Below are positions 1 through 64,000 of a stretch of 64,000 nucleotides of DNA, piece by piece. Source of the DNA: an uncultured Gammaproteobacteria bacterium (lineage in GTDB: Bacteria > Patescibacteriota > Patescibacteriia > CAIXNZ01); NCBI GenBank assembly GCA_964590345.1, contig CAZPVP010000002.1:9945-73944 (forward strand), read 5' to 3'. Below the pieces are notes generated by a model. It was not told where the DNA came from. It saw only the letters and a list, made by a program, of their open reading frames with translations, and did no database searches. The stretch's first letter is position 1, and the number at the start of each line of letters is the position of its first letter. The translations under genes were made by a program, and so were the position numbers.

Positions 1-2
1 TT

Positions 3-317
3 GTTGCTGAAGATTATATTGGTACTGGTATAGCTTGGGGTATGGCTACAGGAGTTGATAAAAATTTGCTTTATAACATGAATTCTCATTTGCTTAAAGA
101 AAATTTAGGCATTTTATTTGAAGGCGACCCATTTCCTAAAGATTTAGATAAAAATAATGTCCATGAAGCAAGCATAGAAACATTAGAAAAAGTATCAAAA
201 GCTTTTAAAGAAATTGCTAAAGATTTTAATTGGCATACAATTAATGCCAACCAATCAATTGAAGAAGTCCAAAAGGAAATTCAAGCTATTATCAAAAGTA
301 AATTAATTATTTTATAA
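3..317 (+). CDS. tmk: thymidylate kinase, 5'-truncated at window edge
   Basis: The frame is open from base 3. The translation VAEDYIGTGIAWGMATGVD...NWHTINANQSIEEVQKEIQAII matches the Tmk LID and C-terminal layout (DRY..S..AYQG-like, then ...TIDA.Q..EEV). Confidence 0.55.
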   Translation, partial: VAEDYIGTGIAWGMATGVDKNLLYNMNSHLLKENLGILFEGDPFPKDLDKNNVHEASIETLEKVSKAFKEIAKDFNWHTINANQSIEEVQKEIQAIIKSKLIIL

Positions 318-375
318 TTTTAATTAATAAATTATCCGCTTTTGCTTAAAATTGTAGCGGATTTGGAAAAATTTT

Positions 376-1095
376 ATGGTAAAAAATCTTATTTCTGTTT
401 CAGCAATTATTAAAAAAGGCTGGCAACTTTATACCGAAAACTTTCAAATTTTTGCCACACCTATTTTGATTATATTAGCGCCTTATATTATTTTATACCT
501 TGTCCAATATTTTAAGGTGCCTGGCATGGCTATTTTAACTCTAATTTTAACTCTTATCTCAATTATTATTAACCTTTGGGCAGCTATTTTGTTCATTATA
601 ATGATTGATAAAATTTATAAAAAAGAATCATTTGACATCAATAATCTTTATAAGCAAGCCCGGCATAAAATACTTTCCTATTTATTAGTTTCAATTTTAG
701 TTTTTCTAATTGTTTTAGGTGGTTTTATTTTATTAATTATCCCTGGCATAATTTTTGCTATTTGGTATGCTTTTGCTGTTTATTATAATATTTTAGAAAA
801 TAAAAAAGGCTTGACCGCTTTGAAAAGCAGTAAAAAATTAGTTAAAGGCCGTTGGGGTAAAACCGCCTGGCGATTAATTATCCCCCCTTTATTTGTTTAT
901 TTCATTGTTATGATTGTTGCTACGGCTTTAATATATTTATTGACAAATGGTCAAATTGATATGCTGTCTTATGAACAAAATATCTTACTTAATGCTTTAA
1001 CAACAATTATTTTATCGATCTTGACTCCTTTATTTATTGCCTTCACTATTTATTTATTTAATAGTTTAAAAAAAACAAAACAGCAAGCAACGTGA
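376..1095 (+). CDS. hypothetical polytopic membrane protein
   Basis: 239 aa ORF that is highly hydrophobic with multiple predicted TM segments. No recognisable catalytic motif. Confidence 0.5.
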   Translation: MVKNLISVSAIIKKGWQLYTENFQIFATPILIILAPYIILYLVQYFKVPGMAILTLILTLISIIINLWAAILFIIMIDKIYKKESFDINNLYKQARHKILSYLLVSILVFLIVLGGFILLIIPGIIFAIWYAFAVYYNILENKKGLTALKSSKKLVKGRWGKTAWRLIIPPLFVYFIVMIVATALIYLLTNGQIDMLSYEQNILLNALTTIILSILTPLFIAFTIYLFNSLKKTKQQAT

Positions 1096-1130
1096 ACAAC
1101 AAGCTAATATAAAAATTATAATCAAATAAT

Positions 1131-2678
1131 ATGGAGCTTGAAGCAGTAATTGGGCTTGAAATTCATGTCCAGTTAAAAACTAAAACTAAAATGTTTTGCT
1201 CATGCGATAATAATGCTGAAAATAAAGCGGCTAATACTTATATTTGCCCGATTTGTTTGGGACATCCTGGCGTCTTGCCAGTAGCCAATAAACAGGCCAT
1301 TGAATGGTCGGCTTTAGTTTCTCTTGCTCTCAACTGCAGAATTAATGAATTCTCAAAATTTGATCGTAAGCATTATTATTATCCTGACTTGCCCAAAGCT
1401 TATCAAATTTCTCAATATGACCAACCAATTGGCAAAGCTGGCTGGTTATATATTTTAAATCCAAAGACAAATGAAGAAGAAAAAATTATAATTAATCGCT
1501 TGCATTTGGAAGAAGATGCAGCAAAACTATTGCATTCTACAGACAAAAAACACAGCTTAGTTGATTTTAATCGCGGCGGCACACCGCTTATGGAAATTGT
1601 AACTGAACCAGACATTAAAAGCCCAGCTCAGGCTAAATTATTTTTACAAGAATTACGTCAAATAATGCGCTATTTAGAAATTTCTGATGCTGATATGGAA
1701 AAAGGCCAATTACGTTGCGATGCCAATATTTCTTTGCGTCCTAAAGGAGAAAATAAATATTACCCCAAAACTGAAATTAAAAACCTAAATTCTTTTAAGA
1801 TGGTAGAAAAAGCCTTGGAATATGAAATTTCCCGTCAAACCAAACTTTGGCTAAAAGGAAAGCCGCCTGAAGAATTAACAACACGGGGCTGGAATGATAA
1901 TAAAGGCTTTACAGAGCAACAACGAACAAAAGAAGAGGCTCATGACTATCGTTATTTCCCAGAACCAGATATCCCCCCAATTCGTTTTTTAACCCGTCCA
2001 GATAAAATATGTAATGAAAAAGAAATTGGCATTGATATTGAATGTCTAAAAGCCAATTTACCAGAGCTGCCAAATGATAAAAGAAAAAGATTTATTGCCC
2101 AATATGATTTAAATTATGAAGATGTAAAAATTTTGACCGTAGAAAAAAATCGCGCTGATTTTACTGAACAAGTTTTTTCCGAACTTAAAAATTGGATAGA
2201 AAATATCTTAGAAAAAGCTGCAAACAAGGAAGACCTTTGGGAAAAAAACAGACCTCAATTAATTAAATTAACTGCTAACTGGTTAATTAATAAACTTATT
2301 CCTTTATTAGAAGAAAAAGGAATAACTATTAAAACAATTAAAATGACGCCTGAAAATATGGCTGAACTAATTACTTTGCTTTTTGCTAAAAAATTAAATA
2401 GCACTGCAGCTGCTGAACTTTTAACTGAAATGATTGAAACAGGTGCTGACCCATCCCATTTAATTAAAGACAAAGATTTAGGCCAAATTTCTGATGAATC
2501 TGAATTGGAAAATATCATCGATAAAATAATTAAAGATAACCCCCAACCAGTAGAAGATTATAAAAAAGGCAAAGAAAAAGCCTTGCAATCTTTAATTGGC
2601 AAAGTAATGGCTCAAACCAAAGGAAAAGCTAATGCTGAAATTGTACTAAAATTACTAAAAAACAAACTAAAATCTTGA
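1131..2678 (+). CDS. gatB: Asp/Glu-tRNA amidotransferase subunit B
   Basis: N-terminus MELEAVIGLEIHVQLKTKTKMFCSC with Cys cluster and a GatB_YqeY-like C-terminus. 515 aa. Confidence 0.9.
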   Translation: MELEAVIGLEIHVQLKTKTKMFCSCDNNAENKAANTYICPICLGHPGVLPVANKQAIEWSALVSLALNCRINEFSKFDRKHYYYPDLPKAYQISQYDQPIGKAGWLYILNPKTNEEEKIIINRLHLEEDAAKLLHSTDKKHSLVDFNRGGTPLMEIVTEPDIKSPAQAKLFLQELRQIMRYLEISDADMEKGQLRCDANISLRPKGENKYYPKTEIKNLNSFKMVEKALEYEISRQTKLWLKGKPPEELTTRGWNDNKGFTEQQRTKEEAHDYRYFPEPDIPPIRFLTRPDKICNEKEIGIDIECLKANLPELPNDKRKRFIAQYDLNYEDVKILTVEKNRADFTEQVFSELKNWIENILEKAANKEDLWEKNRPQLIKLTANWLINKLIPLLEEKGITIKTIKMTPENMAELITLLFAKKLNSTAAAELLTEMIETGADPSHLIKDKDLGQISDESELENIIDKIIKDNPQPVEDYKKGKEKALQSLIGKVMAQTKGKANAEIVLKLLKNKLKS

Positions 2679-2746
2679 CAAATTTTTAAAAACATGTTAT
2701 ATTATGATTATCTAAATACTTTCTAACAATTAATAACTATTAACTT

Positions 2747-3118
2747 ATGAAAGGATTTGAATCTATGATGCCAGAAAAACAACCCCCTAAAGACGAGCCT
2801 CGCATCGCTCAACAGCGATCAATTGGCGAGGAAGTTGAATTGGAAGAATTAGGCGAGGAAATTGAAAAAGAATTAGCCGCTGAAGAAGAGCAAAAGCAAT
2901 CACCAGAAGAACAAATTAGAAACTTTTATACTTCAAAATCTTGGTCAAAATGGCAGGAAGTTAAAGACAGTGCTAAGTCAGAAATAAAAGAACCTGTCAG
3001 ACAGGAAGTTTTGACCAAATTACACGAATTAGAAAATCAAGTCGCTGGCAATGAAAAATTAGAAAAAGCAATTAATTTGATTAAAGATGAGCTTGAAAAA
3101 GATGCGGGACACGCTTAA
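2747..3118 (+). CDS. hypothetical acidic coiled-coil protein
   Basis: 123 aa, E/K-rich low-complexity sequence. Followed by a strong terminator hairpin. Confidence 0.4.
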   Translation: MKGFESMMPEKQPPKDEPRIAQQRSIGEEVELEELGEEIEKELAAEEEQKQSPEEQIRNFYTSKSWSKWQEVKDSAKSEIKEPVRQEVLTKLHELENQVAGNEKLEKAINLIKDELEKDAGHA

Positions 3119-3140
3119 ATGCCTAATCTGGTATAAATAA

Positions 3141-3184
3141 AAAATCCGACCTTTCATTTATTGACAGGTCGGATTTATTTTTTG
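3141..3184. terminator. bidirectional rho-independent terminator between convergent genes
   Basis: ATCCGACC-loop-GGTCGGAT stem flanked by an A-run upstream and TTATTTTTT downstream. Confidence 0.6.
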
Positions 3185-3528
3185 CTAAAAGTTTTGGTAT
3201 GCTCCTTATCAAAAAAAATCAGTGATTTGACCCCGGCAATAGGAATAATTATGGCCTGCCTTGCCTTGTCATAATAAATAGAATCTTGCTTATATTCTTC
3301 GGTTAGACAAATTCCTTTTGAAACATAAGGAAATTTTCGGTTTTCACCTATTACTCTTATATTGAGAATCAACACACTTGTTCTGACTGCTTCGTGGTCG
3401 GCAATAAGTTCAATTACAACCTGATCTGGCCAAAATTTCACTTTCTTAATTCTTTTCATGGCCTCATTAAAATCAATTACAATTTTTTTTATCGGCTCAC
3501 GCAAATGATTAAAATCTTGAATAACCAA
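3175..3528 (-). CDS. hypothetical protein
   Basis: 117 aa ORF with no recognisable motif. Confidence 0.35.
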   Translation of the reverse strand: MVIQDFNHLREPIKKIVIDFNEAMKRIKKVKFWPDQVVIELIADHEAVRTSVLILNIRVIGENRKFPYVSKGICLTEEYKQDSIYYDKARQAIIIPIAGVKSLIFFDKEHTKTFSKK

Positions 3529-3677
3529 TTTTTCTCACCTCCTTTTTGTAGAATTTATGAACGCTAACTGTTCATAATTAAAAATCTTGTATCTTTTATA
3601 TTTACATAAAAATTTATTTTTGTCAATCTACAACACCATAAAAATTTAATTTTGTCAAATTTCTGTACTTAAATCGC

Positions 3678-4568
3678 TTATTTTAAAATCCATTGTTTAA
3701 CAATTTTTTCTATTTTTTTATGATCATTTTCCCAAATTATTTCTTTGTCTTTTTTAAACCAAGTCATTTGCCTTTTCGCATAATGGATAATATCATATTC
3801 CAATCGTTCCAGCATTGCTTCTTTACTAATCATGCCTCTTAAATAACGAGAAACCCAACGATATTCCAAACCAAAATTATCCAGTCTTTGCCAGCTAACG
3901 CCTTGCTCATGCAGTCTTTTGACTTCAGCTACCATCCCCTGCCTCATGCGGATATACAAACGATCGTGAATGCGTTTTTTAAGTTCTTGCCAATCCCTCT
4001 TGACTCCGATTTTTAAAACATCGTATTTTTGTAATCTTTTATATTTTGGCACGGGCTTGCCAGAAATCATAACTATTTCCAAAGCCCTAATTAAGCGCCT
4101 TTTATTATTTTTATCAATATTTTTTGCTCTTTGCGGGTCTAATTTTTTAAGTTTTTCAAATAATTTTTCTGCGCTTAATGTTTCTAATTTTTGGCGTAAT
4201 TTGAGATCAGGCTTAACTCCTTTTGGCAACCCATAAAGTAAGACGTCAATCCAAAAGCCGGTTCCCCCGCAAACAATTGGCAATTTACCTTTTTTACTGA
4301 TTTTATTTATGGCTTTTTGCGCATCCCTAACAAACTTGAATACATTATAATCGGTTTTAGGCGAAACCATATCCAGAAGATAATGCTTAATGCCCTGCAT
4401 TTCTTTTTTTGTCGCTTTACCAGTACCAATGTCCATACCTTTATAAACCTGACGTGAATCAGCTGAAATCACTTCCCCATTAAACTTTTTAGCTAATTTA
4501 ATAGACAAACTGGTTTTGCCACTGGCATTTGGACCAACAATGACTAATATTTTTTGTTTATTTGACAT
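3678..4568 (-). CDS. miaA: tRNA dimethylallyltransferase
   Basis: P-loop at the N-terminus: ILVIVGPNASGKTSLSIKLAKKFNGEVISADSRQVYKGMDIGTGK. Confidence 0.9.
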   Translation of the reverse strand: MSNKQKILVIVGPNASGKTSLSIKLAKKFNGEVISADSRQVYKGMDIGTGKATKKEMQGIKHYLLDMVSPKTDYNVFKFVRDAQKAINKISKKGKLPIVCGGTGFWIDVLLYGLPKGVKPDLKLRQKLETLSAEKLFEKLKKLDPQRAKNIDKNNKRRLIRALEIVMISGKPVPKYKRLQKYDVLKIGVKRDWQELKKRIHDRLYIRMRQGMVAEVKRLHEQGVSWQRLDNFGLEYRWVSRYLRGMISKEAMLERLEYDIIHYAKRQMTWFKKDKEIIWENDHKKIEKIVKQWILK

Positions 4569-4620
4569 ATTATTTATTATAAGCTAAATTAAAAAAAGAG
4601 CAAAAACAAGGAGGTAAAAA

Positions 4621-4920
4621 ATGGATCTTGAAATTGTATTTAAGTGTATCTTCATCTACATAGTCATTGCAAATACAGTTAGCCCCATAAGTATAGCCTT
4701 TGCAGAAGAATCCGGTTGGGTAAAAGGTGAATGGATTTACCTAAATGACCATAAATGGCTTGCCCGAATCCGAATATTAATTAGGCATGTGACAATTTAC
4801 GAATTGTACTCAATTATCTTTTGTCTGCCTAGCTTGCTATTCTGCATAATTCTCATGATAATGACCATTATAAATGCCTGCACACCCATGCCCAAATTTG
4901 ATAGAATCAAAAAAAATTAA
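4621..4920 (+). CDS. small hydrophobic hypothetical protein
   Basis: 99 aa ORF preceded by a strong Shine-Dalgarno (AAGGAGGT plus 8 nt). It lies between miaA and miaB on the opposite strand. Confidence 0.3.
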   Translation: MDLEIVFKCIFIYIVIANTVSPISIAFAEESGWVKGEWIYLNDHKWLARIRILIRHVTIYELYSIIFCLPSLLFCIILMIMTIINACTPMPKFDRIKKN

Positions 4921-4930
4921 AGTCACGAAA

Positions 4931-6232
4931 TCAAATTTCGCCCTCTAACCTGAAGCTTTCTGCTCGGGTTATTTTTATTTTGACAAATTTACTTAATAAT
5001 TTTTTCTTGGATTTAAATTTTACCGCCTTAAAAGTTCTGGTTTTGCCCAGCCAAATATCATCTTTGACTTTTTTGTCAACTAAAACTTCAACGGTCTCGC
5101 CTACTAATTTCAAATTATTTTCCAAAGCAGTTTGCTTTAATATTTTAGTTAAAACTTCTTCCCGTCTTTTTTTCTCAGTTTTTGGTATATTATCTTTTAA
5201 TTTAGCTGCGGCTGTTTCTTCTCTGGGTGAATATTGAGCCACATATGCCATGTCAAACTTAATTTCTTTCATTAATTTAGCCGTATTATCAAATTGTTTT
5301 TTTGTTTCGCCTGGAAAACCGACAATAATATCAGTTGAAATTGCTACTTCCGGTATTTGTTGGCGGATTTTTTTAATCAAATTTTTATAATGCGAAACAG
5401 TATAGCCACGATTCATTTTTTTCAAAATTTGATTATCTCCCGCCTGAATTGGCAAATGAATATATTCAGTTATTTTTTTATTTTGAGCAATAATGTTAAT
5501 CAATTTGTCAGACAGATCCTTGGGATGACTGGTTACAAAGCGCAACCAAAAATCACCTTTTAGATTGGCAATTGCCTCAAGCAAATCTGGGAAATCATTA
5601 ATTTTTGGCTTAGAGCTTTGGGCTTGGGGCTTTGGGCTATACGAATTAACGTTTTGGCCTAATAAAATTACTTCTTTATAACCTTGCGAAATTAATTCTT
5701 TAACCTCTTCAATTACTTCCTCAGGCGAACGCGATTCCTCTCTGCCTCGCACATAAGGCACAATACAATAAGCGCAAAAATTATTACAGCCAGTCATGAT
5801 TGGCACATAAGCAGTAAAAGAACTCTGATATTTTGGTTTAATTGAAAAATAAGTCTCAATTTTTTGCTGTTCACCTTTTTTATTCAATAATTCAGGTAAT
5901 TTTTGTAAATCTTTAATATTCAAAAAAATGTCAATATTTTTCAAACGCTTAATTACCTCCTTACGTAAAGCCATACAACCGGTTAAAATCACTTTGAGCT
6001 TAGGGCTTTGGGCTTTGAGCTTTTTTATGTGGCGCATTAAACCATAAACTCGGTCTTCAGCTGACTGACGCACCGAACAAGTAACTAAAACGATTAAATC
6101 AGCTTGTTCTTTATTGTCAGCTTCTTTATAACCAATAGAGTGCAAAAGTGATGCTACTCGTTCAGCATCACTTTTATTCATCTGGCAGCCATATATTTGA
6201 ATATAATATTTCATATGTTGGGTATTAGGCAT
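4931..6232 (-). CDS. miaB: tRNA-2-methylthio-N6-dimethylallyladenosine synthase (radical SAM methylthiotransferase)
   Basis: MTTase N-domain (YIQIYGCQMNKSDAE), radical SAM CNNFCAYC motif and a TRAM-like C-terminus. It also carries two low-complexity inserts encoded by GGGCTTTGGGCT repeats. Confidence 0.9.
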   Translation of the reverse strand: MPNTQHMKYYIQIYGCQMNKSDAERVASLLHSIGYKEADNKEQADLIVLVTCSVRQSAEDRVYGLMRHIKKLKAQSPKLKVILTGCMALRKEVIKRLKNIDIFLNIKDLQKLPELLNKKGEQQKIETYFSIKPKYQSSFTAYVPIMTGCNNFCAYCIVPYVRGREESRSPEEVIEEVKELISQGYKEVILLGQNVNSYSPKPQAQSSKPKINDFPDLLEAIANLKGDFWLRFVTSHPKDLSDKLINIIAQNKKITEYIHLPIQAGDNQILKKMNRGYTVSHYKNLIKKIRQQIPEVAISTDIIVGFPGETKKQFDNTAKLMKEIKFDMAYVAQYSPREETAAAKLKDNIPKTEKKRREEVLTKILKQTALENNLKLVGETVEVLVDKKVKDDIWLGKTRTFKAVKFKSKKKLLSKFVKIKITRAESFRLEGEI

Positions 6233-6248
6233 TAGTTCAAGGAAAAAA

Positions 6249-8018
6249 TTAATTTATAACTTTATCCTCGATTTCCTTTTTTATCTGCTTAATAAACTTA
6301 TCTAGCTTTTGCTGACCTAAATCGCCTTTACCTCGTTTTCTCACTGCCACTTCTTTTTTCTTAACTTCTTTATCACCAACAACCAAAATATAAGGAATTT
6401 TATCTTTTTCACCTTTGCGTATTTTATTACCAACAGTTTCATTGGCTAAATCTAATTCTGTACGAATACCTTGAGCTTTTAATTTTTCATCGACCTCTTG
6501 ACAATAAATTTTATGATCAGCACCAATATTGATTATTTTAACTTGAATTGGTGATAACCAAACAGGAAAAGCTCCGCCATAATGTTCTATCAGTAAAACC
6601 AAAAATCTTTCATAAGAACCGAGTACCGCCCTATGTACCATAATCACATTTTCTTCTTTGCCTTTTTCATTGGTATAAACTAAATTGAATCTTTTGGGAG
6701 TAGCAAAATCAAGCTGGACTGTTGGGATTTGGATTTCCTTGCCTAAGGCGTCTTTAAACATAAAATCAAGTTTTGGCCCGTATAAAGCTGCTTCGCCTTC
6801 GCATCGCTTCGCATCAAGCTTCATTTCCTTGGATATCTCTTCCAGCATTTTTTCACATTTATTCCAATCTTTTGGCTCGCCAATATATTTTTCAGGATGA
6901 TCATAATCTCTAACCGAAAGAGAAACCCAGTGATTACCCCATAAACCTAAAGCCGAATAAAAATCTTTAATAATATTTATCATATTTTTGACTTCATCTT
7001 TAACTTGATCTAAACGGCAAAATGAATGTCCATCTTCTACTGTAATTGCGTATACCCGGCTTAATCCACCAATTTCACCTGGTTTTTCTGCTCTATATTG
7101 TTTTCCTGATTCCATATAACGAATCGGCAAATCTTTATAAGAACGTTTATGAGCAGCATAAATTTGGGTTTGATGAGGACATTGGACTGGTTTAATCACA
7201 AAATTATGGCCTCTTTTTGAAGTAACCCGAAAAAGCTCTTCTGGAAATTTCTTGGCATGACCTGAAATTTCATACAATTCTAGCTTGGCTAAATGAGGTG
7301 TCATCACTTTTTCAAAACCATAACTGTGGCAAACTTTTTCAATATGATTTTTTAATTCATCGATAATAATTACACCCTTTGGCGCGAAAAGCGGTAAGCC
7401 AGAACCTACTAAGTCAGAGAAACAAAACAAATCCTGTTCTTTACCAATTTTACGATGATCTCTTTTTTCAGCTTCTTCAATCATTTTTAAATATTTATCC
7501 AATTCTTCTTTGGTTTCAAAAGCTGTACCGTAAATTCTTTGCAGCATTTTATTGTTTTCATCACCCCGCCAATAAGCACCGGCTACTTTAAGTAATCTAA
7601 AAGGGCCAATCTTACCAGATGATTCAAGGTGTGGTCCGGAACATAGATCTTCAAAAATATCGCCTAATTTATAAAAAGTAACTTTTTTCTGGCTTTCTTT
7701 TTCCAATTCTTTAATCAATTCAATTTTATAAGGCTGATCTTTCATTCGTTTTAAAGCTTCCTTAATCGTCATATCTTCTTTGCTAAATTTTAAATTTTGC
7801 TTAATTATATGCTTCATTTTTTTCTCAATTTTTGGCAAATCATCTTCTGAAATTGTCTGATCGCCCAAATCAAAATCATAATAAAATCCATCCTCAATTG
7901 TCGGACCAATGGCAAACTTAACTTTATCGCCATAAATCTGCTTAACAGCCGCTGCCATAACATGGGCAGTTGAATGACGCATAATGTCTAAATTGGATTG
8001 TTTTTTAGTTTCTTTCAT
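6249..8018 (-). CDS. thrS: threonyl-tRNA synthetase (lacks N-terminal TGS domain)
   Basis: Editing-domain HxxxH (MRHSTAHVMAAA), class II core and anticodon-binding C-terminus. 589 aa. A T-box leader lies upstream. Confidence 0.9.
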   Translation of the reverse strand: MKETKKQSNLDIMRHSTAHVMAAAVKQIYGDKVKFAIGPTIEDGFYYDFDLGDQTISEDDLPKIEKKMKHIIKQNLKFSKEDMTIKEALKRMKDQPYKIELIKELEKESQKKVTFYKLGDIFEDLCSGPHLESSGKIGPFRLLKVAGAYWRGDENNKMLQRIYGTAFETKEELDKYLKMIEEAEKRDHRKIGKEQDLFCFSDLVGSGLPLFAPKGVIIIDELKNHIEKVCHSYGFEKVMTPHLAKLELYEISGHAKKFPEELFRVTSKRGHNFVIKPVQCPHQTQIYAAHKRSYKDLPIRYMESGKQYRAEKPGEIGGLSRVYAITVEDGHSFCRLDQVKDEVKNMINIIKDFYSALGLWGNHWVSLSVRDYDHPEKYIGEPKDWNKCEKMLEEISKEMKLDAKRCEGEAALYGPKLDFMFKDALGKEIQIPTVQLDFATPKRFNLVYTNEKGKEENVIMVHRAVLGSYERFLVLLIEHYGGAFPVWLSPIQVKIINIGADHKIYCQEVDEKLKAQGIRTELDLANETVGNKIRKGEKDKIPYILVVGDKEVKKKEVAVRKRGKGDLGQQKLDKFIKQIKKEIEDKVIN

Positions 8019-8401
8019 CTTTTTGTTTTATTAAGGTTATTAGTTTATTTAGTTATTAGTTATTTCAGCCAAAAGCCGAGCAGCCTTTGGCTGGGATTAT
8101 TGGTTATTAAAAAATGGGTCTCAAAACGACAAAATTACAATAAAATCATCGTCTTGGGACCCATTTTATAAGGCGGTTCCACCCAAGTTCCCTTCGTAGC
8201 TCTAATCAAAATTATAGAATTCTGGTATTTCTTTTTTATGATTATGCAACCAAGAGCGAAGAAGAGCGCTTAATTCCTATCCCCAAAGCTTAGTAAGTGC
8301 CTTACGGACAACTTAAACCAAATATGGCTAAGCGATTGGTCGTCGCTTCAATCACTTTTAGAGATATTTAAATAATAAAATACTGCCTAATTTATGTCAA
8401 G
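8019..8401 (-). promoter_or_regulatory. T-box riboswitch leader of thrS (ACC specifier)
   Basis: The minus-strand RNA contains UGGGUGGAACCGCC, matching the T-box consensus AGGGUGGNACCGCG. Immediately 3' is a long terminator hairpin (GGGUCCCAAGACG...CGUUUUGAGACCC) followed by UUUUUU. The candidate specifier hairpin AAGCGA-cgACCaa-UCGCUU presents the Thr codon ACC followed by a purine. A TTGACA-17-TATTAT promoter sits at the 5' end. Confidence 0.7.
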
Positions 8402-8403
8402 AT

Positions 8404-8841
8404 TCACATTTCTTTTGTAAAAGTAGCTTTTTCTAAAAGCTCATCCATTAAATCCTCGTGTGTTTTTTTAAATTTAGCTTTAATTTTATTAACTGTTTCT
8501 TCCAGCTCTTTTTTTGTATATTTAACATCATCAAAACTTATTAATTCACCATCTTTATCAAATTCAAAAACTTCTTTTTGATCGCCTTTATCATCCAAAT
8601 ATTCTAAAATATAAGCACCATTAGCTAAAACATAAATTCTAGCGCCTTCAAAACCTTTATCAATGACGAATTTTTCTACTTTTTGATAAGAATCACGTTC
8701 AGTTATCTTCTTAACGGCGTCTTCTTCATCATCAATACCCTCGGGAATATCCCAATCTTCCAACTCTATTAACTCCTCCTCTTTCCCTTCCTCGTTGCCC
8801 AATTCAAAAAGATTTTGCTCCCCCATCTCGGTTTTGAACAT
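8404..8841 (-). CDS. hypothetical acidic protein
   Basis: 145 aa ORF, D/E-rich. Confidence 0.45.
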   Translation of the reverse strand: MFKTEMGEQNLFELGNEEGKEEELIELEDWDIPEGIDDEEDAVKKITERDSYQKVEKFVIDKGFEGARIYVLANGAYILEYLDDKGDQKEVFEFDKDGELISFDDVKYTKKELEETVNKIKAKFKKTHEDLMDELLEKATFTKEM

Positions 8842-8850
8842 AAATTAAAA

Positions 8851-9978
8851 TTATTTAATTATTCTTACTATAATATGATCTTGAAAATATGGAACTTTTT
8901 TTAGCCAAGATGGGAAAAAGCCTATTTCAACTTTTTCAATCTCGTCAAAATTTTCCAAATACGCTTTCATTTCATCAAAATTAAGTTTAGCTAATTTATC
9001 TTTATCTAAAATTTCGCTATCTTCACTAATAATAACAACTCCGGCAATATTGGTTTTTATTTGGGCTAATTTATTATCCAAATCATATTTTTCTATCTCA
9101 TAAATCAAATTGTCGCTATTTGTCGCAACTATTTCTTTATCCAGAGATACAGCGCCTTCTAAAACTTTTTCAGCAAAAATCTGGACTGGCTTTTCATCAA
9201 ATATAATACCAATTACTTTTACGGTCAAATTAACCATGTACTCTGAAACTTCATCACCGACTTCATTACTTATTTCTCGTTCAATTATCTCTTTCGTTAA
9301 AATTTTTGCTTTATTGCTATCGTCTTCAGCAAAAATTTGCTGCGCTAATTCTTCAGAAAAACTCTCAACTGCCTGGTCTAATTCTTCTTGAGAGATTGCC
9401 GAAACCATCTCGCCATCAGCAACAAAATCCTGATCAGCTTCTGCATAAACAAATTCCTGCAAAGTGGCGCTTAAACCAGGAATAGCAAATTTTGTATCTG
9501 CTTTAGCTAATGGTTTACTCGGATCATCAGCATAAACATCGGCTTCTATGCTATCACCAGCCGGAATATTAACCCTGTTTTTTAATCTAAACAAAATCCC
9601 TTCAGGCGTTAAAAGTCTAGTTGTTGCTACTAAAACTTGATCGCGTGATAAATTATTAATTAATTTCACTTTACCTACTATATCACCAACCTTTTGCTTA
9701 GTGCCCGTAGTCATAAAATTTTTCTCACCTTCAAGCGTCTGATTAACAATTTTACCATTAAAAATGCCCTCCTCAATATTTTCAGCAGCAGGATCTTCAA
9801 CTACAATAAAATTGAAATCCGTAGTAATTTCCTGTTTATTGGGATAAACATTAATATAAGCGTAAGAAAGCGTAAAATAAAAAATCAAACCAATCAAAAT
9901 AAGGGTTAAAATTATAAAACTCAAAGCAATCTTTTTGTAGATATTCAAAGGAGGGTTAATTGTTTGTCTTTTTGCCAT
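8851..9978 (-). CDS. hypothetical membrane-anchored protein
   Basis: 375 aa with a single N-terminal TM helix followed by an acidic extracytoplasmic region. Confidence 0.45.
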   Translation of the reverse strand: MAKRQTINPPLNIYKKIALSFIILTLILIGLIFYFTLSYAYINVYPNKQEITTDFNFIVVEDPAAENIEEGIFNGKIVNQTLEGEKNFMTTGTKQKVGDIVGKVKLINNLSRDQVLVATTRLLTPEGILFRLKNRVNIPAGDSIEADVYADDPSKPLAKADTKFAIPGLSATLQEFVYAEADQDFVADGEMVSAISQEELDQAVESFSEELAQQIFAEDDSNKAKILTKEIIEREISNEVGDEVSEYMVNLTVKVIGIIFDEKPVQIFAEKVLEGAVSLDKEIVATNSDNLIYEIEKYDLDNKLAQIKTNIAGVVIISEDSEILDKDKLAKLNFDEMKAYLENFDEIEKVEIGFFPSWLKKVPYFQDHIIVRIIK

Positions 9979-10043
9979 AATGTTATTTTTATTTAATTAA
10001 TTTCATTATTAATAGTATAACAAATTACGGACTTTTTGAAAAT

Positions 10044-13000
10044 CTATATTAATTTGACAAACCTAACTTCCGGCACACTGTTCAATTCTTTCTGCAAAAC
10101 TGGATCATCAAAATTGGCGTAAAAATTGGTTTCTATTTTTCTGAATCGTTCATTATCTATAGGCACCGCCAAAAAAATTTTATTTTCACCAGAATTAGCG
10201 CTTAAAATTTTATTAAGCTTAGAAATTGTTTCAGCTGTAACAACTTTTTTGAAAAAAATATAAAAATGTTTAGTTTGCTGCTGCATTTTGACGTTAAGTT
10301 TCTTAAGCTTGGCTTTTAACTCTGAAAGGATTTCTAAACTTAAAGTTTTTACTTCATTACAAATAATTTTATGATCACCATCTTTGTCTGAAACAACACC
10401 GCTTATAATCACCAAGTTATTTTCAACCCATTCTTCCTTAGTTGAATTATAAACACTGGGAAAGACTATTGTTTCAATACTATCATAAGTATCTTCAATC
10501 TTAACAAAAAGCATTATTTCACCTCTTTGAGTTATAACTTTTTTAATACTGTTAATCACTCCAGCAATTCTAATATTGCCTAAGCTCTTAGCTTTTTTAA
10601 CGTTTTGGGTTGTAACTATATAATCTTTTAATTCCTGCTGAAAATCGCTAAAAGGATGATCCGAAATATAAAGTCCCAATAATTCCTTTTCCCAGGCTAA
10701 AGCATTTTTTTTCGCTACCGGCTGGAATTTTTCCAATTGTAAACTATGTTTAGCTTTCTCCTCAGTTAAATCAAATAAACTATCTTGATTTATTTGAATC
10801 TCATTATGAACGGTTTTTATAAAATTTAATAATTTATCTATATTCATTAATATTTCATAACGATCACCAAATTGATCCAAGGCGCCGCTTTTAATTAAAC
10901 TTTCTAAAGATTTTTTATTTAAATCTTTATCCTTAATCCGAATTAAAAAATCCTCCAAAGATTGAAAATGACCATTAGCTTTTCTTTCATGAATAATTGC
11001 TTTAGTTAAATTCAGGCCAACATTTTTAATTGCTGAAAGACCGAATCTAATTCTCGGCTTTCTTTCTTTCAAACTTTCAGCCACAACAGTAAAACGAGTA
11101 AAGCTTTCATTAATATCAGGAGCTAAAACTTCTATGCTCATAGTCCGGCACTCATTAACTTCCAAAGCAATTCGGTCAATATTATCTAAATCAGAAGTTA
11201 ATAATGAAGCCATGAATTCAACTGGATAATTGGCTTTTAAATATGCTGTCTGATAAGCGATCAAGGCGTAACAAGCGGCATGTGAGCGATTAAAACCATA
11301 GCCAGCGAATGGTTCAATAAAAGCAAATACATCTTTGGCTGTTTTTTTATCAATATTATTTTTTAAACAACCTTCGATAAATTTATTTTTCTGTTCAATT
11401 AATAATTTTTTAATTTTTTTGCCAACTGCTTTTCTTAAAACATCCGCTTCAGCCAAAGTAAAACCAGCTAATTCTCGGGCTATTTCCATAAGTTGCTCTT
11501 GATAAATTGCTACTCCATTAGTTTTTGCTAAAATTGGCTTTAATTTTTCATGCAAATAGCTTGGTTTTGTTCGGCCGTGCTTATTATTAATATATTGGGG
11601 GATTAATTCCATCGGTCCTGGCCGATATAAAGCAACCATTGCTATAATATCTTCAAATTCATTAGGCTTTAATTGTTTTAAATAGCGCTTCATCCCGCCT
11701 GATTCTAATTGAAAAACACCAGTAGTCTCGCCTTTTTGCAAAAGTTCAAAAGTTTTTTTATCTTTTAGCGGTAAATTATCTATATCAATTTTAACTCCGT
11801 GAATTTTTTCTACTGTTTCAATAGTATTTTCAATAATGGTTAAATTGCGCAAGCCAAGAAAATCCATTTTCAAAAGGCCCAAATCTTCAATCGGATGTAA
11901 AGAATATTGCGAAACAATGGCATTATCACTACTAGAAGAATACTGTAATGGCACATGATTGGTTAATGGTTCTGGTGTAATCAAAACGCCACAAGCATGA
12001 GTTGAAGCGTGACGGCAAACACCTTCCAATTTCATGGCATTATCAATTAATTCTTTGCAATCTTTATTGTTTTTATATTCGGTCTTTAATTCACTCACTT
12101 TATCTAAGGCGTCTTTCAATTTCATAGACATGGGAATCATCTTGGCAATTTTATCGCAATAACCATAAGGCAAACCCAATGCCCTGCCAACATCGCGAAT
12201 CGCAGCTCGCGCAGCCATTGTGCCAAAAGTAATAATCTGAGAAACATGCCTTTTGCCGTACTTTTCTTCAACATAATGAATAACATCATCACGTCGCATA
12301 TCAGCAAAGTCAGTGTCAATATCAGGCATAGAAATCCGGTCAGGATTCAAAAATCTTTCAAAAATCAAATCATAAGCTAAAGGGCCAATATTGGTAATCT
12401 TGGTTAAATAAGCAACTAAACTGCCAGCCGCCGAACCTCTGCCCGGGCCAACTACAATATCATTATCTTTAGACCAATTTATTAAATCAGCTACAATTAA
12501 AAAATACGAGGCATAACCAGTCTTTTGAATAACTGAAAGCTCGTACTCCAAACGATCTAAAATATCTTTTTTTCTAAATTCCTGAGTTTGTGATTTAGTT
12601 AAAATCTTTTTTTCATCAACTAACCATTCAAAATTGCCCTTTAATTCCCCGCCATAACGCTCTACTAATCCCTCATAACATAATTTTTTCAAATATTGAT
12701 CTGCGTTAAAACCATCCGGCACTTCAAAATGAGGCAGAACATTTTTGCCAAATTCAATCTCAACATTGCATCTATCGGCTATTTTTACGGTATTTTTAAT
12801 TGCTTCAGGATAATCTTTAAAATCTTTAACCATTTGTTTTGTTGTTCTCAAAGAAAATTCATCATTTAGCATGGACAAACGATTTGTCTCTCCTATTTTA
12901 CGATTAGTCTGAATGCACAATAAAATATCCTGGGCCTTTGCGTCTTCAGTATTTAAATAATGGGTATCATTTGTAGCCACAATACCCAAATCGTGTTTTT

Positions 13001-13586
13001 TAGCCAATTCAAATAATTTCTGATTGACAATTGCCTGTTCCGGTTCATTCGGGTGGTGCTGCAATTCCAAATATAAATTATTTTTGCCAAAAATTTTCAA
13101 ATATTTTTCTAAAACAGCTTCTATTTTAGAATCATCTTTATAAGATAATATAGCACTGGGCAGTTCGCCCTTTAAACAAGCAGTCAAGGCTATTAAGCCT
13201 TCTTTATACCTTTCTAAAGTTTCATAATCAATTCTTGGTTTATAATAAAAACCATCCAAATAAGCTTTAGATACTAGTTTTAATAAATTATGATAACCTG
13301 TCTTGTTCTCAGCCAATAAAATCAAATGATAATTATCTTCATCTATTTTTGATCGTTTATTTAAAATACCATAAGGCGCTACATAAGTTTCCACGCCAAT
13401 AATTGGTTTTATGCCGGCTTTTTTAGCTTTTTGGTAAAATTCAATAATACCATACATTGAACCATGGTCGGTTAAAGCCATTGCTGGCATGCCATTAGCC
13501 ACTGCTTTGGCTATTAAATCATCAATTTTAGCCATACCATCAAGTAGGCTGTAATGGCTATGAACATGTAGCGGGACAAATTTCAT
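10044..13586 (-). CDS. dnaE: DNA polymerase III alpha subunit
   Basis: PHP domain at the N-terminus (LHVHSHYSLLDGMAKIDDL). 1180 aa, with polymerase core and OB-fold regions. Confidence 0.95.
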   Translation of the reverse strand: MKFVPLHVHSHYSLLDGMAKIDDLIAKAVANGMPAMALTDHGSMYGIIEFYQKAKKAGIKPIIGVETYVAPYGILNKRSKIDEDNYHLILLAENKTGYHNLLKLVSKAYLDGFYYKPRIDYETLERYKEGLIALTACLKGELPSAILSYKDDSKIEAVLEKYLKIFGKNNLYLELQHHPNEPEQAIVNQKLFELAKKHDLGIVATNDTHYLNTEDAKAQDILLCIQTNRKIGETNRLSMLNDEFSLRTTKQMVKDFKDYPEAIKNTVKIADRCNVEIEFGKNVLPHFEVPDGFNADQYLKKLCYEGLVERYGGELKGNFEWLVDEKKILTKSQTQEFRKKDILDRLEYELSVIQKTGYASYFLIVADLINWSKDNDIVVGPGRGSAAGSLVAYLTKITNIGPLAYDLIFERFLNPDRISMPDIDTDFADMRRDDVIHYVEEKYGKRHVSQIITFGTMAARAAIRDVGRALGLPYGYCDKIAKMIPMSMKLKDALDKVSELKTEYKNNKDCKELIDNAMKLEGVCRHASTHACGVLITPEPLTNHVPLQYSSSSDNAIVSQYSLHPIEDLGLLKMDFLGLRNLTIIENTIETVEKIHGVKIDIDNLPLKDKKTFELLQKGETTGVFQLESGGMKRYLKQLKPNEFEDIIAMVALYRPGPMELIPQYINNKHGRTKPSYLHEKLKPILAKTNGVAIYQEQLMEIARELAGFTLAEADVLRKAVGKKIKKLLIEQKNKFIEGCLKNNIDKKTAKDVFAFIEPFAGYGFNRSHAACYALIAYQTAYLKANYPVEFMASLLTSDLDNIDRIALEVNECRTMSIEVLAPDINESFTRFTVVAESLKERKPRIRFGLSAIKNVGLNLTKAIIHERKANGHFQSLEDFLIRIKDKDLNKKSLESLIKSGALDQFGDRYEILMNIDKLLNFIKTVHNEIQINQDSLFDLTEEKAKHSLQLEKFQPVAKKNALAWEKELLGLYISDHPFSDFQQELKDYIVTTQNVKKAKSLGNIRIAGVINSIKKVITQRGEIMLFVKIEDTYDSIETIVFPSVYNSTKEEWVENNLVIISGVVSDKDGDHKIICNEVKTLSLEILSELKAKLKKLNVKMQQQTKHFYIFFKKVVTAETISKLNKILSANSGENKIFLAVPIDNERFRKIETNFYANFDDPVLQKELNSVPEVRFVKLI

Positions 13587-13730
13587 AATGATACTAATTT
13601 ATGCCGCCTTTGGCGGCACACCGCCAAAGGCGGTGGCAAATAAAATACAAATATACGAATATTCGTATATTCGTAAGAATTAGTATTTCGTAAATATCTA
13701 ATCGTTTATATATAAATTATATCCTAATTC

Positions 13731-15185
13731 TCAGCCTTTCACAACGCCCAATGGATACATTTGAGCTACTTTCTTAGCTAAACCAGCTTTAAAAACAATT
13801 TCGACCACATTATCAATATCTTTATAAGCCAAAGGTGCTTCTTCAGCAATATCAGAAAAAGAAGCACAACGCACTAAAATGTTTCTTTTTTCTAATGCAT
13901 CTTTAACCTCACGGCCAGAAACCCGTTTTTTAGCTGAAGTTCGGGACATTCTTCTACCCGCGCCATGGCAAACCGAACCAAATGTTTCTTCTTCTGCCTG
14001 CTTGGTGCCAGCCAAAATAAAAGAAGAAGTACCCATACTACCAGGTATAAGTATTGGCTGGCCTACTTTTAAATAATCTTTAGGAATATTTGGATTATCA
14101 GGGCCAAATGCCCGGGTTGCACCTTTACGATGCATACAGACTACAGTTTCTTTATCGCCAATTTGATACTTTTCTTTTTTTGCCATGTTATGAGCTATAT
14201 CATAAACGAGTTTTAAATTAGCCTTCTCAGCAAAATCTTTGCCTAATTCATCCTTAAAAACATCCCTGGTCAAATAAGTCAAATATTGCCTGTTATTCCA
14301 AGCAAAATTAGCAGCAGCGCTCATCGCCGAAAAATAATTTTTACCTTCTTGTGAATCCAATGGCGCATAGATCAATTCACGATCAGGCAATTGCAAATCC
14401 CATTCCTTTAGTTTTTTATTCAAAATCTTAATATAATCAGTACAAACTTGATGGCCAAAACCGCGTGAACCAGTATGAATCATGACCACTATCTGATTTT
14501 CAAAAAGGCCAAAAACTTTAGCAATTTCCTGATCAAAAATTTTTGCTACATATTGAACTTCTAAAAAATGATTGCCAGAACCTAATGTGCCAACCTGATC
14601 ATGCCCTCGCTTTTTAGCCTGATCAGAAACTTTATCAGGATCAGCCGCTTTAAGCCTACCGCTTTCCTCGCAATGCTCTTTATCTTCTCTTGAGGCAAAC
14701 CCTTTTTTTATCGCCCAGTCAATTCCCTCGCTTAAAACCTGATCTAATTCCTTTTGGTTTACTGATAATTTGCCGCTTTTACCTAAACCGCTTGGCACAG
14801 TATCGTATAAAGCATCAATCAATTTTTCAAATTTTGGCTCTAATTCAGACTTTGTAATCTGACTAGCTAAAAATCTAACACCGCAATTAATATCATAACC
14901 AACGCCGCCCGGCGAAATTACGCCGCCATCCCATTTAATCGCTGCCACACCGCCAATCGGGAAACCATAGCCCTGATGAATATCAGGCATGGCTAAAGCG
15001 TATTTTAAAATACCCGGCAAAGTAGCCACATTAATTGCCTGCTCCAAAGAACGATCTTCCATAATCAAATCCAGCATTTTTTCATCACTATAAATCCTGG
15101 CCGGCACTTTCATGTCAGAGCGAAAACTCTTTGGGATTTCGTATATTACTTCTGAAATTTTCTGTAATTTTTCTTTATTAATCAT
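13731..15185 (-). CDS. rtcB: RNA-splicing ligase RtcB
   Basis: RtcB motifs: HQGYGFPIGGVAA, GYDINCGVR and the HTGSRGFGHQV metal site. The start is set at the internal MINKEK codon because the longer ORF-track start overlaps the archease gene. Confidence 0.9.
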   Translation of the reverse strand: MINKEKLQKISEVIYEIPKSFRSDMKVPARIYSDEKMLDLIMEDRSLEQAINVATLPGILKYALAMPDIHQGYGFPIGGVAAIKWDGGVISPGGVGYDINCGVRFLASQITKSELEPKFEKLIDALYDTVPSGLGKSGKLSVNQKELDQVLSEGIDWAIKKGFASREDKEHCEESGRLKAADPDKVSDQAKKRGHDQVGTLGSGNHFLEVQYVAKIFDQEIAKVFGLFENQIVVMIHTGSRGFGHQVCTDYIKILNKKLKEWDLQLPDRELIYAPLDSQEGKNYFSAMSAAANFAWNNRQYLTYLTRDVFKDELGKDFAEKANLKLVYDIAHNMAKKEKYQIGDKETVVCMHRKGATRAFGPDNPNIPKDYLKVGQPILIPGSMGTSSFILAGTKQAEEETFGSVCHGAGRRMSRTSAKKRVSGREVKDALEKRNILVRCASFSDIAEEAPLAYKDIDNVVEIVFKAGLAKKVAQMYPLGVVKG

Positions 15186-15207
15186 ATATATTAAATTACT
15201 AATCTTA

Positions 15208-15615
15208 TTATATATCAAAAACAACCTCAAACAGCCACTGCCCATCTTTCTCCTCAATTTTTAAATCATTATAAGTAACTGCTTTTATATCTAATTTGAT
15301 TCTCTTGACTTTATAGCCTTTTATACCACCTGTTATTTTGTAATCAGAAATATTTAATCTGTAATCCGTATATATCTCGTCATTGGTATCACTCAAATAA
15401 AGCAACTGGCTTAAAAAATCCACCAAAAGTGAATCTAAATCAACTGATTCAATTTTAATTTTCCTTTCAACTTGCTGATCTTTTAATAAATTATCTTCAT
15501 CAACAATATTATCAAACATGCCAATAGCCATATTAGTAAAAACTTCCCCCTTTGTCTTACCAAAAGCACGAATTTTTAAATCAGCTGTATGTTCTAAGAG
15601 CTCGTATTTTTTCAT
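15208..15615 (-). CDS. archease (RtcB activator)
   Basis: N-terminal LEHTADLKIRAFG archease signature. 135 aa. Immediately upstream of rtcB. Confidence 0.85.
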   Translation of the reverse strand: MKKYELLEHTADLKIRAFGKTKGEVFTNMAIGMFDNIVDEDNLLKDQQVERKIKIESVDLDSLLVDFLSQLLYLSDTNDEIYTDYRLNISDYKITGGIKGYKVKRIKLDIKAVTYNDLKIEEKDGQWLFEVVFDI

Positions 15616-15709
15616 AAATATTTCTCCGACAAGGAATATAAAACTTAAGTTTTATCTAGCTTTATAAATTAGGTAAGGCTAAAGCCTTACACTTCTTGCC
15701 TGAATATTT

Positions 15710-16552
15710 TTAAATTAAAAACGAAACCAAAAAACCAATCAAAGTACCAGAAACAATTGGCGGTAAGCCCGGCATTGGCGCTCGTTTTTTTTGACTAATA
15801 AAAAGTATATAAAGAAAAATAAAACCGCAGACTGCGCCTAAAAGTGTAGTTAAACTAGTTAAATAACTTATCTTCAAGCTAGACACGACTAAAATTGCTG
15901 GCAAAACCAAATCGCCAGTACCTAAAAACATAAATTCTGTATCAGGGCTAACATCTTTCATTTTTTTAAATAAACCATGAAAATTTTGCGGAATAATTAA
16001 AGCAAAATGGATCTTGGCTTCTGCCATGCTTTTAAACATTTTTACCATATGTTTAGTTTTATAAACTGCCCAATAGTCATAAACTGCTAAAATAAGCAAA
16101 ACCAAAACAGCTGCGCTAGGCATTAAATTCAAACCAAAAACAGCTGAAATTGCACTAATAGTCAAAATTATAACAAAATTATGAGCCAAAACATTACGAT
16201 AAAACAACCAAACGATTAAAAAAAAGGCTAAAATATACAAAAAATCAGGCCAATCAAAATAAGCCCGACAAAAAATCAAAAGCCCTTCAAAAACCGCCAA
16301 ATAGAACAAACCTTTTATTATCCAGGGATTTTTAAAATATTTTAAAATAAGTAATAAAATTACTGTAGCAATAATAAAAAGAATTAAAAATGTCCAAACA
16401 GAAAACCCCCCTTCTGTAGCAATAGCTTGTTTCGCTGGTATTTTAGCGATAATATTTAAAGCTACGCCAATAGCTAAAAACAAAGTAAAAGCAAATAAAA
16501 AAAGCTCTAACAAAAAACTAAAAATAAAAAAGTGTCTGATACTTAATTTCAT
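15710..16552 (-). CDS. polytopic membrane protein with YD / GxGD motifs (presenilin/SPP-like intramembrane aspartyl protease candidate)
   Basis: About 8 TM helices. LAVYDYW lies in one helix and FLGTGDLVLPA in the next, matching the YD...GxGD catalytic pair of A22-type proteases. Confidence 0.4.
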   Translation of the reverse strand: MKLSIRHFFIFSFLLELFLFAFTLFLAIGVALNIIAKIPAKQAIATEGGFSVWTFLILFIIATVILLLILKYFKNPWIIKGLFYLAVFEGLLIFCRAYFDWPDFLYILAFFLIVWLFYRNVLAHNFVIILTISAISAVFGLNLMPSAAVLVLLILAVYDYWAVYKTKHMVKMFKSMAEAKIHFALIIPQNFHGLFKKMKDVSPDTEFMFLGTGDLVLPAILVVSSLKISYLTSLTTLLGAVCGFIFLYILFISQKKRAPMPGLPPIVSGTLIGFLVSFLI

Positions 16553-17014
16553 GGCTTTATTATAACATTAAAACTAAAAATGTTATAATAATAAAAAGCT
16601 CCCCGAATTTTGAGGAGCATACAAATAATGAAAGAACCTTGATCACGCAGTCGCCTCGAGCATTAAAGGCGAGCATTCTCCTGATTTTTAGGCGATTGAC
16701 AAGCATAAAAAGTTTAATTTTCGCTAAGGGGCTTCATAGGTTTTCACCTCCACCCCAGAACTAATTATTTAAACTCCCAGGAGCACAGCTTGTCTTAAAT
16801 GGCGATTTGAGCCTAACGAACAAAATATGATATTCTTGTTCATTGAGCTAATGCCCTATAAAAACGCGATCAAGATTCAATTATTATGAAGTATAGCATG
16901 TTTTATTAGTTTTGTCAAGACATGAATGGCAAAAACCGCCTCAATATCAATGGCCTAGCCGCTCCAATAGTCAATATTTATATAAAAAATTAAAAACTAA
17001 ATTATAATTAAATT

Positions 17015-17662
17015 ATGGTATTTAAAAATCGCCAAGAAGCCGGCCAAAAACTGGCTGAAAAATTAAAAGAATTTAAAAATAAAAAAGATACTATAATCCT
17101 TGCCCTGCCTCGTGGCGGAGTCATTAATGCTTTTGAAATTGCTAAAGAATTAAACTTGCCACTTGATTTGATTGTGCCACGCAAAATTGGCGCACCCTTT
17201 AATGAAGAATATGCGATTGGCGCTATTACTGAAAGCGGTGAAGGGATTTTTGACCAACAGGCCATTGCCAGTTTAAATGTAACAAAAGATTATTTAGATA
17301 AAAAAGTAGCTGAAGAGAAAAAAGAAGCCCAGCGACGTTTAAAAACTTATCGCCAAAACCAACCACCTTTAGATTTAAAAAATAAAACAGTAATTATTGT
17401 TGATGATGGTATTGCTACGGGATTAACTATGCGAGCAGCAATTAAATCAATTAAAGAAAAAAAAGCAAAAAAAATTATTGTAGCAGTGCCGGTTTCAGCC
17501 CGAGATTCCCTCAAAATAATAGAAAAAGAAGCGGATCAGGTTATCTGCATAGATGCACCTTTATTTTTCGGTGCTGTTGGTGCTTTTTATGAAGATTTTG
17601 GCCAAACAGAAGATAAAGAAGTTATTGACTTAATGGAAAAATCTAAAAATTTCGGCAAATAA
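17015..17662 (+). CDS. phosphoribosyltransferase-domain protein (COG1926-like)
   Basis: PRPP-binding motif VIIVDDGIATGLTMRAA. 215 aa. Confidence 0.7.
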   Translation: MVFKNRQEAGQKLAEKLKEFKNKKDTIILALPRGGVINAFEIAKELNLPLDLIVPRKIGAPFNEEYAIGAITESGEGIFDQQAIASLNVTKDYLDKKVAEEKKEAQRRLKTYRQNQPPLDLKNKTVIIVDDGIATGLTMRAAIKSIKEKKAKKIIVAVPVSARDSLKIIEKEADQVICIDAPLFFGAVGAFYEDFGQTEDKEVIDLMEKSKNFGK

Positions 17663-17663
17663 T

Positions 17664-18047
17664 ATGATAGAAAATGAATTAAAATCTTTAATCAAGAAAA
17701 TAGTCAAAGAAGCAAATGCTTTAAAAGATAAATATACTGAACAAAAAGGAATTAAAGTGGGTTATGCTTGCATATTTTCACAGAATCAAACTGAATTCGA
17801 GGAACTCTATGAATCAGCACAAAAAATAGGGAATATTATAAAATTAACTATAACTGGTCCTGTTTTTAAAATTTATCCTCTCACCACAGTTGCAGGCAAA
17901 TTACGTGTCCTTAAAATTCGCCTCCCAGATCCTACACGAACTGAACGGGGTGATGCGGATTTTAATGTGCCAAATTATAATTCTTTTAAAAAAATTAATC
18001 TTCAGAAACCAGAAATTAAACTTACCCCCGTGATACTTTTGAAATGA
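17664..18047 (+). CDS. hypothetical protein, translationally coupled to the PRTase
   Basis: 127 aa ORF that starts 2 bp after the upstream stop. Confidence 0.4.
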   Translation: MIENELKSLIKKIVKEANALKDKYTEQKGIKVGYACIFSQNQTEFEELYESAQKIGNIIKLTITGPVFKIYPLTTVAGKLRVLKIRLPDPTRTERGDADFNVPNYNSFKKINLQKPEIKLTPVILLK

Positions 18048-18168
18048 TTGAACTGACTGAACCTTAGAAAAATATACGCGTATATTTTTCTAATCCCCCC
18101 GTAGAAAAACAGTTAAATCTTTCTTAATTTTTCTTTTCAATAAAAAATTTCAAAATTATTAATAAATT

Positions 18169-19059
18169 ATGTATTTATATTCCCTACCCAATACACAAAA
18201 ACTTGCCAAGCAAATTTGCGCAAAGACAAAATTAAAACTTGGCAGATATGAAACCAAACATTTTAGTGACGGAGAGCTTTATTTGCGTCTTAAAAATAAA
18301 GTGAAAGGAAAAAATGTTTTTATTATAGGCTCAACCTGCCCGCCACATGAAAATATAATTAAAATATTAATATTGATTAATGCACTCAAGGAAAATGGAG
18401 CAAAAAAAATCACAGCCATTATCCCCTATTTTGGTTATGCCCGCCAAGATAAAATTGATCAGCCAGGCGCGCCAATTACTGCTAAACTTTTGGCAAATTT
18501 ATTAAAAAAAGCCGGTGTAAATAAATTTATAACCATTGATATCCACAGTAAACGTGATCAAAAATATTTAGGTCCTAATTTAAAAAACTTAGATCCCTTA
18601 AAAATTTTTGCTGATTATATTAAAAAAAATATTGGTTTAAAAAATGCCATTATAGTTGCTCCTGATAATGGCGCCAAACCACGAGCTAAAAAATTTGCTA
18701 AATTATTAAATTCTTTACCGGTATTGGTCATGGAAAAAATCAGACCAAAACAAGAAACCGCCAAAATTTTAGAATTTAAAAAAAATGTTAAAGAAAAAAA
18801 TGTTATTATTGTTGACGATATGATTGCCACAGCCAGTACAATTACCGCCGCCTGCCTTAAACTAAAAAAACACAAGGCTAAAAATATTTATATTTTTGCT
18901 ACTCACGGCATTCTTTCCGGCCCAGCGCTTGAAAGAATCAAAAAATCCTTTGTAAAACAAGTCATTTTAACTGATACACACCCAATTTCTAAAGAAAAAC
19001 AAATCAAAAAAATTAAAATATTCTCAATAGCGACTTTATTAATAAAAAACTTGAAATAA
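18169..19059 (+). CDS. prs: ribose-phosphate pyrophosphokinase
   Basis: Prs signature PYFGYARQDK and the PRPP-binding loop VIIVDDMIATASTI. Confidence 0.9.
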   Translation: MYLYSLPNTQKLAKQICAKTKLKLGRYETKHFSDGELYLRLKNKVKGKNVFIIGSTCPPHENIIKILILINALKENGAKKITAIIPYFGYARQDKIDQPGAPITAKLLANLLKKAGVNKFITIDIHSKRDQKYLGPNLKNLDPLKIFADYIKKNIGLKNAIIVAPDNGAKPRAKKFAKLLNSLPVLVMEKIRPKQETAKILEFKKNVKEKNVIIVDDMIATASTITAACLKLKKHKAKNIYIFATHGILSGPALERIKKSFVKQVILTDTHPISKEKQIKKIKIFSIATLLIKNLK

Positions 19060-19099
19060 AAAAACACCCTTATCAAGGGCGTTTTAAAATTTGATTAAA

Positions 19100-20719
19100 T
19101 TAGCCTTTTTCAATAGTTGTTGGTGGCTTACCGGTTACGCGCCAAACAACTTCTCCTACTTCATAAATTTCATTAGCCATTCTTCTGGCCACTGTTTTTA
19201 TAAAGTCCCAGGGAAGCTCTGCTCCTTGAGCAGTAAAACCATTAACACTCCAGACAGCCCATAATTCAATCTGAATACCAGTAAAAGCATCATCACCTTT
19301 AGTACAGGTTGTTTTTGATGCTGTAACAACAGCTCCTGCTTGCCAGACCTTGTCATACAGCCCCCATTTACGTAGCCCGTCAATAAAGATCATATCAGCC
19401 TTACGGGCTATTTTTAAATTTTCTTCAGTTATTTCACCTTCTACCCTGACCACCAAACCCGGGCCTGGGAATGGATGGCGGGTTAAAAGTTCCTCTGGCA
19501 CACTGATTTCCCGGCCAATATTCCGGCCTGAATCTTTAACACAGTCAGACAAAGGTAAAACTTCCTCAAACTCATCTAAAAAATTGAGGTTGACATTGTG
19601 GTGAATTTTTATGACTGCTTTTACTGCACCGGATTCATAACCCCCGCCACTTTCGGAAATGTCAGTGTAAAGAGTTCCCTGAACTATTATTGTACACTTA
19701 TATTTCCTGGCTACTTCCTCGATTATTCTTTTGTAAACACCGCGCATAGCTAAGCGCTTTTCTTTCATCGTTATCTTGCCCTTTAAAGCTTCGAGGAAAT
19801 TTTGTGTGGCATCAACAACTACCAATTCAAGCCAATCTTGATTGCCAAAATATTCCAATACATGAGCTCCGTCATCTGGGCGGTCTATTCCCTTAATATA
19901 TAGGGCTATAATCTTACCCGCTTTATCTCCTAGCTTTTCTTTGGCTCTTTTTAACAGATAAGCGCAGGTTGAAGAATCAGAACCGCCAGACAAAGCTAAA
20001 AGCAAATTTTTACTTTTAATTTTTTTAGCTAACCAATTGATTTTTTGCTTAGCCACTTCAGCTGCAGGATAAACATCCTGGGCTTTACAGTTTTCAAAAC
20101 AGAAATTAACTAAAAACTGCGGACCGTCTTCGGTATCAGTTACTTCAGGGTGGAACTGAACACCGACACAATGTTTATACTGAGCAATTGCTACTTCAGC
20201 ATTTTCAGTTGAGGCAATTACACTTAGATTAGGGTGAAGAGCAACTTTATCACCATGGCTTTGTAAAACTTTACCACCTTGCTTACAGTCCTTGATAATT
20301 TTATACTGAGGCAATAAAATATTTAATTCGTGGATACCAAATTCTCTTTTGTCCGAAGGGATAACTTTAAAGCCAAAGTGCTGAGCCCAAAGCTGAAAGC
20401 CCAGACAAATACCTAAGATAGGTATACCTAAATCAAATATTTTTTCATCGAATGGTGGCGGATCTAACCAAGCAGAAACCGGTCCTCCAGAAAGAATAAT
20501 ACCAATTGGATTTACTTTTCTCACATCTTCAGCTGTAACACTGGCTGGATCAGCAACCAAGCAAAAGACCCCCAGTTTATCAATTTCCTGCTTAATTAAA
20601 TGGTCAAATTGACTACCTAAAGAAAAAAGCAAAAAAACCTCATTGGTTTTCCGTACGCTCATTTCTTCTTTTATCTCAGCCAGAGATTGATCTGTTGCCT
20701 TTTTCAATGTATAAAGCAA
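19100..20719 (-). CDS. guaA: GMP synthase (glutamine-hydrolysing)
   Basis: Class I GATase (GICLGFQL...QFHPEV), PP-loop LALSGGSDSSTCAYLL and a C-terminal dimerisation domain. Confidence 0.9.
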   Translation of the reverse strand: MLYTLKKATDQSLAEIKEEMSVRKTNEVFLLFSLGSQFDHLIKQEIDKLGVFCLVADPASVTAEDVRKVNPIGIILSGGPVSAWLDPPPFDEKIFDLGIPILGICLGFQLWAQHFGFKVIPSDKREFGIHELNILLPQYKIIKDCKQGGKVLQSHGDKVALHPNLSVIASTENAEVAIAQYKHCVGVQFHPEVTDTEDGPQFLVNFCFENCKAQDVYPAAEVAKQKINWLAKKIKSKNLLLALSGGSDSSTCAYLLKRAKEKLGDKAGKIIALYIKGIDRPDDGAHVLEYFGNQDWLELVVVDATQNFLEALKGKITMKEKRLAMRGVYKRIIEEVARKYKCTIIVQGTLYTDISESGGGYESGAVKAVIKIHHNVNLNFLDEFEEVLPLSDCVKDSGRNIGREISVPEELLTRHPFPGPGLVVRVEGEITEENLKIARKADMIFIDGLRKWGLYDKVWQAGAVVTASKTTCTKGDDAFTGIQIELWAVWSVNGFTAQGAELPWDFIKTVARRMANEIYEVGEVVWRVTGKPPTTIEKG

Positions 20720-20834
20720 TTTATTTCTCCTTTCTTGTAATGTACTAATTTTCTTTTAACTTATACTAAACTAAAAATAATGTCAATCAATTATTTTAAC
20801 CAATAGTTATCGTCAAAAATCAAAAAAGAGAGCA

Positions 20835-21818
20835 TTAACTCTCTTTTTGCAATAGATTGTATAAAATTGAAGCCACTTTATAGGGATCATGACGGATTAA
20901 GGCTCTGCTCAAATTATCGCCTTTAACTTTTTCCGGTATTTTTTGGCTCATGATATTTTCGCCTAAAAATTTGGTTTGCCGGCCAGCAAAATCTTTTTTA
21001 TTGACTTTAACAGGAAACTCTCCTTCTTGGGCATATGAGTCCAAAAATTTCTTGTTCGGTCTTTGGCTATTGTAAAGCACATAGTCAAAAATATCTTTCT
21101 TAAGCTCTTTTTCCAAAATTTCAACAAAATCAACAACCTTAAAATCATGGGTGTGATTTTTTTGGGTCATTAAATTGCAAATATAGACTTTTATTGCCTG
21201 AGAATCTCTAATTGCGTCAGCAATCCCGCCGATTATTAAATTGGGCAAAATGCTGGTATAAATATCACCAGGACAGATAACAATCAAATCGCTGACCAAA
21301 AGACGTTCTATGGCCGTAGGATTTGCAGTCGGTTCCTGATTAAAACCAATACTAATAATCGGCTGTTCTTTCAAATCAATTGCATGCTCGCCTGTGATGG
21401 CCTGGCCTTCCGCAGTCTTGGCAATTAAACGGACATCGTCCAATGTAACCGGTATAACATTACCTCGGGTTTGCAATACTTGCCCTGCTAATTTTAAAGC
21501 CAATTCAAAGTCGCCGGTCATTTGTTCTAAGGCCGTAATAAACAAATTGCCGAAATTTTGGCCTGCCAAATGTCCGGAAATAAAACGGAAATTAAAAAGC
21601 AAGCGCCAAATTTTTTCTGCCTGTGACAAAGCAATCAAGCACTGACGTGTATCGCCTGGCGGCAATGCTCCCAATTCGTCGCGCAACACCCCGGAAGAAC
21701 CGCCATCGTCTGTCATTGCTACAATTGCAGCCAAATCCAAATCCTGATAATTTTTTAAGCCTGTCAAAATTGTAAAAGAGCCGGTGCCTCCGCCAATAAC
21801 CGTAACTTTATACATCAA
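20835..21818 (-). CDS. YvcK/CofD-like (UPF0052, gluconeogenesis factor family)
   Basis: VTVIGGGTGSFTILTGLK ... VAMTDDGGSSG signature. Confidence 0.8.
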   Translation of the reverse strand: MMYKVTVIGGGTGSFTILTGLKNYQDLDLAAIVAMTDDGGSSGVLRDELGALPPGDTRQCLIALSQAEKIWRLLFNFRFISGHLAGQNFGNLFITALEQMTGDFELALKLAGQVLQTRGNVIPVTLDDVRLIAKTAEGQAITGEHAIDLKEQPIISIGFNQEPTANPTAIERLLVSDLIVICPGDIYTSILPNLIIGGIADAIRDSQAIKVYICNLMTQKNHTHDFKVVDFVEILEKELKKDIFDYVLYNSQRPNKKFLDSYAQEGEFPVKVNKKDFAGRQTKFLGENIMSQKIPEKVKGDNLSRALIRHDPYKVASILYNLLQKES

Positions 21819-21888
21819 ATCACCTCCCTGCGTCCTCCGAAGCTTCAGCGAAGGAGGACTTTTATAATTTGATTATTTTACCTTACTA

Positions 21889-22671
21889 TCAAATTAATTT
21901 TTTGTCAACTGAATTAATTATCTTGCCTTCTTTAACCCATGACCAATATTTTTTAGGGATCAACTTTTGGGCTAATTTAGTATTTTTCCTTTCCGGAATA
22001 AAATTCGCCTGATAAAAAACCTGCCAAAACTTATCAAAATTATTTTTACTAATTTTTAGATCAAATTTGTCTGTTGGAATCTGAAATAACTGATCCTGAT
22101 AAAGAAAGTAAATAATTTTTGGTGTTTTAAGCAGCAAATGATAACCAAAATAACGGTTCCTAAAACCATTAATCACTAAATCTCCGACTTGATTTTCTTC
22201 TTCAAAATAAGCCAGTAAAAATTTTTCTTTACTTCTTTCAATGGGAATAAAACGGATAAAACCCAAAGCCCGATGAACTTCTGACCGAACTTGCCGGGCC
22301 AAGTTAAAAAGGTCATTAGCTTCAGCTGAACTTTTATTGTTTACATAAATTAAACCAAATTTCAAGGCTTGGTGCATTGTTTCAATAATGATTTTGTATT
22401 TAAATTCTTTCCAATGGCGCAAAGCATCATTAATATTATTTTTAAATTGTAAAAAATCCTGATTTCTATTTTTTAACCATTTGACTTGGCCGAATTTTTG
22501 ATTATGATGATCTAAAATTTCCTGCCAGTTTAATCTATCAATATCAACAAAAGTTTCTTCAGCGAATAAATTATCGGCCTCATTTTTGGAACTTAAATAA
22601 TAGCCGGTTAGATTACTATATAAAACCGAGTATAAAATTGATTCAAATTTGTCTTGAAATTTTATTATCAT
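21889..22671 (-). CDS. DUF4130-type partner (TIGR03915-like) of the radical-SAM DNA-repair protein
   Basis: 260 aa. Downstream of the HhH radical SAM gene and co-oriented with it, separated by a 77-bp spacer. This pair is typically SOS-regulated. The family assignment is from architecture and context and was not verified by HMM. Confidence 0.55.
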   Translation of the reverse strand: MIIKFQDKFESILYSVLYSNLTGYYLSSKNEADNLFAEETFVDIDRLNWQEILDHHNQKFGQVKWLKNRNQDFLQFKNNINDALRHWKEFKYKIIIETMHQALKFGLIYVNNKSSAEANDLFNLARQVRSEVHRALGFIRFIPIERSKEKFLLAYFEEENQVGDLVINGFRNRYFGYHLLLKTPKIIYFLYQDQLFQIPTDKFDLKISKNNFDKFWQVFYQANFIPERKNTKLAQKLIPKKYWSWVKEGKIINSVDKKLI

Positions 22672-22748
22672 AAATTTAGATTACAGATTACAGATTTCAG
22701 ATTAACAATGATCTTCCGCAATCTGTAATCTGACATCTGCAATATGAT

Positions 22749-24050
22749 TTAAATTGCCTCTAAACACAAACTCAATTGCAAATTTTCTTCTTTTTGTTCT
22801 GGTCTTAAAAGGCCAGTAGCTATAATACTTTTGTCTGAAAACGGTAAAAACTTGGATCTTTTTTCTAAATTTACTCCGCCAAAATATTGCCCGTTTATTA
22901 AAATAAAATCCCTGGCTCTTTTTAAAACTACGCCCATATTTTTTAATTCTGCTAAACTTTTTATTAAATATCCTTTTCGCAAACTAATAATTCGGCGGGC
23001 GCTTATTTCACCTAAACCAGGGATTCGTAATAAAACATGAAAAGGCGCTTTATTAATTTCAATTGGAAATTTGTCTAAATTTTTCAAAGCCCAAGCCATT
23101 TTGGGATCCAAATCAATTGGCAAATTGCCCTGCTCATCAAAAGGCAATTCCTCAAAAGCAAAACCATAACGTCTAAGCAGCCAGTCCGCCTGATATAGCC
23201 GATTTTCCCTTTTTAAGGGAACTTGATTTTTAATCGGCAAATTATTATCTTGATTGACTGGTACAAAAGCTGAATAATAAACCCGACGTAAATTAATTTT
23301 TTGATAAAGCCAGGTGCTGGTCATTATAATCTCCTGATCGCTCTCGCCAGCCGCGCCAATTACCATTTGCGTAGTCTGGCCAGCCGGAATTTGCCGCCCG
23401 CCATTATCAATAATTTTTTTCATCACCATCATCGGACCGATAATATCATGTTTTAAATCCTTTTCCGGGGAAATCAAAGCTAATTTTTCCATGGTAGGAC
23501 ATTCCAAATTAACGCTCATGCGATCAGCCAATTTGGCTCCTTTTTCAATTAATGTCTGATTAATTCCAGGCAAAACTTTTAAATGAATATAACCATGAAA
23601 CTGGTATTCAAACCGCAAAATTTCTACAACCTTAATCATGCGTTCCATTGTTTCTTCGGCATTTTTATTAATACCTGAAGTTAAAAAAAGACCCTCAACA
23701 TAATTTCTTTTATAAAACTGGATAAATAAATCAGCTAATTCTCTTTCTGCAAAACAGGTGCGCGGCCTGTCATTGCTTTGGCGATTCACACAATACAAAC
23801 AATTATTTATGCATTGGTTAGTTAATAAAACCTTAAACAAAGAAACACAGCGACCATCAGGCGTAAAAGAATGACAAACGCCCATGCGCGTCACATTACC
23901 CATGCCTTTTACGCCCCAGCTTTTGGGCGTGCAACCAGTTGAAGCGCAAACATCATATTTGGCTGCTTCAGTTAAAATTTTTAATTTATCAATAGTTTCC
24001 ATTACATTTAAAATTAGCTTCGGCTGGACAATGTAACCATAAAAGCCCAT
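22749..24050 (-). CDS. putative DNA modification/repair radical SAM protein (TIGR03916-like)
   Basis: CINNCLYC CX3CX2C radical SAM motif. The C-terminal HhH-like region (LLRIPGLGEISARRII) is typical of this family. Confidence 0.75.
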   Translation of the reverse strand: MGFYGYIVQPKLILNVMETIDKLKILTEAAKYDVCASTGCTPKSWGVKGMGNVTRMGVCHSFTPDGRCVSLFKVLLTNQCINNCLYCVNRQSNDRPRTCFAERELADLFIQFYKRNYVEGLFLTSGINKNAEETMERMIKVVEILRFEYQFHGYIHLKVLPGINQTLIEKGAKLADRMSVNLECPTMEKLALISPEKDLKHDIIGPMMVMKKIIDNGGRQIPAGQTTQMVIGAAGESDQEIIMTSTWLYQKINLRRVYYSAFVPVNQDNNLPIKNQVPLKRENRLYQADWLLRRYGFAFEELPFDEQGNLPIDLDPKMAWALKNLDKFPIEINKAPFHVLLRIPGLGEISARRIISLRKGYLIKSLAELKNMGVVLKRARDFILINGQYFGGVNLEKRSKFLPFSDKSIIATGLLRPEQKEENLQLSLCLEAI

Positions 24051-24246
24051 AATCTTTTAAAGTCTTTGCCCAGCCGAACTCTGGCCTGTTAGTTTAGCTG
24101 CCTATTTTTAAAAAAATAGGTTTATTTATAATTATTTAATTTTCAAGCTCGGATCAAGCGAATAAATTAAGGAAAAAAACTTACAAACAACCCGGCGATA
24201 AATCATTTTTTGTTTTCTTGACATAATAATATTTGTTAATTAGTTT

Positions 24247-24280
24247 ATTAGCCTTCGCTAACCGTAGTTAGCTTCGGCTA
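24247..24280. promoter_or_regulatory. two tandem TTAGC-N4-GCTAA palindromes (candidate LexA operators)
   Basis: TTAGCCTTCGCTAA and TTAGCTTCGGCTAA are separated by 6 bp. They sit between lexA and the SOS-type rSAM operon, right after a TTGACA-17-TAGTTT plus-strand promoter-like site. Confidence 0.4.
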
Positions 24281-24529
24281 ACAAAGGTTAGTTAATTAGT
24301 ATATTGGGCACAAATTATATTTCAACTTAACATTTGTATGTTTGTATTAAATTTGTATTTTCGTAGGAGTTAATTTATAATAATAAAAAGAGAGACCTTG
24401 TTTATCCAATAAGTGTTTCTCTGTCGCTAAACAGAATTCACCCCAAGCTTCGGGGTGAGTTTTGTTTTAGAAGATGCGTTATCTAAAACTTAACCCGCCC
24501 CAAAAGCAGAGTGTATTTAAAATTAATTA

Positions 24530-25141
24530 TTAAACAACGGCAAATTTGCGAATAACAGCCCGAACAACTCCCTGAACCATCACATTTTTAGCAAAAATAG
24601 GCTTCATGGTAGAATTGGCCGGCTGCAGCCTGACGCGATTGGCTTCTTTGTAAAACTTTTTTAACGTCGCAAAAGTATTATCCAGCAAAGCGACTACCAC
24701 CTGGCCGTTTTGCGGATTTTCATTTTCTTCAACAATCACATAATCGCCATCGTAAATCCCCTCTTCAATCATTGATTCTCCTTTAACTTTTAAAACATAA
24801 GACTTGGCTTCATCTTTAACAAAATCTGCCGGCACAGCAATTTTCTCCTTATTTTCCACGGCCTCAATAGGTTCACCAGCCGTAATTAACCCGGCCAAGC
24901 TCAAAAAAATCGCGTCTGCCCTTTCATTTTCAACAATTTCTATTGATCTGGCTTCATTAGGATCTGTTTTTAAATAACCTTTGTTTTGCAAAGCTTGGAC
25001 ATGCTCACAAACTGTGGCTGTTGAAGACAAGCCAAAATGCTGGCCTATCTCCCGATAACTTGGGGCATAACCATTATCTTCGATAAATTGATTTATAAAA
25101 TCTAATATTTCTTTTTGGCGTTTTGTTAAATTGTCACCCAT
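24530..25141 (-). CDS. lexA: LexA repressor
   Basis: N-terminal wHTH (LTKRQKEILDFI...GYAPSYREIG) and a C-terminal S24 peptidase domain (VKGESMIEEGIYDGDYVIV). Confidence 0.85.
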   Translation of the reverse strand: MGDNLTKRQKEILDFINQFIEDNGYAPSYREIGQHFGLSSTATVCEHVQALQNKGYLKTDPNEARSIEIVENERADAIFLSLAGLITAGEPIEAVENKEKIAVPADFVKDEAKSYVLKVKGESMIEEGIYDGDYVIVEENENPQNGQVVVALLDNTFATLKKFYKEANRVRLQPANSTMKPIFAKNVMVQGVVRAVIRKFAVV

Positions 25142-25176
25142 AAGGTTTAAGGTTTAAGATTTAAGATGTAAGATTA

Positions 25177-25542
25177 TTATTTTAAAGATTTAATCCAACC
25201 GTTTAATATTCTGCCCGTTTCATTTGCCAATTCTGACAATTGAATAAATTTTTCTTTTTTAATATATTTTAATTCGTAACTTAATAGTATTTGATACTTT
25301 AATTCCTCTAATGAGGCTTCTGCATAATAATAAAAATTAAATTTGTCTTTTCCTCTTCTTTTAAATCCTTCTGCAATATTTGAAGGCACTGAAATCGCAC
25401 ATCTTCTTATCTGGGATACTAAACCATATTTCTCATGTTCTGGAAAAGCAACAGTTGCTTTATAAACTAATAAAACTAATTTGTGAGATTTTTCCCAAGC
25501 TTTTAAATCATTGATAGTCCTTATAGTTTTAACTTTTACCAT
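25177..25542 (-). CDS. four-helix-bundle protein (23S rRNA intervening-sequence protein family, TIGR02436-like)
   Basis: 121 aa. The pattern ...AISVPSNIAEG...YAEASLEELKYQ is typical of this family. Confidence 0.65.
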   Translation of the reverse strand: MVKVKTIRTINDLKAWEKSHKLVLLVYKATVAFPEHEKYGLVSQIRRCAISVPSNIAEGFKRRGKDKFNFYYYAEASLEELKYQILLSYELKYIKKEKFIQLSELANETGRILNGWIKSLK

Positions 25543-25793
25543 AATTTTAAACTTAGTCCTTAAACCTTAAATCTTAAATCTCCTCACAACCCAAACAAAA
25601 ACCGAATAATCTTATACTTCCATAATAACCGAACAAAATCCGAATGTCAAGGGTGGTTATCCACAACATAGCAAAAACTACTTTTATTTATTGAAAAAAA
25701 ATCCGCCCATTTAAGTGCGGATCATTATCCCCTTTCGCCTACAAAATAAAGGCCTTTGGTGCGTTGAGTATTGTAGTATTGGGACATAATATT

Positions 25794-26143
25794 TTAAATC
25801 TCAAAATGTTTTTTTAAATATTGCTTAATCTGATTCAGAACAGATTGATCAGCTCGACCAATTTTTTTAATTAAACGGGAATAATCTAATGATGCTAAGC
25901 AATAAACTTTAATTATAGAATCAGATTTTAAGCAATTAGAAGAATCAGCAGCAATCAAAATATCATCAGCTAATTTATTTTCCCTAACTGAAGTTAAAGG
26001 GATAACTGTCACTAAATTAGATTTACATAACTGATCATTTGCCTCTATGACAATTGCCGGACGTCTGCCTTGATATTCATGCCCTACACTGGGATCAAAA
26101 TCAGTCCAAATAATATCGCCTTACTTTAATTTACCTTTTAAAT
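25794..26143 (-). pseudogene. MazF/PemK-family toxin gene with an in-frame TAA at codon 9
   Basis: The ATG overlaps the antitoxin stop (ATGA) and is followed by MNLKGKLK then TAA. Downstream, in the same frame, is GDIIWTDFDPSVGHEYQGRRPAIVIEAND...VTVIPLTS, which matches the MazF core. No canonical start follows the stop. Confidence 0.6.
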
Positions 26144-26989
26144 TCATAAATTTTCATAATAATCATATTCTTCTTTTGATATCGGACCTAATTCTTTCAA
26201 TATATCTTTGCCTGCTGCGTTTTGCCACTCAGCCCAGTGGTCTGCTTGAGCATAAGGAGCTGTGCGATCATAAACCAAATAATAAGGAATTATTTCTTTT
26301 TCTTTGGCAATTTTCCATGGGGTATCTTCATGCACATAATCTTCAATCTGCTTGGCATTCATATCTGACAAATTATTTATAACTTTATCAATCAATTTAA
26401 TTTCTTCAGCTTTTTTAAAAATAGACAAATCAGGATCAACCAAAGAAATATATCTTTTTTGTGGCATGCCATGATATGTCTGACTAATAATTTTTAATTC
26501 ATCATTTTTAACCATTTGTTCAATAACCGAATTATAATCTTTTAAGCACGGTACCGGACCGAACTGCAATTTGATATAATTCATGTTTGTTACTGGCTTT
26601 CCCAAAATTTCAAAAGCATCAAAATCAATAAAATAAAGCAGTTTATACAAAACAGTCTCACCCAAATTTGGTTTACCGCCGCACTTTTGTAAAATATACA
26701 AAATCACATTTTTCAATTTATATTGATCAAACTTGAATACTTGACTCTGTTTTTTATTAGCCTTTTTTTCAACTTTATTTTTTTCATCAATCAGCAAATA
26801 ATCAACTGAAGTTCCAAATACTTGGGCAATTTTAGCCAGCTCCAAAGAATCAATACTTCTTTTACTGGCTTCAATTTGCGCTACTGCTACACGAGAAAGG
26901 CCGATTTTTGAGGCTAATTCAGCCTGACTCATATCAAAATCAAGCCTTAATTTTTTAATTTTTTGGGCCAATTTTTTTTGACTTAACAT
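26144..26989 (-). CDS. antitoxin: N-terminal XRE-type HTH fused to a DUF4065/Panacea domain
   Basis: HTH (LAQKIKKLRLDFDMSQAELASKIGLSRVAV). The C-terminal region (LYKLLYFIDFDAFEILGKP) is DUF4065-like. The gene is translationally coupled to the downstream MazF-like ORF. Confidence 0.6.
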   Translation of the reverse strand: MLSQKKLAQKIKKLRLDFDMSQAELASKIGLSRVAVAQIEASKRSIDSLELAKIAQVFGTSVDYLLIDEKNKVEKKANKKQSQVFKFDQYKLKNVILYILQKCGGKPNLGETVLYKLLYFIDFDAFEILGKPVTNMNYIKLQFGPVPCLKDYNSVIEQMVKNDELKIISQTYHGMPQKRYISLVDPDLSIFKKAEEIKLIDKVINNLSDMNAKQIEDYVHEDTPWKIAKEKEIIPYYLVYDRTAPYAQADHWAEWQNAAGKDILKELGPISKEEYDYYENL

Positions 26990-27062
26990 AACGTTTTTTT
27001 TACTTGACTTAACTTATTTGAATTATAACATAATATATAAAATCTTACAATGATGTAAAAAA

Positions 27063-27081
27063 ACTTGACATTATTTGTCAA
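27063..27081. promoter_or_regulatory. palindromic operator candidate CTTGACA-N5-TGTCAAG upstream of the TA operon
   Basis: Perfect 7-bp inverted repeat arms about 75 nt upstream of the HTH-antitoxin start codon. Confidence 0.4.
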
Positions 27082-27159
27082 GCCTGCTATGTTGATAAAT
27101 AAGGAGCTTACTTCCAGCAATTCCCTAAGAATTGCTTAATAAATATATGGCGGCTAATT

Positions 27160-27191
27160 AAAGCGCTCGGGCTTTCAGCCCGAGCGCTTAT
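27160..27191 (-). terminator. GC-rich hairpin terminator downstream of the Cys-motif/TcmP-like gene pair
   Basis: Perfect 13-bp stem AAGCGCTCGGGCT / AGCCCGAGCGCTT with a 3-nt loop, in AT-rich context. Confidence 0.5.
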
Positions 27192-27216
27192 GCTATTAAA
27201 AATTTTCAAATATCTC

Positions 27217-28071
27217 TTAAGCATAACATCTTAAAAATTCCCTACATATTTCCGGTGTCGTAATAGAAACTTTAAAATTATTTTCCTGCAAATCCACAGT
27301 ATGTTCTTTTATGTGATATTCTATATTTCTTTCTAAACAAAATTTAATTACTTTATAAGTTAATTCATTATAATAAGACTTGTAATTAGAAAAATCACTG
27401 GTATTACTATTATAGTTCCATTTGCCAAAAACAATTTTGTCCACAAATGAAACTTTTTCCAAAATATCCTCAATATTTTGCTTTATATTAAATTTCTCTA
27501 ACATATTAGGCGTAGGATATGGTTCTATACTTACCCAAGTTTTCAGGTCATTATTATGCAAATTCTTCAAAGATTTTATTCTTTCTCTAACTTTTGCCGC
27601 ATATGGCTCATGTATTTTTTGAAATTTATCTGATAAAGAAATTATTGTAGAACCATACTCATTTATATCTTTATAAATATTTTTATTAAACAAATCTTTG
27701 GGATAAACACCTTTACTAATTGTTATTACTTTAATATTATCTTTATTCAATCTTTTGATTACATTTAAAGTCAAATTGTGAATCTCGGGTTGTTTATACA
27801 TAAAGGGGTCAGTAGCAAAAGACAGATAAACTGATTTAATCTGATTTTTATATTTGGGAATTTCTTTTTCTAATAATTCCAATGCATTGACAACAATTTT
27901 AGGCTGGCGCCATTCATTATAATTTTTTATAACACCGCATCTTTTTTTAAGCATCATAGCATAGCAAGGATAAGTACAGCCATGCACGCAACCTTCAGCA
28001 TGATTAATACAAAAATCAGCGTATTCAACACCGCTCTTGTAAAGCAAGGTTTTCCTTGTTATTTTTTGCAT
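27217..28071 (-). CDS. Cys-motif protein (CVHGCTYPCYA; radical-SAM-like/SplB-like)
   Basis: N-terminal GCVHGCTYPCYAM with Cx3Cx3C spacing and a CYA ending, resembling DNA-repair photolyase-like and three-Cys-motif families. It is the adjacent partner of the TcmP-like gene. Confidence 0.4.
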   Translation of the reverse strand: MQKITRKTLLYKSGVEYADFCINHAEGCVHGCTYPCYAMMLKKRCGVIKNYNEWRQPKIVVNALELLEKEIPKYKNQIKSVYLSFATDPFMYKQPEIHNLTLNVIKRLNKDNIKVITISKGVYPKDLFNKNIYKDINEYGSTIISLSDKFQKIHEPYAAKVRERIKSLKNLHNNDLKTWVSIEPYPTPNMLEKFNIKQNIEDILEKVSFVDKIVFGKWNYNSNTSDFSNYKSYYNELTYKVIKFCLERNIEYHIKEHTVDLQENNFKVSITTPEICREFLRCYA

Positions 28072-28110
28072 GGGGTTTTATCTATAAAAATCTATATAGT
28101 CGCAAATATA

Positions 28111-29034
28111 TTAAATATCAAATGAGCCCTGCAACATTTTGTCTTGCTCTTTCTTCGGTAAACATTGGAAAAGAGTACCATCCAAAGTAACTTTTTTATA
28201 AATATCCTCAATTATGCTTTTTGCTCCAGTATTTCTAGAAAGAAAAATAAGATAATATTTATTCCTACCCTTATTATAACAAATATCAATTATTTTAGCT
28301 CCAAGTTCGTATTTTTTAGCCACTTTATCATTATAATCAGCAAATATATTCAAATATATTTTTAAATTTTCTTTTTCTTCGCTAGTTAAATTTTTCCAAT
28401 CCTCTCCAAAAAAATCTTGAATTCTTCTTAAATTGCCAATAGCCATTTTTTGTATATCAATAGGTAAATTTTTTTTGCATTTCTTCCCGAAAGCAAGACA
28501 TCTTTCAACTCCCTTACAAATATAATTTATTAAAAATTCCTTTGCGACATTTGGGATATTAAGCATTTTCACTAGCATTTCTCTATAAATATTTATACCA
28601 GCAGGATCTATAAAAAAGAATATAGGAGCTTTACCAGATATAATCGGCAAAATATCATCTATTTTTTTATTTATGTCTCCGTTAAAACATTTAACATAAA
28701 AACCCCTTTTAATATATGGGCTAACAAATTTTTCTAAATCTTGAAAAGCATTTTTATCTTTTTCAACAAAAATACATTTTAAATCTTTATTATATTTTTC
28801 CTTGACCAACTTGGCTATTTCTAAAGCAATTAAGGGCGAACCAAGCACTGAATTTTTAACGCCCTCATTATTATACTTTCCTCTACCTACGAAACAATCA
28901 ATAAAATACATTTCTTGACACCATTTTTGTGCTGCTAATATTTTTGCCCATGCGGATAAATAATCATTTAAAATTTTAAGTTTTGTTTTTGTCTGTGTCT
29001 TATTAGTTATATCCCAAAAATCTTTTTTCTGCAT
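28111..29034 (-). CDS. TcmP-like partner protein (three-Cys-motif partner family resemblance)
   Basis: 307 aa with an N-terminal ...TKLKILNDYLSAWAKILA pattern. The assignment is from recalled family characteristics and needs HMM confirmation. Confidence 0.35.
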   Translation of the reverse strand: MQKKDFWDITNKTQTKTKLKILNDYLSAWAKILAAQKWCQEMYFIDCFVGRGKYNNEGVKNSVLGSPLIALEIAKLVKEKYNKDLKCIFVEKDKNAFQDLEKFVSPYIKRGFYVKCFNGDINKKIDDILPIISGKAPIFFFIDPAGINIYREMLVKMLNIPNVAKEFLINYICKGVERCLAFGKKCKKNLPIDIQKMAIGNLRRIQDFFGEDWKNLTSEEKENLKIYLNIFADYNDKVAKKYELGAKIIDICYNKGRNKYYLIFLSRNTGAKSIIEDIYKKVTLDGTLFQCLPKKEQDKMLQGSFDI

Positions 29035-29088
29035 AAAATATTATTAAATTTAATTTATGCTTTTATTGTGTCCCGAACAAAAACCGAA

Positions 29089-29226
29089 TACAAGCAAACT
29101 TATCCACAGACTCACTCTCCCTCAATTATTTTAACATCCTCTTCCCCCAACCCATACAACTTATACACTGCTTGATCTATCTCATAATCCACTGCCCTTA
29201 TCCTATCCGCATTTTTCTCGCGGGAT
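29089..29226 (-). pseudogene. orphan 3'-terminal fragment of a Type IIG/RM gene
   Basis: It translates to KTPQSREKNADRIRAVDYEIDQAVYKLYGLGEEDVKIIEGE-stop. That is about 75% identical at DNA level to the true C-terminus of the Type IIG gene at 31037-31160 (…KTSESREKNKTKIEAVDYEIDQEVYKLYNLTPEEIKVVEGK-stop). No upstream ORF exists. Confidence 0.55.
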
Positions 29227-29239
29227 TGAGGGGTTTTAT

Positions 29240-29989
29240 TTAATTTTTAATAGTATTTATTATCGATTTATAAATAATATACAATCCTATTATAAAAACA
29301 CATATTCCCCATATTAACATTAAAGCACCCCCCATATTTATTTTTTCTTTAGTTATGAATCCAATATCTGTTAGGGCTAAAAATACTACATTGATTATGA
29401 TAAATAAAATATTTGTGCTAAAAACAAATTTTAAATTATTTTTAAAATTAAATAATTCATCAAAAAAATCATTATATCTTTTTATATTTCTAAAAATTTC
29501 ATTAGCATAATATGCATATAAATTAGATTTTCCTGCTCGTAAATCTATCAGGTGTGCCTCACTATAGCCACATGCATCCTTTAATGCATTTTCAAGATTA
29601 ATTATTTTTATTTGATTAGCTTGTATTTTTGTCTTTATATCATGACCAATTTTTTTTGAATTTTCATAAATATCATATACTTGCTGATATCTATCTTTAT
29701 ATTCAAATAAAGCTAAATATATTTTAACAAGTCTATTATAATAATCCTCTTTTTCTTTTATTAATTTTCCATAAATCAAAACAAAAAAAGTTGCGCTCAA
29801 AGCAATTATCGCACCTAAAGTTTGTGCCATAGCACTAAATAAATATCTAAAAGTATCAACATTGATTATCTGATAGCAATAAACGATAAAAGCTAAAAGA
29901 ATAATTGCAATAATAGATATGAAAATTATTATTGCCACAAAGAATCCTCGTTTAAATTCCTTACTCATATGATAAAAAATCCAGTTCAT
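29240..29989 (-). CDS. hypothetical membrane protein (N-terminal TM plus two C-terminal TMs)
   Basis: 249 aa. It sits between the RM-gene fragment and the 347-aa gene. Its RBS lies within the conserved ...ATTGAGGGGAG junction sequence. Confidence 0.45.
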   Translation of the reverse strand: MNWIFYHMSKEFKRGFFVAIIIFISIIAIILLAFIVYCYQIINVDTFRYLFSAMAQTLGAIIALSATFFVLIYGKLIKEKEDYYNRLVKIYLALFEYKDRYQQVYDIYENSKKIGHDIKTKIQANQIKIINLENALKDACGYSEAHLIDLRAGKSNLYAYYANEIFRNIKRYNDFFDELFNFKNNLKFVFSTNILFIIINVVFLALTDIGFITKEKINMGGALMLIWGICVFIIGLYIIYKSIINTIKN

Positions 29990-30006
29990 ATTTTATCTCC
30001 CCTCAA

Positions 30007-31050
30007 TTATTTTAATCTTTTTACCCGCCCGAAAATTCTATAACCCGAAACAGTTCCCGTATCTTTTATAAAATTCAGATGATGCCTGATAACAAATTGC
30101 AGATTATCCATGCATTTTATGGCTTGTTTTTTGTAGGCATCTAACTCATAAAGATCGTGCTTAGGATGAACCAAATTGCTTGCAGTGGTTGAGATTTCGT
30201 TTACCTTTTTTGCCGCAATTTTACTTATTGGATACTTACCTCGAAATAGAGAATAGCTACGACAAGTTTCCGCCAAATGCTCTATGCTTTTTAGTTTTTT
30301 GTTATCTTTAGCTTGCTTGTAGATATCAAATCCCCTCCCAACTTTTAGGAGAATTCGTATAAGTGCCTGCTCTGTGGCTGTACGACAAACAACAATAGAG
30401 GAATAGTAATACCCGAGGACATAAAGTTCCTGTGCATGGGAGAAAAGATCGAAATAATTACCATCGTAGACCATCACACCTCGATACCTTTGTGACACTG
30501 TTATGTGTCTTTTCCACATTGCCGGTAATTCTTTCTCAAGCCCCGTTCTCCATCCCTGCAGGAATTCACTTTTTTCTTGCCTACGCATAGTCAATGGTAG
30601 ATAACCGCCACCACGAACTTTATGCGCAGTAGTGATTTTAAATTTATTTTCAAGGTCTTTTATTTTTTTAAAATCAGCATGCCAAATCCACCAATCTTTA
30701 TTAAAACGTACTACTAAAATTGTAGCCGATTTCTTACCCAGAGTTGGATCATGCCACTTAACATTTTTAATTTCGTGCAAATCTACATTGATGGGTTTGC
30801 CAGCATTATTCGGATTAAGCTTCCTGTTTTTAAACTCAAGCATTACCTGTACCGCGTTGTCGAGAAAAATACGATGACTTCCGTCGGATAAAATTTCAAT
30901 TCCGGCGACACTAAAATCTTTCAGACCCAGTCGTTTTAATTCAGGCTCAATATATTCTTTTATGGCTTTATTGACTGCCTGGCCAAAGCTTTGATTCTTT
31001 TTTACGTTTTCGTCTAGAATAAAGATTGCCATATTTTTATTTCCCCTCAA
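30007..31050 (-). CDS. hypothetical protein, compositionally distinct (higher GC)
   Basis: 347 aa. Its start overlaps the Type IIG stop by 14 bp. No recognisable motif. Confidence 0.45.
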   Translation of the reverse strand: MRGNKNMAIFILDENVKKNQSFGQAVNKAIKEYIEPELKRLGLKDFSVAGIEILSDGSHRIFLDNAVQVMLEFKNRKLNPNNAGKPINVDLHEIKNVKWHDPTLGKKSATILVVRFNKDWWIWHADFKKIKDLENKFKITTAHKVRGGGYLPLTMRRQEKSEFLQGWRTGLEKELPAMWKRHITVSQRYRGVMVYDGNYFDLFSHAQELYVLGYYYSSIVVCRTATEQALIRILLKVGRGFDIYKQAKDNKKLKSIEHLAETCRSYSLFRGKYPISKIAAKKVNEISTTASNLVHPKHDLYELDAYKKQAIKCMDNLQFVIRHHLNFIKDTGTVSGYRIFGRVKRLK

Positions 31051-34000
31051 CCACCTTAATCTCCTCAGGCGTCAAATTATACAACTTATAAACCTCCTGA
31101 TCAATTTCATAATCCACTGCCTCAATCTTTGTCTTGTTTTTCTCACGGGATTCAGAGGTTTTATTTAATTTAAGCATTTCATCAACAAGTTTGATTATAT
31201 TTTTACTTATCTTTTCATCAGGATCCTTGATAATTGGTAATTCCTTAAGGTATTCTATTGTTATTTGTGTTGTCAATTTCATACCTAGATTATAGGTGTA
31301 TTCATAATAAAAATTCATTAATTCTGAATTAAGAATCGCTAAAATTAGTTTTGGATTATAATCTTTTATACCAAAAATTGAATATACTGTGTTAAAAGCC
31401 AAAACATCTTTATCTTGTGTGACAAATGTACCCCCGGGTCTAGTCGCTATCCTTTTAATAAATATTCTATCTTTATTAAATGCCTCTCTTTTATAATCAA
31501 CACCTTTTAGAGACTCCTGAATATAATAAAAATCATTAATATAATATTTTTTCAATTCTTTACCCGAAATACATTTTATTTTATATTTATCTGTTTCTAT
31601 ATCAGAACTAATACATATACCTTTTTTATTTTTAATTAATCTCTTGCAATTCTTGCAATAATTACTAGCTTTTAGATTATAGTACTTCTCGCTCAATTCA
31701 TTATATACTCCACAACTATCACATTTTATCAAATTTGTTTTTTGACCTAATTCTATACCTCGTTTAATATCTGCTATTTCTTTAAGTTTTACACTAACCT
31801 TGTTAATTGTATTTAATAAATCTTGTTTCTCTTTGGTAATATCAAAAGAAAAAGCTTGAACTGGATTTTTTGAAAAAATATTCTGATTAATTGCGTGACT
31901 GGATACTAAATTACCATCAAAAATCTTTTCAATTATTGTCAGTGCTTTGGATTTAGATTTTGAGATTATGGGGCAGATACAATCAGATGCTACCCCAGGA
32001 AATTTACCGAAATCAATAAATTTAAATAATTGCCAATCATCTAAAATTTTACTTCTTATTATTTTATAAGAAGTATTTTTTATAAAAACTTTTGGAATTA
32101 ATATCCCCATTAATCCATTTGGATTTGTAATATTCACTGATTCTAAAACAAACGGTGCGAAAAGGTTTAAATTTTTAGTATCGATAATATAAGCATTGTT
32201 AATATAATCGGTAATTTCAATAGGCATTTTAGAACTCCATGGTGGATTACCGATCACCGCATCAAATCCGCCGTCCTTAAAAATCTCGCAAAAAGCCACT
32301 GAATAATTAAAAGGCTTTATTTTTTCCAAGTTTTTAAAATATTGTTTCAGGCCATCGTTTAACTTGCCATTAATCAATGTTTCAAATTTTTTAATTTCAA
32401 CCAGTAAATCTTTTTTCTCATCATTGGCTTCAGCTTGATAAAATTTTTCTTTCAGTTCGGTTAATTTAGCAATTTCTGTTTTATAATCATCAAACAAATT
32501 AAGATTCTGTTCTTTTTCTTTAAGCTTTTCTCCGCCAATTAAAGAATTACCGCAACGGATATTTAAATTTAAATTAGGCAAAAGATGCTTACCTTTTAAT
32601 TCTGCAGGGTTAACGCCTTCCAAAGCTTTGATCATTAAATTAAGCTTGGTAATTTCAATCGCTTTAGGGTCAAGATCAACACCAAAAAGATTTTTTTGCA
32701 AAACTTTTTTCCTAAAATCAAAACTCAAAAGCCCGCCTTCTTTGGAAACTTCCAAATATTTATTATAAATCTCTTCAAAAGCGCGAATTAAAAAAGAACC
32801 AGAACCACATGCCGGATCCAAAACTTTTATTTTTTCTACATCTTCAACTGTTTTGCATTTTTTTAATAATTCCCCAACAGTATTTTTAACTATGTAATCA
32901 ACAATATAAGCGGGCGTATAATAAATGCCTTGGGATTTACGTTTTGATTTTTGCTTTTGCTTTAGAGTGTCTTCCCTCTTAATATTGCCTTTGGCAATTT
33001 CACCTAAATAATTCTCATAAACTTCGCCGATTATATGGACACTTAATTTGCTAAAATCAATTTTTTTAAGCTCATTAATAATCTTTATAATTATTTCATC
33101 ATTAATTTTCAATTCATCAGCATCATTAGGTTCAAAAAGTTCAGTGTTGAATTTTTCGTCCATTGCTCTAAAAATTGACTTTAATTCTTCGTATTTTAAC
33201 TGCTTGGACTGCAAGACTGAATCCAAATAATCCTGTGAAATAATATTCCTGTCGCTGCATAAATCAATAAAAATCAAACGATCAATAATTTTCTGGGACA
33301 TTAATTCTGAATCATACTTAGGATAATTTTTAATAATAAAAGCACGCAATTTGGCGCGCCAATTTTTAATTTTATTAAAAAAATCTTTTTTAATCTTATC
33401 CTGTTCAAGATCCAATTGTTCAGGATAATAAATCGGATCAGAATCAATAATGCCGTTTTTTCTAGTTAATTCTGATTTTGATAATTGGCTTAAAAAATTC
33501 AAGCCTTCATCTGACAATAAATCAATATAATATCTTTTATCAGCATTATCCCATAATAAATCATGAAACGCATATTTTCTTTCTTTATATAAACGTCCGT
33601 GCTGGACACTGTATAAACGCCACTCAATAAAATTGGTTAAAACTCCCCAATACAAACCTTCACCGTGGCAATAATTAAATAATTGCTGGGTAAACGGCTT
33701 GTTGCCATAAGAGCCGTCAAGTTTGTCTTTACTAGAAGCATCTTTAGATTCAATCACTAAAAGCTTAGAGCCGGTATCGGATTTTAAAATAATATCAGGA
33801 TTTTTACCGGTTTTAACATCCTGTGCAGTATCCAAAACCCAATTAGAACTATCCCAGCCTAATATTTTAAGCAATTCAATAGTAAAACTGGTTTGAATGT
33901 CTTGTTCGCGTTTTGACCAGCCGTCCTGCGTCTTAAATTTATCAACCAATGCCTGAATCTGCTTTTTTAATTTCGCCTGTTCCAATTCAAGATTTGGCGT

Positions 34001-34057
34001 GTTTAATATTATTTTCTTTTTATCCATAAAGATAGTTGTAATAACCACTATTGACAA
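31037..34057 (-). CDS. Type IIG restriction-modification enzyme (MmeI/Eco57I-like: PD-ExK nuclease plus gamma-class N6-adenine MTase plus TRD)
   Basis: PD...ExK nuclease motif at the N-terminus (NPDIILKSDTGSKLLVIESKD). MTase motif I VLDPACGSGSFL and motif IV VIGNPPWSS. A Zn-ribbon CDSCG...CKNC lies in the C-terminal target-recognition region. 1006 aa. Confidence 0.85.
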   Translation of the reverse strand: MSIVVITTIFMDKKKIILNTPNLELEQAKLKKQIQALVDKFKTQDGWSKREQDIQTSFTIELLKILGWDSSNWVLDTAQDVKTGKNPDIILKSDTGSKLLVIESKDASSKDKLDGSYGNKPFTQQLFNYCHGEGLYWGVLTNFIEWRLYSVQHGRLYKERKYAFHDLLWDNADKRYYIDLLSDEGLNFLSQLSKSELTRKNGIIDSDPIYYPEQLDLEQDKIKKDFFNKIKNWRAKLRAFIIKNYPKYDSELMSQKIIDRLIFIDLCSDRNIISQDYLDSVLQSKQLKYEELKSIFRAMDEKFNTELFEPNDADELKINDEIIIKIINELKKIDFSKLSVHIIGEVYENYLGEIAKGNIKREDTLKQKQKSKRKSQGIYYTPAYIVDYIVKNTVGELLKKCKTVEDVEKIKVLDPACGSGSFLIRAFEEIYNKYLEVSKEGGLLSFDFRKKVLQKNLFGVDLDPKAIEITKLNLMIKALEGVNPAELKGKHLLPNLNLNIRCGNSLIGGEKLKEKEQNLNLFDDYKTEIAKLTELKEKFYQAEANDEKKDLLVEIKKFETLINGKLNDGLKQYFKNLEKIKPFNYSVAFCEIFKDGGFDAVIGNPPWSSKMPIEITDYINNAYIIDTKNLNLFAPFVLESVNITNPNGLMGILIPKVFIKNTSYKIIRSKILDDWQLFKFIDFGKFPGVASDCICPIISKSKSKALTIIEKIFDGNLVSSHAINQNIFSKNPVQAFSFDITKEKQDLLNTINKVSVKLKEIADIKRGIELGQKTNLIKCDSCGVYNELSEKYYNLKASNYCKNCKRLIKNKKGICISSDIETDKYKIKCISGKELKKYYINDFYYIQESLKGVDYKREAFNKDRIFIKRIATRPGGTFVTQDKDVLAFNTVYSIFGIKDYNPKLILAILNSELMNFYYEYTYNLGMKLTTQITIEYLKELPIIKDPDEKISKNIIKLVDEMLKLNKTSESREKNKTKIEAVDYEIDQEVYKLYNLTPEEIKVVEGK

Positions 34058-34144
34058 ATAAAGTGGTGTAATAGATAATTAAATTAGAAGTAAGTCCTCT
34101 TGCGTTGGGATACCGGATGGCGTCCCGCTAAAGCAAGGGGTTTT

Positions 34145-34760
34145 CTATTTAAAGAGAAAATTTTCAGAGATTATTTTCTCTTTTATTATATTGTAATAAT
34201 CATAATCATTTATCTCGTATTTCCTAAATATTGCCCAAGAAATAAAATCTACAGCTTGAAGACTTTTTTCATTATATGCTTTACTAATTCTAATATTAAC
34301 TAAATCTTGTTTCCAGTTCTTTACGCCACCATTTAAATAATTAAGAAAATTTTTATTTAAAAACTTATTAGTTTCTCGCTGATGAAAACAAATATCAATA
34401 TTATTCCATTCTTCAAGAACCTTTGTTTTATGCAATCTATCCAATAAAATATTAGTAACATAATTATATAAAACTTGTTTTTGATCTCTCAGTCTGGTGT
34501 GTACTTTTGTTTTATTTAAAATTACCGATAGTATCTGAATTCAATCCTTGCAAAACTCTTTTTCTGGTAATTTCTTTTTCATGATAGGCATGTAAAATAG
34601 AAACTTTACAATATTTTTTTCTAAGTCCTTTATGCACCTTTTTTAACACACTTTTCCATTTTTCTATGCTTTAAAGTCAAAACAATGGTTACAATAAACC
34701 ATTTACTTGATTTTTTACTAAAACCTAAATCACCGCTTTCATCAAAAAATGTTTTTAACA
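34145..34760 (-). pseudogene. DUF3800-family gene disrupted by at least two frameshifts
   Basis: The N-terminal piece MFMLKTFFDESGDLGFS carries the DUF3800 DESG signature and stops after about 50 codons. The sequence continues in two other frames into the 99-aa ORF 34145-34444. An intact paralog lies at 43256-44029. Confidence 0.6.
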
Positions 34761-34886
34761 TAAACATATATTAAAATTACTATTATTTTACCTTTATTAT
34801 CAGCCAAAAGTCAATTAAACTGCGGCAAGCAAAAAAGCCGGCAAAAAACCGACTTATTTGCTCCCCTCTGTTTTATTAAAATACGA

Positions 34887-35585
34887 TTATTTATTATTGT
34901 TATTTTTATTTTTTTCCAATTCCCTTTCCTCTTCTTTTAATTCTTTTTCAGCTACTTTTTTTTCTGGATAAAACCTCAATAAAGAAAAAACAACCAAACT
35001 GCCTAATAAAATACCGAACAAATTAATTAAAAACAAAGCAATTGAGCCTGACAAAACCTCTAAATTCCAAAAAGCTATGCCAATACCAATCACTGATAAC
35101 GGCGGCAATAAAGCAATCGCCACTGCCACACCGACCAAATGTTTTGAAAATTCTTCTTTGCTAAAAGCAAAAGCAGCGGCAATACCCGAAGCTAAAGCTA
35201 CGCCAAAATAAATAAAATTGGGATGAATACGCGAAATAATCTCATTATTTGGTGTTTTGTCAACCATAAAAAATGCAAAAATTAAAGAAATTGCCACAAC
35301 ACAAACAATGGCAATTGCTAGCACTCTTAAAGAGCGCAGAATTAATTTTCCATCAGCCATAACAATGCCCATGCTAATGGCCAAAATAGGCGAAAGCAAT
35401 GGTGAAACAAGCATACCGCCTATCACTATTGCAGCACTATTTAATAAAAGCCCAAAAGTCGTAATAACAGCTGATAAAATTAAAATCAAAAAAAATGAAT
35501 GAGTTGGCGAGCTGGATTCAATTAAATCTTCAACTGTCTGCTTTCTTTTTTTTGAACTGATTTTTAAAAGCTCTATTTCTGCCAT
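34887..35585 (-). CDS. DUF389/TIGR00341-like hydrophobic membrane protein
   Basis: 232 aa with about 6 TM helices and a K/E-rich C-terminal tail. Confidence 0.45.
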   Translation of the reverse strand: MAEIELLKISSKKRKQTVEDLIESSSPTHSFFLILILSAVITTFGLLLNSAAIVIGGMLVSPLLSPILAISMGIVMADGKLILRSLRVLAIAIVCVVAISLIFAFFMVDKTPNNEIISRIHPNFIYFGVALASGIAAAFAFSKEEFSKHLVGVAVAIALLPPLSVIGIGIAFWNLEVLSGSIALFLINLFGILLGSLVVFSLLRFYPEKKVAEKELKEEERELEKNKNNNNK

Positions 35586-35717
35586 AAAATTCTTTAATTA
35601 TAATTAGTTAATTGTCTTTAATTATAACATAAATTACTTAAAATTAAAATAAATTTGCCATTTTTAAAAAATAGTGATAAATTATGATTATAACCTAAAA
35701 AAGGAGGGAAAATAAAA

Positions 35718-35939
35718 ATGGAAGGAACTTCAAAATCATCCAAACCATGTGCCAGATGCGGCAAACAATTTGTTCCAACAGCGGAAAGAAAATTAACTTG
35801 CGAATCTTGCTATAAAATAAATTCACAATTTCCGCCTTTTGCCGAAGAACAAAATTCAACAAAGAGAAAAGGCGCGCCAATGCAAGATGATTCTGTTTTA
35901 AAAAGAATTCATATTTCCCCGACAAAAATATCAAGATAA
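35718..35939 (+). CDS. small C4 zinc-ribbon protein (TraR/DksA-like spacing)
   Basis: Strong RBS AAAGGAGG. CARCGK-x15-CESCY motif. 73 aa. The overlapping minus ORF 35695-35934 is judged spurious. Confidence 0.5.
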   Translation: MEGTSKSSKPCARCGKQFVPTAERKLTCESCYKINSQFPPFAEEQNSTKRKGAPMQDDSVLKRIHISPTKISR

Positions 35940-35957
35940 ATCTATTTTATTAAATTA

Positions 35958-35985
35958 AATCCCTTATCACAAGGGGTTTTTTTAT
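35958..35985 (+). terminator. rho-independent terminator
   Basis: CCCTT-atcac-AAGGG followed by TTTTTTTATTT. Confidence 0.45.
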
Positions 35986-36087
35986 TTGATCTTGTCGTTC
36001 CTGCCAAAGGCAGACAAGCGCGAACGACAAGGTTGATATTTTATTCTAAAGATATTAAAGTAATAGAAATTTTACAAGGAGGGTAAA

Positions 36088-36552
36088 ATGAGTATATTTG
36101 ATAATAGTATTATTTGGGAAGAAAATGAATATAAAAAATTAGAGCCAGGAATTCGCCGAATAGTTAAAGCCTTACACAAATTAAGAATTCGGACTAAAAT
36201 GTCATGCGAGGGGCATATCAGAGAAAAATGGTATTTTACTGGGATTTTGCCTTATCCATGGGTAATAATAAAACCTTTAGAAAAACAACTGGGTAAAATA
36301 AAAAAAGTTTTAAATACCTGGAACAAGCAAAATCCGGAGGATAAATGGGTATTAACTAGAGAAAGAATTCATGGTTCCTACACTCCGGATTATATTGAAT
36401 ATAAAATTAAAAATCATGAACCTATAGGTACAGTATTTCTGGCTTTAACGCCTGAAAAAGAAAATAACAATTTATCAGCAGAAAAACTAAAACAGCTGCA
36501 AAAAAATGCTAATAAATTAGCCAAGTTTTTATTAAGCAAAACCACCGAATAA
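36088..36552 (+). CDS. hypothetical protein
   Basis: 154 aa ORF with RBS AAGGAGGG. Confidence 0.45.
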   Translation: MSIFDNSIIWEENEYKKLEPGIRRIVKALHKLRIRTKMSCEGHIREKWYFTGILPYPWVIIKPLEKQLGKIKKVLNTWNKQNPEDKWVLTRERIHGSYTPDYIEYKIKNHEPIGTVFLALTPEKENNNLSAEKLKQLQKNANKLAKFLLSKTTE

Positions 36553-36566
36553 TTTTTGGTGGTTTT
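36538..36566. terminator. bidirectional terminator between convergent genes
   Basis: AAAACCACC-loop-GGTGGTTTT spanning both stop codons. Confidence 0.5.
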
Positions 36567-38229
36567 ATTTATTCAGACTTTTTAATTGACCCTGCTCAAA
36601 AATTAAAATATTAACATTTTCCTCCCCTGCCGGAATAAAATTCCCCTGCTCATCTTTTAAAATCAAACGAATCGTATTTGAGGTATAAGTCGGATAATCA
36701 TAATTCCAGAGCTCAAAAATATAATCATCAGTTTCCCGGCGGTCAAAACCCGTCACCCCATTTTTCTTATCAAATGTTTCGGCAATATAACCGCCAGTTG
36801 GGTATGAACCCCAGTATAAAATTTTATCTTGATAATTATCACGATTTAAACGCAAATAAGCATTTAACAATACAGCATTCAGATTATAATCCGGATAATA
36901 TAAATTAATCGCTTGTTTAATGCCGTTTCTTAAAACTTGGGCGCCCTCTAAATTATCCGGCAAAGCCGCAAAATATAATTTTTCATCAGTTTTATTTAAA
37001 TCAACTATTTGCGAAAAATCATTTTTAATTATTTTTTCAGTTAAATCAGCGGCAATATTCCAATTATAGTTTTTATTAATTAAAAAGAAAGCAAAATAAA
37101 TTATTAAACCAGCAATAATTAAATTCCGCAAAAATTTATCTTTCTTAATCTGCCAAATCAGCAAGCTTAACAAAAGGCAAAAAGCAACAGAAGGCAAATA
37201 ATTATAACGCTCCCCTTCGTCAGTAAAATAATTAAAGCCCAAAAACAAGACAGGTAAAATTAAAATAATATAAGTATCAATTAAAAACGCGGCTTTAAAA
37301 AAATATTTACGGCAAGAATATAAAATCAAAATAACCAGTAAAATAATTAAAAGAACAAAAAACAATTTATTAGCCGCAAAATATTCAGTCAGATAAGCCC
37401 TTAGCCGGCCATAAAACAATAAGTCAGTTGTCAAAGCAGCCAGCATGGTGAAAATTTTAGAAAAATTCAATTCAAACTGTTGTCTGGCATAATAGCCAAA
37501 AGCCAAACCAATTGCCAAATAACGAATTAAAAAATACAAAATTAAAATCAGCCAATAGCCAAAGGGGTACAAAATTATATTCTGCCATTTAAACTTATTT
37601 TTACGCAGCGCTTCATAAAGCTCCCAAACGACAATCAAAATCGGCAAAGTAATAGCTATTTCCTTAGTCAAAAGAGCAATAATAAAACTTAAGACCGAAA
37701 TTAATAAAGCGGCAAAACTTTGTTTTTTGCGGAATATTAAATACAAATAAAAAGCCAGCAAATAAAAAAATGAAGCCACTGGATCAGCAATTGCCGCTAC
37801 CCAAACAACCGCTTCACTATGATTTGGCAATAAACTAAAAAAAACAGCAGCTAAAATGGCTATTTTATTTTTAGCTTTAAACTTTTCAAACAATAAAAGA
37901 GCTAATAAATAAACTAAAAAGCAAACGCCAATATGAAAAATCAGATTAACAATATGAAAGCCCAAATAATTTAAGCCAAAAATTTTATAATTCAAAAGAA
38001 AAATAACGGTTACTAACGGCCGGTAAGCGCCTCCCTCACCTTGAATGCCATAATAATTGCCAGTAAAATAATCGGTCAAGGAATGCTCGCTAAATTTAAC
38101 CAAATACAGCCAGTCAAAATCATCGGAAACAAAAAAGTCATTCAGATTTAATGAAAAAAAAGCCAAATTAATAATAATTAAGCACAATAGAACTAATAAA
38201 TGAAATTTATATTTTTTAAGCATGGTCAT
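36565..38229 (-). CDS. large polytopic membrane protein, putative GT-C fold glycosyltransferase (PMT/ArnT-like)
   Basis: 554 aa with about 11 N-terminal TM helices (SDDFDW loop motif, YRPL) followed by a soluble C-terminal domain. Confidence 0.4.
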   Translation of the reverse strand: MTMLKKYKFHLLVLLCLIIINLAFFSLNLNDFFVSDDFDWLYLVKFSEHSLTDYFTGNYYGIQGEGGAYRPLVTVIFLLNYKIFGLNYLGFHIVNLIFHIGVCFLVYLLALLLFEKFKAKNKIAILAAVFFSLLPNHSEAVVWVAAIADPVASFFYLLAFYLYLIFRKKQSFAALLISVLSFIIALLTKEIAITLPILIVVWELYEALRKNKFKWQNIILYPFGYWLILILYFLIRYLAIGLAFGYYARQQFELNFSKIFTMLAALTTDLLFYGRLRAYLTEYFAANKLFFVLLIILLVILILYSCRKYFFKAAFLIDTYIILILPVLFLGFNYFTDEGERYNYLPSVAFCLLLSLLIWQIKKDKFLRNLIIAGLIIYFAFFLINKNYNWNIAADLTEKIIKNDFSQIVDLNKTDEKLYFAALPDNLEGAQVLRNGIKQAINLYYPDYNLNAVLLNAYLRLNRDNYQDKILYWGSYPTGGYIAETFDKKNGVTGFDRRETDDYIFELWNYDYPTYTSNTIRLILKDEQGNFIPAGEENVNILIFEQGQLKSLNK

Positions 38230-38292
38230 TTTAAAATTATTTTATTATAAAAAATTTTAATTTACTTCGGCTATAATAGCCAAGACAACGCT

Positions 38293-39024
38293 TTATTTAT
38301 CAATAAGCCGCAACAATGGTTCCTCCCAGCCAAAACAAGTTCTTATGCCAGTTAGCTTTTTAAAAGCTTTAAGGCAGTTTTTATCCAGTTTGGCAAATTG
38401 CTCAAGGACATAAACAACATCTTCCATAAACCCGCCTACTGTGCCGTTGGAATCATCAACGCCGCCGGTGCAAAGTTTTTTATCTAATCGTAACAGCAAA
38501 TCAACCAATAACTTGGCGGTTTGTTGGCTGACCGGCAAATCTGAAACAATGGCTGATAAACGGTTGCAACCTTCTGAAAGCGAATTTTGGTAAGCGAACC
38601 AAATTCTGGAAGGACCGTTATACGGCTTTATAAATTTCATGGCAGACGTAATCGTTTCTTTAACTTTCTTCAATTCTTCCGCGCTTAATTCGCCCAAAAC
38701 TCTGCTGCATTTGGGGCTGTCAATTAATTCCTTATCTTCTTTTTTAAGAAGTTTGCCTCTTAAAATAGCGTAAATCGCCAAAGCTACCATGTGCTTGCAT
38801 AAAGTATCATTTTGGCCAAGATAGCAGTCGCAACTGCCTTTGTCATAATATTTATGCGAAACATATACATGGTAGGGCTGTCCGCCAAGCACAATAGCCG
38901 AGAAGCCAAAAGGATCTTCCTTAAATTGAGTCACTTTGCCTGCTTCATACAAACCAACGGCTCTTTCAAATGTGGGCCGGTCAGTGGCGAATTTTATTTT
39001 ATCCAAATCAAAAGCTGGTTTCAT
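38293..39024 (-). CDS. SWIM zinc-finger protein
   Basis: CDCYLGQNDTLCKHMVA matches the CxC...CxH SWIM motif. Higher GC than its surroundings. Confidence 0.5.
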   Translation of the reverse strand: MKPAFDLDKIKFATDRPTFERAVGLYEAGKVTQFKEDPFGFSAIVLGGQPYHVYVSHKYYDKGSCDCYLGQNDTLCKHMVALAIYAILRGKLLKKEDKELIDSPKCSRVLGELSAEELKKVKETITSAMKFIKPYNGPSRIWFAYQNSLSEGCNRLSAIVSDLPVSQQTAKLLVDLLLRLDKKLCTGGVDDSNGTVGGFMEDVVYVLEQFAKLDKNCLKAFKKLTGIRTCFGWEEPLLRLIDK

Positions 39025-39045
39025 TTATTTTAAAATTATTTAAAT

Positions 39046-40374
39046 TTATCTTTTCTCAATATCCTCTTCAACTTTTCTCTTTGCTTCTTCTAATAGTTCT
39101 TTGGCTTCCCAACGTAATTTAAATGATTCCCCTACCATTTTAGCGATTTTTTGTTGAGTTTTGAGAGGTAAAATTGGAATCAAAGTATTTTCAACCTGAT
39201 CCGGCCGCCAGTGATTAATAATTGACCCGCCTGCATCTCGATCAATTTGCATCTGGCAAATCAAAGAATTTAAAACCAAAGTTAAATATTGAGGATTTAA
39301 ATTTTTATCTTTAACCTTTAATCGCAAAATTCCGCCGGAAATAATGCCTTCCTTATCTTCATTCAAATAAATTGCAATGCCAGGTGTAGCATCTTTGCTT
39401 AATAAAATTTCGCCTTTTTGCGGCTGATATTTATCTTTTAATTCGCCGTATAATTTATCACTTAAAAATTGCTGATTATTATCATTAATACCAAATTTTG
39501 ACATATTGGAAACACGAATAAAAGGCTTGCCTTCTTCCTGATAAACATCGCTCCCGGACTCAATCCCTTTTAGAGATTCAACTAAATTACCCAACTTTTC
39601 TTTTTTAACTTTAATTTTACTTAAAATTTTCTCAAACTTAGGCTGGAAATATTCAGCATCAATCCGCCCTGCTTGTTGGCAGTCTTTTAAAGTAGTGGCA
39701 TAAGCCAAATCATCTTCAAGCTTTAAATCTTTAATACTCAATTCTTCAAGCAATAAAGCTTCGGCTTGAGAGTAAAAGAATTTGGATTTTGCTATTTTCT
39801 CAAAAACTTCTTTTACTATTTTTTTGATGTTTTGTTCATTTTTAACATAAAAAGGCAAATTCATTATATCTTCTTCCGTAACTGCCGGATACATACTAGC
39901 TGATGTCAATCTATCTAAAAGTGTTATTACATGATTTGTTTTTAAATAAGCAAATAAATACTCTGAAGAAACTTTTTGTGGCCATATATCACAAAATCCA
40001 CTTGAAGCGACAAATCCATCATCCTCTTTTTGTATTAAAGAAACAGCATTTCTATTAGGTCTAACAGTTGAAACTAACACATCGCCACTCTTAACAACTT
40101 TTTGCGCTCTATCTGGGGCGTCTTCTCCCATTATTTGTTTAGCATCAAAAGTCCCGTCATTTAAATTAATTTCAGAAATTTCAATATAATTAAAAATTTC
40201 TCCCTTTTTGGGTTTGAATCTTCTAGTAACATTTTTAGTATAATTATTTAATTTCTTGTCGGTTAATTTATTTAATTTTTTAATCAAATCTAAATACTCC
40301 GGCTGATAATATTCAGCATCTAGTCTTAAAGCACCTTCAAGATAATTTTTTTTAATTATTGAATAAGTTGACAT
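39046..40374 (-). CDS. hsdS: restriction-modification specificity (S) subunit (HsdS-like / Type IIB B-subunit-like)
   Basis: 442 aa with two target-recognition domains and conserved central and terminal repeats (LDAEYYQPEY... IDAEYFQPKF). Confidence 0.85.
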   Translation of the reverse strand: MSTYSIIKKNYLEGALRLDAEYYQPEYLDLIKKLNKLTDKKLNNYTKNVTRRFKPKKGEIFNYIEISEINLNDGTFDAKQIMGEDAPDRAQKVVKSGDVLVSTVRPNRNAVSLIQKEDDGFVASSGFCDIWPQKVSSEYLFAYLKTNHVITLLDRLTSASMYPAVTEEDIMNLPFYVKNEQNIKKIVKEVFEKIAKSKFFYSQAEALLLEELSIKDLKLEDDLAYATTLKDCQQAGRIDAEYFQPKFEKILSKIKVKKEKLGNLVESLKGIESGSDVYQEEGKPFIRVSNMSKFGINDNNQQFLSDKLYGELKDKYQPQKGEILLSKDATPGIAIYLNEDKEGIISGGILRLKVKDKNLNPQYLTLVLNSLICQMQIDRDAGGSIINHWRPDQVENTLIPILPLKTQQKIAKMVGESFKLRWEAKELLEEAKRKVEEDIEKR

Positions 40375-40463
40375 AATTTATTATTTAGTCCTCTTGTGGT
40401 GAGCTTGTCGAACCATCAAGTTGAGATTTTTTGATTATTGAGTAGGTCATTTATTTACTATAA

Positions 40464-40973
40464 TTATGGATATATTTTATAAATATTTTTATTATATACG
40501 AGATAAATTCCTAAAAATCCAGTTCCTTTAAAAAATTTTTTTCTTAAATCCTTTAAATCTTTTATTTCTTTACTAGATAATTTTCCAACTATCCACCAAC
40601 CATCTAAAAGTAAAATTAAGTCTCTTTTTAATTCAATTGAATATTTTTCTGATTTTTGTTTAATAGGTTCAATGATCCCTTTCTCAATCCGAGGATCTGG
40701 TTCTGTTCTATTATAAACCCTTAAAACTTCCCCTTTTGTTGCGAATTTTTCTCGCGCATCATAATCTGCAACGGTAATTTGCATCTTTAAAGTGTGTTCC
40801 GGATTAGATTTTTTATGAGCTAAAGCATCGATACCTTCATCTATTGATGGGTGATAAGGTTCACAGTAATCTTCGTTATGATTTTTATTAATATGTTCAA
40901 TAAAAATATTCGCAATTTTCAATTCATCATCTATATTTCCCAGTTGGGGTTTTTTGATTATTGAGTAGGTCAT
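40464..40973 (-). CDS. hypothetical protein whose first 8 codons duplicate the hsdS start region
   Basis: 169 aa. The sequence ATGACCTACTCAATAATCAAAAAA occurs again, with about 33 bp of upstream flank, at 40424-40450. Confidence 0.4.
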   Translation of the reverse strand: MTYSIIKKPQLGNIDDELKIANIFIEHINKNHNEDYCEPYHPSIDEGIDALAHKKSNPEHTLKMQITVADYDAREKFATKGEVLRVYNRTEPDPRIEKGIIEPIKQKSEKYSIELKRDLILLLDGWWIVGKLSSKEIKDLKDLRKKFFKGTGFLGIYLVYNKNIYKIYP

Positions 40974-41782
40974 AATTGTTTAGCATTATCTTTTGATTGA
41001 TCTTTTATCTTCGTTAATTTTTTATGTTGTTCCTGAAAATCATCACTTTCAATAATTTCTTGTAAAAGCGCTGTTGAATGAACTAAGGCTATCCCTGTAT
41101 TTTCTGTAAAAACTGATCTTATCTCACCAGTTTGTACACTAATTGCCTCATCTTTGTAAGGTACATATGCGCCTATAATTCCTGATAATTTTATTTCAAC
41201 TGGACCTCCTATTTGAACAGAATTATCTTTTATTTTAATTGGTGTTGGTAATAAAAAAACAGGACTTCCGCTATTGCCAGGAAAAGCGAACCCATCCATA
41301 AAAAATGTTTTATCATAATTAATTCTAGAAACTACTCCCTTTCGAATAATCGGATTAATAGCGGCATCTGTTTTTAATTCATTAATTCCTGGCTGATAAG
41401 ACAGGAAAAATAAATCGACTAATTCTTGAATATCAGAAATTTTTCTAATGAATAGATCATTGGGGATAAATTTAGATTTATCACTAGGAGCTAAAGGAAA
41501 TGGTAATAAGGCAATGTCCACTTTATTATCTCCATGTTTTTTCCATGACCATCCTTGCCTTAATATTTCAGTTATTGCTTTATAATTTATGCCAAAATTA
41601 TTAGAATTTAAAAAAATATACATTTTTTCATAATTTTTTTCTACTACATGTTTAGCTGTAGCTAAATAAAAGACATCGTCTACTTGTATTAAGAATCCAG
41701 TTCCAGAAAAAACAGGCTCACTATTATTCATGTATCCTAAAAAAATAGTACTTTCTTTAATTTGAGATATTAATTGTTTCAT
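40970..41782 (-). CDS. trypsin-like (S1/Trypsin_2) serine peptidase
   Basis: Catalytic-triad candidates: H in LATAKHVV, D in VDIALL, S in FPGNSGSPVF (GDSGGP-like). Confidence 0.65.
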   Translation of the reverse strand: MKQLISQIKESTIFLGYMNNSEPVFSGTGFLIQVDDVFYLATAKHVVEKNYEKMYIFLNSNNFGINYKAITEILRQGWSWKKHGDNKVDIALLPFPLAPSDKSKFIPNDLFIRKISDIQELVDLFFLSYQPGINELKTDAAINPIIRKGVVSRINYDKTFFMDGFAFPGNSGSPVFLLPTPIKIKDNSVQIGGPVEIKLSGIIGAYVPYKDEAISVQTGEIRSVFTENTGIALVHSTALLQEIIESDDFQEQHKKLTKIKDQSKDNAKQL

Positions 41783-41795
41783 AATATGTAATTTA

Positions 41796-42350
41796 TTAAT
41801 TAAACTTCTTTTTTAAGTCTAAAATTAAATTTTCACAAGCAAAATCTATCTGTCTAAATTCGGCAATATAGCCTTCTTTATAATTTTTAGAAGTACTAAT
41901 TTCATCAAGTAAAGTATCTAATCCTTTTAAATTATCATTTCCTTTTGATATTTCTTTACATTTCTCAATCGCCTTTTTAGTTAAAATTATAAAATTATCT
42001 TTATGATTATAATATTGAGATATATGCCCAATCCTATTATGTCGAATTAGTAAAAAATCTTTTGAATATTCATTTAATTTATCTATTTCTGTTTTTTTCA
42101 AACAATCAAATTCATATAAAGACCATGTTCCGTTCCTTGAATCAAAAAATGTAGATAAAATCAAACAAATAGTCCTGGTTAAGCTATCCAATACCATTTG
42201 AAAAAAATGATTATAATTATTATTGTTAATATTTACATTTACTGCAATTTTATCATAAATAACCAATATAGAATTTAATCTACTTAATTCTTTATATAAA
42301 TACCCCCAAATTTCATATTCAGTATTATTTATTTTCTTGCCTTTTAGCAT
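41796..42350 (-). CDS. hypothetical protein with RHNRIGH (Rx4-6H, HEPN-like) motif
   Basis: 184 aa. It contains a single Rx5H motif. This is a weak assignment. Confidence 0.3.
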   Translation of the reverse strand: MLKGKKINNTEYEIWGYLYKELSRLNSILVIYDKIAVNVNINNNNYNHFFQMVLDSLTRTICLILSTFFDSRNGTWSLYEFDCLKKTEIDKLNEYSKDFLLIRHNRIGHISQYYNHKDNFIILTKKAIEKCKEISKGNDNLKGLDTLLDEISTSKNYKEGYIAEFRQIDFACENLILDLKKKFN

Positions 42351-42479
42351 AGAATATGATTAATTTACTTAATTTTGATTATCCACAGATATATTGACAA
42401 AATTTGACAATATATGAAAAATTGGTATAATGACAATGTAGTGCAAGCTACCCTCATCTATAGGATAATAGATATGTGT

Positions 42480-43136
42480 TTATACCTCCGCCTTAACGGG
42501 CGGAGTGTTTTGATTCTCAAATTTTAAAAATTGCGCTAAAGTTTCAGCCGGAATAAACTTATCTGCAACTGTTTCAAGTTCAGTACTCATTCTATTTCGG
42601 GTACTAACCACTATTATTTTTTTCTTTTTAGTCTTTAAATATGCAAGTAGTCCCCCAAAATCACTATCTCCTGAAAACAGCATTACAGTATCATATTTAT
42701 GAATTTTAACTAGCATATCTTGAGTTATTTCTACATCAAAATTGCATTTAGGAAATTTGCCTAAAAATTTTCCATCTTCATCATAATGAGGCACCATTTT
42801 AATTTCCTTGGTCCTTTTGGTAAAACCTGCTTTTTCTGCTTTTTCAACTCTATAAAGAGATTTTCCATGTTTTACATTTAATTCGTGATCTTTGGATAAA
42901 TTAGGATATTTTGCATAATGGCCATAATAGAAAAATTTTTTTGAGGGTTTAACCCATTCGCACAAGTTAGCTAGCTTCTCAATATCTATTTCCCAACAAA
43001 GTTTGTATTTATTTTCCTCCGGCCAAAATTCTTTTGCCCAAGGCCTAACATTTCCAAAATCTACGAAAACATAAATATTTTCAAATTCACCGGGTTTGAA
43101 AAAATAATAATTGCATTTAAAATCGTTTATTTCCAT
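42480..43136 (-). CDS. NYN/LabA-like PIN-fold ribonuclease domain protein
   Basis: VFVDFGNV ... MLFSGDSDFGGLLAYLK ... KIIVVS pattern of the NYN domain. Confidence 0.65.
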   Translation of the reverse strand: MEINDFKCNYYFFKPGEFENIYVFVDFGNVRPWAKEFWPEENKYKLCWEIDIEKLANLCEWVKPSKKFFYYGHYAKYPNLSKDHELNVKHGKSLYRVEKAEKAGFTKRTKEIKMVPHYDEDGKFLGKFPKCNFDVEITQDMLVKIHKYDTVMLFSGDSDFGGLLAYLKTKKKKIIVVSTRNRMSTELETVADKFIPAETLAQFLKFENQNTPPVKAEV

Positions 43137-43240
43137 GCAAATAAAATTTGTGATTACTGATTAAATTTACTTAATTTTGCTTATCCACACTGGATATTGA
43201 CAAAACATGTGAATTTGCTATAATAATTACAGAATATTAG

Positions 43241-43282
43241 AAAAAGGCGTCGGCTCTATTGGCCGATGGCCTTTTTCATTTT
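43241..43282 (-). terminator. terminator hairpin at the 3' end of the DUF3800 gene
   Basis: On the minus strand, AAAAAGGCCATCGGC-loop-GCCGACGCCTTTTT followed by CTAATATTCT. Confidence 0.45.
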
Positions 43283-44029
43283 AGCTAAAAAACCATCCGT
43301 CTTATGATGGTGAATATTAAAAGCGAAATTTCTAAAATCCTTAGTTAAAATGTTTACTCCCAAATTTTCTTTGATTTTTTTGACAAATTCCTGCTTTACA
43401 GATGATGGAGCAGAAATTATGCCATCTTTCAATAGTAATTCGTAATTAATTGCACCAGTTATAAGATCGGTTAATTGCAATAAATCATTTGTTCGTGAAT
43501 CAAGACGACAAACACCGGCGATTGCCAAACGATCAAACTTCTTATTTAAATTATTTTTAATATTGACTTCAAATTTACTCCTTTTGGGTGTAATTAAATT
43601 ATCGGCTAAAACAATTAAAACTTCGTTTTTTCTTAAATTTCCTTCCAAAAGATGCTGGGCAACTCTTTCATAAGCTAAAAAAGGATCACTATGAAATTCA
43701 TTTCTGAAATATTTGCTCCTTTTATCTATTGAATATGAGGTATAAAAAATACTTCTGGTACTAAATAAAGCTTCCAGAGCCAACAAATAAACATTTAATT
43801 TAGCTTTATTTAAATTATTAAATTTTAATTCCCACCAAAAATGATTGCATTCTCTAATATAACGCATTTTTTGCTGTAAATAATAAGGCTGGGAACATTT
43901 AATCATGCCTACTGTGAAATATGGCTGGGTTTCAATAGATAATGCTCCTGATTCATCTAAAAAGCAAAATGGGGTCCAGATATTTTTATAATCTCCTAAT
44001 GTTAAATTGTGATTATCATTATTTTCCAT
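43256..44029 (-). CDS. DUF3800 family protein (intact copy)
   Basis: N-terminal FCFLDESG signature. 257 aa. Confidence 0.65.
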   Translation of the reverse strand: MENNDNHNLTLGDYKNIWTPFCFLDESGALSIETQPYFTVGMIKCSQPYYLQQKMRYIRECNHFWWELKFNNLNKAKLNVYLLALEALFSTRSIFYTSYSIDKRSKYFRNEFHSDPFLAYERVAQHLLEGNLRKNEVLIVLADNLITPKRSKFEVNIKNNLNKKFDRLAIAGVCRLDSRTNDLLQLTDLITGAINYELLLKDGIISAPSSVKQEFVKKIKENLGVNILTKDFRNFAFNIHHHKTDGFLAKMKKAIGQ

Positions 44030-44036
44030 ATTAAAA

Positions 44037-45980
44037 TTAAAGAAAATTTAAATTATCCTTTTTGGCAAATTTTAAAAACTCATCAGCGATTTCATCTAAA
44101 TCATGATCAATTATTTTTTTACCTTTTAAATTAACCATTTTATTGCCTTCTTCATCTTTTTTATAAACATACTCACCGGAATTATCCTTACCTGATTTTT
44201 GGGATGTTGCCATGAAAATATTATAATCTTTTTTCGGTTTTTCATTTTCTAACCATTTTTGCAAAAACAAAACAGAAGTCTTAGTACCTGTATGAGGTTT
44301 AAATGTATTAACCTGCAAGCCAACTACTGCTAATATTCTAGCTTTATCCATTAAAAATTCCCTGACTTGCTGCATATTAGTATTATTAAAAACGCCTTGC
44401 GGCAAAACAATGGCTAAACGGCCACCTGGTTTAATAATATTTAATGACCGTTCAATAAATAAAATATGGCGTTCCATTTTATTTTTTAATTTGCCTTTAT
44501 CATTTTTCGCCAATTCATATTTATTTAATAAAGATTTTTCAATTATCTCACCGGCAAAAGGCGGATTGGACAATAAAATATCAAAATTAAAATATTTAAA
44601 ATTATCTTCATTATCCTTGTCTTTGGTATAATCATTGAATTTATAAAGCCTTTGCTGTAATTCTGCCCTGGCTCTTAATTTTTCACTTTCATTACCCATC
44701 CATTCTTGGGGATTTAAAGAATTTAATTTAAAAATATGAGAGCGACCATCGCCAGCTATTAGCATTAAAGCACGGGAAATTTTGACTGATTTTTCATCAA
44801 AATCAATGCCATATAAATAACGCTGAGCATATTCTCTCATTAATTCCTTATCCATGCTTAAAAATTCTTTTTTAACATGATTCATCGTATGGATTAAAAA
44901 TCCACCAGATCCACAAGCCGGATCAATCACATATTCTGTGGTTTGCGGATTTAACATTTTAACTGCCATATCAATAACATGACGCGGTGTAAAATATTGT
45001 CCCTTTTTCCCCTTAGCAATATCCGGTAATAAATATTCAAAAGCAGAGTCAATTACATCAAGATTGGCATCAAGTAATTTTATTTTTTCAAATTCACCAA
45101 CACAAACCGACAAGTGTCCCGGATTTAAATCAATTTTTTCATATTCATTAAAAATACCAGGCCATTCTTTTTTCGCACCATCAAAAAGCTGGCTAATATG
45201 ATCATAAGTTAATTGTGGATCTTTATATTGCCTAAATAATAATTCTTTATCTTTACGCTTTTTGGCCTCTTTCTCATCATATAATTTAGCGTAAATTAAT
45301 TTAAAAATCTCATTAAAACTATCAGCACCTGATCCAGCTAAAACCAATTCTTCTAATACGCGAATAATACTAACTAAATCAAAGTCAACCTCTAAATCAC
45401 TAATCGTTAATTTTTCATCCAAAACATCTTCAATATCCTGGTCAACTCTGGGAATATCACGCAAAGTGCTCTCAAATTGATCCGGATATTTACGATATAA
45501 AATAACTTTCTCATCGCCATTAGACCAAACGCCGATTGGCGCACCTTTAGAATTAACATAAGTTTTTAATTGTTCTAAACCTTTTTTCTCATCTGGCTTT
45601 TTGAGTTCAAAAATAATTAGGGCTGTTTCTTTATCCTTATGGAAAACTATAATATCAGCCGCTTTGACATGCACTTCCCCGCCAAAATGAATATTTTGTT
45701 CAATACCGATCCGGTCTAAAGGATAACCATATATTTTGATCAATTTATAAATCCATAATTGCCGAATGATTTCTTCCGGCTTAGATATTTTTTTTTCTTC
45801 GTTCAAAATTAAAATATCCTGATTGCGCACAGGATCTTTAACATAATATTTGCCGTCTTTGGCAACGATATCTAAAACTTCAGCAATTTTTATTCCTTTA
45901 AATTCCTTAAGGCCATATTCCAATTCAGGATCTTTAAAAATTTTAGTAATTACTTGATGCGCTAATTCTTTTTTAAGCAT
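44037..45980 (-). CDS. fused PD-ExK nuclease (HsdR_N-like) plus N6-adenine DNA methyltransferase; BcgI-A-like Type IIB/IIG RM subunit
   Basis: N-terminal AADIIVF...IIFELKKPD (D-x-ExK). MTase motif I VIDPACGSGGFL and motif IV LLSNPPFAG. At 647 aa its size matches the BcgI A subunit. The cognate S subunit lies 3.7 kb downstream at 39046-40374. Confidence 0.75.
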   Translation of the reverse strand: MLKKELAHQVITKIFKDPELEYGLKEFKGIKIAEVLDIVAKDGKYYVKDPVRNQDILILNEEKKISKPEEIIRQLWIYKLIKIYGYPLDRIGIEQNIHFGGEVHVKAADIIVFHKDKETALIIFELKKPDEKKGLEQLKTYVNSKGAPIGVWSNGDEKVILYRKYPDQFESTLRDIPRVDQDIEDVLDEKLTISDLEVDFDLVSIIRVLEELVLAGSGADSFNEIFKLIYAKLYDEKEAKKRKDKELLFRQYKDPQLTYDHISQLFDGAKKEWPGIFNEYEKIDLNPGHLSVCVGEFEKIKLLDANLDVIDSAFEYLLPDIAKGKKGQYFTPRHVIDMAVKMLNPQTTEYVIDPACGSGGFLIHTMNHVKKEFLSMDKELMREYAQRYLYGIDFDEKSVKISRALMLIAGDGRSHIFKLNSLNPQEWMGNESEKLRARAELQQRLYKFNDYTKDKDNEDNFKYFNFDILLSNPPFAGEIIEKSLLNKYELAKNDKGKLKNKMERHILFIERSLNIIKPGGRLAIVLPQGVFNNTNMQQVREFLMDKARILAVVGLQVNTFKPHTGTKTSVLFLQKWLENEKPKKDYNIFMATSQKSGKDNSGEYVYKKDEEGNKMVNLKGKKIIDHDLDEIADEFLKFAKKDNLNFL

Positions 45981-45981
45981 A

Positions 45982-46599
45982 TTATCTTGATAAATTTTTA
46001 ATTATTTTTCCTTTAATGTAGGTTTCCTCGCAAACAGGGATGATATCATATTTCGGATTTTCTGGCTGAAAAAATGTTCTGTTGCCTTTAAATTTTAAAC
46101 GTTTAACAGTAAAACCAATATCCATGACGTGAGCAAAAACAATATCATTATCTTTAAATTCATTGCCTTTTTGAACAAGCAAAAGGTCTCCGTCATGAAT
46201 ACCAGCTCCGATCATTGAATCGCCAAAAGCTTTAATAATAGTCAATTTGTCTGAAAATTCATGAACTTCAGAAGACAATTCTATCCAATGATCTTTTTGC
46301 TCAAAAACTTCTACTAAAGCTCCGCAAGGGGCTTCTCCCTCCATTTTTATTACTGGTTTAACATTTAGTGCGTCAAATCCTTTTTTTAAAATTTGAATTG
46401 ACCTAGCCACACCTTCATTTCTTTTGATAAATTTGCCATTTTCTAAAATTTCTAATAAATCTAAAACTGCTTGATTAGATTTTACATCTAACTCTCTTTT
46501 CATATCTTCAAAAGAAGGTCCAAAACCTGAAGATTTCAGCCAATCATAAATAATCTGAAGCAATTGCTTTTGCCTTTTTGTTATTGCATGGGGTTTCAT
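45982..46599 (-). CDS. second LexA-like repressor (wHTH plus S24 peptidase)
   Basis: TKRQKQLLQIIYDW...GFGPSFEDM at the N-terminus and AFGDSMIGAGIHDGDLLLV in the C-terminal region. Its stop lies 1 bp before the ATG of the RM nuclease-MTase gene. Confidence 0.75.
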   Translation of the reverse strand: MKPHAITKRQKQLLQIIYDWLKSSGFGPSFEDMKRELDVKSNQAVLDLLEILENGKFIKRNEGVARSIQILKKGFDALNVKPVIKMEGEAPCGALVEVFEQKDHWIELSSEVHEFSDKLTIIKAFGDSMIGAGIHDGDLLLVQKGNEFKDNDIVFAHVMDIGFTVKRLKFKGNRTFFQPENPKYDIIPVCEETYIKGKIIKNLSR

Positions 46600-46613
46600 A
46601 TGTCTATATTTTA

Positions 46614-46631
46614 ACTGACTATTTAGTCAGT
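46614..46631. promoter_or_regulatory. palindromic operator candidate ACTGACTA-TT-TAGTCAGT in the 5' UTR of the LexA-like gene
   Basis: Perfect 8-bp arms, 15-32 nt upstream of the start codon. Adjacent to TGTGGATAA (minus-strand sense). Confidence 0.45.
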
Positions 46632-46706
46632 AGTCAAATTATTTATCCACAAAAAAACATCCCCTATAGAAATGTTTTTTTACATAAAAAATATTTTATA
46701 AATTCC

Positions 46707-47600
46707 TTATTTATTTTCTTTCAATTTATCTAAAAATTTTATCACATCCAAATCTGGATAAACACTTAAACGCTTTAATTCAAACAAATCCTCTGGATCC
46801 TGCCAAGCATCCTGATCAAAAGTCAATCCGGCTTTATAACCGACTGCTTTGGCTAAAGCTTTAATTTCCTCGTTATATAAGCCAAATGGATAACAAATAA
46901 CTTCTGTTTCCCTGGCCAATAATTCTTTTAAATCGTCGCGGCTTTTTTCTAATTCGTACAAACGTTCATCAGCCGGCACTTGAGTCAATTTAGGATGCCA
47001 GACAGTATGGGAGCCGATTTCAACCAAACCGCTTTTATCCAATTCCACTACCTGCTCTTTGCTTAAATAATTTGGCCCGCCTACGCCAGTCATAATATAA
47101 ACTGATGATTTAACTTTGTATTTCTGCAAAATCGGCCAGGCATTAGTATAAAAATTCTCATTGCCGTCATCAAAAGTAATGGCTATAATATTATTTTTTG
47201 GCAAAACGCCTTGCGATAAATAATCAACTATCTCACTGACAAAAACCGGCTCATAATTATTGTTAATTATTTCTTGGATAATTTGTTCAAAATTGGCTGG
47301 CTCAATATAATAACTTTGAGTAATTTTACTCGCCGTAGCCGGTGCCTGATCAATATGATGGAAATTTAAAATCGGCACAAAAACTTTTTCGTCAGCTTTA
47401 ATCTCTACCAAATCAATTTTTTGCTGTTTCTTGTTTTCCTCTAAAAAATCGCCTTTATATTCGCCTGGCGCGGACCTTAAACTAACCACAAATAAATCAG
47501 CTAGAATAACAATAACGACAACTAAAATAACAATTATTGCGTCAAACAAATGATGGTGCTTTTCTTCGAGTTTTTTCTTTATCTGCTCTAAATCAGGCAT
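46707..47600 (-). CDS. polysaccharide deacetylase (NodB/CE4 family) with N-terminal TM anchor
   Basis: IAITFDDGNENFYTNAWPIL ... GSHTVWHP NodB motifs. Confidence 0.75.
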   Translation of the reverse strand: MPDLEQIKKKLEEKHHHLFDAIIVILVVVIVILADLFVVSLRSAPGEYKGDFLEENKKQQKIDLVEIKADEKVFVPILNFHHIDQAPATASKITQSYYIEPANFEQIIQEIINNNYEPVFVSEIVDYLSQGVLPKNNIIAITFDDGNENFYTNAWPILQKYKVKSSVYIMTGVGGPNYLSKEQVVELDKSGLVEIGSHTVWHPKLTQVPADERLYELEKSRDDLKELLARETEVICYPFGLYNEEIKALAKAVGYKAGLTFDQDAWQDPEDLFELKRLSVYPDLDVIKFLDKLKENK

Positions 47601-47712
47601 ACATTTTTAATTTAATTTTAATCTTTTATTATTTGCCTCTATCTTAGCACTAAGCTTTAAATTTGACAATAAAAAAACTCGTTTTATTTAACGAGTAATT
47701 TTTTAATTATTT

Positions 47713-49872
47713 TTAACTTAAAGGTAAAATAATTTTAAAACTAGTTCCTTTGCCTAATTCGCTTTTTACTCCTATTTTGCCGCCGTGAACATGAACAATC
47801 CATTTGCAAATAGCTAAACCTAAACCAGTCCCCTTTTCTTTAACTTGATATTCAATTCTATAAAAGCGAGAAAAAATATAGGGCAGATCTTTTCGCGCAA
47901 TGCCAATACCTTGATCAGCAACCAGCAAGCAAATGGTATCATTTTTTTTATACAATTCAATCTTAATCTCTTTACCTACGGGCGTATATTTTAAGGCGTT
48001 GCTTATTAAATTAAATAAAAGCCCCTGAAGCTTTTCTTTATCTCCCATAAAATAAATGCCCTTTTCAATCTTTAATTGCATTTTTATCTCTTTATCTTCA
48101 GCTAAAATCGCTGAATCTTCAGCCATTTCTTTAACTAAGTCGCTAAAATCAAAATATTCTTTATTAATTTTTATCTGACCGACATCGGCCTTTGACAAAA
48201 AAATTAAATCTTTAATTAAATTTGAAAGTCGATCAACTGATCTCTCCAATCTTACAAAAACTTTTTTGCTTTCTTGTTCATCAAGCTTTTTATTGTTAAT
48301 TAAGCTTAAATTGCCTTTTAAAACAGCTAATGGCGTTTGCAATTCATGAGAAATATCAGCCATAAAACGAGACTGGTTTTTATTTAATTCCCTTAATTCC
48401 TTGGTTCTCTGGTTAATTTTTTCTTCCATACTAAAAAGGGATTTCTTTAAATCATTATAAAGAAAGATATTTTCAAAAATCAAATTCAATGTGTCAATTA
48501 AATTTTCAAAAAGCTGCAGGTCCTGCGGATATAAATCTTCTTGGGAAAGTTTATGACCGAAAAAGAAAAAAGCTGTTAATTGCCCGTTACAATAGACTGG
48601 CAAAATCAAATTAACGCCTGATTTTTCAAATAGCTTCTGCCGTTGCAACAATTCTTTATCCTTTAAAATATCTTGCAAAACTGGCTGTTTATCCCTGATT
48701 AATATAATATGGTTATATTGATTAAAATATTCATAAATTTTTGTCGGGCATTTAACTTTCTTGAAAAAATCAACCAATTTCCGACTAAAATTATGATTTT
48801 TAACTAAAAAGGGGTTTTTATCTTTCTGTAAAATGACCAATAAAATTTTATTTATTTTCAACTTATTCTCAATAATTGAACTGAAATAATCGAAAAAATT
48901 ATCAAAATCAATCTGCCTGCTGCATTTTTCATTAATTTCTTTCAGCACTTTATTGGAATCATAAGGATAACGATAAAAAAATTTATCTGTTTTTTTCTGA
49001 AAATATAATTTAAATCTGGGATAAATCGCAATAATCAACACAGCGGAAATTATTGAACTGAAAGTCGGCGCCAAATCAAATAAAGCAAATACTTGATCAA
49101 AAACAAAAATCAGGGAAAGATAAATCACCAAAAACAAACCAAAAGTCATAGCGTACAGAATCGTTTTTTGAATAAAGAGCCTGATGTCCATCAAGCGATG
49201 GCGGACAATGGCATAAGTGGTGAAAGCAACAAAAATCACGCTAAAAAATGGGGAAAGTTTTGCTAAAAACGAATTGTTGAATAAAAAAGGAAGTGGCAAA
49301 CTAAAAGAGAGAGAAAAAAATAATAACAAAAACAAACCCAATAAAAAATATCTAATCTGCATTTTTTCAACTCCTCTGACTTTTCTATACTTACTAAAAA
49401 TCTTAACTATTGTAGCCATGCCCATTAAAATAAAAAAAAGCGAACCGTAAATAAAAAAAGGCCCGAAAATATATTCTTCTACACCAAATTCTCCCACAAT
49501 TATATCATAAAGAATAAATTTTTTATACAGATCACTTAGACAAAAAATGCTAAAAATCAAAGTTAATATAAAAGGAATAATTATTTTAAACTTTATTCTT
49601 ATTTGATCTTTGAATGGAAAAAACAAAGAAAAAATAAATAACAAATAAAGTGCTAAAGCCGCCATAATCCATGAGATTTGCGACCAAAATAATGCTTGAT
49701 TGCTATCTTTAGCATGATCAACGATAAAATTCGCTACAATCCAAACTAAAACTGAAAATATAAAAATAATGAAAATTTTATTAGCTACCGATTTTCTATT
49801 TTTAACCAATATCAAAACCGCTAAAGCAAAGTTAATACCGAATGTTATGGTCAAAATAATTAAATCCAGCAT
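47713..49872 (-). CDS. sensor histidine kinase with large multi-TM N-terminal domain
   Basis: About 8 TM helices at the N-terminus, then HisKA (ADISHELQTPLAVLKGNL) and HATPase_c (GTGLGLAICKWIV). Confidence 0.85.
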   Translation of the reverse strand: MLDLIILTITFGINFALAVLILVKNRKSVANKIFIIFIFSVLVWIVANFIVDHAKDSNQALFWSQISWIMAALALYLLFIFSLFFPFKDQIRIKFKIIIPFILTLIFSIFCLSDLYKKFILYDIIVGEFGVEEYIFGPFFIYGSLFFILMGMATIVKIFSKYRKVRGVEKMQIRYFLLGLFLLLFFSLSFSLPLPFLFNNSFLAKLSPFFSVIFVAFTTYAIVRHRLMDIRLFIQKTILYAMTFGLFLVIYLSLIFVFDQVFALFDLAPTFSSIISAVLIIAIYPRFKLYFQKKTDKFFYRYPYDSNKVLKEINEKCSRQIDFDNFFDYFSSIIENKLKINKILLVILQKDKNPFLVKNHNFSRKLVDFFKKVKCPTKIYEYFNQYNHIILIRDKQPVLQDILKDKELLQRQKLFEKSGVNLILPVYCNGQLTAFFFFGHKLSQEDLYPQDLQLFENLIDTLNLIFENIFLYNDLKKSLFSMEEKINQRTKELRELNKNQSRFMADISHELQTPLAVLKGNLSLINNKKLDEQESKKVFVRLERSVDRLSNLIKDLIFLSKADVGQIKINKEYFDFSDLVKEMAEDSAILAEDKEIKMQLKIEKGIYFMGDKEKLQGLLFNLISNALKYTPVGKEIKIELYKKNDTICLLVADQGIGIARKDLPYIFSRFYRIEYQVKEKGTGLGLAICKWIVHVHGGKIGVKSELGKGTSFKIILPLS

Positions 49873-49933
49873 AAAAAATAAGAAAATGGTCGGTTAAGTT
49901 TAGACTCCCCCGACCATTAAATTATGGCAAAAA

Positions 49934-50599
49934 TTAGCCATTTTGTAAATTTTCATCCTTAAAGCTTCCGACCAAGTTGTTTGGATTAACAACATAATCA
50001 AAAACTTGAGGATTATTTTCTTTGAGATGACTTACCATCATCTTAAATGAAACGACGCAAGGCAAAACCCAGCTGCCAAAATAAAATCGCGGAATGCCGA
50101 AAGGTTCTATCCAGAAGCAGTGTTTATGGGCTTCCAGAAAAAACCTAAAATCAATCGTAAAGTACATATAGCCAAGACTGTTACGCAGACATACATGGTA
50201 AACGATTTTACCAATATCCACAGTAAAGTTTGACTGTTTCTCTCTGAATTTTTTAAGAGCCGCTACTTGGGAAATTTCCACTTCATGATTTTGAACTTCC
50301 TGGCATTGATGGCTCTCAAAAAATTCCGTTTCTGGCCGCTTTTCACCGAATTTACTGAAAAGCGGCAGTGGCAAAGGATATGAGCGAATCAAGCGCATGC
50401 CAGCCATCACTTCCTGCGAAGCTTTATCAAATATTAAAAAAAGCATTGACTGGCTATCATACTCATCCTCGACCCTGCCTTGCGGATATTTTACCGACTC
50501 AAACCACTTCAGTTCCTGACAGTAAACCTGGTAAATCAGCTCCTGATAAGCTTTAAGCTCTTCAGGATTTCCCACTGCCTTAATTATCCGGTCAAACAT
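49934..50599 (-). CDS. GNAT-fold N-acyl synthase of the LuxI/FeeM (autoinducer-synthase-like) family, tentative
   Basis: Pattern ...GMRLIRSYPLPLPLFSKF...EISQVAALKKFR resembles the core of N-acyl amino acid/AHL synthases. 221 aa. Confidence 0.4.
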   Translation of the reverse strand: MFDRIIKAVGNPEELKAYQELIYQVYCQELKWFESVKYPQGRVEDEYDSQSMLFLIFDKASQEVMAGMRLIRSYPLPLPLFSKFGEKRPETEFFESHQCQEVQNHEVEISQVAALKKFREKQSNFTVDIGKIVYHVCLRNSLGYMYFTIDFRFFLEAHKHCFWIEPFGIPRFYFGSWVLPCVVSFKMMVSHLKENNPQVFDYVVNPNNLVGSFKDENLQNG

Positions 50600-50616
50600 T
50601 TTTCTACTCCTTTAGT

Positions 50617-51567
50617 CTAAGAGCTTTTTTCCTGCTGAAAAAAACAAAGTTTTTCCCCAAAGCAACCTTGCCGAATCTCTTGGAAAAGCGGATGGTTTTG
50701 CCAAAGATCCTGCAAATTCTGCCAAGGCGCTTTTTCCTTTGGCTCAAAAATATTACCTGCCTTTTTCTGGTAAAAAAAATTGCAGGCAAAAACCGTACCA
50801 TCAGAGCCAATATAAGCAATTTTCCGGCCACAGTCGCAGGGCGCATAGCGGACGTCTTTCAGGTCGTAAATTTCTGGATACTCCAGATGCGAAAAGCACC
50901 AAAGTTCCAGATAAGGCTTATCTGGCCCAATCATTTGAACAACTTCCAGAATCTGCTCCACTAGCTCTAAACGCAATGGAACCAATTCAGAAGTTGCCCT
51001 TCCCCCTAAAATCAATGCCTGAATTTCCAGGCCAGCCACGCCGATCCGGCTGACAAAATCGTAAATTTCAGGCAGTTCCCGAACATTGAGCCTGATCGGC
51101 ACAACTTCGGGAATTACGGTTAAAGCCGTAGCATTGGCCGCATAAATCAAATTGGCAATTACTTGATTCAAAAGCTCGGGTCTGCTTTGCCGGATTTGCC
51201 CGTAAACTTCTGGCTTGAGCGTATCAAAAGTCACGTGCAAGACGTCCAAACCGACCGCTACCAGCGCATCCAGCACCTTTGGATCAGCCAATTCCAGATT
51301 AGTATTAATCTGAACTTGAGCGCCAGAATCTTTAGCATGCTTAATGCAGTCAATCAGAGTTTCCCAGCAAACAAGAGGATCACCGCCTGTAAAAGAAACT
51401 TTTTGCGGCAAAAAAGCTTCAATTATAGACTTAATCGCTTCGCCAGAAAGTTCCTTGGTTTTCCAACCGTCATTATTGATGCAGTAAACGCAGCGGACAT
51501 TACATGCGGTTGTCAGTTGGAATTCAATCTTTTGCAATGTTTGCATTTTCAACCTCCTTTTTGGCAA
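50617..51567 (-). CDS. radical SAM protein with SPASM-type C-terminal Cys cluster
   Basis: CNVRCVYC CX3CX2C motif. C-terminal auxiliary cluster region (YAPCDCGRKIAYIGSDGTVFACNFF). Confidence 0.75.
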   Translation of the reverse strand: MPKRRLKMQTLQKIEFQLTTACNVRCVYCINNDGWKTKELSGEAIKSIIEAFLPQKVSFTGGDPLVCWETLIDCIKHAKDSGAQVQINTNLELADPKVLDALVAVGLDVLHVTFDTLKPEVYGQIRQSRPELLNQVIANLIYAANATALTVIPEVVPIRLNVRELPEIYDFVSRIGVAGLEIQALILGGRATSELVPLRLELVEQILEVVQMIGPDKPYLELWCFSHLEYPEIYDLKDVRYAPCDCGRKIAYIGSDGTVFACNFFYQKKAGNIFEPKEKAPWQNLQDLWQNHPLFQEIRQGCFGEKLCFFQQEKSS

Positions 51568-52268
51568 CAGCCAAAATGTCTACGCCAGCATAAACTGGCC
51601 GAATCTTAATCTGCTGAAAATTAGCTTGAGCCAATAATTCCGCCATTTCTTTTGCTGTATAGAAAAAATCACGACTTGCAGTGCTTTGCATTGAAAGCAA
51701 CAGATTGTAAACAGCCAACAGCGCAAACCAGGGCAGATAAAAACATGTTTTGGCCAGACAGAACCAGTCTCGGCGCCGAAAAATCTGCTTAAAATGCTCC
51801 GGTAAAACAGGCGCCGGATTATTGGTTCGCGGCGTGGCCACCGCCAAAATACCTCCCGGCTTCAAGACGCGGAAAAATTCAGCCAAGGCAAGCTTTGGCT
51901 GGACTAAATTGTAAAGGGCATGGCAACAGCAAACCGCATCAAAACACCCCTCACTAAAAGGCAATTTTTGATTCAAATCAACCTGCTGCCATTTAAAATT
52001 TGAATCCAAATTCTTGGCTCGGGCCTTTTTTAGCATAGTTTCTGAAATATCAATACCAGTGAAAAAAATTCGCCCTTTGTTTTTTGAATCAAAATAGTGG
52101 CAAAGATTGCCTGTGCCGCAGCCAGCATCAAGCACATTTTGGCCAGGTTGCAAATTAAGCGCCAATAAAATTTCTGACATCAGATCCTGAAAAGGCAACA
52201 GAAAAAGCTTGAAGTCAATCAGGTAAGCATAAGGCGCCCAGATGATTTTTTTCAAAAACGTAGCCATA
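51524..52268 (-). CDS. class I SAM-dependent methyltransferase
   Basis: VLDAGCGTGNL motif I. The start is set at MATFLKK, which is preceded by AAAGGAGG. The longer ORF-track N-terminus is read-through. Confidence 0.7.
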
Positions 52269-52330
52269 ATTTTCCTCCTTTTAGCACTTTGTGCCAATTT
52301 GTTTTGCAAATTTGAATTTAAAGAACTTTT

Positions 52331-52362
52331 AAACAAAAAATTACCTTTTAATTAAAAGGTAA
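52331..52362 (-). terminator. terminator of the response-regulator gene
   Basis: 22-bp perfect palindrome TTACCTTTTAATTAAAAGGTAA followed on the minus strand by TTTTTTGTTT. Confidence 0.5.
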
Positions 52363-52433
52363 TATATTACTTATTACAGAAGCCTAAATTTTTAATTAAT
52401 ACTTCTTTAATTAAAAATTAAAAAAATATTAAT

Positions 52434-53105
52434 TTATTCATCAGAAATTTTATAACCACTGCCATGCACAGTTTTAATTAACTTCTTCCTAAAACCATCA
52501 TCTATTTTTCTCCTCAAATAACGCACATGCACATCAACAGTATTAGTAAATGGGTCAACATTCATATCCCAAACATGTTCTAAAATCATGCTCCGTGTTA
52601 AAACAACATTCGGATTTCTCATAAAATATTCTAAAAGATTAAATTCCCTATGCCTTAATTCTATTTTCTTATTTCCCCTTTTTACTTCATGAGTTTTTAA
52701 ATCCATCTCTAAATCAGCAATTTTAAGCTTATTACTAACAAGACTTTTGTTTCTATTCAAAAGAGCCCTAATTCTCGCAATTAATTCCTCAATAGCAAAA
52801 GGTTTAGTTAAATAATCATTAACACCCATATCAAAAGCTTCAACTTTCTTTCTTACTTCATTTTCTACAGTTAAAATAATAATTGGCAAATTTGTTTTTT
52901 GCTCTTTGATTTTTTTAAAAACTTCCAAACCATAAGTATCTGGCAATCTTAAATCCAAAACTACTAAATCATAATCATTAACTAAAGCCAAATAGGATCC
53001 ATCCTTACCATTAGCAGCAATATCTACAGCAAAATGCTCAGCTTGCAACCCTTTTTTAATAAAGCTAGCAATATCTTTTTCATCTTCAATAATTAATATT
53101 CTCAT
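52434..53105 (-). CDS. OmpR-family response regulator
   Basis: Receiver domain (MRILIIEDEKDIA...DLRLPD) and a winged-helix C-terminus (RHREFNLLEYFMRNPN...). Confidence 0.9.
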   Translation of the reverse strand: MRILIIEDEKDIASFIKKGLQAEHFAVDIAANGKDGSYLALVNDYDLVVLDLRLPDTYGLEVFKKIKEQKTNLPIIILTVENEVRKKVEAFDMGVNDYLTKPFAIEELIARIRALLNRNKSLVSNKLKIADLEMDLKTHEVKRGNKKIELRHREFNLLEYFMRNPNVVLTRSMILEHVWDMNVDPFTNTVDVHVRYLRRKIDDGFRKKLIKTVHGSGYKISDE

Positions 53106-53440
53106 AATTTTATTATTTTATTTGTCTCTATTTTAACAACCAATAATAAATTTGGCAATAAAATCATTTTATTTATTTAAATTGTAATTTATTCAAGATT
53201 AAAAACACTTAAAATATAAATTAATTTAAAATTAAATGACTTTTTTTAAATTTTTTTAAAAAACTTATTAACCAGATATCCACAAATTTAAAAAAAATTA
53301 ATAAATATCTTATCCTTTATTAATTTTTAAAGGAATACAATGTGTTTATTAATTAAAAAAATTCTAAATTATAACCAAAATCATTTCCCAAAACAAAAAA
53401 AGCTTAAAATTTTTAAAATCCCAAACAAAGGAGGATATTA

Positions 53441-53620
53441 ATGAATGAGACAAAAAAAATGCAAATTTATTGCGCTTGGTGCGGCAAATTTTTGAAACTA
53501 GTTAAATGTACTGAAAAACAATCCAGCAAAATTTCGCATGGTATTTGCCAGCAATGTTATCAAAAAACAATGGCTGAACTAGAAAAAATAAATCCAATGC
53601 CTGCCAAGAAAAAAAATTAA
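53441..53620 (+). CDS. small Cys-rich zinc-ribbon protein, paralog of 35718-35939
   Basis: 59 aa ORF below the ORF-track cutoff, with a strong RBS AAAGGAGG. It shares the CAWCGKF...CQQCYQK motif with the CARCGKQF...CESCYK protein. Confidence 0.4.
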   Translation: MNETKKMQIYCAWCGKFLKLVKCTEKQSSKISHGICQQCYQKTMAELEKINPMPAKKKN

Positions 53621-53660
53621 ACCGAGCTGGCTACTAACAACAAGCTAGCTCAACTAAACA

Positions 53661-54983
53661 ATGAAATTCTTAAATATTTTTTTACCAAACAAATTTTTAC
53701 AAAATAGTTTTATTTTCGTCAGTGGCAATATTATAGCCGGTTTTATAGGATACTTATTCCATCTTTTAATTTCCAGAAAATTAACAATTGAAAACTATGG
53801 CGAATTACAGGCCTTGATTTCCTTATTAAATATCTTGGCTGTGCCTACCGTGGCTATTAATTTTTTTATCATCAAACATGCCTCTGCTTTTTATGAAAAG
53901 AAAAATTATCTGGCCAATTACAAATTTTACCGCTGGCTAAAGAAAAAAATTCTGATTTTAATTCTATTTTTCTCTCTGTTTTTTCTTATAGCCATGCCTT
54001 TTTTAAAAAATTATCTACATTTAAACGAATACTATAATCTTTTAATCGTGCTTTTAATAATCAATCTCAGCTTACTAGTTGTTGTTCCTAAGGGCATTTT
54101 AAACGGCTGGCAAGATTTTAAAAATCTGACATGGAATAATATCTTGAGTGCAATCATAAAATTATTTTTAGGCGTTTTTTTAGTTTATATCTTTATCACC
54201 ACTGCTTCTGCTTTAACTGGCTTTTTAGCTGGGGCTTTATTCAGCTATTTATTTCTCAGTTATATCCTTAAAAAGAAAAAAAAAGACATAAAAAAAACTG
54301 GCAAGGTGTTAAAAAACACAAAACATATTTTTGACAAACATAAGATTATTAAAGAAATTAAAAAATATATTCTACCTATCCTCTTTTTTAGTTTATTTAT
54401 CGCGCTTTTAACTTCCTTTGACATGCTGATGGTAAAAAATCTGACCAATCCAAAATTAGCCGGTTTTTATGGTGCTTTTAATATTTTAAGCAAGATTATT
54501 TTCTGGGCAAGCTCTTCAGTAGTGCTGGTTGTCTTGCCAATGGCCTGCGCTAAAAATTCAATTAAACAACGATTGAGCCGAAAAACTTTAATTTATGCCA
54601 ACGCTCTAATTATCTTTATTTGTCTAACCGGGTTCACTGCTTATTTCTTCTTTCCTGACTTGATTATCAACCTGCTTTTCGGTGCCAAATATTTACCTCT
54701 GGCTAACAGCCTTTGGGCTTTTGCGCTCATGGCTCTTGCTTTATCTTTATTAAATCTGGAAGCCAATTTGGCCTATGCCAGATATGACTTCAACATTTGC
54801 TACATTCTCCTTGCCACTTTAATTTTGGAAATAATTTTTATTTATTTTTTCAGCCAAAACCTGCTCAAGATCGCTCTGACTATAGCTATCATCCAATTTA
54901 TGGGCTACCTAGCCGCTCTTATTTACAATCGAAAAGCAAGCAAACAATGCCAATTAACAAATCCAACTAAAATAACTGCCTAA
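53661..54983 (+). CDS. Wzx-like polysaccharide/oligosaccharide flippase (MOP superfamily)
   Basis: 440 aa with about 12 TM helices and the N-terminal pattern typical of polysaccharide biosynthesis proteins. Confidence 0.7.
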   Translation: MKFLNIFLPNKFLQNSFIFVSGNIIAGFIGYLFHLLISRKLTIENYGELQALISLLNILAVPTVAINFFIIKHASAFYEKKNYLANYKFYRWLKKKILILILFFSLFFLIAMPFLKNYLHLNEYYNLLIVLLIINLSLLVVVPKGILNGWQDFKNLTWNNILSAIIKLFLGVFLVYIFITTASALTGFLAGALFSYLFLSYILKKKKKDIKKTGKVLKNTKHIFDKHKIIKEIKKYILPILFFSLFIALLTSFDMLMVKNLTNPKLAGFYGAFNILSKIIFWASSSVVLVVLPMACAKNSIKQRLSRKTLIYANALIIFICLTGFTAYFFFPDLIINLLFGAKYLPLANSLWAFALMALALSLLNLEANLAYARYDFNICYILLATLILEIIFIYFFSQNLLKIALTIAIIQFMGYLAALIYNRKASKQCQLTNPTKITA

Positions 54984-54987
54984 AAAT

Positions 54988-55932
54988 ATGCCTGCCAAAT
55001 TAATTTCAATAATCATTCCGGTTTATAATGAGGAAAAAAATATTATCCTGCTTTATCGCGATTTGAAACAAATTCTGAATGAACAGAGGCATGATCATGA
55101 AATTATTTTTATTAACGACGGCAGCCAAGATAACTCCAGCCAAGAATTAACTAAAATCGCCAACGAGGATGAAAAAATAAGAATCATTGAATTCTCACGC
55201 AACTTTGGCAAGGAAGTCGCTCTAACAGCCGGGCTGCATCATTGTTTAGGCGATGCTTGTCTGATTTTAGACGCTGATTTGCAGCATCCGGTTGAATTAA
55301 TCCCTCAATTTTTAAACAAATGGGAACAAGGCAATGAAATTGTCATTGGCATCAGAAAAAAAACAAAAACCAACCCGGCAAAAAAAGTAGGCTCTTATTT
55401 TTTCTATAAAATTATGAAAAAAATTTCAGATACGGAAATCATGCCCAATTCCACTGATTACAGGCTTTTGGACAAGAAAGTAATCACCGAATTCAATAAA
55501 TTCACGGAAAAAAACCGGCTAACGCGCGGCTTGATTGACTGGCTGGGTTTTAAACGCGATTATATTTATTTTGAAGCCAAAGCCAGAGCCAATGGCCGGG
55601 CCAATTACAGTTTTTTAAAACTCTTTAGGCTGGCTTTGAATAGCATTGTTTCTTTGAGTTTATTCCCATTAAAATTGGCGGGGTATCTGGGCATTTTTAT
55701 CATGATAAGCTCTGGGCTGATCGGACTTTTCATTTTCATTGAAAAATATCTTTTGCACGATCCCTGGAACTTGAATTTTTCAGGGCCAGCAATTTTAGCT
55801 ATCATCATTTTATTTTTAGTCGGCATTATTTTAAGCTGTCTAGGATTAATTGCTTTGTATATTGCCAATATTCATGGCGAAGTGATTAATCGGCCGATTT
55901 ATGTCATTAGAAAAAAAGAAAATTTTCAATAA
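54988..55932 (+). CDS. GT2 polyprenyl-phosphate glycosyltransferase (GtrB/DPM1-like) with C-terminal TMs
   Basis: ISIIIPVYNEEKNI...INDGSQDNS...DADLQHP motifs plus 2 C-terminal TM helices. Confidence 0.8.
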   Translation: MPAKLISIIIPVYNEEKNIILLYRDLKQILNEQRHDHEIIFINDGSQDNSSQELTKIANEDEKIRIIEFSRNFGKEVALTAGLHHCLGDACLILDADLQHPVELIPQFLNKWEQGNEIVIGIRKKTKTNPAKKVGSYFFYKIMKKISDTEIMPNSTDYRLLDKKVITEFNKFTEKNRLTRGLIDWLGFKRDYIYFEAKARANGRANYSFLKLFRLALNSIVSLSLFPLKLAGYLGIFIMISSGLIGLFIFIEKYLLHDPWNLNFSGPAILAIIILFLVGIILSCLGLIALYIANIHGEVINRPIYVIRKKENFQ

Positions 55933-56067
55933 ATGCGGATCTGCTAATAAGACGAATCTACAAATTTTCCCCTTTTTACTCTTATTATCCTTTCCCCTAT
56001 ATTCCCCTTTTATAAATTGTAACTTTATAAAAACCTTATCTAACCTTATAACGATCCATATAAGCTT

Positions 56068-57060
56068 ATGATTTACACAAAAAAAATTAAATATAGCTTC
56101 ATTATTCCAGTTAAAGAAATCAACGATTATATTAGGGAATCCGTGCCGAAAATTCTGGAAATAAACAGGGATAATTTTGAAATTATAATTTATCCAGACA
56201 AAACCAGCGATGAAACTTGGCCCAAAACCAGACAAATCGCCACCGGTCATATTAGCCCGGCACAAAAAAGAAATCTGGCGCTCAGGGACGCCGACGGCGA
56301 AATTCTGATTTTTATTGATGATGATGCTTATCCGAAAAAAAACTTTTTGGACATTCTTGACCAAGACTTTAATTTGCCTCAAATTGCGGCTGTTGGCGGA
56401 CCGGCTTTGACTCCGCCGCATGATACCTTCTGGCAAAAAGTTTCCGGCGCTATATTTTTAAGTGCTTTAAGCGGCGGCTGCCCTGACAGATACGTTCCCA
56501 AGGGTTCAAAAAGATTTGTTGAAGATTGGCCAAGCGTCAACCTGTCAGTGCGCAAAAAATATTTTGGTCAAATCAATGGCTTTGACTGCGATTTTTGGCC
56601 CGGCGAAGATACAAAATTCTGTCTTGATTTAATTAATAAAACTCAGAGCAAACTTTTATATGACCCGGAATTAATTGTCTGGCATCACCGCCGCTCGGGT
56701 TTTTTTAAACATTTAAACCAAATTGCTGGCTATGGCCTGCATCGCGGTTTTTTTGCCAAAAAATTCCCCAAAACCTCATTTAAATTTAAATATTTTACTC
56801 CATCTTTTTTTCTGCTCTTTGTTATCAGCGGCGGAATTACCAGTTTTTTTTCATTTTTTGTTTTTAAAATCTATTTAATCGGCTGGCTAGCCTATATAGC
56901 CGCTTTGAGCAAAGCCGCTTTAGATATAAAAAAATACGAGAAAAACATACTGATCGTTTTAAATTCCCTTTATTTTATATTTTTCACTCACTTAGTTTAC
57001 GGTTTTAAGTTTATCCAAGGGTTTGTTTTTACTAATAATCTTAGAAGTAAATTAAGGTAA
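56068..57060 (+). CDS. glycosyltransferase family 2 with C-terminal membrane anchor
   Basis: SFIIPVKEINDYI ... IFIDDDAYP GT2-A fold motifs. Confidence 0.7.
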   Translation: MIYTKKIKYSFIIPVKEINDYIRESVPKILEINRDNFEIIIYPDKTSDETWPKTRQIATGHISPAQKRNLALRDADGEILIFIDDDAYPKKNFLDILDQDFNLPQIAAVGGPALTPPHDTFWQKVSGAIFLSALSGGCPDRYVPKGSKRFVEDWPSVNLSVRKKYFGQINGFDCDFWPGEDTKFCLDLINKTQSKLLYDPELIVWHHRRSGFFKHLNQIAGYGLHRGFFAKKFPKTSFKFKYFTPSFFLLFVISGGITSFFSFFVFKIYLIGWLAYIAALSKAALDIKKYEKNILIVLNSLYFIFFTHLVYGFKFIQGFVFTNNLRSKLR

Positions 57061-57091
57061 GCTCACGAATGAGCCAAAAAAACAAAAATTT

Positions 57092-58546
57092 ATGAAAATT
57101 GCCATTTCGTTTCCACCCATAGAATCAACCAAAGGCGTTCCGCTTTTAACCCAGAACCGCCAATTCCAATGGTTTAACAATCCCACTTATATTTATCCGG
57201 TCATACCGGCTTACGCCGCCACTTTATTAAAACAAAACAGCTATGAAATTTTTTGGGATGACGCTATTGCGGAAAATTTAAGCTATGAAAAATGGTTAAA
57301 GAGAATAATAACTGAAAAACCGGATCTGATCGCCATTGAAACAAAAACACCTGTCATAAAACGCCATTGGCAAATTATAAATGAGTTAAAAATTAAAAAT
57401 CCAAAATTTAAAATTGTTTTAATGGGCGATCATGTAACAGCACTACCCAATGAATCAATGTTAAATTCACAGGTTGATTTTGTTATTCAAGGCGGCGACT
57501 TTGATTTTATTCTTTTAAGCATCGCGAATCAACTTTCTGGCTGCGGTGAATTTGAAAACGGTGTCTGGTACCGCAAAAACCAGAAAATTAAAAACACCGG
57601 CTTATATAGTTTTCATGGGCATTCTCTAGACAATCTGCCTATGATTGACCGCAATTTAACCAAATGGCAGTTATACGCTTACAAAAACGGGAATTTTAAA
57701 TACCAACCCGGCGCTTACATGATGAGCGGCCGCGACTGCTGGTGGGGCAAATGCTCTTTTTGCTCATGGACAACACTTTTTCCGGGCCGTAGTTTTCGCG
57801 TCAGATCAGTTAAAAATGCGCTGGACGAAGTCGGGCATTTAATAAGCTCGGGCGTTAAAGAAATTATGGAAGATTCCGGCACTTTGCCTGTTGGCCGCTG
57901 GCTGGAAGAATTCTGCCATGGCTTAATTGCCCGCGGCTATAATAAAAAAATCAAAATTAGCTGCAATATGAGAATCAATGCTATAAAAAATTTAGAAACA
58001 TGGCGATTAATGAAACAAGCTGGTTTTCGCTTAATTTTATTCGGGTTAGAATCAGCCAACCAAAAAACTTTAAATCGCATTAATAAAAATCTCAAAGTGG
58101 AAGAAATTGAAAATAGCTTAAAATTATGCAAAATAGCCGGGCTTGAGCCTCATATCACGGCCATGATCGGTTATCCATGGGAAACAAAAAAGGACGCCCA
58201 AAAAACAATTTGTCTGGCCAAAAATTTATTTAAAAAGGGTTATATTGATACTTTGCAGGCCACTATTGTTATCCCCTATCCGGGCACCCCGCTTTATAAA
58301 TACTGCAAAAAAAACAACTTACTAAATTTCATTGATTATGATCGTTTTGATCAACGAGAACAAGTTATGAAATCAGAATTAACTACTAAAGATGTCAAAG
58401 AATTAAGCCAAGAACTTTATAAATCATTTATTACACCAAAATTTATATTTAAAAAAATTATTAATATCAAATCCTTTAATGATCTCAAATTTTTCTGGCG
58501 AGCTGGGCTTAAAATTTGGGGACATTTAACTGATTTTAGTAAATAA
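57092..58546 (+). CDS. B12-binding-domain radical SAM protein
   Basis: N-terminal B12-binding-like domain and the CWWGKCSFCSW Cys motif. 484 aa. Confidence 0.7.
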   Translation: MKIAISFPPIESTKGVPLLTQNRQFQWFNNPTYIYPVIPAYAATLLKQNSYEIFWDDAIAENLSYEKWLKRIITEKPDLIAIETKTPVIKRHWQIINELKIKNPKFKIVLMGDHVTALPNESMLNSQVDFVIQGGDFDFILLSIANQLSGCGEFENGVWYRKNQKIKNTGLYSFHGHSLDNLPMIDRNLTKWQLYAYKNGNFKYQPGAYMMSGRDCWWGKCSFCSWTTLFPGRSFRVRSVKNALDEVGHLISSGVKEIMEDSGTLPVGRWLEEFCHGLIARGYNKKIKISCNMRINAIKNLETWRLMKQAGFRLILFGLESANQKTLNRINKNLKVEEIENSLKLCKIAGLEPHITAMIGYPWETKKDAQKTICLAKNLFKKGYIDTLQATIVIPYPGTPLYKYCKKNNLLNFIDYDRFDQREQVMKSELTTKDVKELSQELYKSFITPKFIFKKIINIKSFNDLKFFWRAGLKIWGHLTDFSK

Positions 58547-58550
58547 TAAT

Positions 58551-59594
58551 ATGAATCAAAATAATAATTTGCCATCAATCAGTGTTTGTATGGCGACTTT
58601 AAATGCTGCCATTCCCTTAAAAGAATGCCTTCAGCGCTTGTTTAAACAAAATTATCCCGTAGACAAAATTGAATTAATTGTTGCTGATGGAGGCTCAACC
58701 GATCAAACCAGAGAATTAATAAAAAATTATGAAGGGCAAATTTTTGATAACACTTTAAAAACTGGAGAGGCTGGCAAAGCAGTGGCTGTTAAGCAAGCCA
58801 AAAATGATTTAATCCTAATTTTGGATTCTGATAATTATCTGCCTGAAAAAAATTGGCTAAAAAAAATGGTTAAGCCATTTCAAGATCCGGAAATTAAACT
58901 AGCCGAACCAATTGAATATACTTGGCGTAAACAAGGCGGTTATATTGAACGCTATTGTGCTTTAATCGGCATGAATGATCCGCTCTGTCTATTTTTAGGC
59001 AATTATGACCGCTGGAATCATTTAACTCAAAAATGGACAGAAGTTGCGCATCGGAAAATAGATCGGGGCGATTATTTAAAAATAGAACTAAATAAACAAG
59101 GAATACCAACAATTGGAGCTAATGGTACTATTTTCCGCCGGCAATTTTTACAAAATCAAAATATTAATGATTATTTATTTGATATTGATATTATTGCTCA
59201 GGAGATTCAAAAACACGATCAACTCTATATTGCTAAAGTTAAAATAGGCATTATCCATACTTTTTGTGAAAATGATTTTAAAAAATTCATTCGCAAACAA
59301 AAACGAAGAATCAAGGATTATATTTTTCACAAAAAGAACCAATCTAGGACATTTGACTGGGATAAATTTAATTTTGGTGGCAAGTCATCCATTGGCTTAT
59401 ATAAATTTATTATTTACACCTTATTAACATTCCCGCTTTTATTCCAAGCTCTAAAAGGTTTTATGAAAAAAAAAGATTTTGCCTGGTTTTTTCATGTTCC
59501 TGCCTGCTGGGTAACATTGCTTATTTATAGCTGGGGTAAATTAAGCGGTATTTTTTACCAAACAGAATTTAACAGAGATAAATGGTCACAATAA
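58551..59594 (+). CDS. glycosyltransferase family 2
   Basis: ISVCMATLNAAIPL...LIVADGGSTDQT motifs. Confidence 0.7.
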   Translation: MNQNNNLPSISVCMATLNAAIPLKECLQRLFKQNYPVDKIELIVADGGSTDQTRELIKNYEGQIFDNTLKTGEAGKAVAVKQAKNDLILILDSDNYLPEKNWLKKMVKPFQDPEIKLAEPIEYTWRKQGGYIERYCALIGMNDPLCLFLGNYDRWNHLTQKWTEVAHRKIDRGDYLKIELNKQGIPTIGANGTIFRRQFLQNQNINDYLFDIDIIAQEIQKHDQLYIAKVKIGIIHTFCENDFKKFIRKQKRRIKDYIFHKKNQSRTFDWDKFNFGGKSSIGLYKFIIYTLLTFPLLFQALKGFMKKKDFAWFFHVPACWVTLLIYSWGKLSGIFYQTEFNRDKWSQ

Positions 59595-59619
59595 AAATTA
59601 AATATTAATTAATTTAATT

Positions 59620-60636
59620 ATGTCTGATTTAAAATTTAGCATCTTAATCCCGACCTACAATGGCGCTGGTGTCATTACTGAAACATTAAAAAGCATTTTA
59701 AGTCAAAGCTTTACTAATTATGAAATTATTATTCAGGACGATGCTTCCAAAGATAATACTGAAAAAGCTATTAAAAAAATAAATGATTCGCGTATAAAAT
59801 TTTATAAAAATCGCAAAAATTTAAGTTATGCCGTTAATTTAGAGCAAGGGCGCAAAAATTGTACTGGCGAAATTATTTATTTAATGGGACAAGATGATAT
59901 TTTAGCCAAAGATGCTCTTTTGAATACTTATAACGCCTTTAAGATGTCTGATAAAATTGGCGCTGTTACACGTCCTTATTTTTGGTTTTTTAATGATATT
60001 CAAGAACCAGTTAGAGCGAAAAAACAACTTTATCCAGACCAAAACAAGGACGAAATTGTTAAAATTACTGATGATTTTAAAAGAGTTTTGGCTGTTTTTC
60101 GCACTTTAGATCAATTATCTGGCTTAGCTTATCGCGTTAAATATATGGATAAAGGCTTTCATTCTGATTGTTTTCCCTGTCATATTTATCCTTTTGCTTC
60201 AATTTTCAAAAAACATCCCATTGTTTTTCTTAAAGATTATAATATTGCTGTACGAATTCTAAGTAGCCAGACCAGATATATTTCTTCAATTTATGAAAAA
60301 TCACCAATGCTTAGCTGGGTGCAAATGTTTGATAATGTTTTTCATGAACCTCAATTTAAAAAATTCAAAAAGAAAATGATTAAAAATTTTGTAGCCACTA
60401 ATTATGTTGGTTTGGTCCAATTAAAAAATTATGCCCGTTATCAAGTTTTGCTGCGCGAAATTTTTTATCTTTTAAAATACCGGCGGCAAAATATTTTTAG
60501 CCCCCAGTTCTATTTTTTTAGCCTTGGCTGCGCCTTAACTCCAGCCTCAATTTTAATTCCCTTGGTTGATTTATATAAAAATAAAATAAATACTAAATTA
60601 ATTTCAAATATTAATTTTGATTATTCATATGAATAA
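59620..60636 (+). CDS. glycosyltransferase family 2
   Basis: FSILIPTYNGAGVI...IIIQDDASKDNT motifs. Confidence 0.7.
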   Translation: MSDLKFSILIPTYNGAGVITETLKSILSQSFTNYEIIIQDDASKDNTEKAIKKINDSRIKFYKNRKNLSYAVNLEQGRKNCTGEIIYLMGQDDILAKDALLNTYNAFKMSDKIGAVTRPYFWFFNDIQEPVRAKKQLYPDQNKDEIVKITDDFKRVLAVFRTLDQLSGLAYRVKYMDKGFHSDCFPCHIYPFASIFKKHPIVFLKDYNIAVRILSSQTRYISSIYEKSPMLSWVQMFDNVFHEPQFKKFKKKMIKNFVATNYVGLVQLKNYARYQVLLREIFYLLKYRRQNIFSPQFYFFSLGCALTPASILIPLVDLYKNKINTKLISNINFDYSYE

Positions 60637-61321
60637 ATTAATTTTCAAGCTGCACAATTCTTTAATTTGCAAAAAAATTTTTCATACTTTGAATTACTGC
60701 CTGCAACAAGAATTAAAAAATTGCCAAACTGTTTTAGATTTAGGCTGTGGGCCTGACTCACCTATCCAATTTTGCGCCAATATAAAATACAGCTTGGGGG
60801 TAGAAATTTTTAAGCCATATTTAACCCAATCCCAAAATAAAAAAATTCATTCTCAATATTTAAATCAAAAAATTGAAAATCTAAAATTTCCTGATAAAAG
60901 TTTTGATGCTGTAATCTTACTGGAAGTTTTGGAACATTTACCTGAAAAAACTGGCTTAGAAATTTTAAAAAAAGCTGAAAAATGGTCCCGCAAAAAAACA
61001 ATAATTTCTTCACCCAACGGTTTTATTAAGCAAGAAAAAATTGATAGCAATCCTCTACAAAAACATTTGTCGGGCTGGGATTACAAAAAAATGAAAAAGC
61101 TTGGCTTTAAAATCAAGGGGTTGGCTGGTTTAAAAATTCTACGCAAGGAAACTCAAGATAATACCATGGCAGCCAATTTATACAGTTCCATTAGATTTAA
61201 GCCAAAACTATTTTGGTTTTGCTTAGCCAGTTTGAGTCAACTATTTACATATTACTTCCCTCAATTAGCTTTTGAATTATTTAGTGTAAAAAACATCATT
61301 AATGATGAAAAATCTAATTAA
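60617..61321 (+). CDS. class I SAM-dependent methyltransferase
   Basis: VLDLGCGPDSP motif I. Confidence 0.6.
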   Translation: MIIHMNKLIFKLHNSLICKKIFHTLNYCLQQELKNCQTVLDLGCGPDSPIQFCANIKYSLGVEIFKPYLTQSQNKKIHSQYLNQKIENLKFPDKSFDAVILLEVLEHLPEKTGLEILKKAEKWSRKKTIISSPNGFIKQEKIDSNPLQKHLSGWDYKKMKKLGFKIKGLAGLKILRKETQDNTMAANLYSSIRFKPKLFWFCLASLSQLFTYYFPQLAFELFSVKNIINDEKSN

Positions 61322-62075
61322 AAATTACTTAATAAACAAGATGATTGTTTCATTTCATAAAAGTGAAGCTTTTATCAAAAATTTAATTGAAAAATATTGT
61401 CAAGATAAAAATAATTTAAAAATTTTGGATATTGGTTGTGGCGATTGCCAATTAACAAAATATTTTTTTAGTAATGTATATCAAAATAATGAAATCCATG
61501 GCTTAGATCTTAGTCCTGATTGTCAGGCAGATTTTATAATCTATCATCAGGCCGATCTTGAAAACACCAAACTACCTTTTACTAATCAATACTTTGATAT
61601 TGTTTTGATCAACCAAGTTATAGAGCACATTCTAAATAAGGACCAACTGGTTGCTGAATGCTATAGAATTTTAAAATTCAACGGATTTTTTATACTTGCA
61701 ACTGAAAATATTGCTTCCTTTGACAATATAATTTCATTAATTTTGGGCCAAGAGCCAATTAGCCAACATACTAGCAGCAGATTGCACACCAATTCATTTT
61801 TATCTCCTCATTTCATGAAAAAAATTGATCACCCTGATGGCAACAAATATGCACATAAAAATATTTGTTCTTATTATGGCCTACAAAGACTAGCGAGAAT
61901 TAATGGCTTTACTAATTTAAAAATCAAATCTTTTGGCAATATCTCAAATATATTAGAAAAACTATTTCCTATTCATAATCGCTTAATCCTAATTTATGGC
62001 TTTAAAAACCCTGCGACCGAAACTAATAACAATCAAACAAATCGTAAATTCCTGCAAAACAATGCAAATTTTTAA
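61302..62075 (+). CDS. class I SAM-dependent methyltransferase
   Basis: ILDIGCGDCQLT motif I. Confidence 0.6.
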   Translation: MMKNLIKNYLINKMIVSFHKSEAFIKNLIEKYCQDKNNLKILDIGCGDCQLTKYFFSNVYQNNEIHGLDLSPDCQADFIIYHQADLENTKLPFTNQYFDIVLINQVIEHILNKDQLVAECYRILKFNGFFILATENIASFDNIISLILGQEPISQHTSSRLHTNSFLSPHFMKKIDHPDGNKYAHKNICSYYGLQRLARINGFTNLKIKSFGNISNILEKLFPIHNRLILIYGFKNPATETNNNQTNRKFLQNNANF

Positions 62076-63699
62076 AAATAACCAACATTTATTGAAATTA
62101 AAAATTAATAATCAACAAATCCAAGAGATCCAAAATATTGCTATTGGCATTTATTCTCCTCTGAAAGGATTTTTAAATGAAGCTGATTTTTACAGCGTTA
62201 TTAACCGCATGCGTTTAAGTAATGGCTTAATTTGGCCAATGCCTATTATTTTAGATATTAATAATAAAACCAGACAGCAAATCAAAAATGAAAAACAAAT
62301 TATTTTAACCGCTCAAAATAATAAGCCTATTGCACTTTTGCAAAACATTCAAATATATAAATATGATAAAAATAATTTAGCTGAAAAAGTTTTTAGCACA
62401 TTAGACAAAAAACATCCTGGCGTGGCGGAAGTTTACAAAATGAATGATTACCTGCTTGGTGGTGAAATAAAAATTATTAATCAATTGCCCAAGATATTTC
62501 CAGCATATAATTTTACGCCAGCTCAAACTAAAAAAATATTCAAACAATTAGGTTGGCAAAAAATTGTTGCCTTTCAAACTCGCAACGTGCCGCATCGCGG
62601 ACATGAATTTCTGCAGCTACAAGCATTGAAATATGCTGACGGAATTTTTATCCAACCAGTTATTGGTCCTAAAAAAAATCAGGATTTTAAAGATGAATAT
62701 ATTATCAGCAGTTATCAAATTTTAATTGATAAATATTATCCTAAAAATAAAGCTCTTTTAGGGATTTTACCTTTAAAAATGAGATATGCTGGCCCGCGCG
62801 AAGCTCTTTGGCATGCTTTAATCAGAAAAAATTTTGGCTGTACTCATATTATTGTTGGCCGAGATCATGCTGGCATAGGCAATTATTATCATCCTTTCGC
62901 CGCACAAAAAATATTTAAACAATTCAAGCAGAAGGAACTGGGCATTAAAATTTTAAAATTTTCTGAAGTTGTTTTTAATAAAAAAAAGAAAGTTCATTGC
63001 TTTATTAATCAATGCTCTCCTAAAGAACAAATCCGCTTTAGCGGCAGTCAATTAAGAACTTTAATAAAAGCAAAAGAAAAACCTCCCGACTATTTAATCA
63101 GACCGGAAATTTATAATGTTTTAAATAATTCAGTTAATTTATTAGTTGACCATATGTATCATCAACAAAATAAAAACCAACAAGGCTTTGTTTTATGGTT
63201 TACAGGTTTATCACAAGCCGGCAAAACAACTATTGCTGACAAAACCTATCAAATTTTATTAAATAAAGGTTATCGCGCTGAACGATTGGATGGAGACATT
63301 GTGCGCGAATCATTAACTAAAGATTTAAAATTTTCTCCAAAAGACCGAGATGAAAATATAAAGCGCATCGGCTTTGTCGCTAATTTATTGAGCCGCAATA
63401 ATATTATTGTTATCGCTTCCTTTATCACGCCTTATCATAGACAAAGGCAAAAATTAAAAAAACAAGTCCACAATTATATTGAAATATTTGTTAATACCCC
63501 CCTGCAAATTTGCGAGCAAAGAGACAGCAAAAATTTATACGCCCAAGCCAGGGCTGGCAAAATTTCAAATTTTACTGGCATTTCTGATCCTTATGAAACT
63601 CCTCAAAATCCTGACATTGAAATTTTGCCAGCCCAAGAATCAGTTGAACAATGCGCTAAAAAAATTATTAATTACTTAAAACAAAAATCATTAATATGA
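62062..63699 (+). CDS. bifunctional sulfate adenylyltransferase / adenylylsulfate kinase (PAPS synthase)
   Basis: ATP-sulfurylase motif QTRNVPHRGHEFLQ and GRDHAG. C-terminal APS-kinase P-loop FTGLSQAGKTTIADK. The start is set at the internal MQIFKNN codon because the longer ORF overlaps the upstream gene by 80 bp. Confidence 0.85.
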   Translation: MQIFKNNQHLLKLKINNQQIQEIQNIAIGIYSPLKGFLNEADFYSVINRMRLSNGLIWPMPIILDINNKTRQQIKNEKQIILTAQNNKPIALLQNIQIYKYDKNNLAEKVFSTLDKKHPGVAEVYKMNDYLLGGEIKIINQLPKIFPAYNFTPAQTKKIFKQLGWQKIVAFQTRNVPHRGHEFLQLQALKYADGIFIQPVIGPKKNQDFKDEYIISSYQILIDKYYPKNKALLGILPLKMRYAGPREALWHALIRKNFGCTHIIVGRDHAGIGNYYHPFAAQKIFKQFKQKELGIKILKFSEVVFNKKKKVHCFINQCSPKEQIRFSGSQLRTLIKAKEKPPDYLIRPEIYNVLNNSVNLLVDHMYHQQNKNQQGFVLWFTGLSQAGKTTIADKTYQILLNKGYRAERLDGDIVRESLTKDLKFSPKDRDENIKRIGFVANLLSRNNIIVIASFITPYHRQRQKLKKQVHNYIEIFVNTPLQICEQRDSKNLYAQARAGKISNFTGISDPYETPQNPDIEILPAQESVEQCAKKIINYLKQKSLI

Positions 63700-64000
63700 A
63701 ACAAAATTTCCAAATTGATTTTATTGGTGTTGGCGCTGCTAAATCTGGCACTAGCTGGATAGCCCAATGCTTAAGAGAGCATCCTCAAATCCAATTCTCT
63801 TATACTAAAGAACTTGCTTTTTTTAACCGACAAAATGGTATTTATGACAAAAACCATCAATGGAATTATTTAAAAGGTTTACGCTGGTACCAAAAGCAAT
63901 TTCCCCAAAAACAAAATAATAAACTCATGGGTGAATTCTGCGTTAACTATCTTTATGATCAGCAAACGCCTTTTTTGATAAAAAAACATTTCCCCGATGT
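63696..64000 (+). CDS. sulfotransferase, 3'-truncated at window edge
   Basis: The ATG overlaps the upstream TGA (ATGA). 5'-PSB-like motif IGVGAAKSGTSW. Confidence 0.6.
   Translation, partial: MKQNFQIDFIGVGAAKSGTSWIAQCLREHPQIQFSYTKELAFFNRQNGIYDKNHQWNYLKGLRWYQKQFPQKQNNKLMGEFCVNYLYDQQTPFLIKKHFPD

Follow-up and report, generated by a model that had tools for sequence, protein, structure and literature searches.

The locus described here is probably a three-gene platform, composed of a lexA-like gene, a gene for a restriction-modification (RM) fusion subunit (M) and a gene for a specificity subunit (S), in which the RM–S interval appears to be a hotspot for independent defence genes; at least four units would occupy this interval, or slot, in the window (the whole 64-kb stretch of DNA that was analyzed). 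The present example comes from a tiny candidate-phyla bacterium of the Patescibacteria, in which the platform is widespread. Defence genes nested in RM loci have been reported before; we found no description of a lexA-RM-slot-S platform across Patescibacteria in the searchable literature. Directly established were the gene content, the domain identities, the conserved catalytic residues, the variability of the slot, the leftover hsdS 5' ends (“stubs”), and the conservation of the operator. An initial annotation had described a BcgI-like fusion with a distant S partner, separated by a single inserted module of five genes with defence-type domains. The BcgI/BsaXI-like fusion, its partner and the character of the domains are upheld by our analysis; the insertion of a single module is not.

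Translation and profile searches confirmed all eight ORFs on the minus strand, with the coordinates and domains initially assigned. The features of the locus are collected in Table 1. The promoters and the terminator listed there are consensus matches only, and the promoter scan as a whole did not rise above the shuffled expectation. An Rfam search of the region found nothing.

Table 1. Coordinates of the genes and sequence elements of the locus.
Feature	Position	Strand	Description
HsdS, specificity subunit (S)	39046-40374	-	442 aa; two TRDs, family's conserved N-terminus
Relic hsdS 5' end	40385-40450	-	21-codon ORF, MTYSIIKKSQLDGSTSSPQED and stop
Cargo 5, 169-aa protein	40464-40973	-	no recognisable domain; start overlaps protease stop (ATGA)
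Cargo 4, trypsin-like serine protease	40970-41782	-	Pfam Trypsin_2 5.4e-8; PADLOC PDC-S45 3.1e-18
Cargo 3, AbiU2-like HEPN protein	41796-42350	-	184 aa; Rx5H (R103, H109)
Second copy of internal promoter-like element	42362-42400	-	upstream of HEPN-protease-169aa-hsdS block
Cargo 2, NYN/LabA-like predicted RNase	42480-43136	-	Pfam 6.6e-16; PADLOC NYN and HEC-09
Internal promoter-like element	43164-43203	-	TTGTCAAT...TGTGGATAA.CAAAAT, upstream of NYN
Terminator-like hairpin and T run	43250-43266	-	at DUF3800 gene end
Cargo 1, DUF3800 protein	43256-44029	-	Pfam 5.6e-12; PADLOC PDC-M04A 7.6e-26
M, RM fusion subunit	44037-45980	-	647 aa; PD-ExK nuclease and gamma-class N6-adenine methyltransferase, no TRD
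LexA-like repressor	45982-46599	-	LexA DNA-binding domain and S24 self-cleaving peptidase (Pfam)
lexA-RM promoter and operator	46608-46651	-	promoter scan, palindrome search
-10 of lexA-RM promoter	46608-46613	-	TAAAAT
Putative operator	46614-46631	-	perfect 18-bp palindrome ACTGACTAAATAGTCAGT
-35 of lexA-RM promoter	46632-46637	-	TTGACT
TGTGGATAA box	46643-46651	-	part of lexA-RM promoter

The fusion subunit matched the Pfam families HSDR_N_2 (residues 68–177, 5.7e-19) and N6_Mtase (residues 308–626, 1.8e-38) and neither Methylase_S nor TaqI_C; that is, it has no TRD domain. The motifs DPACGSGGFL and NPPF are readable in its translation. Its family is large (7381 matches at E<1e-30, the top 120 of which are 65–76% identical). 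The best match of M in the PDB was the Type IIB enzyme RM.BsaXI (9.8e-39 against the M family profile). Both the nuclease motif and the methyltransferase domain align with this best solved relative, in keeping with the initial description of the protein as similar to the A subunit of BcgI. The PD-ExK motif consists of D109, E125, and K127, which were invariant in 20 homologues; such invariance across divergent M homologues argues for a selected catalytic site.

PADLOC models matched the two TRD regions of S (about residues 53–209 and 255–418), and S.BsaXI matched the protein at 5.6e-8. S lies downstream of M and in the same orientation in 64 of 80 related loci, with no conserved hsdR, which bears out the earlier pairing of M with this distant two-TRD protein. 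The S copy of the related locus L002 is 77% identical at the DNA level.

Could M and S instead be the methylating portion of an ordinary Type I system whose HsdR lies elsewhere in the genome or is gone, leaving an orphan methyltransferase, and could the HSDR_N_2 domain of M lack nuclease function? The labels given by PADLOC (MTase_I PDLC03034, 1.8e-182), JGI and NCBI are all those of a Type I M protein, the best structural matches of S are Type I S structures, and the homologous MADS (see below) needs additional proteins for defence. We nevertheless consider an orphaned Type I half unlikely, given that the three nuclease residues are invariant and align with those of RM.BsaXI, and that the conserved genes within 10 kb in the 80 loci include neither a helicase nor hsdR. 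Nor was hsdR found in the 64-kb window, as had been reported initially: only three ORFs reach 700 aa, and they encode DnaE, a Type IIG enzyme, and a protein of 719 aa. The last of these is a putative histidine kinase, judged from a HisKA-like motif (SHELQTPL).

The core, comprising a LexA-like autorepressor, a nuclease-methyltransferase fusion and a two-TRD specificity subunit, would most likely be a helicase-independent (RM)2S restriction-modification enzyme. BsaXI is an (RM)2S heterotrimer (PMC11997821) and BcgI has the composition A2B (PMC3592470), both being Type IIB enzymes with a separate S subunit. Like them, the present locus combines a PD-ExK nuclease with a gamma-class N6-adenine methyltransferase in one TRD-less polypeptide and encodes a separate two-TRD HsdS-like subunit. 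A helicase subunit gene was found neither in the window, which covers 64 kb of the genome, nor as a conserved gene within 10 kb in the 80 loci. M is much shorter than RM.BsaXI (647 vs. 916 aa), and neither the linkage to a LexA-like gene nor a cargo slot between the genes has been described for BcgI or BsaXI. Type IIB enzymes make double-strand cuts at fixed distances to either side of a bipartite site; restriction by the locus studied here is predicted from its sequence. In contrast to classical Type I systems, HsdR is absent from the window and from the flanks of the 80 loci, and the nuclease domain forms part of the M polypeptide.

A second relative, described from Pseudomonas aeruginosa (bioRxiv 10.1101/2023.03.30.534895), is MADS, the methylation-associated defence system. 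In NCBIfam, nearly the whole of M aligns with its homologue MAD2 (1.1e-96), and S has MAD5 as its homologue (1.3e-40), but both scores fall short of the equivalog cut-offs (324.7 bits vs. 720 for MAD2; 139.6 vs. 400 for MAD5). MAD6, MAD7, and MAD8 are mandatory in the authors' model (bioRxiv 10.1101/2023.03.30.534895); the surroundings of the 80 loci contain no conserved counterpart of these proteins. Among the window genes scanned with PADLOC, similarity to MADS was confined to mad2 and mad5, and the LexA-like protein had no PADLOC match at all and thus does not match mad1. The arrangement is similar: as the mad1–mad8 numbering implies, a regulator gene stands first in MADS, and the methylase gene is separated from the specificity gene by mad3 and mad4. 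In the related loci, mad3 is matched by three of the cargo proteins of the slot.

The LexA-like gene ends 1 nt before the start of M, and in 69 of the 80 loci such a gene immediately precedes M. The Ser (GDSM) and Lys (VKRL) of the self-cleavage dyad were read from the translation, and the protein passes the TIGR00498 equivalog cut-off for LexA by a narrow margin (111.2 bits vs. 110.95). In most related loci, the region upstream of lexA shows a GACyAwwTrGTC core flanked by TTGAC and TATAAT. Bound there, the LexA-like protein would occlude the core promoter, and its self-cleavage would lead to derepression. This LexA-type control is a prediction; the gene could also be the organism's SOS regulator, merely linked to the RM genes. 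It lies within the interval initially annotated and had been missed there.

The 80 related loci were the top-scoring ones among at least 576 matches, and the family as a whole may differ from them; in this set, only lexA (69), M (78), and S (65) are conserved. Because ORFs in these loci were called crudely, from the first start codon, the cargo counts that follow are approximate. In 64 related Patescibacteria loci the M–S interval had a median length of 868 nt and extremes of −16 and 2818 nt, compared with 3662 nt in the window; in 54 of these loci it exceeded 400 nt, such that about 85% of slots are filled. The contents amount to 85 cargo proteins in 56 sequence clusters. Their domains are characteristic of defence proteins: DUF3800 (eight), NYN (seven), Trypsin_2, AAA_15/21 and RnlA (three each), DUF4145 (two), and also Schlafen, HEPN, Clp, and OLD-TOPRIM; the PADLOC matches include PDC-M04A, NYN, HEC-09, AriA, GajA, PtuA, AbiLi, and LmuA. 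Since most relatives carry different cargo at the same position, the slot resembles a general collecting point for defence genes rather than the site of a one-off insertion.

This variability bears on the initial proposal that the five genes form one co-functional abortive-infection or RNA-targeting system that entered a BcgI-like operon in one piece. The genes are indeed co-directional and tightly packed (13 nt separate the HEPN and protease genes, and the protease and 169-aa genes overlap by 4 nt), and NYN and AbiU2-like HEPN genes also occur together in L084. However, the five families formed no further recurring pair when 65 other loci were compared. The HEPN homologues have other neighbors in L082, L084, and L085 (in the latter two, within the same slot), and in the closest relative, L002 (M-protease-278aa-S), a 79% identical protease gene directly follows M without the HEPN, NYN, DUF3800, or 169-aa genes. 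The block is further subdivided by a terminator and two promoter copies, and an hsdS stub sets the origin of the 169-aa gene apart from that of the protease. The families thus assort independently, and the synteny by which the single-module proposal was to stand or fall is essentially lacking; we regard that proposal as quite unlikely.

The individual cargo proteins carry defence-type domains in the Pfam and PADLOC scans, as the initial annotation supposed, and three of the inserted genes fall into PADLOC candidate families. The DUF3800 gene starts 7 nt after M and is probably co-transcribed with lexA-M; members of its family also directly follow M in L008, L020, L042, and L061. Its product retains the DE and QxxD motifs of the RNase H2-like family associated with type VII retrons, but no retron RT or ncRNA is found here. 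The NYN protein, similar to NYN/LabA RNases and bearing the motifs DFGN and GDSDF, represents the commonest slot cargo, being present in eight other loci. In the 184-aa family H109 is invariant and R103 nearly so, in agreement with the HEPN pattern of a helical bundle with an Rx4–6H motif, as in AbiU2 (lactococcal AbiU); unlike in AbiU, there is no AbiU1 partner. HEPN_AbiU2 was matched by half of the family members, with the window's protein scoring 22.6 bits, below the Pfam gathering threshold of 26.8. Residues H45, D89, and S171 of the protease are conserved. We predict that the cargo proteins are independent second-line effectors (RNases and a protease), which would gain from joint inheritance and expression with the RM core.

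It might be argued that such genes are passengers without a role in defence, or decaying remnants (mobile-element fragments, housekeeping RNases or proteases), that have gathered between two genes where insertions are tolerated. No domain was recognised in the 169-aa protein, the family of the 184-aa protein has very few members, the hsdS stubs betray sloppy recombination, and in four loci gaps of 480–782 nt hold no coding-strand ORF of at least 60 aa. Yet each of the five cargo ORFs is intact and keeps its conserved catalytic residues, 80 slot cargo proteins contain neither integrase nor transposase domains, and the domain repertoire is typical both of defence islands and of the embedded candidates in PADLOC. 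A slot filled by passengers therefore seems to us very unlikely.

Defence genes embedded in Type I RM, BREX, DISARM, and Hma loci have been documented: PrrC in EcoprrI, TgvAB in the Type I system of V. cholerae VPI-2, and the PDC and HEC candidates of Payne et al. 2024. The PDC class was predicted from its embedding in RM, BREX, or DISARM loci (“guilt by embedding”). The present slot follows the same pattern, in that unrelated genes are nested between the core genes of a methylation system without mobility genes, and three of its occupants belong to these families (DUF3800, PDC-M04A; protease, PDC-S45; NYN, HEC-09). In the single published test of HEC-09, the NYN family nested in Hma systems, no protection was seen. 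PrrC is functionally linked to its host system, whose inhibition it senses, whereas the cargo described here is known by sequence and position. The locus also differs from the embedded systems in its helicase-less, IIB-like host, in the high occupancy of the slot among the sampled loci, in the LexA-like repressor gene that heads the operon, and in the leftover hsdS 5' ends, which offer a view of how cassettes may have been added.

The 24-nt string ATGACCTACTCAATAATCAAAAAA occurs in two exact copies, at 40973 and 40450 (chance expectation, 0), and a third, diverged copy is the true hsdS start. The first 13 codons of the 169-aa gene (40935–40973) derive from an hsdS 5' end; its sole homologue, P0123, begins at the position of residue 14. 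The earlier remark that this ORF reuses the hsdS start was therefore correct, and the evidence is stronger than was stated. Comparable hsdS stubs are present within the slots of L020, L036, and L043. The two internal promoter-like elements share 26 nt at 96% identity, and the TGTCAAT..TGTGGATAA..AAAAT element also occurs in the slot spacers of L004, L008, L029, L036, and L061. Together, the internal promoters, the terminator and the two hsdS stubs suggest at least four separately acquired cassettes. The first would be DUF3800, transcribed by readthrough from M and closed by the terminator; the second, the NYN RNase with its own promoter; the third, the AbiU2-like HEPN protein and the trypsin-like protease under the second copy of the NYN promoter; and the fourth, the 169-aa gene, which would use an hsdS start that it has captured. 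Transcription of hsdS itself most likely begins at the promoter upstream of the HEPN gene.

A broader interpretation, which we offer tentatively and consider less likely than not, is that the locus is a lineage-wide platform for defence acquisition in Patescibacteria, loosely resembling an integron, with an hsdS 5' landing site and expression tied to LexA. The highly conserved hsdS 5' end and its TGTCAAT..TGTGGATAA promoter would form the landing site; incoming cassettes would recombine there and capture the promoter or the start codon of S, leaving hsdS stubs behind, and the LexA-like repressor would couple both the restriction enzyme and the captured effectors to DNA damage. If so, one small locus would constitute the main, constantly renewed innate immunity of genome-reduced, mostly CRISPR-less bacteria.

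The ORF listing of the window shows eight consecutive minus-strand ORFs at 39046-46640. The first of these, a LexA-like gene, had gone unmentioned in the initial annotation; the domain names proposed there were all borne out by Pfam and PADLOC. GatB, ThrRS, RtcB and GMP synthase flank the locus, and its context is therefore chromosomal, as these are housekeeping genes.

Features of the lexA-RM operon and associated sites, with the genes in order of transcription
Feature	Position	Strand	Remark
LexA-like gene	45982-46599	-	first
M, 647 aa	44037-45980	-	second
DUF3800	43256-44029	-	third
NYN	42480-43136	-	fourth
184-aa protein	41796-42350	-	fifth
Trypsin_2 protease	40970-41782	-	sixth
169-aa ORF	40464-40973	-	seventh
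HsdS	39046-40374	-	last
Hairpin and T run	43250-43266		after DUF3800; consensus match
TGTGGATAA sites	25657, 29100, 42379, 43181, 46643	all -	in the window

To what kind of restriction-modification (RM) system do the 647-aa protein (M) and HsdS (S) belong? M had been read as an A subunit like that of BcgI, a Type IIB enzyme, with S as its distant partner. Pfam finds in M an HSDR_N_2 domain (a PD-(D/E)xK nuclease domain, 5.7e-19) and an N6_Mtase domain (1.8e-38), without a target recognition domain (TRD); in S, PADLOC models cover two TRD regions. An exact-sequence lookup of M gave no record. The family to which M belongs is unusually well conserved and very large, with 7381 database clusters at E<1e-30; the best 120 relatives show 65-76% identity, and each is about 645 aa in length and has the two domains of M. 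Almost all of the named relatives among these 120 are labelled as Patescibacteria/CPR lineages. Residues D109, E125 and K127 are invariant in a 20-member alignment. The closest solved structure to M is RM.BsaXI, from another Type IIB enzyme (2e-28 with the single sequence, 9.8e-39 with the family profile); the profile alignment extends over the nuclease motif (adiiv...iievk / vdvlv...fievk) as well as the methyltransferase domain. S matches Type I S subunits and S.BsaXI. BsaXI is an (RM)2S heterotrimer (PMC11997821).

We scanned one genome per GTDB species and obtained 80 loci carrying M homologues (L001-L080), a similarity-ranked sample comprising the best 80 of more than 576 GTDB species matches. 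When all ORFs of these loci, as crudely called, were clustered, only three families proved to be conserved: M (78), the LexA-like protein (69) and S (65). The same clustering showed neither a helicase nor an HsdR as conserved around the 80 loci. Because conservation is confined to these three families, with no helicase or HsdR, the reading of an A subunit with a distant S partner is upheld as to architecture and homology. The core is Type IIB-like by architecture, and its cleavage activity is predicted. It differs from a classical Type I system in having no HsdR, an absence that covers the 64-kb window and the flanks of the 80 loci, a remote hsdR elsewhere in the genome being possible. The earlier statement that the window holds no hsdR was correct: just three of its ORFs reach 700 aa, namely DnaE, a Type IIG enzyme and one of 719 aa, a putative histidine kinase by its HisKA-like motif. 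Nor is the core a methylation-associated defence system (MADS, mad1-mad8), since MAD6-8 are absent and the NCBIfam models nearest to M and S, MAD2 and MAD5 respectively, are matched far under their equivalog cut-offs.

The five genes between M and S had been described as an insertion that split the operon. Comparison with the related loci instead points to a general cargo slot. Among the 64 loci in which M and S are both present, the gap separating the two genes spans -16 to 2818 nt (median 868); they are adjacent in just five and lie more than 400 nt apart in 54. The interval in the window, at 3662 nt, is the largest seen. The co-directional slot ORFs encode 85 proteins that fall into 56 sequence clusters. 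Among their Pfam domains are DUF3800 (8), NYN (7), Trypsin_2 (3), AAA_15/AAA_21/SMC_N ATPases (3), the RnlA toxin domain (3) and DUF4145 (2), as well as Clp protease, Schlafen AlbA_2, RiboL-PSP HEPN, PBECR3, OLD-TOPRIM and others; no transposase or integrase was found among the slot proteins with Pfam. PADLOC adds PDC-M04A, NYN, HEC-09, AriA/GajA/PtuA-like ATPases, AbiLi, LmuA and mad3, where PDC and HEC denote families of embedded defence candidates. Such a repertoire is the profile expected of a defence hotspot. Payne et al. (2024) defined the PDC families by their embedding in Type I RM, BREX or DISARM loci.

In MADS, the numbering mad1-mad8 implies that mad2 (M) and mad5 (S) enclose mad3 and mad4, and the mad3 model matches three slot cargo proteins in Patescibacteria loci (7e-16). 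MADS may thus have arisen from this M-[cargo]-S arrangement, or may elaborate it in a fixed form.

Do the five cargo genes of the window travel together, as their description as one module implied? Iterated profile searches with the slot proteins showed that their families assort separately. The DUF3800 family occurs in the slots of L008, L020, L042 and L061, NYN in eight other loci, the protease family solely in the slot of L002, and the HEPN family of the 184-aa protein in that of L084. Of the proposed synteny of protease, HEPN, NYN and DUF3800, one pair stood: NYN and HEPN recur in L084 (LexA-M-NYN-267aa-183aa-HEPN-S), with two unrelated genes between them, and no other combination recurs. 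A further homologue of the 184-aa protein lies in the slot of L085 (HEPN-111aa-S) and another, in L082, outside any RM locus; none of the homologues in L082, L084 and L085 has a protease neighbour. The closest relative of the window locus, L002, shares about 74-77% DNA identity in lexA-M, the protease and S, and has the order M-protease-278aa-S. Compared with L002, the window has DUF3800, NYN and HEPN as an additional block separating M from the protease, and the gene that follows the protease, ahead of S, is not the same.

For the 184-aa protein, a word-indexed homology search returned the protein itself alone, and exhaustive HMMER was required to recover 28 homologues among 1.84 billion representatives. 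H109 is invariant in this family and R103 nearly so (Rx5H), and 10 of 21 members match Pfam HEPN_AbiU2. The protease matches PDC-S45 (3.1e-18, PADLOC) and retains H45, D89 and S171; its only known relative is that of L002, and a metagenome scan gave 553 pattern matches, of which 0 were confirmed as relatives. The DUF3800 protein matches PDC-M04A (7.6e-26, PADLOC) and retains the DE and QxxD motifs; its family has been described as an RNase H2-like effector of type VII retrons. The NYN protein matches the NYN and HEC-09 models of PADLOC and retains its acidic motifs; HEC-09, which is related to NYN, gave no protection in the sole published test. A structure prediction for the 169-aa protein, made from two sequences only, reached a pLDDT of 35.

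The junctions between these genes suggest how the slot may have been filled. The 169-aa ORF does reuse the start of hsdS, and the evidence is stronger than had been stated: the 24-mer ATGACCTACTCAATAATCAAAAAA occurs in exact copies at 40973 and 40450, where chance would give none. With the copy at 40450 starts a relic ORF of 21 codons, MTYSIIKKSQLDGSTSSPQED*, which lies in the spacer ahead of the true hsdS. The 169-aa protein has a single homologue (53% identity), which starts where the window protein has residue 14, a codon that is ATA rather than ATG in the window; the window gene has therefore taken its first 13 codons from hsdS. The HsdS N-terminus, M(I)TYSIIQKSQLEGAxRLDAEYYQPEYL, is almost invariant across the family, and relic copies of it lie inside the slots of L020, L036 and L043 as well. 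We infer that cassettes enter by recombination in or beside the conserved hsdS 5' end, which would leave such stubs behind.

The hsdS of L001 matches that of the window (77% identity) over its second half only, TRD2 and the C-terminus, with L001 14041-14803 aligned to window 39023-39774; the L002 gene aligns over its full length. Such a half-length match is the usual signature of TRD shuffling, and recombination is therefore active in this region.

Promoters and terminators were called as consensus matches only. DUF3800 starts 7 nt past M, the HEPN-protease gap is 13 nt, and the protease and 169-aa genes overlap by 4 nt. The spacers before the NYN and HEPN genes contain copies, 96% identical, of a 26-nt element, each preceded by TTGTCAAT. 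The arrangement TGTCAAT..TGTGGATAA..AAAAT also occurs in slot spacers of L008, L029, L036 and L061 and, in L004, directly upstream of hsdS; because of these two locations, it is probably the family's native hsdS promoter type. Perfect plus-strand matches to TTGACA-16-TATAAT at 42404-42431 and 43197-43224 led us to consider that they drive small antisense RNAs. However, both are part of the repeated promoter element, which fits the genes when read on the minus strand, and Rfam gave no match in the region.

The LexA-like gene is directly upstream of M in 69 of the 80 loci and is missing from the four non-CPR loci (labelled Nitrospirae or Omnitrophota). Its product has LexA DNA-binding and S24 domains (Pfam) with legible Ser and Lys motifs, and scores barely above the LexA equivalog cut-off (111.2 vs 110.95 bits). 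A perfect 18-bp palindrome, ACTGACTAAATAGTCAGT, lies in the lexA promoter between the -35 TTGACT and the -10 TAAAAT. Most loci have the core GACyAwwTrGTC or the variant CCCGACTAAATAGTCGGG at the same position, and across 1.2 Mb of locus DNA the core is matched almost exclusively at the lexA promoter. The LexA-like protein would thus autoregulate the operon, with self-cleavage of the repressor turning it on.

Where LexA has its Ala-Gly cleavage site, the translation, read by eye, has EAPCGALVE, with Cys-Gly as in UmuD. The sole other near-match to the lexA operator, CTGATTAAATAGTCGG (2 mismatches; 63086-63101, minus strand), lies inside an ATP-sulfurylase/APS-kinase gene and is probably due to chance. 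The DnaA-box-like 9-mer TGTGGATAA occurs five times in the window vs 0.5 expected, always co-oriented with the genes. In the related loci, a TT[AT]TCCACA site precedes lexA by no more than 200 nt in 39 of 69 cases; these account for 39 of the 95 sites in 1.2 Mb, and the motif is present in slot-internal promoters too. It could be a regulator site (possibly DnaA's) or a lineage-specific promoter element.

The genomes of Patescibacteria are tiny, and how these bacteria are protected against phages is poorly known. They are reported to be mostly CRISPR-less (summarized in PMC12455944). RM loci are already known to harbour embedded defence genes (PrrC, TgvAB, and the HEC and PDC candidates). In the searchable literature, we found neither a lexA-RM-slot-S platform across Patescibacteria with a mostly filled slot, nor stubs that record cassette addition, nor any paper that joins Patescibacteria, restriction-modification and LexA; two papers on RM in Patescibacteria do not describe this architecture. 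Taken by itself, the window gives a smaller result: no other example seen of this architecture carries as heavy a load, and the general principle, that of defence genes nested in RM loci, is published. Function throughout the locus is read from sequence. If these readings hold, one conserved locus would supply a compact, helicase-free restriction enzyme together with a slot that draws on dozens of small effector families. It would offer a ready catalogue of candidate defence genes (56 clusters from just 64 genomes), a natural example of cassette addition to an RM operon, with its hsdS stubs and captured start codon, and a testable connection of innate immunity with a DNA-damage switch of the LexA type.

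Three further features of the window were noted. A gene for a 243-aa SWIM zinc-finger protein (38293-39024, minus strand) starts 21 nt past hsdS; the protein's N-terminus matches PADLOC candidate PDC-S62 over the latter's first 90 residues (7.6e-14), and this gene downstream of S may also be defence-related. We rejected it as a member of the system, as it is conserved in 0 of the 80 related loci. The segment 50001-52000 has a GC content of 0.42-0.45 vs about 0.30 elsewhere in the window, and its ORF translations resemble a radical-SAM protein and a methyltransferase; it may be horizontally acquired. Finally, a frameshifted DUF3800-like pseudogene (34145-34767, minus strand) lies directly upstream of the Type IIG enzyme gene (31037-34057, minus strand; 1006 aa, Eco57I MTase and TaqI_C). 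It has the N-terminal FFDESGDLGF in one frame and the C-terminal LQAVDF in another, and was called by eye from these motifs, Pfam and BLASTP giving no significant match. The two form a second DUF3800-beside-RM pair within the window.

Follow-up and report, generated by a model that had tools for sequence, protein, structure and literature searches.

A dedicated LexA paralogue, predicted to cleave itself, probably controls transcription of the restriction-modification (RM) operon that it heads in the 64,000-nucleotide stretch of DNA analysed here (the window), judging from sequence comparisons. The paralogue belongs to a large family found in ultra-small CPR/Patescibacteria bacteria which is apparently undescribed. 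The distribution of its predicted operator supports a private circuit restricted to LexA-like/RM units, as opposed to a DNA-repair regulon.

The LexA-like repressor and its operon

The genes and protein features concerned are as follows.

45982..46599, minus strand: LexA-like repressor gene, 205 aa (Pfam, NCBIfam, PDB, AF2/Foldseek)
46390-46599, minus strand: N-terminal winged helix-turn-helix (HTH), residues 1-70
46438-46476, minus strand: recognition helix, residues 42-54
46321-46326, minus strand: predicted cleavage site, Cys92-Gly93
46216-46218, minus strand: Ser128
46102-46104, minus strand: Lys166
44037..45980, minus strand: RM polypeptide, 647 aa, PD-(D/E)xK (HSDR_N_2) plus N6-adenine methyltransferase
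43256..44029, minus strand: DUF3800 protein (PADLOC candidate PDC-M04A), 7 nt past the RM gene
40464..43136, minus strand: four cargo genes, between the RM gene and the specificity subunit
42480-43136, minus strand: NYN nuclease (cargo)
41796-42350, minus strand: HEPN/AbiU2-like protein (cargo)
40970-41782, minus strand: Trypsin_2 peptidase (cargo)
40464-40973, minus strand: 169-aa protein, no family named (cargo)
39046..40374, minus strand: HsdS-type specificity subunit, 442 aa (Pfam Methylase_S; PADLOC Specificity_I, 102 bits)

The 205-aa protein is a true paralogue of LexA, in which the S24 dyad and the cleavage site are both intact. Its Pfam architecture is LexA_DNA_bind (PF01726, 40.6 bits, residues 5-66) followed by Peptidase_S24 (PF00717, 71.3 bits), with no match to HTH_3 (PF01381), and it carries the motifs GDSM (containing Ser128), DGD and TVKRL (containing Lys166). 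The TIGR00498 lexA model is barely passed (111.2 bits against an equivalog cut-off of 110.95). Sequence matches to LexA in the PDB run over the full length (E = 2e-14), and lambda CI and UmuD are also among the PDB matches. The AF2 model (pLDDT 88) has helices at residues 8-24, 30-37 and 42-54 plus a wing, and its top Foldseek matches are full-length LexA structures (3k2z, 3jso, 8trg). No PADLOC model matched the protein.

Ser128 and Lys166 align to Ser119 and Lys156 of the E. coli protein, and both are kept in 119/119 homologues. The predicted cleavage site aligns to E. coli Ala84-Gly85; its glycine is kept in 118/119 homologues, and the residue preceding the cut (P1) is mostly Ala (106 homologues), with Cys in 11 and Gly in 2. 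Cys-Gly is the dipeptide cleaved in UmuD. Because the dyad, the glycine and an Ala or Cys at P1 are so widely kept, regulated cleavage, beyond dimerisation, appears to be under selection. An earlier sequence-only reading of this DNA had proposed a second LexA paralogue with a winged HTH and an S24 peptidase, ending 1 bp before the ATG of a nuclease-methyltransferase gene. Domain matches and motifs bear this out, the Ser/Lys dyad on which it depended is intact on alignment, and the repressor stop (TAA, 45982-45984) is separated from the ATG (45978-45980) of the HSDR_N_2 plus N6_Mtase gene by the single base 45981.

The RM polypeptide matches HSDR_N_2 (68.7 bits) and N6_Mtase (133 bits) in Pfam and MTase_I (PDLC03034, 606 bits) in PADLOC, and its best PDB match is the type IIB enzyme RM.BsaXI (8w0p, 2e-28). 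Nuclease and N6-adenine methyltransferase in one polypeptide with a separate S subunit is the type IIB (BcgI/BsaXI-like) architecture, and no HsdR-type helicase gene was found in the operon with Pfam. The HsdS-type subunit is presumably needed by the RM polypeptide, and an HsdS gene lies downstream of the RM gene in most related loci. Membership of the MADS system was considered and rejected (methyltransferase MAD2, 324.7 bits against a cut-off of 720; S subunit MAD5, 139.6 against 400).

The repressor-controlled unit probably ends with the DUF3800 gene, whose homologues occupy the matching slot at three other loci (L020, L022, L138). NYN homologues do so at four (L015, L025, L126, L140). The NYN and HEPN-like genes each have their own copy of a promoter-like repeat of about 50 nt containing TGTGGATAA. 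Rfam gave no matches across 38-48 kb of the window, and base composition gave no foreign-island signal.

Promoter, operator and DnaA-box-like element

Upstream of the repressor gene the following elements were found.

46707..47600: upstream gene, Polysacc_deac_1 match (Pfam)
46650..46682, minus strand: terminator-like hairpin and U-run, at the end of the upstream polysaccharide deacetylase gene
46643..46651, no strand assigned: DnaA-box-consensus 9-mer, TTATCCACA on the plus strand and TGTGGATAA on the gene strand, 5 nt upstream of the -35
46632..46637, minus strand: -35 hexamer TTGACT (promoter scan 10/12, 18-nt spacer)
46614..46631, no strand assigned: operator, perfect 18-bp palindrome ACTGACTA-TT-TAGTCAGT, filling the -35/-10 spacer
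46608..46613, minus strand: -10 hexamer TAAAAT, with the ATG 8 nt downstream

The hairpin (RNA fold -13.2 kcal/mol, z = -3.4 against shuffles) sets the LexA-like promoter apart as a separate transcription unit. A search of the window that tolerated 3 mismatches found the palindrome at this one place, with 0.07 matches expected by chance. The sequence-only reading had seen this perfect palindrome and placed it in the 5' UTR, next to TGTGGATAA. The palindrome is there, at 46614-46631, but it fills the 18-nt spacer between the two promoter hexamers, and TGTGGATAA, present at 46643-46651, belongs to a separate DnaA-box-like site outside the operator.

The same layout recurs across the family, in the order DnaA-box-like TTATCCACA, TTGACA, an 18-bp palindrome CCCGACYWWWWRGTCGGG in the spacer, TATAAT and, 6-10 nt further on, the start codon. 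The consensus palindrome CCCGACYWWWWRGTCGGG is found at the equivalent spacer position in 62 distinct promoters, and the TTGACA is likewise kept at the equivalent position across family loci. Because of this conserved layout the palindrome is better read as an operator within the promoter than as a 5' UTR element. Exactly 6 nt separate the -10 from the start codon in 34/63 promoters, and at most 10 nt do so in 57/63; all four promoters with at least 16 nt between the -10 and the ATG carry a GGAGG Shine-Dalgarno sequence. Since the ATG of the gene in the window lies so close to the -10, its mRNA is probably leaderless.

Operator positions 3 and 16 covary with residue 44 of the recognition helix. 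Operators of the form CTGAC...GTCAG accompany all six proteins with Ala44 (6/6) and only 2/56 of those with Ser or Thr44. The six Ala44 proteins do not form one tight clade by C-terminal-domain identity, and the covariation could be partly phylogenetic. Comparative genomics of the 62 promoters, together with the covariation of helix and operator, supports the palindrome as a conserved candidate operator. Some loci depart from the pattern: in one subgroup (L006, L009, L014, L022, L026) just one of the half-sites is good, and L012 and L017 have no recognisable operator. No second palindrome was found near the LexA-like promoters at the loci examined, the single copy being confined to the spacer. 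A single spacer operator predicts repression only.

The site at 46643-46651 is a perfect match to the DnaA-box 9-mer. Base composition predicts about 0.8 perfect copies in the window; there are 5, each in the promoter region of a gene on the minus strand. In the 24 family loci, the 120 nt ahead of the LexA-like start hold 11 perfect boxes in total, against an expectation of about 0.03. The box was found in 0/57 non-CPR lexA promoters and is present in 4 CPR lexA promoters. Its position is near-fixed, at 9-10 nt upstream of the -35, or 5-6 nt if inverted. It is probably a second input, reporting replication status or binding an activator; neither dnaA nor oriC was found in the sequences examined. 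In E. coli, DnaA and LexA co-regulate uvrB and recN (review PMC8203912), whose promoters likewise have a consensus DnaA box beside a LexA-type operator. The difference is that here the position of the box is near-fixed and is kept in both canonical-type and RM-linked CPR lexA-type promoters.

The family across genomes and the canonical lexA

With a family HMM, all 120 homologue clusters among the matches listed and all RM-linked loci scored at least 267 bits, other LexAs at most 198 and the canonical lexA of the window 126, the gap between 267 and 198 being partly built in. On these profile scores the homologues form a discrete clade apart from other LexA. Public records of the nearest relatives are from CPR/Patescibacteria, and the relatives are annotated 'repressor LexA'.

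An RM methyltransferase lies directly downstream of the repressor, at a gap of -19 to +42 nt, in 23/24 genome loci, which had been picked by protein similarity. At least six RM architectures stand beside the repressor: HSDR_N_2/N6_Mtase with HsdS; N6_Mtase with HsdS; N6_N4 with HinfI; Eco57I-like with Tsp45I; NmeDI-like; and a putative restriction endonuclease with N6_N4. D12/Dam-like partners also occur in the metagenome set. Here an RM methyltransferase is downstream or fused in nearly all loci with enough sequence, and in-frame fusions of the LexA-like protein to an N6_N4 methyltransferase were found on at least 7 contigs. RM linkage is absent from all of the roughly 57 control lexA loci. 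The one exception in the family loci, L013, has a Bro-N gene downstream and no RM gene. Flanking genes differ at every locus, no phage genes adjoin the repressor, and IMG/VR viral contigs hold no close relative (best full-length match 30% identical).

No description of a LexA-type RM controller was found in the literature covered, outside which lies a 2017 paper on the Patescibacteria SOS network. A 2013 review of RM regulation (PMC3874152) mentions LexA solely with toxin-antitoxin systems, and a 2026 preprint surveying the methyltransferases of 12,552 CPR genomes is silent on LexA and on repressors.

The coexistence of the LexA-like gene with a canonical lexA was checked in this window.

24530..25141, minus strand: canonical lexA (TIGR00498, 209.4 bits)

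The two genes are 21 kb apart and their proteins 28% identical. Behind the canonical lexA, past a 479-nt gap and in the same orientation, lie the radical-SAM (TIGR03916) and DUF4130 genes of a usual SOS-type cassette. A direct repeat, TTCGG-N6-TTCGG, lies within the spacer of the canonical gene's own promoter and is the likelier candidate for its LexA box. The recognition helix of the LexA-like proteins reads SNQ(A/S)V, against SSTATV or KSKNAV in canonical-type LexA. The promoter layout (box, -35, spacer operator, -10, leaderless ATG) is nevertheless common to CPR canonical-type lexA genes.

In a metagenome scan, 47 of 69 matches lead directly into a LexA-like gene; the search pattern already held the box, the -35 and GAC-N6-GTC, and the independent evidence in this set is confined to the flanking palindrome, the -10, the distance to the ATG and the downstream gene. 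On manual reading, most of the remaining matches are without the extended palindrome and the -10. In the window and the 24 loci, the operator CYGACYWWWWRGTCRG was seen only ahead of the LexA-like gene. Near-matches at 63086 in the window, at 9178 in L020 and at 233 in L027 were rejected as chance, all being within coding sequence; the near-match in L020 encodes 'ADLIVGAIN' of a DUF3800-like protein.

The sequence-only reading had suggested a private regulon, since the palindrome differs from TTAGC-N4-GCTAA, a candidate LexA box near the canonical lexA, and had proposed a search for further copies. The palindrome is indeed unlike either of the boxes considered for the canonical lexA, and the metagenome matches point the same way. 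The search gave no further copy in the window with 3 mismatches allowed, and the near-matches at other loci are coding only. TTAGC-N4-GCTAA itself holds up less well as the canonical box: both perfect copies stand between the canonical lexA and the radical-SAM gene, downstream of lexA and outside its promoter.

The family shares with canonical LexA (TIGR00498; PDB 1JHF, 3JSO, 3K2Z) the two-domain architecture, the fold, the Ser/Lys dyad, the cleavage glycine and, as predicted here, an autoregulatory operator within its own promoter. It differs in forming a separate clade, in recognition helix and operator, and in its occasional fusion to methyltransferases; apart from its own RM operon no target was found, where canonical LexA has DNA-repair genes.

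Proposed mechanism, alternatives and significance

In the mechanism proposed, a repressor dimer would bind the 18-bp spacer palindrome of its own promoter and block RNA polymerase, keeping the repressor-RM(-DUF3800) transcript low and self-limiting. The RM gene would be translated by termination-reinitiation 1 nt past the repressor stop, and because of this repressor and RM enzyme would be made in a fixed ratio. From the biochemistry of LexA, UmuD and lambda CI, Ser128/Lys166 and Cys92-Gly93 are expected to render the repressor self-cleavable. The trigger would most probably be the RecA-ssDNA filament, arising from DNA damage or from phage DNA processing. Cleavage would part the DNA-binding from the dimerisation domain and derepress the operon, and freshly made repressor would then reset it. 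By this analogy we infer induction of the operon by RecA or DNA damage. The standing association of the family with RM operons, through an operator of its own, suggests that DNA restriction in CPR/Patescibacteria may be switched by an SOS-like signal.

It is not obvious what a cell with damaged DNA would gain from more restriction nuclease, and the type I systems of E. coli behave oppositely, showing restriction alleviation.

A bolder version, tentative and in our estimate well short of an even chance, is a portable 'mini-SOS' circuit. The private paralogue would have been duplicated together with its promoter from a CPR lexA, restriction would be inducible by RecA filaments on damaged or invading DNA and coupled to replication status through the DnaA box, and in the fusions cleavage would free the methyltransferase from its DNA-tethering domain.

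The alternative that survives best, although unlikely, is a homeostat resembling C proteins and responding to no damage signal. Autoregulation alone would allow a burst of methyltransferase and nuclease on entry into a new host and then shut it off; the S24 domain would be a dimerisation module, and slow RecA-independent self-cleavage would just set the half-life of the repressor. Head-of-operon position, a probably leaderless mRNA and a palindrome in its own promoter all recall C proteins and HTH methyltransferases, the in-frame fusions recall the self-regulating SsoII-type methyltransferases, and the differing flanks imply a mobile cassette. C proteins (C.PvuII, C.AhdI, C.Esp1396I) are likewise small regulators heading RM operons with leaderless transcripts, as C-gene mRNAs are, and they too pair with many unrelated RM enzymes, as expected of a portable control module. 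However, they have an Xre-type HTH, about 80-100 aa, no peptidase domain and two adjacent operators (OL/OR) giving activation and then repression, whereas here a LexA-type winged HTH is joined to S24, and the single spacer operator predicts pure repression with a cleavage-based off switch. The near-invariant cleavage residues argue against a homeostat, and so does the promoter design common to CPR canonical-type lexA, which points to a related input.

A trigger specific to phage, in place of RecA, seems doubtful. A phage protein or another infection cue would bring about cleavage or inactivation of the repressor, much as regulators of other defence systems answer to antirepressors or to partner proteases, and the RM enzyme and abortive-infection-like cargo would be turned on only upon infection. 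The defence-type cargo (DUF3800/PDC-M04A, NYN, HEPN-like, trypsin-like peptidase) fits this, and so does the gene downstream at L013, Bro-N being a domain typical of phage antirepressors. No partner protease or antirepressor gene is conserved beside the repressor at the loci examined, the full self-cleavage apparatus is retained, and close relatives are lacking on IMG/VR contigs.

BrxR/CapW (WYL-domain) and CapH-CapP resemble the proposed controller in concept, as head-of-operon repressors of defence operons relieved by a DNA-damage or infection cue. These families are unrelated to the present one, in which sensor, protease and DNA binding would reside in one LexA-family polypeptide controlling classical RM.

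It is highly improbable that the gene is the host's general SOS LexA or a second one with RM in a wider regulon, as the bare TIGR00498 pass and the relatives' annotation might suggest, or a leftover prophage CI-type repressor adjacent by chance: a better lexA (209 bits) with SOS-type cassette genes lies 21 kb away, the operator was found only ahead of LexA-like genes in the sequences scanned, RM linkage persists in 23/24 loci with differing flanks, and neither adjacent phage genes nor close relatives on viral contigs were found. Mobile-element repressors such as lambda CI and SXT SetR, and the chemistry of UmuD, do resemble the preferred reading of a self-cleaving RM controller in their S24 self-cleavage module, private operator and accessory genes. 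Here RM is controlled and not lysogeny, transfer or translesion synthesis, and the DNA-binding domain is of the LexA type.

To our knowledge, control of RM systems falls to small Xre-type C proteins, to the methyltransferase or to antisense RNA. A self-cleaving controller of the LexA family, conserved in at least 120 protein clusters and across six or more RM architectures, would extend this list by a mode that responds to a signal. If the 'mini-SOS' version is true, it would count as a fourth and hitherto unrecognised kind of RM regulation, next to C proteins, autoregulation through the HTH of a methyltransferase, and antisense RNA. The public annotation 'LexA' hides the paralogy and would mislead reconstructions of SOS regulons. 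The family also provides natural, apparently orthogonal repressor/operator pairs, with a specificity code of Ala44 for CTGAC and Ser44 for CCGAC. Independently of this, the DnaA-box-like element that CPR lexA-type promoters have in common offers a lead on how transcription is controlled in a radiation that is poorly understood.

CPR bacteria are reported to be mostly without CRISPR and rich in RM systems, and because of this the gating of RM matters both for their defence against phages and for their uptake of DNA from hosts. The family raises the testable question of whether restriction in CPR bacteria is induced by DNA damage or infection.

Locus, repressor and core promoter

The window has a G+C content of 32% and its nearest relatives are Patescibacteria (CPR) metagenome-assembled genomes. 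Every element of the sequence-only reading was found in place: a LexA paralogue and a restriction-modification (RM) gene 1 nt apart, a palindrome and a neighbouring TTATCCACA.

45982..46599, minus strand: LexA-like ORF of 205 aa (Pfam LexA_DNA_bind, residues 5-66; Peptidase_S24, residues 88-200)
ATG at 45978-45980, minus strand: RM protein of 647 aa with an N-terminal PD-(D/E)xK domain (HSDR_N_2) and an N6-adenine methyltransferase domain
46614..46631, both strands: palindrome ACTGACTA-TT-TAGTCAGT, single copy in the window even at 3 mismatches
46643..46651, plus strand: DnaA-box-like 9-mer TTATCCACA, a sequence match
46650-46682, minus strand: hairpin with U-run (RNA fold, z = -3.4)

The repressor stop codon (TAA, 45982-45984) is separated by one base from the start of the RM gene. 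The closest solved structure to the 647-aa protein is the type IIB enzyme RM.BsaXI, and judging by its sequence the enzyme fits a type IIB architecture. Its identity as a MADS component was ruled out on curated-cut-off scores. The LexA-like protein barely passes the NCBIfam lexA equivalog (111.2 bits; cut-off 110.95) and is 28% identical to the canonical LexA of the window, whose gene (24530..25141) scores clearly higher on that model (209 bits) and is followed, after a gap of 479 nt, by radical-SAM and DUF4130 genes on the same strand.

A PDB sequence search returned full-length LexA (3k2z at 2e-14; 1jhf; 3jso), then the C-terminal domains of UmuD and lambda CI. Full-length LexA structures were also the best Foldseek matches of the AlphaFold model (35 homologues as input; mean pLDDT 88), and its C-terminal domain gave a target-normalised TM-score near 0.8 against LexA structures, RecA-bound LexA included. 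The protein was aligned with 119 homologues and E. coli LexA. The S24 Ser/Lys dyad, whose loss had been named as evidence against the earlier claim, is intact: the nucleophile Ser128 and the general base Lys166 are kept in 119/119 homologues. The scissile-bond glycine is kept in 118/119, and the residue before it is alanine in 106 and cysteine in 11 of the 119. In the window protein, one of the 11, the bond is Cys92-Gly93. UmuD is also cut at Cys-Gly, so cysteine at this site is no argument against cleavage. The protein is predicted to be a bona fide, cleavage-competent LexA paralogue.

The palindrome had been assigned to the 5' UTR. Instead, it fills the -35/-10 spacer of the promoter. Alignment of the upstream regions uncovered a common layout: (G)TTATCCACA, about 9-10 nt, TTGACA, the 18-bp palindrome (consensus CCCGACYWWWWRGTCGGG; operator pattern CYGACYWWWWRGTCRG), TAT(A/T)AT, 6-10 nt, and ATG. 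On the gene strand the window promoter reads TGTGGATAA-ATAAT-TTGACT-ACTGACTAAATAGTCAGT-TAAAAT-ATAGACAT-ATG, and an independent promoter scan selected identical hexamers (10/12, 18-nt spacer). The candidate operator therefore lies inside the core promoter, the classic site for repressors excluding RNA polymerase. Promoters from five homologous loci (L006, L009, L014, L022, L026) have only the right half-site (TAGTCGGG), with a conserved CCAGAAK as the left half, an asymmetric operator variant. The hairpin at 46650-46682 probably terminates the preceding deacetylase gene, which would make the LexA-like promoter the head of a separate transcription unit. The start codon lies exactly 6 nt from the -10 in 34/63 promoters and at most 10 nt away in 57/63; the distance is at least 16 nt in four, and GGAGG is present in all four. 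Such an either/or pattern is as expected if the short-distance promoters give rise to leaderless mRNAs.

The repressor family and its RM partners

Searched against 5.8 billion proteins, the query had 401 matches. Its top 120 cluster representatives share 41-83% identity with it, far more than the canonical LexA of the same genome does, and the named members among them are annotated as "repressor LexA" from Patescibacteria. Complete CPR genomes with the gene include CP179891.1 and CP011210.1. All 120 score at least 267 bits on a family HMM. All other LexA proteins scored reach at most 198 bits (62 loci from many phyla; canonical lexA of the window: 126; E. coli LexA: 110), with a caveat that the gap of 267 vs 198 is partly built in, as the HMM was trained on proteins selected for their resemblance to the query. 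Genomic context had no part in that selection and follows the score gap exactly. The RM-linked proteins form a discrete family.

Context was compared in 24 loci (6 neighbourhood look-ups and 18 loci of species-representative genomes). An RM methyltransferase begins -19 to +42 nt from the repressor stop in 23 of them; the exception is L013, with a Bro-N protein downstream. The majority type, to which the window belongs, is HSDR_N_2/N6_Mtase with HsdS. The other partners are plain N6_Mtase with HsdS, N6_N4_Mtase with HinfI, an Eco57I-like methyltransferase with Tsp45I, an NmeDI-type pair, and a putative endonuclease with N6_N4_Mtase. No methyltransferase match was found in the first downstream positions of about 57 control lexA loci. 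Flanking genes are different at every locus compared, which matches the expectation for a mobile cassette.

In at least seven loci (L028, L096, L104, L109, L116, L133, L143) the repressor is fused in frame to an N6_N4 methyltransferase. For example, L028 5995-7431 encodes LexA_DNA_bind-S24-N6_N4_Mtase, followed by an HNH nuclease. The fusion repressors are complete (HTH, S24 domain, and Ala-Gly/Ser/Lys all intact) and come in two sizes, about 478 aa with an HNH nuclease next and about 616 aa with a SfiI/BglI-like nuclease next. Such a protein would, on self-cleavage, split into a DNA-binding domain and a fragment with the S24 and methyltransferase domains.

Between the nuclease-methyltransferase gene and hsdS (40464-44029 in the window) lies a slot into which defence-type cargo has been inserted repeatedly. 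DUF3800 (PADLOC PDC-M04A) and NYN genes recur in it across unrelated loci (L015, L020, L022, L025, L126, L138, L140), and further loci carry 1-3 different small genes there. In the window, the NYN and HEPN/AbiU2-like genes each have their own copy of a repeat of about 50 nt (TTTTGTCAATAT..TGTGGATAA.CAAAATTAAGTAAATT.AATCA) in the intergenic regions 42351-42479 and 43137-43255, and the repeat contains a perfect DnaA-box-like 9-mer. This suggests that the two genes are cargo cassettes with promoters of their own that were inserted after the RM gene and ahead of the S subunit. A second, unrelated RM-type gene at 31037-34057 (minus strand) encodes a 1006-aa Eco57I/MmeI-like methyltransferase with a TaqI_C specificity domain, looks like type IIG/IIL from its domains, and is followed by two ORFs with no function assigned.

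Operator specificity and the DnaA-box-like element

A metagenome scan (241 million records) with the pattern TTATCCACA-N5-12-TTGAC-N3-4-GAC-N6-GTC returned 69 matches, 47 of which lead directly into a family-HMM ORF (E 1e-28 to 1e-106). Because the box, the -35 and the GAC/GTC core were part of the search pattern, independent evidence in this set is confined to the outer palindrome, the -10, the spacing and the gene content. Read by eye, most of the remaining matches have neither the extended palindrome nor the -10 and seem to be chance matches or contig ends. Where enough sequence was available the next gene was again an RM methyltransferase (in L119, a putative endonuclease preceding one), and D12/Dam-like enzymes are among the partner types new in this set. 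Other near-matches to the operator, in the window and the 24 genome loci, are coding-sequence coincidences. Single-copy in the window and found ahead of LexA-like ORFs in those 47 of 69 matches, the operator supports the private regulon proposed earlier.

The recognition helix reads SNQ(S/A/T)V in the RM-linked family, KSKNAV in CPR canonical-type LexA and SSTATV in the canonical LexA of the window. Proteins with Ala44 have a symmetric CTGAC...GTCAG operator in 6/6 cases, those with Ser/Thr44 in 2/56. Of the in-silico evidence for direct binding, this covariation is the strongest, although phylogenetic inertia may contribute to it; the six Ala44 proteins are not one tight clade by C-terminal-domain identity.

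The sequence TTATCCACA is the DnaA box consensus (PMC8203912). Five perfect copies occur in the window vs about 0.8 expected from base composition, all intergenic and upstream of minus-strand genes:

Upstream of the LexA-like gene
Upstream of the canonical lexA operon
Upstream of gene 28111-29034
Upstream of the NYN gene
Upstream of the HEPN-like gene

The 120 nt preceding the repressor start contain 11 perfect copies across the 24 family loci vs about 0.03 expected, and in a further 7/24 the best match is a one-mismatch copy, mostly at the same position (L026 has it inverted and about 28 nt away from the -35). The box was found in only four of 62 control lexA loci, all CPR (L029, L030, L032, L033); in 57 non-CPR genomes lexA has none upstream. 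These four have a perfect TTATCCACA/TGTGGATAA box and share with the RM-linked family the layout of -35, spacer operator, -10 and leaderless ATG, a few nt past the -10. Their spacer operator is the GTGAACGNNNGTWTAC LexA box, of the Gram-positive GAAC type. On the simplest reading, a CPR lexA was duplicated together with its promoter to give the RM-linked paralogue, and helix and operator diverged later. A DnaA box beside a LexA-type operator has precedent, since E. coli uvrB and recN are co-regulated by DnaA and LexA (PMC8203912). A look for a dnaA gene or a replication origin in the sequences analysed found neither.

The canonical lexA operon of the window (minus-strand promoter, 25591-25665) consists of a four-helix-bundle gene, then lexA. 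Its promoter is TGTGGATAA-6 nt-TTGACA-[TTCGGATTTTGTTCGGT]-TATTAT, with a second TTCGG-N6-TTTGG copy about 20 nt downstream. Gene 28111-29034 (promoter 29073-29108), followed by a radical-SAM gene, has the same TGTGGATAA-6 nt-[TTCGGTTTTTGTTCGG] arrangement. The half-sites of the direct repeat in the canonical lexA promoter are spaced 11 nt apart, as in the alphaproteobacterial GTTC-N7-GTTC box, and the repeat is a better candidate for the SOS box of this organism than TTAGC-N4-GCTAA. The private operator differs from both candidate boxes of the canonical LexA, in line with the earlier claim; TTAGC-N4-GCTAA, which lies downstream of canonical lexA, is the less likely of the two. The 479 nt that separate canonical lexA from the radical-SAM gene hold two perfect TTAGC-N4-GCTAA palindromes (TTAGCCTTCGCTAA, TTAGCTTCGGCTAA; 24248-24281), 20 nt apart and flanked by ACTAATTAAC repeats; an operator is one possible function, small RNA hairpins another. 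An Xre-type HTH fused to a SocA/Panacea antitoxin domain (281 aa; gene at 26144-26989, minus strand) is encoded between the canonical lexA operon and the radical-SAM cluster.

Proposed circuit, rivals and known systems

The fold, the catalytic residues, the gene linkage, the position and conservation of the operator and its limitation to these genes are demonstrated. Building on them, a repressor dimer would repress its own leaderless operon, the RM gene would be translated by reinitiation 1 nt past the repressor stop, and self-cleavage at Cys92-Gly93 would lift repression. We hold this overall model, a self-cleaving LexA paralogue switching its RM operon, to be moderately probable. The trigger would be RecA-ssDNA; this is the weakest step, and the chances for and against RecA seem about balanced. 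The signal response is hypothetical. Plausibly it would run as positive feedback: basal restriction of incoming DNA would yield ends and ssDNA, RecA filaments would form on these and the repressor would be cut, after which methyltransferase and nuclease would both rise until fresh repressor resets the promoter.

A first rival retains the repressor and its operator and dispenses with the signal, the protein acting as a homeostat only with constitutive turnover; a second keeps cleavage and replaces RecA with a phage-specific trigger. A general SOS regulator or prophage relic is disfavoured by the better-scoring lexA of the window with its radical-SAM and DUF4130 genes, by the control lexA loci with no methyltransferase match downstream, by the metagenome operator matches leading into LexA-like ORFs, and by an IMG/VR scan that found no close relative on viral contigs. 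The protein resembles LexA and lambda CI in chemistry and is a member of the LexA/S24 family. It does not behave as the SOS LexA. Its genomic role is that of the C proteins, from which it differs in having neither an Xre HTH nor paired operators.

No description of LexA-type RM controllers was found in a literature search whose coverage did not extend to Sanchez-Osuna et al. 2017, the paper likeliest to mention one. The main review of RM regulation names LexA only for toxin-antitoxin systems (PMC3874152), and no repressor is mentioned in a 2026 survey of methyltransferases that covers 12,552 CPR genomes. In silico the case is strong and well replicated; it can be tested directly, and it matters for how the main defence of CPR bacteria is gated.

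Follow-up and report, generated by a model that had tools for sequence, protein, structure and literature searches.

Organization of the locus

The window, by which we mean the whole 64,000-nucleotide stretch of DNA analyzed here, belongs to a tiny-genome CPR bacterium of the Patescibacteria (Parcubacteria/Falkowbacteria-like). Its minus strand carries five co-oriented genes with a NodB deacetylase next in line, and both the gene content and the coordinates agree with the first-pass annotation of this DNA. In the direction of transcription, the order is an OmpR-type response regulator (RR), a hairpin with a T-run, a methyltransferase (MTase), a radical SAM enzyme (rSAM), a GNAT acyltransferase, a second hairpin, a sensor histidine kinase (HK) and the deacetylase. 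The features, by position in the window, are:

46707..47600, minus: NodB-family polysaccharide deacetylase, downstream of the HK (PF01522, E 2e-26)
47713..49872, minus: sensor histidine kinase with 8-9 TM segments (HisKA_7TM), a cytoplasmic linker domain, HisKA and HATPase_c (Pfam, hydrophobicity)
49873..49918, minus: conserved hairpin AATGGTCGG...CCGACCATT plus T-run, directly before the HK start codon
49921..49949, minus: promoter-like element TTTACA-17-CATAAT, TG-extended, 10/12 consensus positions, overlapping the last acyltransferase codons
49934..50599, minus: LuxI/FeeM-fold N-acyltransferase, 221 aa, a distant TIGR03694-like N-acyl amino acid synthase (PF13444, AlphaFold-model fold match)
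50617..51546, minus: radical SAM enzyme, 309 aa, CX3CX2C with a reduced SPASM/Twitch-like C-terminal Cys cluster (PF04055, PF13186)
51524..52267, minus: class I SAM-dependent methyltransferase, 247 aa, UbiE/BioC-like (Methyltransf_11/25/31, E 1e-22 to 1e-23)
52334..52363, minus: conserved hairpin ATTACCTTTTAATTAAAAGGTAAT then T-run, terminator- or attenuator-like, upstream of the MTase
52395..52432, minus: second phased TTAAT array, between the RR stop codon and the cassette
52434..53105, minus: OmpR/PhoB-type response regulator (PF00072 and PF00486)
53130..53158, minus: promoter-like element TTGCCA-17-TAAAAT, TG-extended, 10/12 consensus positions, upstream of the RR
53198..53235, minus: four TTAAT/TTAAG boxes with about 11 bp phasing, in the divergent RR/glycan-cluster intergenic region
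53441..53620, plus: small zinc-ribbon-like protein (CxxC...HGICxxC), divergent from the RR (weak Pfam zinc-ribbon matches only)
53661..63699, plus: divergently transcribed surface-glycan cluster (domain searches)

The RR-to-HK order is the same in at least four independent assemblies (L003, L004, L005 and L007), with acyltransferase identities of 45-71%. It was recovered from NCBI, ENA, JGI and Logan assemblies, which excludes an assembly artefact. The three enzymes between RR and HK, hereafter the cassette, form a rare trio, each having only seven close homologues among 5.8 billion proteins. Wherever the DNA context of relatives was fetched (L003, L004, L005 and L007/L008), the trio was syntenic with the two-component genes.

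The RR matched Response_reg and Trans_reg_C (E about 1e-28 each), in line with its earlier assignment to the OmpR type, and is 78-86% identical across related loci, including those with different cassettes. The first-pass annotation had given the HK about eight N-terminal transmembrane helices; residues 1-283 indeed contain 8-9 hydrophobic segments, and the protein matches HisKA_7TM. The sensor is almost wholly membrane-embedded, without an extracytoplasmic domain, and the N-terminus matched no NCBIfam model. The NodB deacetylase also trails the HK in L003, L009 and L010. On the other side of the RR, the zinc-ribbon-like ORF is kept in L004 and also in L009, where the cassette differs and lacks an rSAM; this ORF is part of the conserved frame and not a cassette substrate. 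Besides a Wzx-like flippase, whose place is unchanged in L004 and L009, the glycan cluster encodes four GT2 glycosyltransferases, a B12-radical SAM enzyme and an ATP sulfurylase/APS kinase, and is a candidate regulon of the two-component system.

Enzymes of the cassette

The acyltransferase belongs to the NAS/LuxI/OlsB superfamily. It scored 27.3 bits against PF13444 (cut-off 22.4), the top PDB matches of its AlphaFold model were the AHL synthases BjaI, RpaI and TofI together with FeeM, and its nearest relatives outside the clade matched TIGR03694 (35/36), OlsB and TraI. While its assignment as an acyltransferase holds at the superfamily level, by PF13444 and by fold, membership in TIGR03694 or PF00765 does not. 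TIGR03694, its sole NCBIfam match, reached 64.7 bits (cut-off 112; E 8e-18) over the N-terminal half only, and PF00765 reached 13.7 bits (cut-off 24). These scores below the trusted cut-offs count against the signalling module proposed below. Two Arg residues conserved in LuxI/TIGR03694-like relatives are replaced in the window clade (I22; Q111, giving EISQ for EISR), so the substrate of the enzyme cannot be named.

The MTase matched many of the Pfam models for class I MTases (E 1e-23), as had been predicted, and every NCBIfam match fell under its cut-off. Its start is the ATG at 52267 (MATFLKK...), which is preceded by AGGAGG and agrees with the N-termini of relatives; a TTG at 52336 was rejected as the start because those N-termini fit the ATG. 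The rSAM and MTase reading frames overlap by 23 nt at the MTase stop codon, and the two genes are therefore probably one transcription unit. Homologues of the MTase are fused to a NAS-like acyltransferase in L023 and L011, which argues that the MTase and acyltransferase share one pathway.

The rSAM carries the motif CNVRCVYC (PF04055, 70.5 bits), and the CX3CX2C radical SAM assignment stands. The SPASM-like cluster claimed alongside it fared less evenly, with PF13186 passing at 24.0 bits (cut-off 21.5) and TIGR04085 reaching only 17.6 bits (cut-off 27). The invariant residues C237, C239, C255 and C301 suggest one auxiliary cluster, either SPASM-like or Twitch-like. The enzyme is not a housekeeping maturase, as all NCBIfam equivalogs scored far under their cut-offs (the best at 74 bits versus 380) and the nearest homologue outside the clade is only 27% identical. 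Its structure model is of low confidence (pLDDT 56) with generic fold matches, which counts against the proposed module.

At about 50 bits, SPASM/PqqD-type peptide maturases come next among the database relatives of the rSAM, and this, together with the PF13186 match, would fit a RiPP pathway in which a ribosomal peptide, such as the product of the Cys-rich ORF at 53441, is modified by the rSAM, MTase and GNAT, with nisin-type autoinduction through the two-component system. We regard such a pathway as highly improbable. A domain search of the rSAM returned no RRE/PqqD domain, comparison across relatives found no conserved short ORF within or beside the cassette, the zinc-ribbon ORF also occurs beside the rSAM-free cassette of L009, and sister loci retain MT+NAS without rSAM, two of them as a fusion protein. 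The first-pass annotation had found no precursor peptide apart from the ORF at 53441; the absence is upheld within the cassette, and the exception falls away, since that ORF is a zinc-ribbon-like frame gene. An apparent TTG leader ORF was also considered as a precursor and was rejected, as its reading frame is not conserved.

Among proteins of solved structure, the rSAM is closest in sequence to GDGT-MAS, which couples lipid tails (E 3e-9), and the tetraether lipid synthase Tes appears in its NCBIfam list (E 6e-14). Together with the OlsB matches of the acyltransferase relatives, the confinement of the HK to the membrane and the envelope genes nearby, these matches would fit a role in envelope-lipid homeostasis. 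The cassette would then make an OlsB-like N-acyl aminolipid that is methylated and radical-modified, and an intramembrane-sensing HK would monitor membrane composition and adjust lipid and glycan synthesis.

Regulatory DNA

A palindromic terminator had been placed between RR and MTase, and this hairpin with its T-run is real and conserved, with 2 of its 12 predicted pairs showing compensatory changes across six loci. The hairpin before the HK has 9 predicted pairs, 2 with compensatory changes in four loci, so that the cassette is bracketed by the two. The block around the RR promoter-like element is kept in L004 and L009, and that around the element before the HK is near-identical in L003, L004, L005 and L007; both would act as promoters.

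The box phasing of the array upstream of the RR, a candidate regulator-binding array, is kept in L004, L005 and L009. Elsewhere in the 64 kb, the array pattern matched only before the cassette, with 1 mismatch, and whole-window shuffles gave 0 matches. AT-rich intergenic DNA inflates TTAAT counts; under a local AT-rich Markov model the array before the cassette still gave P = 2.5e-4. Over seven loci, box-to-box distances peak at 11, 22, 33 and 44 nt, and phased arrays are kept in relatives, including those with other cassettes. Phased boxes before both the RR and the cassette are a requirement of an autoregulated loop.

Co-variation of sensor and cassette

A genome scan was seeded with the RR, and counts refer to Patescibacteria species-representative genomes. 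At least 15 further Patescibacteria loci share the frame of regulator, variable cassette and 7TM kinase with other cassettes, namely MT+NAS, a fused MT~NAS (two loci), ThiF+NAS, MT with AdoMet decarboxylase and an unknown protein, a histidine-decarboxylase-like (HDC-like) enzyme with an unknown protein, and B12-rSAM with AdoMetDC and a weakly GNAT-like protein. One locus has the frame without any cassette.

The membrane sensor of the HK diverges along with the cassette, and the kinase core and RR stay conserved. Among loci paired so that their kinase cores are at least 55% identical (26 pairs), the ratio of TM-sensor to kinase-core identity was 0.45-0.56 when the gene before the HK was unrelated or extremely diverged and 0.75-1.08 when it was homologous. 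The two classes separate perfectly, with a Spearman rho of 0.90, although the pairs are not independent. L026 and L027, for example, share 77% identity in the kinase core, 43% in the TM domain and 27% in the NAS protein. Two observations count against the proposed module: L032 has a similar TM domain and no adjacent cassette, and the window clade contains two deep GNAT subgroups (45% identity apart) that are not mirrored in TM-domain identity. The co-variation could also arise in part from recombination tracts that merely span neighboring DNA.

In GC3, the cassette genes deviate more than any others in the window (0.41-0.44 versus a median of 0.25), hairpins bracket them, and GNAT and rSAM identity patterns are mosaic, all of which would fit a horizontally acquired three-gene island that landed between RR and HK and is functionally unlinked to them. 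This is very unlikely given a biosynthetic cassette at the same position in many Patescibacteria lineages, a gene order conserved over deep divergence, the co-variation of the TM sensor with the cassette, and the same phased boxes before different cassettes.

Envelope-lipid homeostasis, which would explain the co-variation too, we consider unlikely on other grounds. The AdoMet decarboxylase, histidine-decarboxylase-like and ThiF-like enzymes of sister cassettes suggest diverse small amine-derived molecules and not bulk lipids, fast cassette replacement beside a conserved RR is typical of signal/receptor diversification and not of structural lipid pathways, and a terminator-bracketed, box-preceded cassette suggests inducible low-level production.

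The cassette might instead make a bioactive N-acyl amino acid derivative, an antimicrobial or host-directed effector, under control of an HK whose input is a cue from the host or a competitor or, in the manner of lantibiotic autoinduction, the effector itself. FeeM-type NAS products were first found as antibacterials, and the FeeM fold match and the antibacterial activity of long-chain N-acyl amino acids fit such a role, as does the foreign composition of the cassette, often seen in accessory metabolite clusters. CPR bacteria are episymbionts, which makes host manipulation plausible. Even so, an effector is quite improbable: the locus holds no transporter or immunity gene, and an external cue would not predict co-variation of TM domain and cassette. 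If the effector were autoinducing, this explanation would merge with the module proposed next.

A candidate autoinducer-type module

We lean, with somewhat better than even confidence, toward an autoinducer-type (quorum-sensing-like) signalling module that controls the adjacent surface-glycan genes. Judged from the sequences, the co-variation among relatives suggests that the HK senses the cassette product. The product chemistry, the binding of product by the HK and of boxes by the RR, and the glycan-cluster output would be as follows. Three transcription units are envisaged: the RR with its own promoter and hairpin, an inducible three-gene cassette, and the HK with the NodB deacetylase. The LuxI/FeeM-fold enzyme would N-acylate an amino acid or related amine with an activated fatty acyl donor, the MTase would methylate the N-acylated product, and the rSAM would add one more radical modification, for instance by dehydrogenating it, forming a C-C bond or altering a tail. 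The amphipathic product would enter the membrane and be detected by the HK transmembrane domain. Phosphorylated RR would then bind the TTAAT boxes with 11-bp phasing that precede the cassette, which would provide positive feedback, and those in the divergent region shared with the glycan cluster, which would produce the output. CPR bacteria are generally regarded as incapable of fatty acid synthesis, which puts the source of the acyl donor in doubt and weighs against the proposed module. The first-pass annotation had suggested a modified N-acyl or peptide-derived signal sensed by the locus's own kinase; the 26-pair co-variation supports sensing of the product by the HK, and a peptide-derived signal is unlikely.

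Comparison with known systems

The best structural matches of the acyltransferase model are the FeeM/eDNA long-chain NAS and the AHL synthases BjaI, RpaI, TofI, LasI and EsaI (Foldseek E 8e-9 to 1e-4, TM about 0.55-0.65). Within the N-terminal motif cluster, the enzyme has W, DxxD, R and E-x-S in common with this family. It differs from the family in its low identity (11-18%), the two replaced Arg residues and its score under the PF00765 cut-off; SAM and an amino acid cannot be told apart as its amine substrate.

LuxI-like/kinase pairs in CPR genomes were already reported in 2020, and this locus is a variant of them. That report describes LuxI-like GNAT genes adjoining membrane sensor kinases and proposes 18 LuxI-homologue/kinase pairs as candidate complete quorum-sensing systems (Bernard et al. 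2020, mSystems, PMC7567580; Table S4). The terms 'radical SAM', 'acyltransferase' and 'N-acyl' do not occur in the main text of PMC7567580 by term search, and, compared with the pairs it describes, the window acyltransferase clade falls under the LuxI Pfam cut-off.

The resemblance to exosortase-type loci noted earlier is only functional. As in PEP-CTERM/exosortase loci with TIGR03694 and PrsK/PrsR, a NAS-type GNAT adjoins a multi-TM HK and exopolysaccharide genes. The likeness does not extend to TIGR03694 membership (64.7 bits versus 112, N-terminal half only), to the HK N-terminus, which has no NCBIfam match, or to the regulator, which is OmpR-type; the host, too, differs in being a CPR bacterium. 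PrsR is a sigma-54-dependent regulator.

In the Vibrio LuxM/LuxN and CqsA/CqsS systems, the synthase gene of a lipid-like autoinducer lies beside a polytopic kinase that binds the signal in the membrane. The locus described here likewise has a putative synthase gene beside a multi-TM kinase, and signal binding there would be similar. The Vibrio synthases come from other families, LuxM being unlike LuxI and CqsA a PLP enzyme; LuxN and CqsS are hybrid kinases feeding a phosphorelay, and neither an embedded MTase or rSAM nor an OmpR partner occurs in their loci.

In comQXPA of Bacillus and staphylococcal agrBDCA, signal-production genes are embedded in a two-component locus. The signals there are modified ribosomal peptides, whereas the present locus has no precursor peptide and its enzymes suggest a small N-acylated amine or amino acid. 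In the Bacillus and staphylococcal loci, polymorphism affects both the production genes and the membrane sensor of the kinase, which vary together against a conserved regulator and kinase core, and the co-variation at the window locus and its relatives matches this pherotype pattern.

Gene content of the locus

Open reading frame listing, translation, and Pfam and NCBIfam scans bore out the minus-strand gene list of the first-pass annotation, in which a methyltransferase (MT), a radical SAM (rSAM) enzyme, and a GNAT-type N-acyltransferase form a cassette between an OmpR-type regulator and a membrane kinase. The features, identified with Pfam, are as follows:

52434-53105, minus strand: OmpR/PhoB-type response regulator
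51524-52267, start ATG at 52267, minus strand: class I SAM methyltransferase
50617-51546, start ATG at 51546, minus strand: radical SAM enzyme, 309 aa
49934-50599, minus strand: GNAT acyltransferase
47713-49872, minus strand: histidine kinase (HisKA_7TM, HisKA, and HATPase_c)
46707-47600, minus strand: NodB-type polysaccharide deacetylase

The regulator matches PF00072 (98.1 bits) and PF00486 (98.2 bits) as a member of the OmpR/PhoB family and reaches no NCBIfam equivalog cut-off. In the kinase, PF16927 (HisKA_7TM, 51.7 bits), HisKA (56.9 bits), and HATPase_c (95.8 bits) each score above cut-off, 8-9 hydrophobic segments fall within residues 1-283, and the N-terminal 477 amino acids return no NCBIfam match at E ≤ 10. 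Pfam and NCBIfam both place the methyltransferase among generic class I enzymes of UbiE/BioC-like type, and its ATG at 52267 is preceded by AGGAGG and opens a MATFLKK start shared with all relatives. A TTG start at 52336, which would add a 23-aa extension or leader, was rejected because the frame is interrupted in the related loci L005 and L007 and the relatives begin at MAT(F/L).

An acyltransferase with a predicted LuxI/FeeM-type fold

The acyltransferase scores 27.3 bits against Acetyltransf_5 (PF13444), the family of OlsB, N-acyl amino acid synthases (NAS), and haemolysin-type GNATs, where the gathering score is 22.4; its homologues P0005 and P0007 score 23.9 and only 15.6 bits. Its sole NCBIfam match is TIGR03694, the PEP-CTERM/exosortase-associated NAS family (64.7 bits, E 8.4e-18). 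The first-pass annotation had called this gene a LuxI/FeeM-like synthase, and two of the profiles tried on it stay below threshold: the TIGR03694 match falls short of the curated cut-off of 111.95 bits and of full length, with residues 11-124 aligned to profile positions 15-129 of 241 (the N-terminal half only), and the LuxI profile PF00765, which aligns with residues 18-75 alone, gives 13.7 bits (E 0.046) against a gathering score of 24. An AlphaFold model built from seven homologues (pLDDT 72, pTM 0.76) has as its best PDB matches the AHL synthases BjaI, RpaI, TofI, EsaI, and LasI and the NAS FeeM; the modelled protein has the LuxI/FeeM-type GNAT fold. The N-terminal charged cluster conserved in LuxI-type synthases, taken as R, F, W, D, D, R, E, S, R on an assumed mapping to LasI/EsaI numbering, can be compared with W32, D45, D48, R69, E108, and S110, all of which are present and invariant in the clade of the window; its first and last arginines, kept in the outgroup consensus (RLRY...W and EISR), are replaced in this clade by I22 and Q111 (EISQ).

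Profile searching among 1.8 billion representative proteins yielded 1088 relatives of the acyltransferase at E ≤ 1e-3, the nearest being 22-30% identical. When the window protein and 35 relatives were scanned, 35 of the 36 matched TIGR03694, 13 matched OlsB, and 12 matched TraI. It is beside these OlsB matches that an alternative must be weighed, in which the locus is a membrane-aminolipid homeostasis circuit; this we consider unlikely.

A radical SAM enzyme distant from known equivalogs

The rSAM enzyme is identical over its 309 aa to database protein P0008. Its CX3CX2C motif (C15/C19/C22) is invariant, and PF04055 scores 70.5 bits against a cut-off of 29.5. The SPASM-like C-terminus proposed from the sequence held up only in part: PF13186 is marginally reached (24.0 bits against 21.5), but TIGR04085 is not (17.6 bits against 27), and the full seven-Cys motif that binds two auxiliary clusters is absent. 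The C-terminal pattern is instead CxC-X10-G-X4-C followed by one distal Cys, with only C237, C239, C255, and C301 (plus C217) invariant, which would fit a Twitch-like remnant with a single auxiliary cluster.

No NCBIfam cut-off for the known equivalogs MoaA, MftC, PqqE, NirJ, AhbC/D, the W-cofactor maturase, viperin, or Tes is approached. The best equivalog match, TIGR04317, reaches 73.9 bits against 380, and the others are lower relative to their own cut-offs. Among proteins of solved structure, the archaeal lipid-coupling enzyme GDGT-MAS is closest in sequence (E 3e-9, over the core only). The nearest database protein outside the clade is 27% identical, and after it come SPASM/PqqD peptide maturases at ~50 bits. 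In the structure model (pLDDT 56, with the C-terminal 75 residues below 50), fold searching retrieved generic rSAM cores only (such as viperin, BlsE, DesII, SkfB, and SuiB), so that neither the low-confidence model nor its matches allow a substrate class to be derived.

The kinship with peptide maturases raises the question of a RiPP pathway. The distant relatives P0169, P0170, and P0173 carry PqqD, but Pfam finds no PqqD/RRE domain in the window enzyme, and no conserved short ORF that could serve as a precursor lies in or beside the cassette; a RiPP origin of the product is very improbable. The zinc-ribbon ORF at 53441 was ruled out as a substrate, as it is present irrespective of cassette type.

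A rare, syntenic, and mosaic cassette

In word-indexed searches of 5.8 billion proteins, the acyltransferase and the rSAM enzyme each had no more than seven close homologues, from Candidatus Falkowbacteria or Parcubacteria where a source was named. Synteny was confirmed, as the order regulator-MT-rSAM-GNAT-7TM kinase recurs in all homologues with enough flanking DNA (L003, L004, L005, and L007/L008, which with the window make up the window clade). The NodB deacetylase also follows the kinase in L003, and the same divergent glycan cluster also precedes the regulator in L004. Among these loci, identities are 77-86% for the regulator, 53-65% for the kinase, 57-78% for the rSAM enzyme, 51-70% for the methyltransferase, and 44-71% for the acyltransferase. 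The acyltransferases form two deep subgroups about 45% identical to each other, one of the window, L003, and L005 and the other of L004 and L007, whereas the sole rSAM outlier is L005; the cassette is therefore mosaic, which indicates recombination within it.

The three enzyme genes also stand apart in composition, with 40-44% GC and a GC3 of 0.41-0.44 (49934-52267) in a window of 32% GC and median GC3 0.25 (sd 0.07), and they are the strongest real GC3 outliers among 50 ORFs. The excess is kept in all four related loci (L003, L004, L005, and L007) despite protein identities of 45-78%, and several other cassette types show it as well, in the gene just ahead of the kinase; the kinase TM-coding region shows no GC enrichment. 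An assembly chimera was rejected as the cause of the GC jump, since the same junctions occur in independent assemblies, and 1.5-kb Logan contigs span GNAT to kinase. The excess fits a foreign origin of the cassette, its continuing exchange, or both. A foreign cassette could also have landed between regulator and kinase by a fortuitous insertion, but with the gene order recurring across the clade we find this hard to credit.

Interchangeable cassettes in a conserved frame

GTDB species genomes were scanned with the regulator as probe, and the loci were then analyzed by tblastn, ORF calling, local HMM searches, and Pfam. The main new result is that many Patescibacteria carry an OmpR regulator, a cassette, and a homologous 7TM kinase in this arrangement, with cassettes that differ between loci.

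Table. Cassettes between regulator and 7TM kinase in other Patescibacteria loci (L numbers)
MT and NAS-like GNAT: L026, L027, L028
MT and NAS-like domains fused in one protein: L023 (430 aa), L011
ThiF-like and NAS-like proteins: L012, L019, L024
Different MTase, AdoMet decarboxylase, and unknown 225-aa protein: L009:5958-7759, L010:895-2742
Membrane protein, B12-rSAM, AdoMet decarboxylase, and weakly GNAT-like protein: L013
Unknown 245-aa protein and pyruvoyl histidine-decarboxylase-like enzyme: L015:7351-8988, L016:2365-4008
One weakly GNAT-like protein: L017, L021
No cassette: L032:8001-10676

In L009 and L010 the regulator shares 82-84% identity with that of the window, yet a wholly different cassette occupies the same slot, and its gene content suggests a polyamine-derived product. 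The decarboxylase-like enzyme of L015 and L016 matches PF02329 (E 4e-34). Since MT+NAS cassettes occur in other loci, the window clade carries an rSAM-containing variant of a core MT+NAS design, and the fusions argue, by Rosetta-stone logic, that the methyltransferase and acyltransferase would act in one pathway. The fused genes lie at L023:8794-10086 and L011:1216-2511, the latter consisting of a 341-aa ORF after a 78-aa fragment, a split that may be a frameshift. The last unknown genes of the other cassettes give weak GNAT/T_hemolysin matches in Pfam (E ~0.03) or none, and that they encode acyltransferases is a guess. In L032 the regulator and the homologous 7TM kinase are adjacent, with a 16-nt gap, and the kinase TM region (the membrane sensor) is 63% identical to that of L017/L021; this kinase may act as an 'eavesdropper' or orphan receptor, or it could have been left by cassette loss.

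Co-variation of sensor and cassette

Twenty kinases were aligned, and identities were compared between the TM region (window residues 1-300) and the DHp+CA core (residues 486-719). Inside the window clade both are similar (TM 54-63%, core 57-72%), as they are between L015 and L016 (TM 81%, core 75%). Between the window clade and L009/L010, in contrast, TM identity falls to 28-34% with the core at 57-61%, and between L013 and L015/L016 it is 41-42% with the core at 78-83%. L026 and L027 (TM 43%, core 77%) at first seem to break the pattern, but their NAS proteins share just 27% identity. When the 26 pairs whose cores are ≥55% identical are taken together, the TM/core ratio falls into two ranges, 0.45-0.56 for the 13 pairs whose pre-kinase gene is unrelated or extremely diverged and 0.75-1.08 for the 13 in which it is homologous (Spearman rho 0.90 over all pairs, which are not independent). 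Cassette and membrane sensor are therefore exchanged, or co-diverge, as a unit. The signal genes and membrane sensors of comQXP' and agrBDC pherotypes co-diverge likewise.

We infer from this co-variation, the strongest evidence here, that the kinase probably detects the cassette product. Two caveats apply: the two GNAT subgroups of the window clade are unmatched in the TM domain, and L032, which has no cassette beside it, still has a TM domain resembling that of L017. The pairing of product and sensor would also have to be accommodated if the cassette made a regulated antimicrobial or effector, a reading that seems rather improbable to us.

Regulatory DNA

TTAAT boxes at an 11-bp phase occur in the regulator-to-cassette spacer and in the region upstream of the regulator. 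In 64 kb, the four-box pattern of 53198-53235 recurs just once, immediately upstream of the cassette at 52395-52432; shuffling the whole window gave 0 matches, and a local AT-rich Markov model gave P = 2.5e-4. Distances of 11, 22, 33, and 44 nt from box to box were counted 19, 22, 17, and 16 times over seven loci, AdoMetDC-cassette loci among them, as compared to 0-4 counts for other distances. Operators of the OmpR/PhoB family typically consist of direct repeats with an 11-bp period, and the regulator presumably binds these boxes. The intergenic region 53106-53300 is extremely AT-rich (15-19% GC) and holds, beyond the phased array, more blocks common to L004 and L009, such as TTGTATT...ATTAAT...TATTTATTAA.

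The palindromic terminator noticed earlier between regulator and methyltransferase was recovered as a conserved hairpin and T-run at 52334-52363. Together with a second at 49873-49918 it brackets the cassette, and each of the two is conserved and shows compensatory changes. The regulator has a conserved promoter-like element ahead of it (TTGCCA-17-TAAAAT), and so does the kinase (TTTACA-17-CATAAT, 49921-49949). With these hairpins and elements, the locus looks like three transcription units, the synthase cassette being separately controlled. The element before the kinase overlaps the ...NLQNG stop region of the acyltransferase gene, so the conservation of these invariant codons may partly reflect constraint on the DNA. 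An Rfam scan of 46500-54000 returned nothing at E ≤ 1, and so no known riboswitch or leader; the window contains no tRNAs.

Neighboring genes

The genes transcribed away from the regulator encode, one after another, a small zinc-ribbon protein, a Wzx-like flippase, four GT2 glycosyltransferases, a B12-radical SAM enzyme, and an ATP sulfurylase/APS kinase fusion, which form a surface-glycan cluster, possibly a sulfated one. L004 has the same glycan-cluster neighbors, with B12-rSAM and GT2 genes recurring. The zinc-ribbon ORF and flippase are conserved both in L004 and in L009, beside a different cassette, and therefore belong to the constant frame rather than to the cassette. The B12-binding radical SAM enzyme (57092-58546) and the PUA/ATP-sulfurylase/APS-kinase fusion (61996-63699) hint that the surface polysaccharide may be methylated and/or sulfated.

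The genes downstream of the deacetylase (a LexA-like repressor, a restriction-modification methylase, DUF3800, and NYN proteins) are probably unrelated to the locus. At 42480-46599 a LexA-like S24 repressor adjoins an N6 DNA methylase with HSDR_N, a DUF3800 protein, and an NYN-domain protein, probably a defense or mobile island. A LexA-like gene is also found downstream of L003.

Proposed function and comparison with known systems

The first-pass annotation had proposed that the locus makes a modified N-acyl or peptide-derived signal sensed by its own kinase. In the reading we lean towards, and hold to be somewhat probable, the locus is an autoinducer-type module in which the cassette would make a methylated, radical-modified N-acyl amino acid or amine, the kinase 7TM domain would sense this product in the membrane, and the regulator would feed back on the cassette and control the glycan genes. 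Cassette/sensor co-variation and the phased boxes before the cassette indirectly support such a quorum-sensing circuit. A bolder proposal, put forward tentatively and with more doubt than confidence, is that Patescibacteria possess polymorphic, pherotype-like small-molecule signaling, in which swappable cassette/7TM-sensor modules for the synthesis and detection of different N-acylated amines or amino acids would be joined to an OmpR regulator, a kinase core, and a surface-glycan regulon that are all conserved. The window clade would contribute a chemically new autoinducer class, a methylated, rSAM-modified N-acyl amino acid.

CPR/Patescibacteria make up a large, mostly uncultured share of bacterial diversity, with minimal genomes and host dependence, and to our knowledge essentially nothing is known of the ways in which they perceive one another or their hosts. 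If the proposal is true, these episymbiotic, reduced-genome bacteria would gain their first assigned family of self-made signals. The circuit is compact (three enzymes, one kinase, one regulator, and candidate operator sites) and could be rebuilt in E. coli, and its adjacency to the glycan cluster links it to the cell surface, a mediator of episymbiotic attachment. The locus further points to new N-acyl signal chemistry, including an rSAM tailoring step without a characterized relative, and swappable cassettes that co-vary with the TM domain suggest a rule by which orphan 7TM kinases could generally be matched to their ligands.

Linkage of NAS and kinase genes in exosortase loci was reportedly described by Craig et al. 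in 2011. The likeness to such loci drawn in the first-pass annotation extends to the NAS-type family match, itself below the TIGR03694 cut-off, but not to a PrsK/PrsR pairing, as the regulator is OmpR-type, unlike the sigma-54-type PrsR, and the N-terminal part of the kinase matches no NCBIfam model. Bernard et al. (2020, PMC7567580) describe 18 CPR LuxI homologues adjoining sensory kinases as candidate complete quorum-sensing systems, and literature searches on HisKA_7TM and CPR quorum sensing turned up no account of the present architecture beyond that paper. As compared to these systems, what is new is the rSAM+MT variant, the regulator/cassette/kinase frame with interchangeable cassettes, the co-variation of sensor and cassette, and the phased operator-like boxes.
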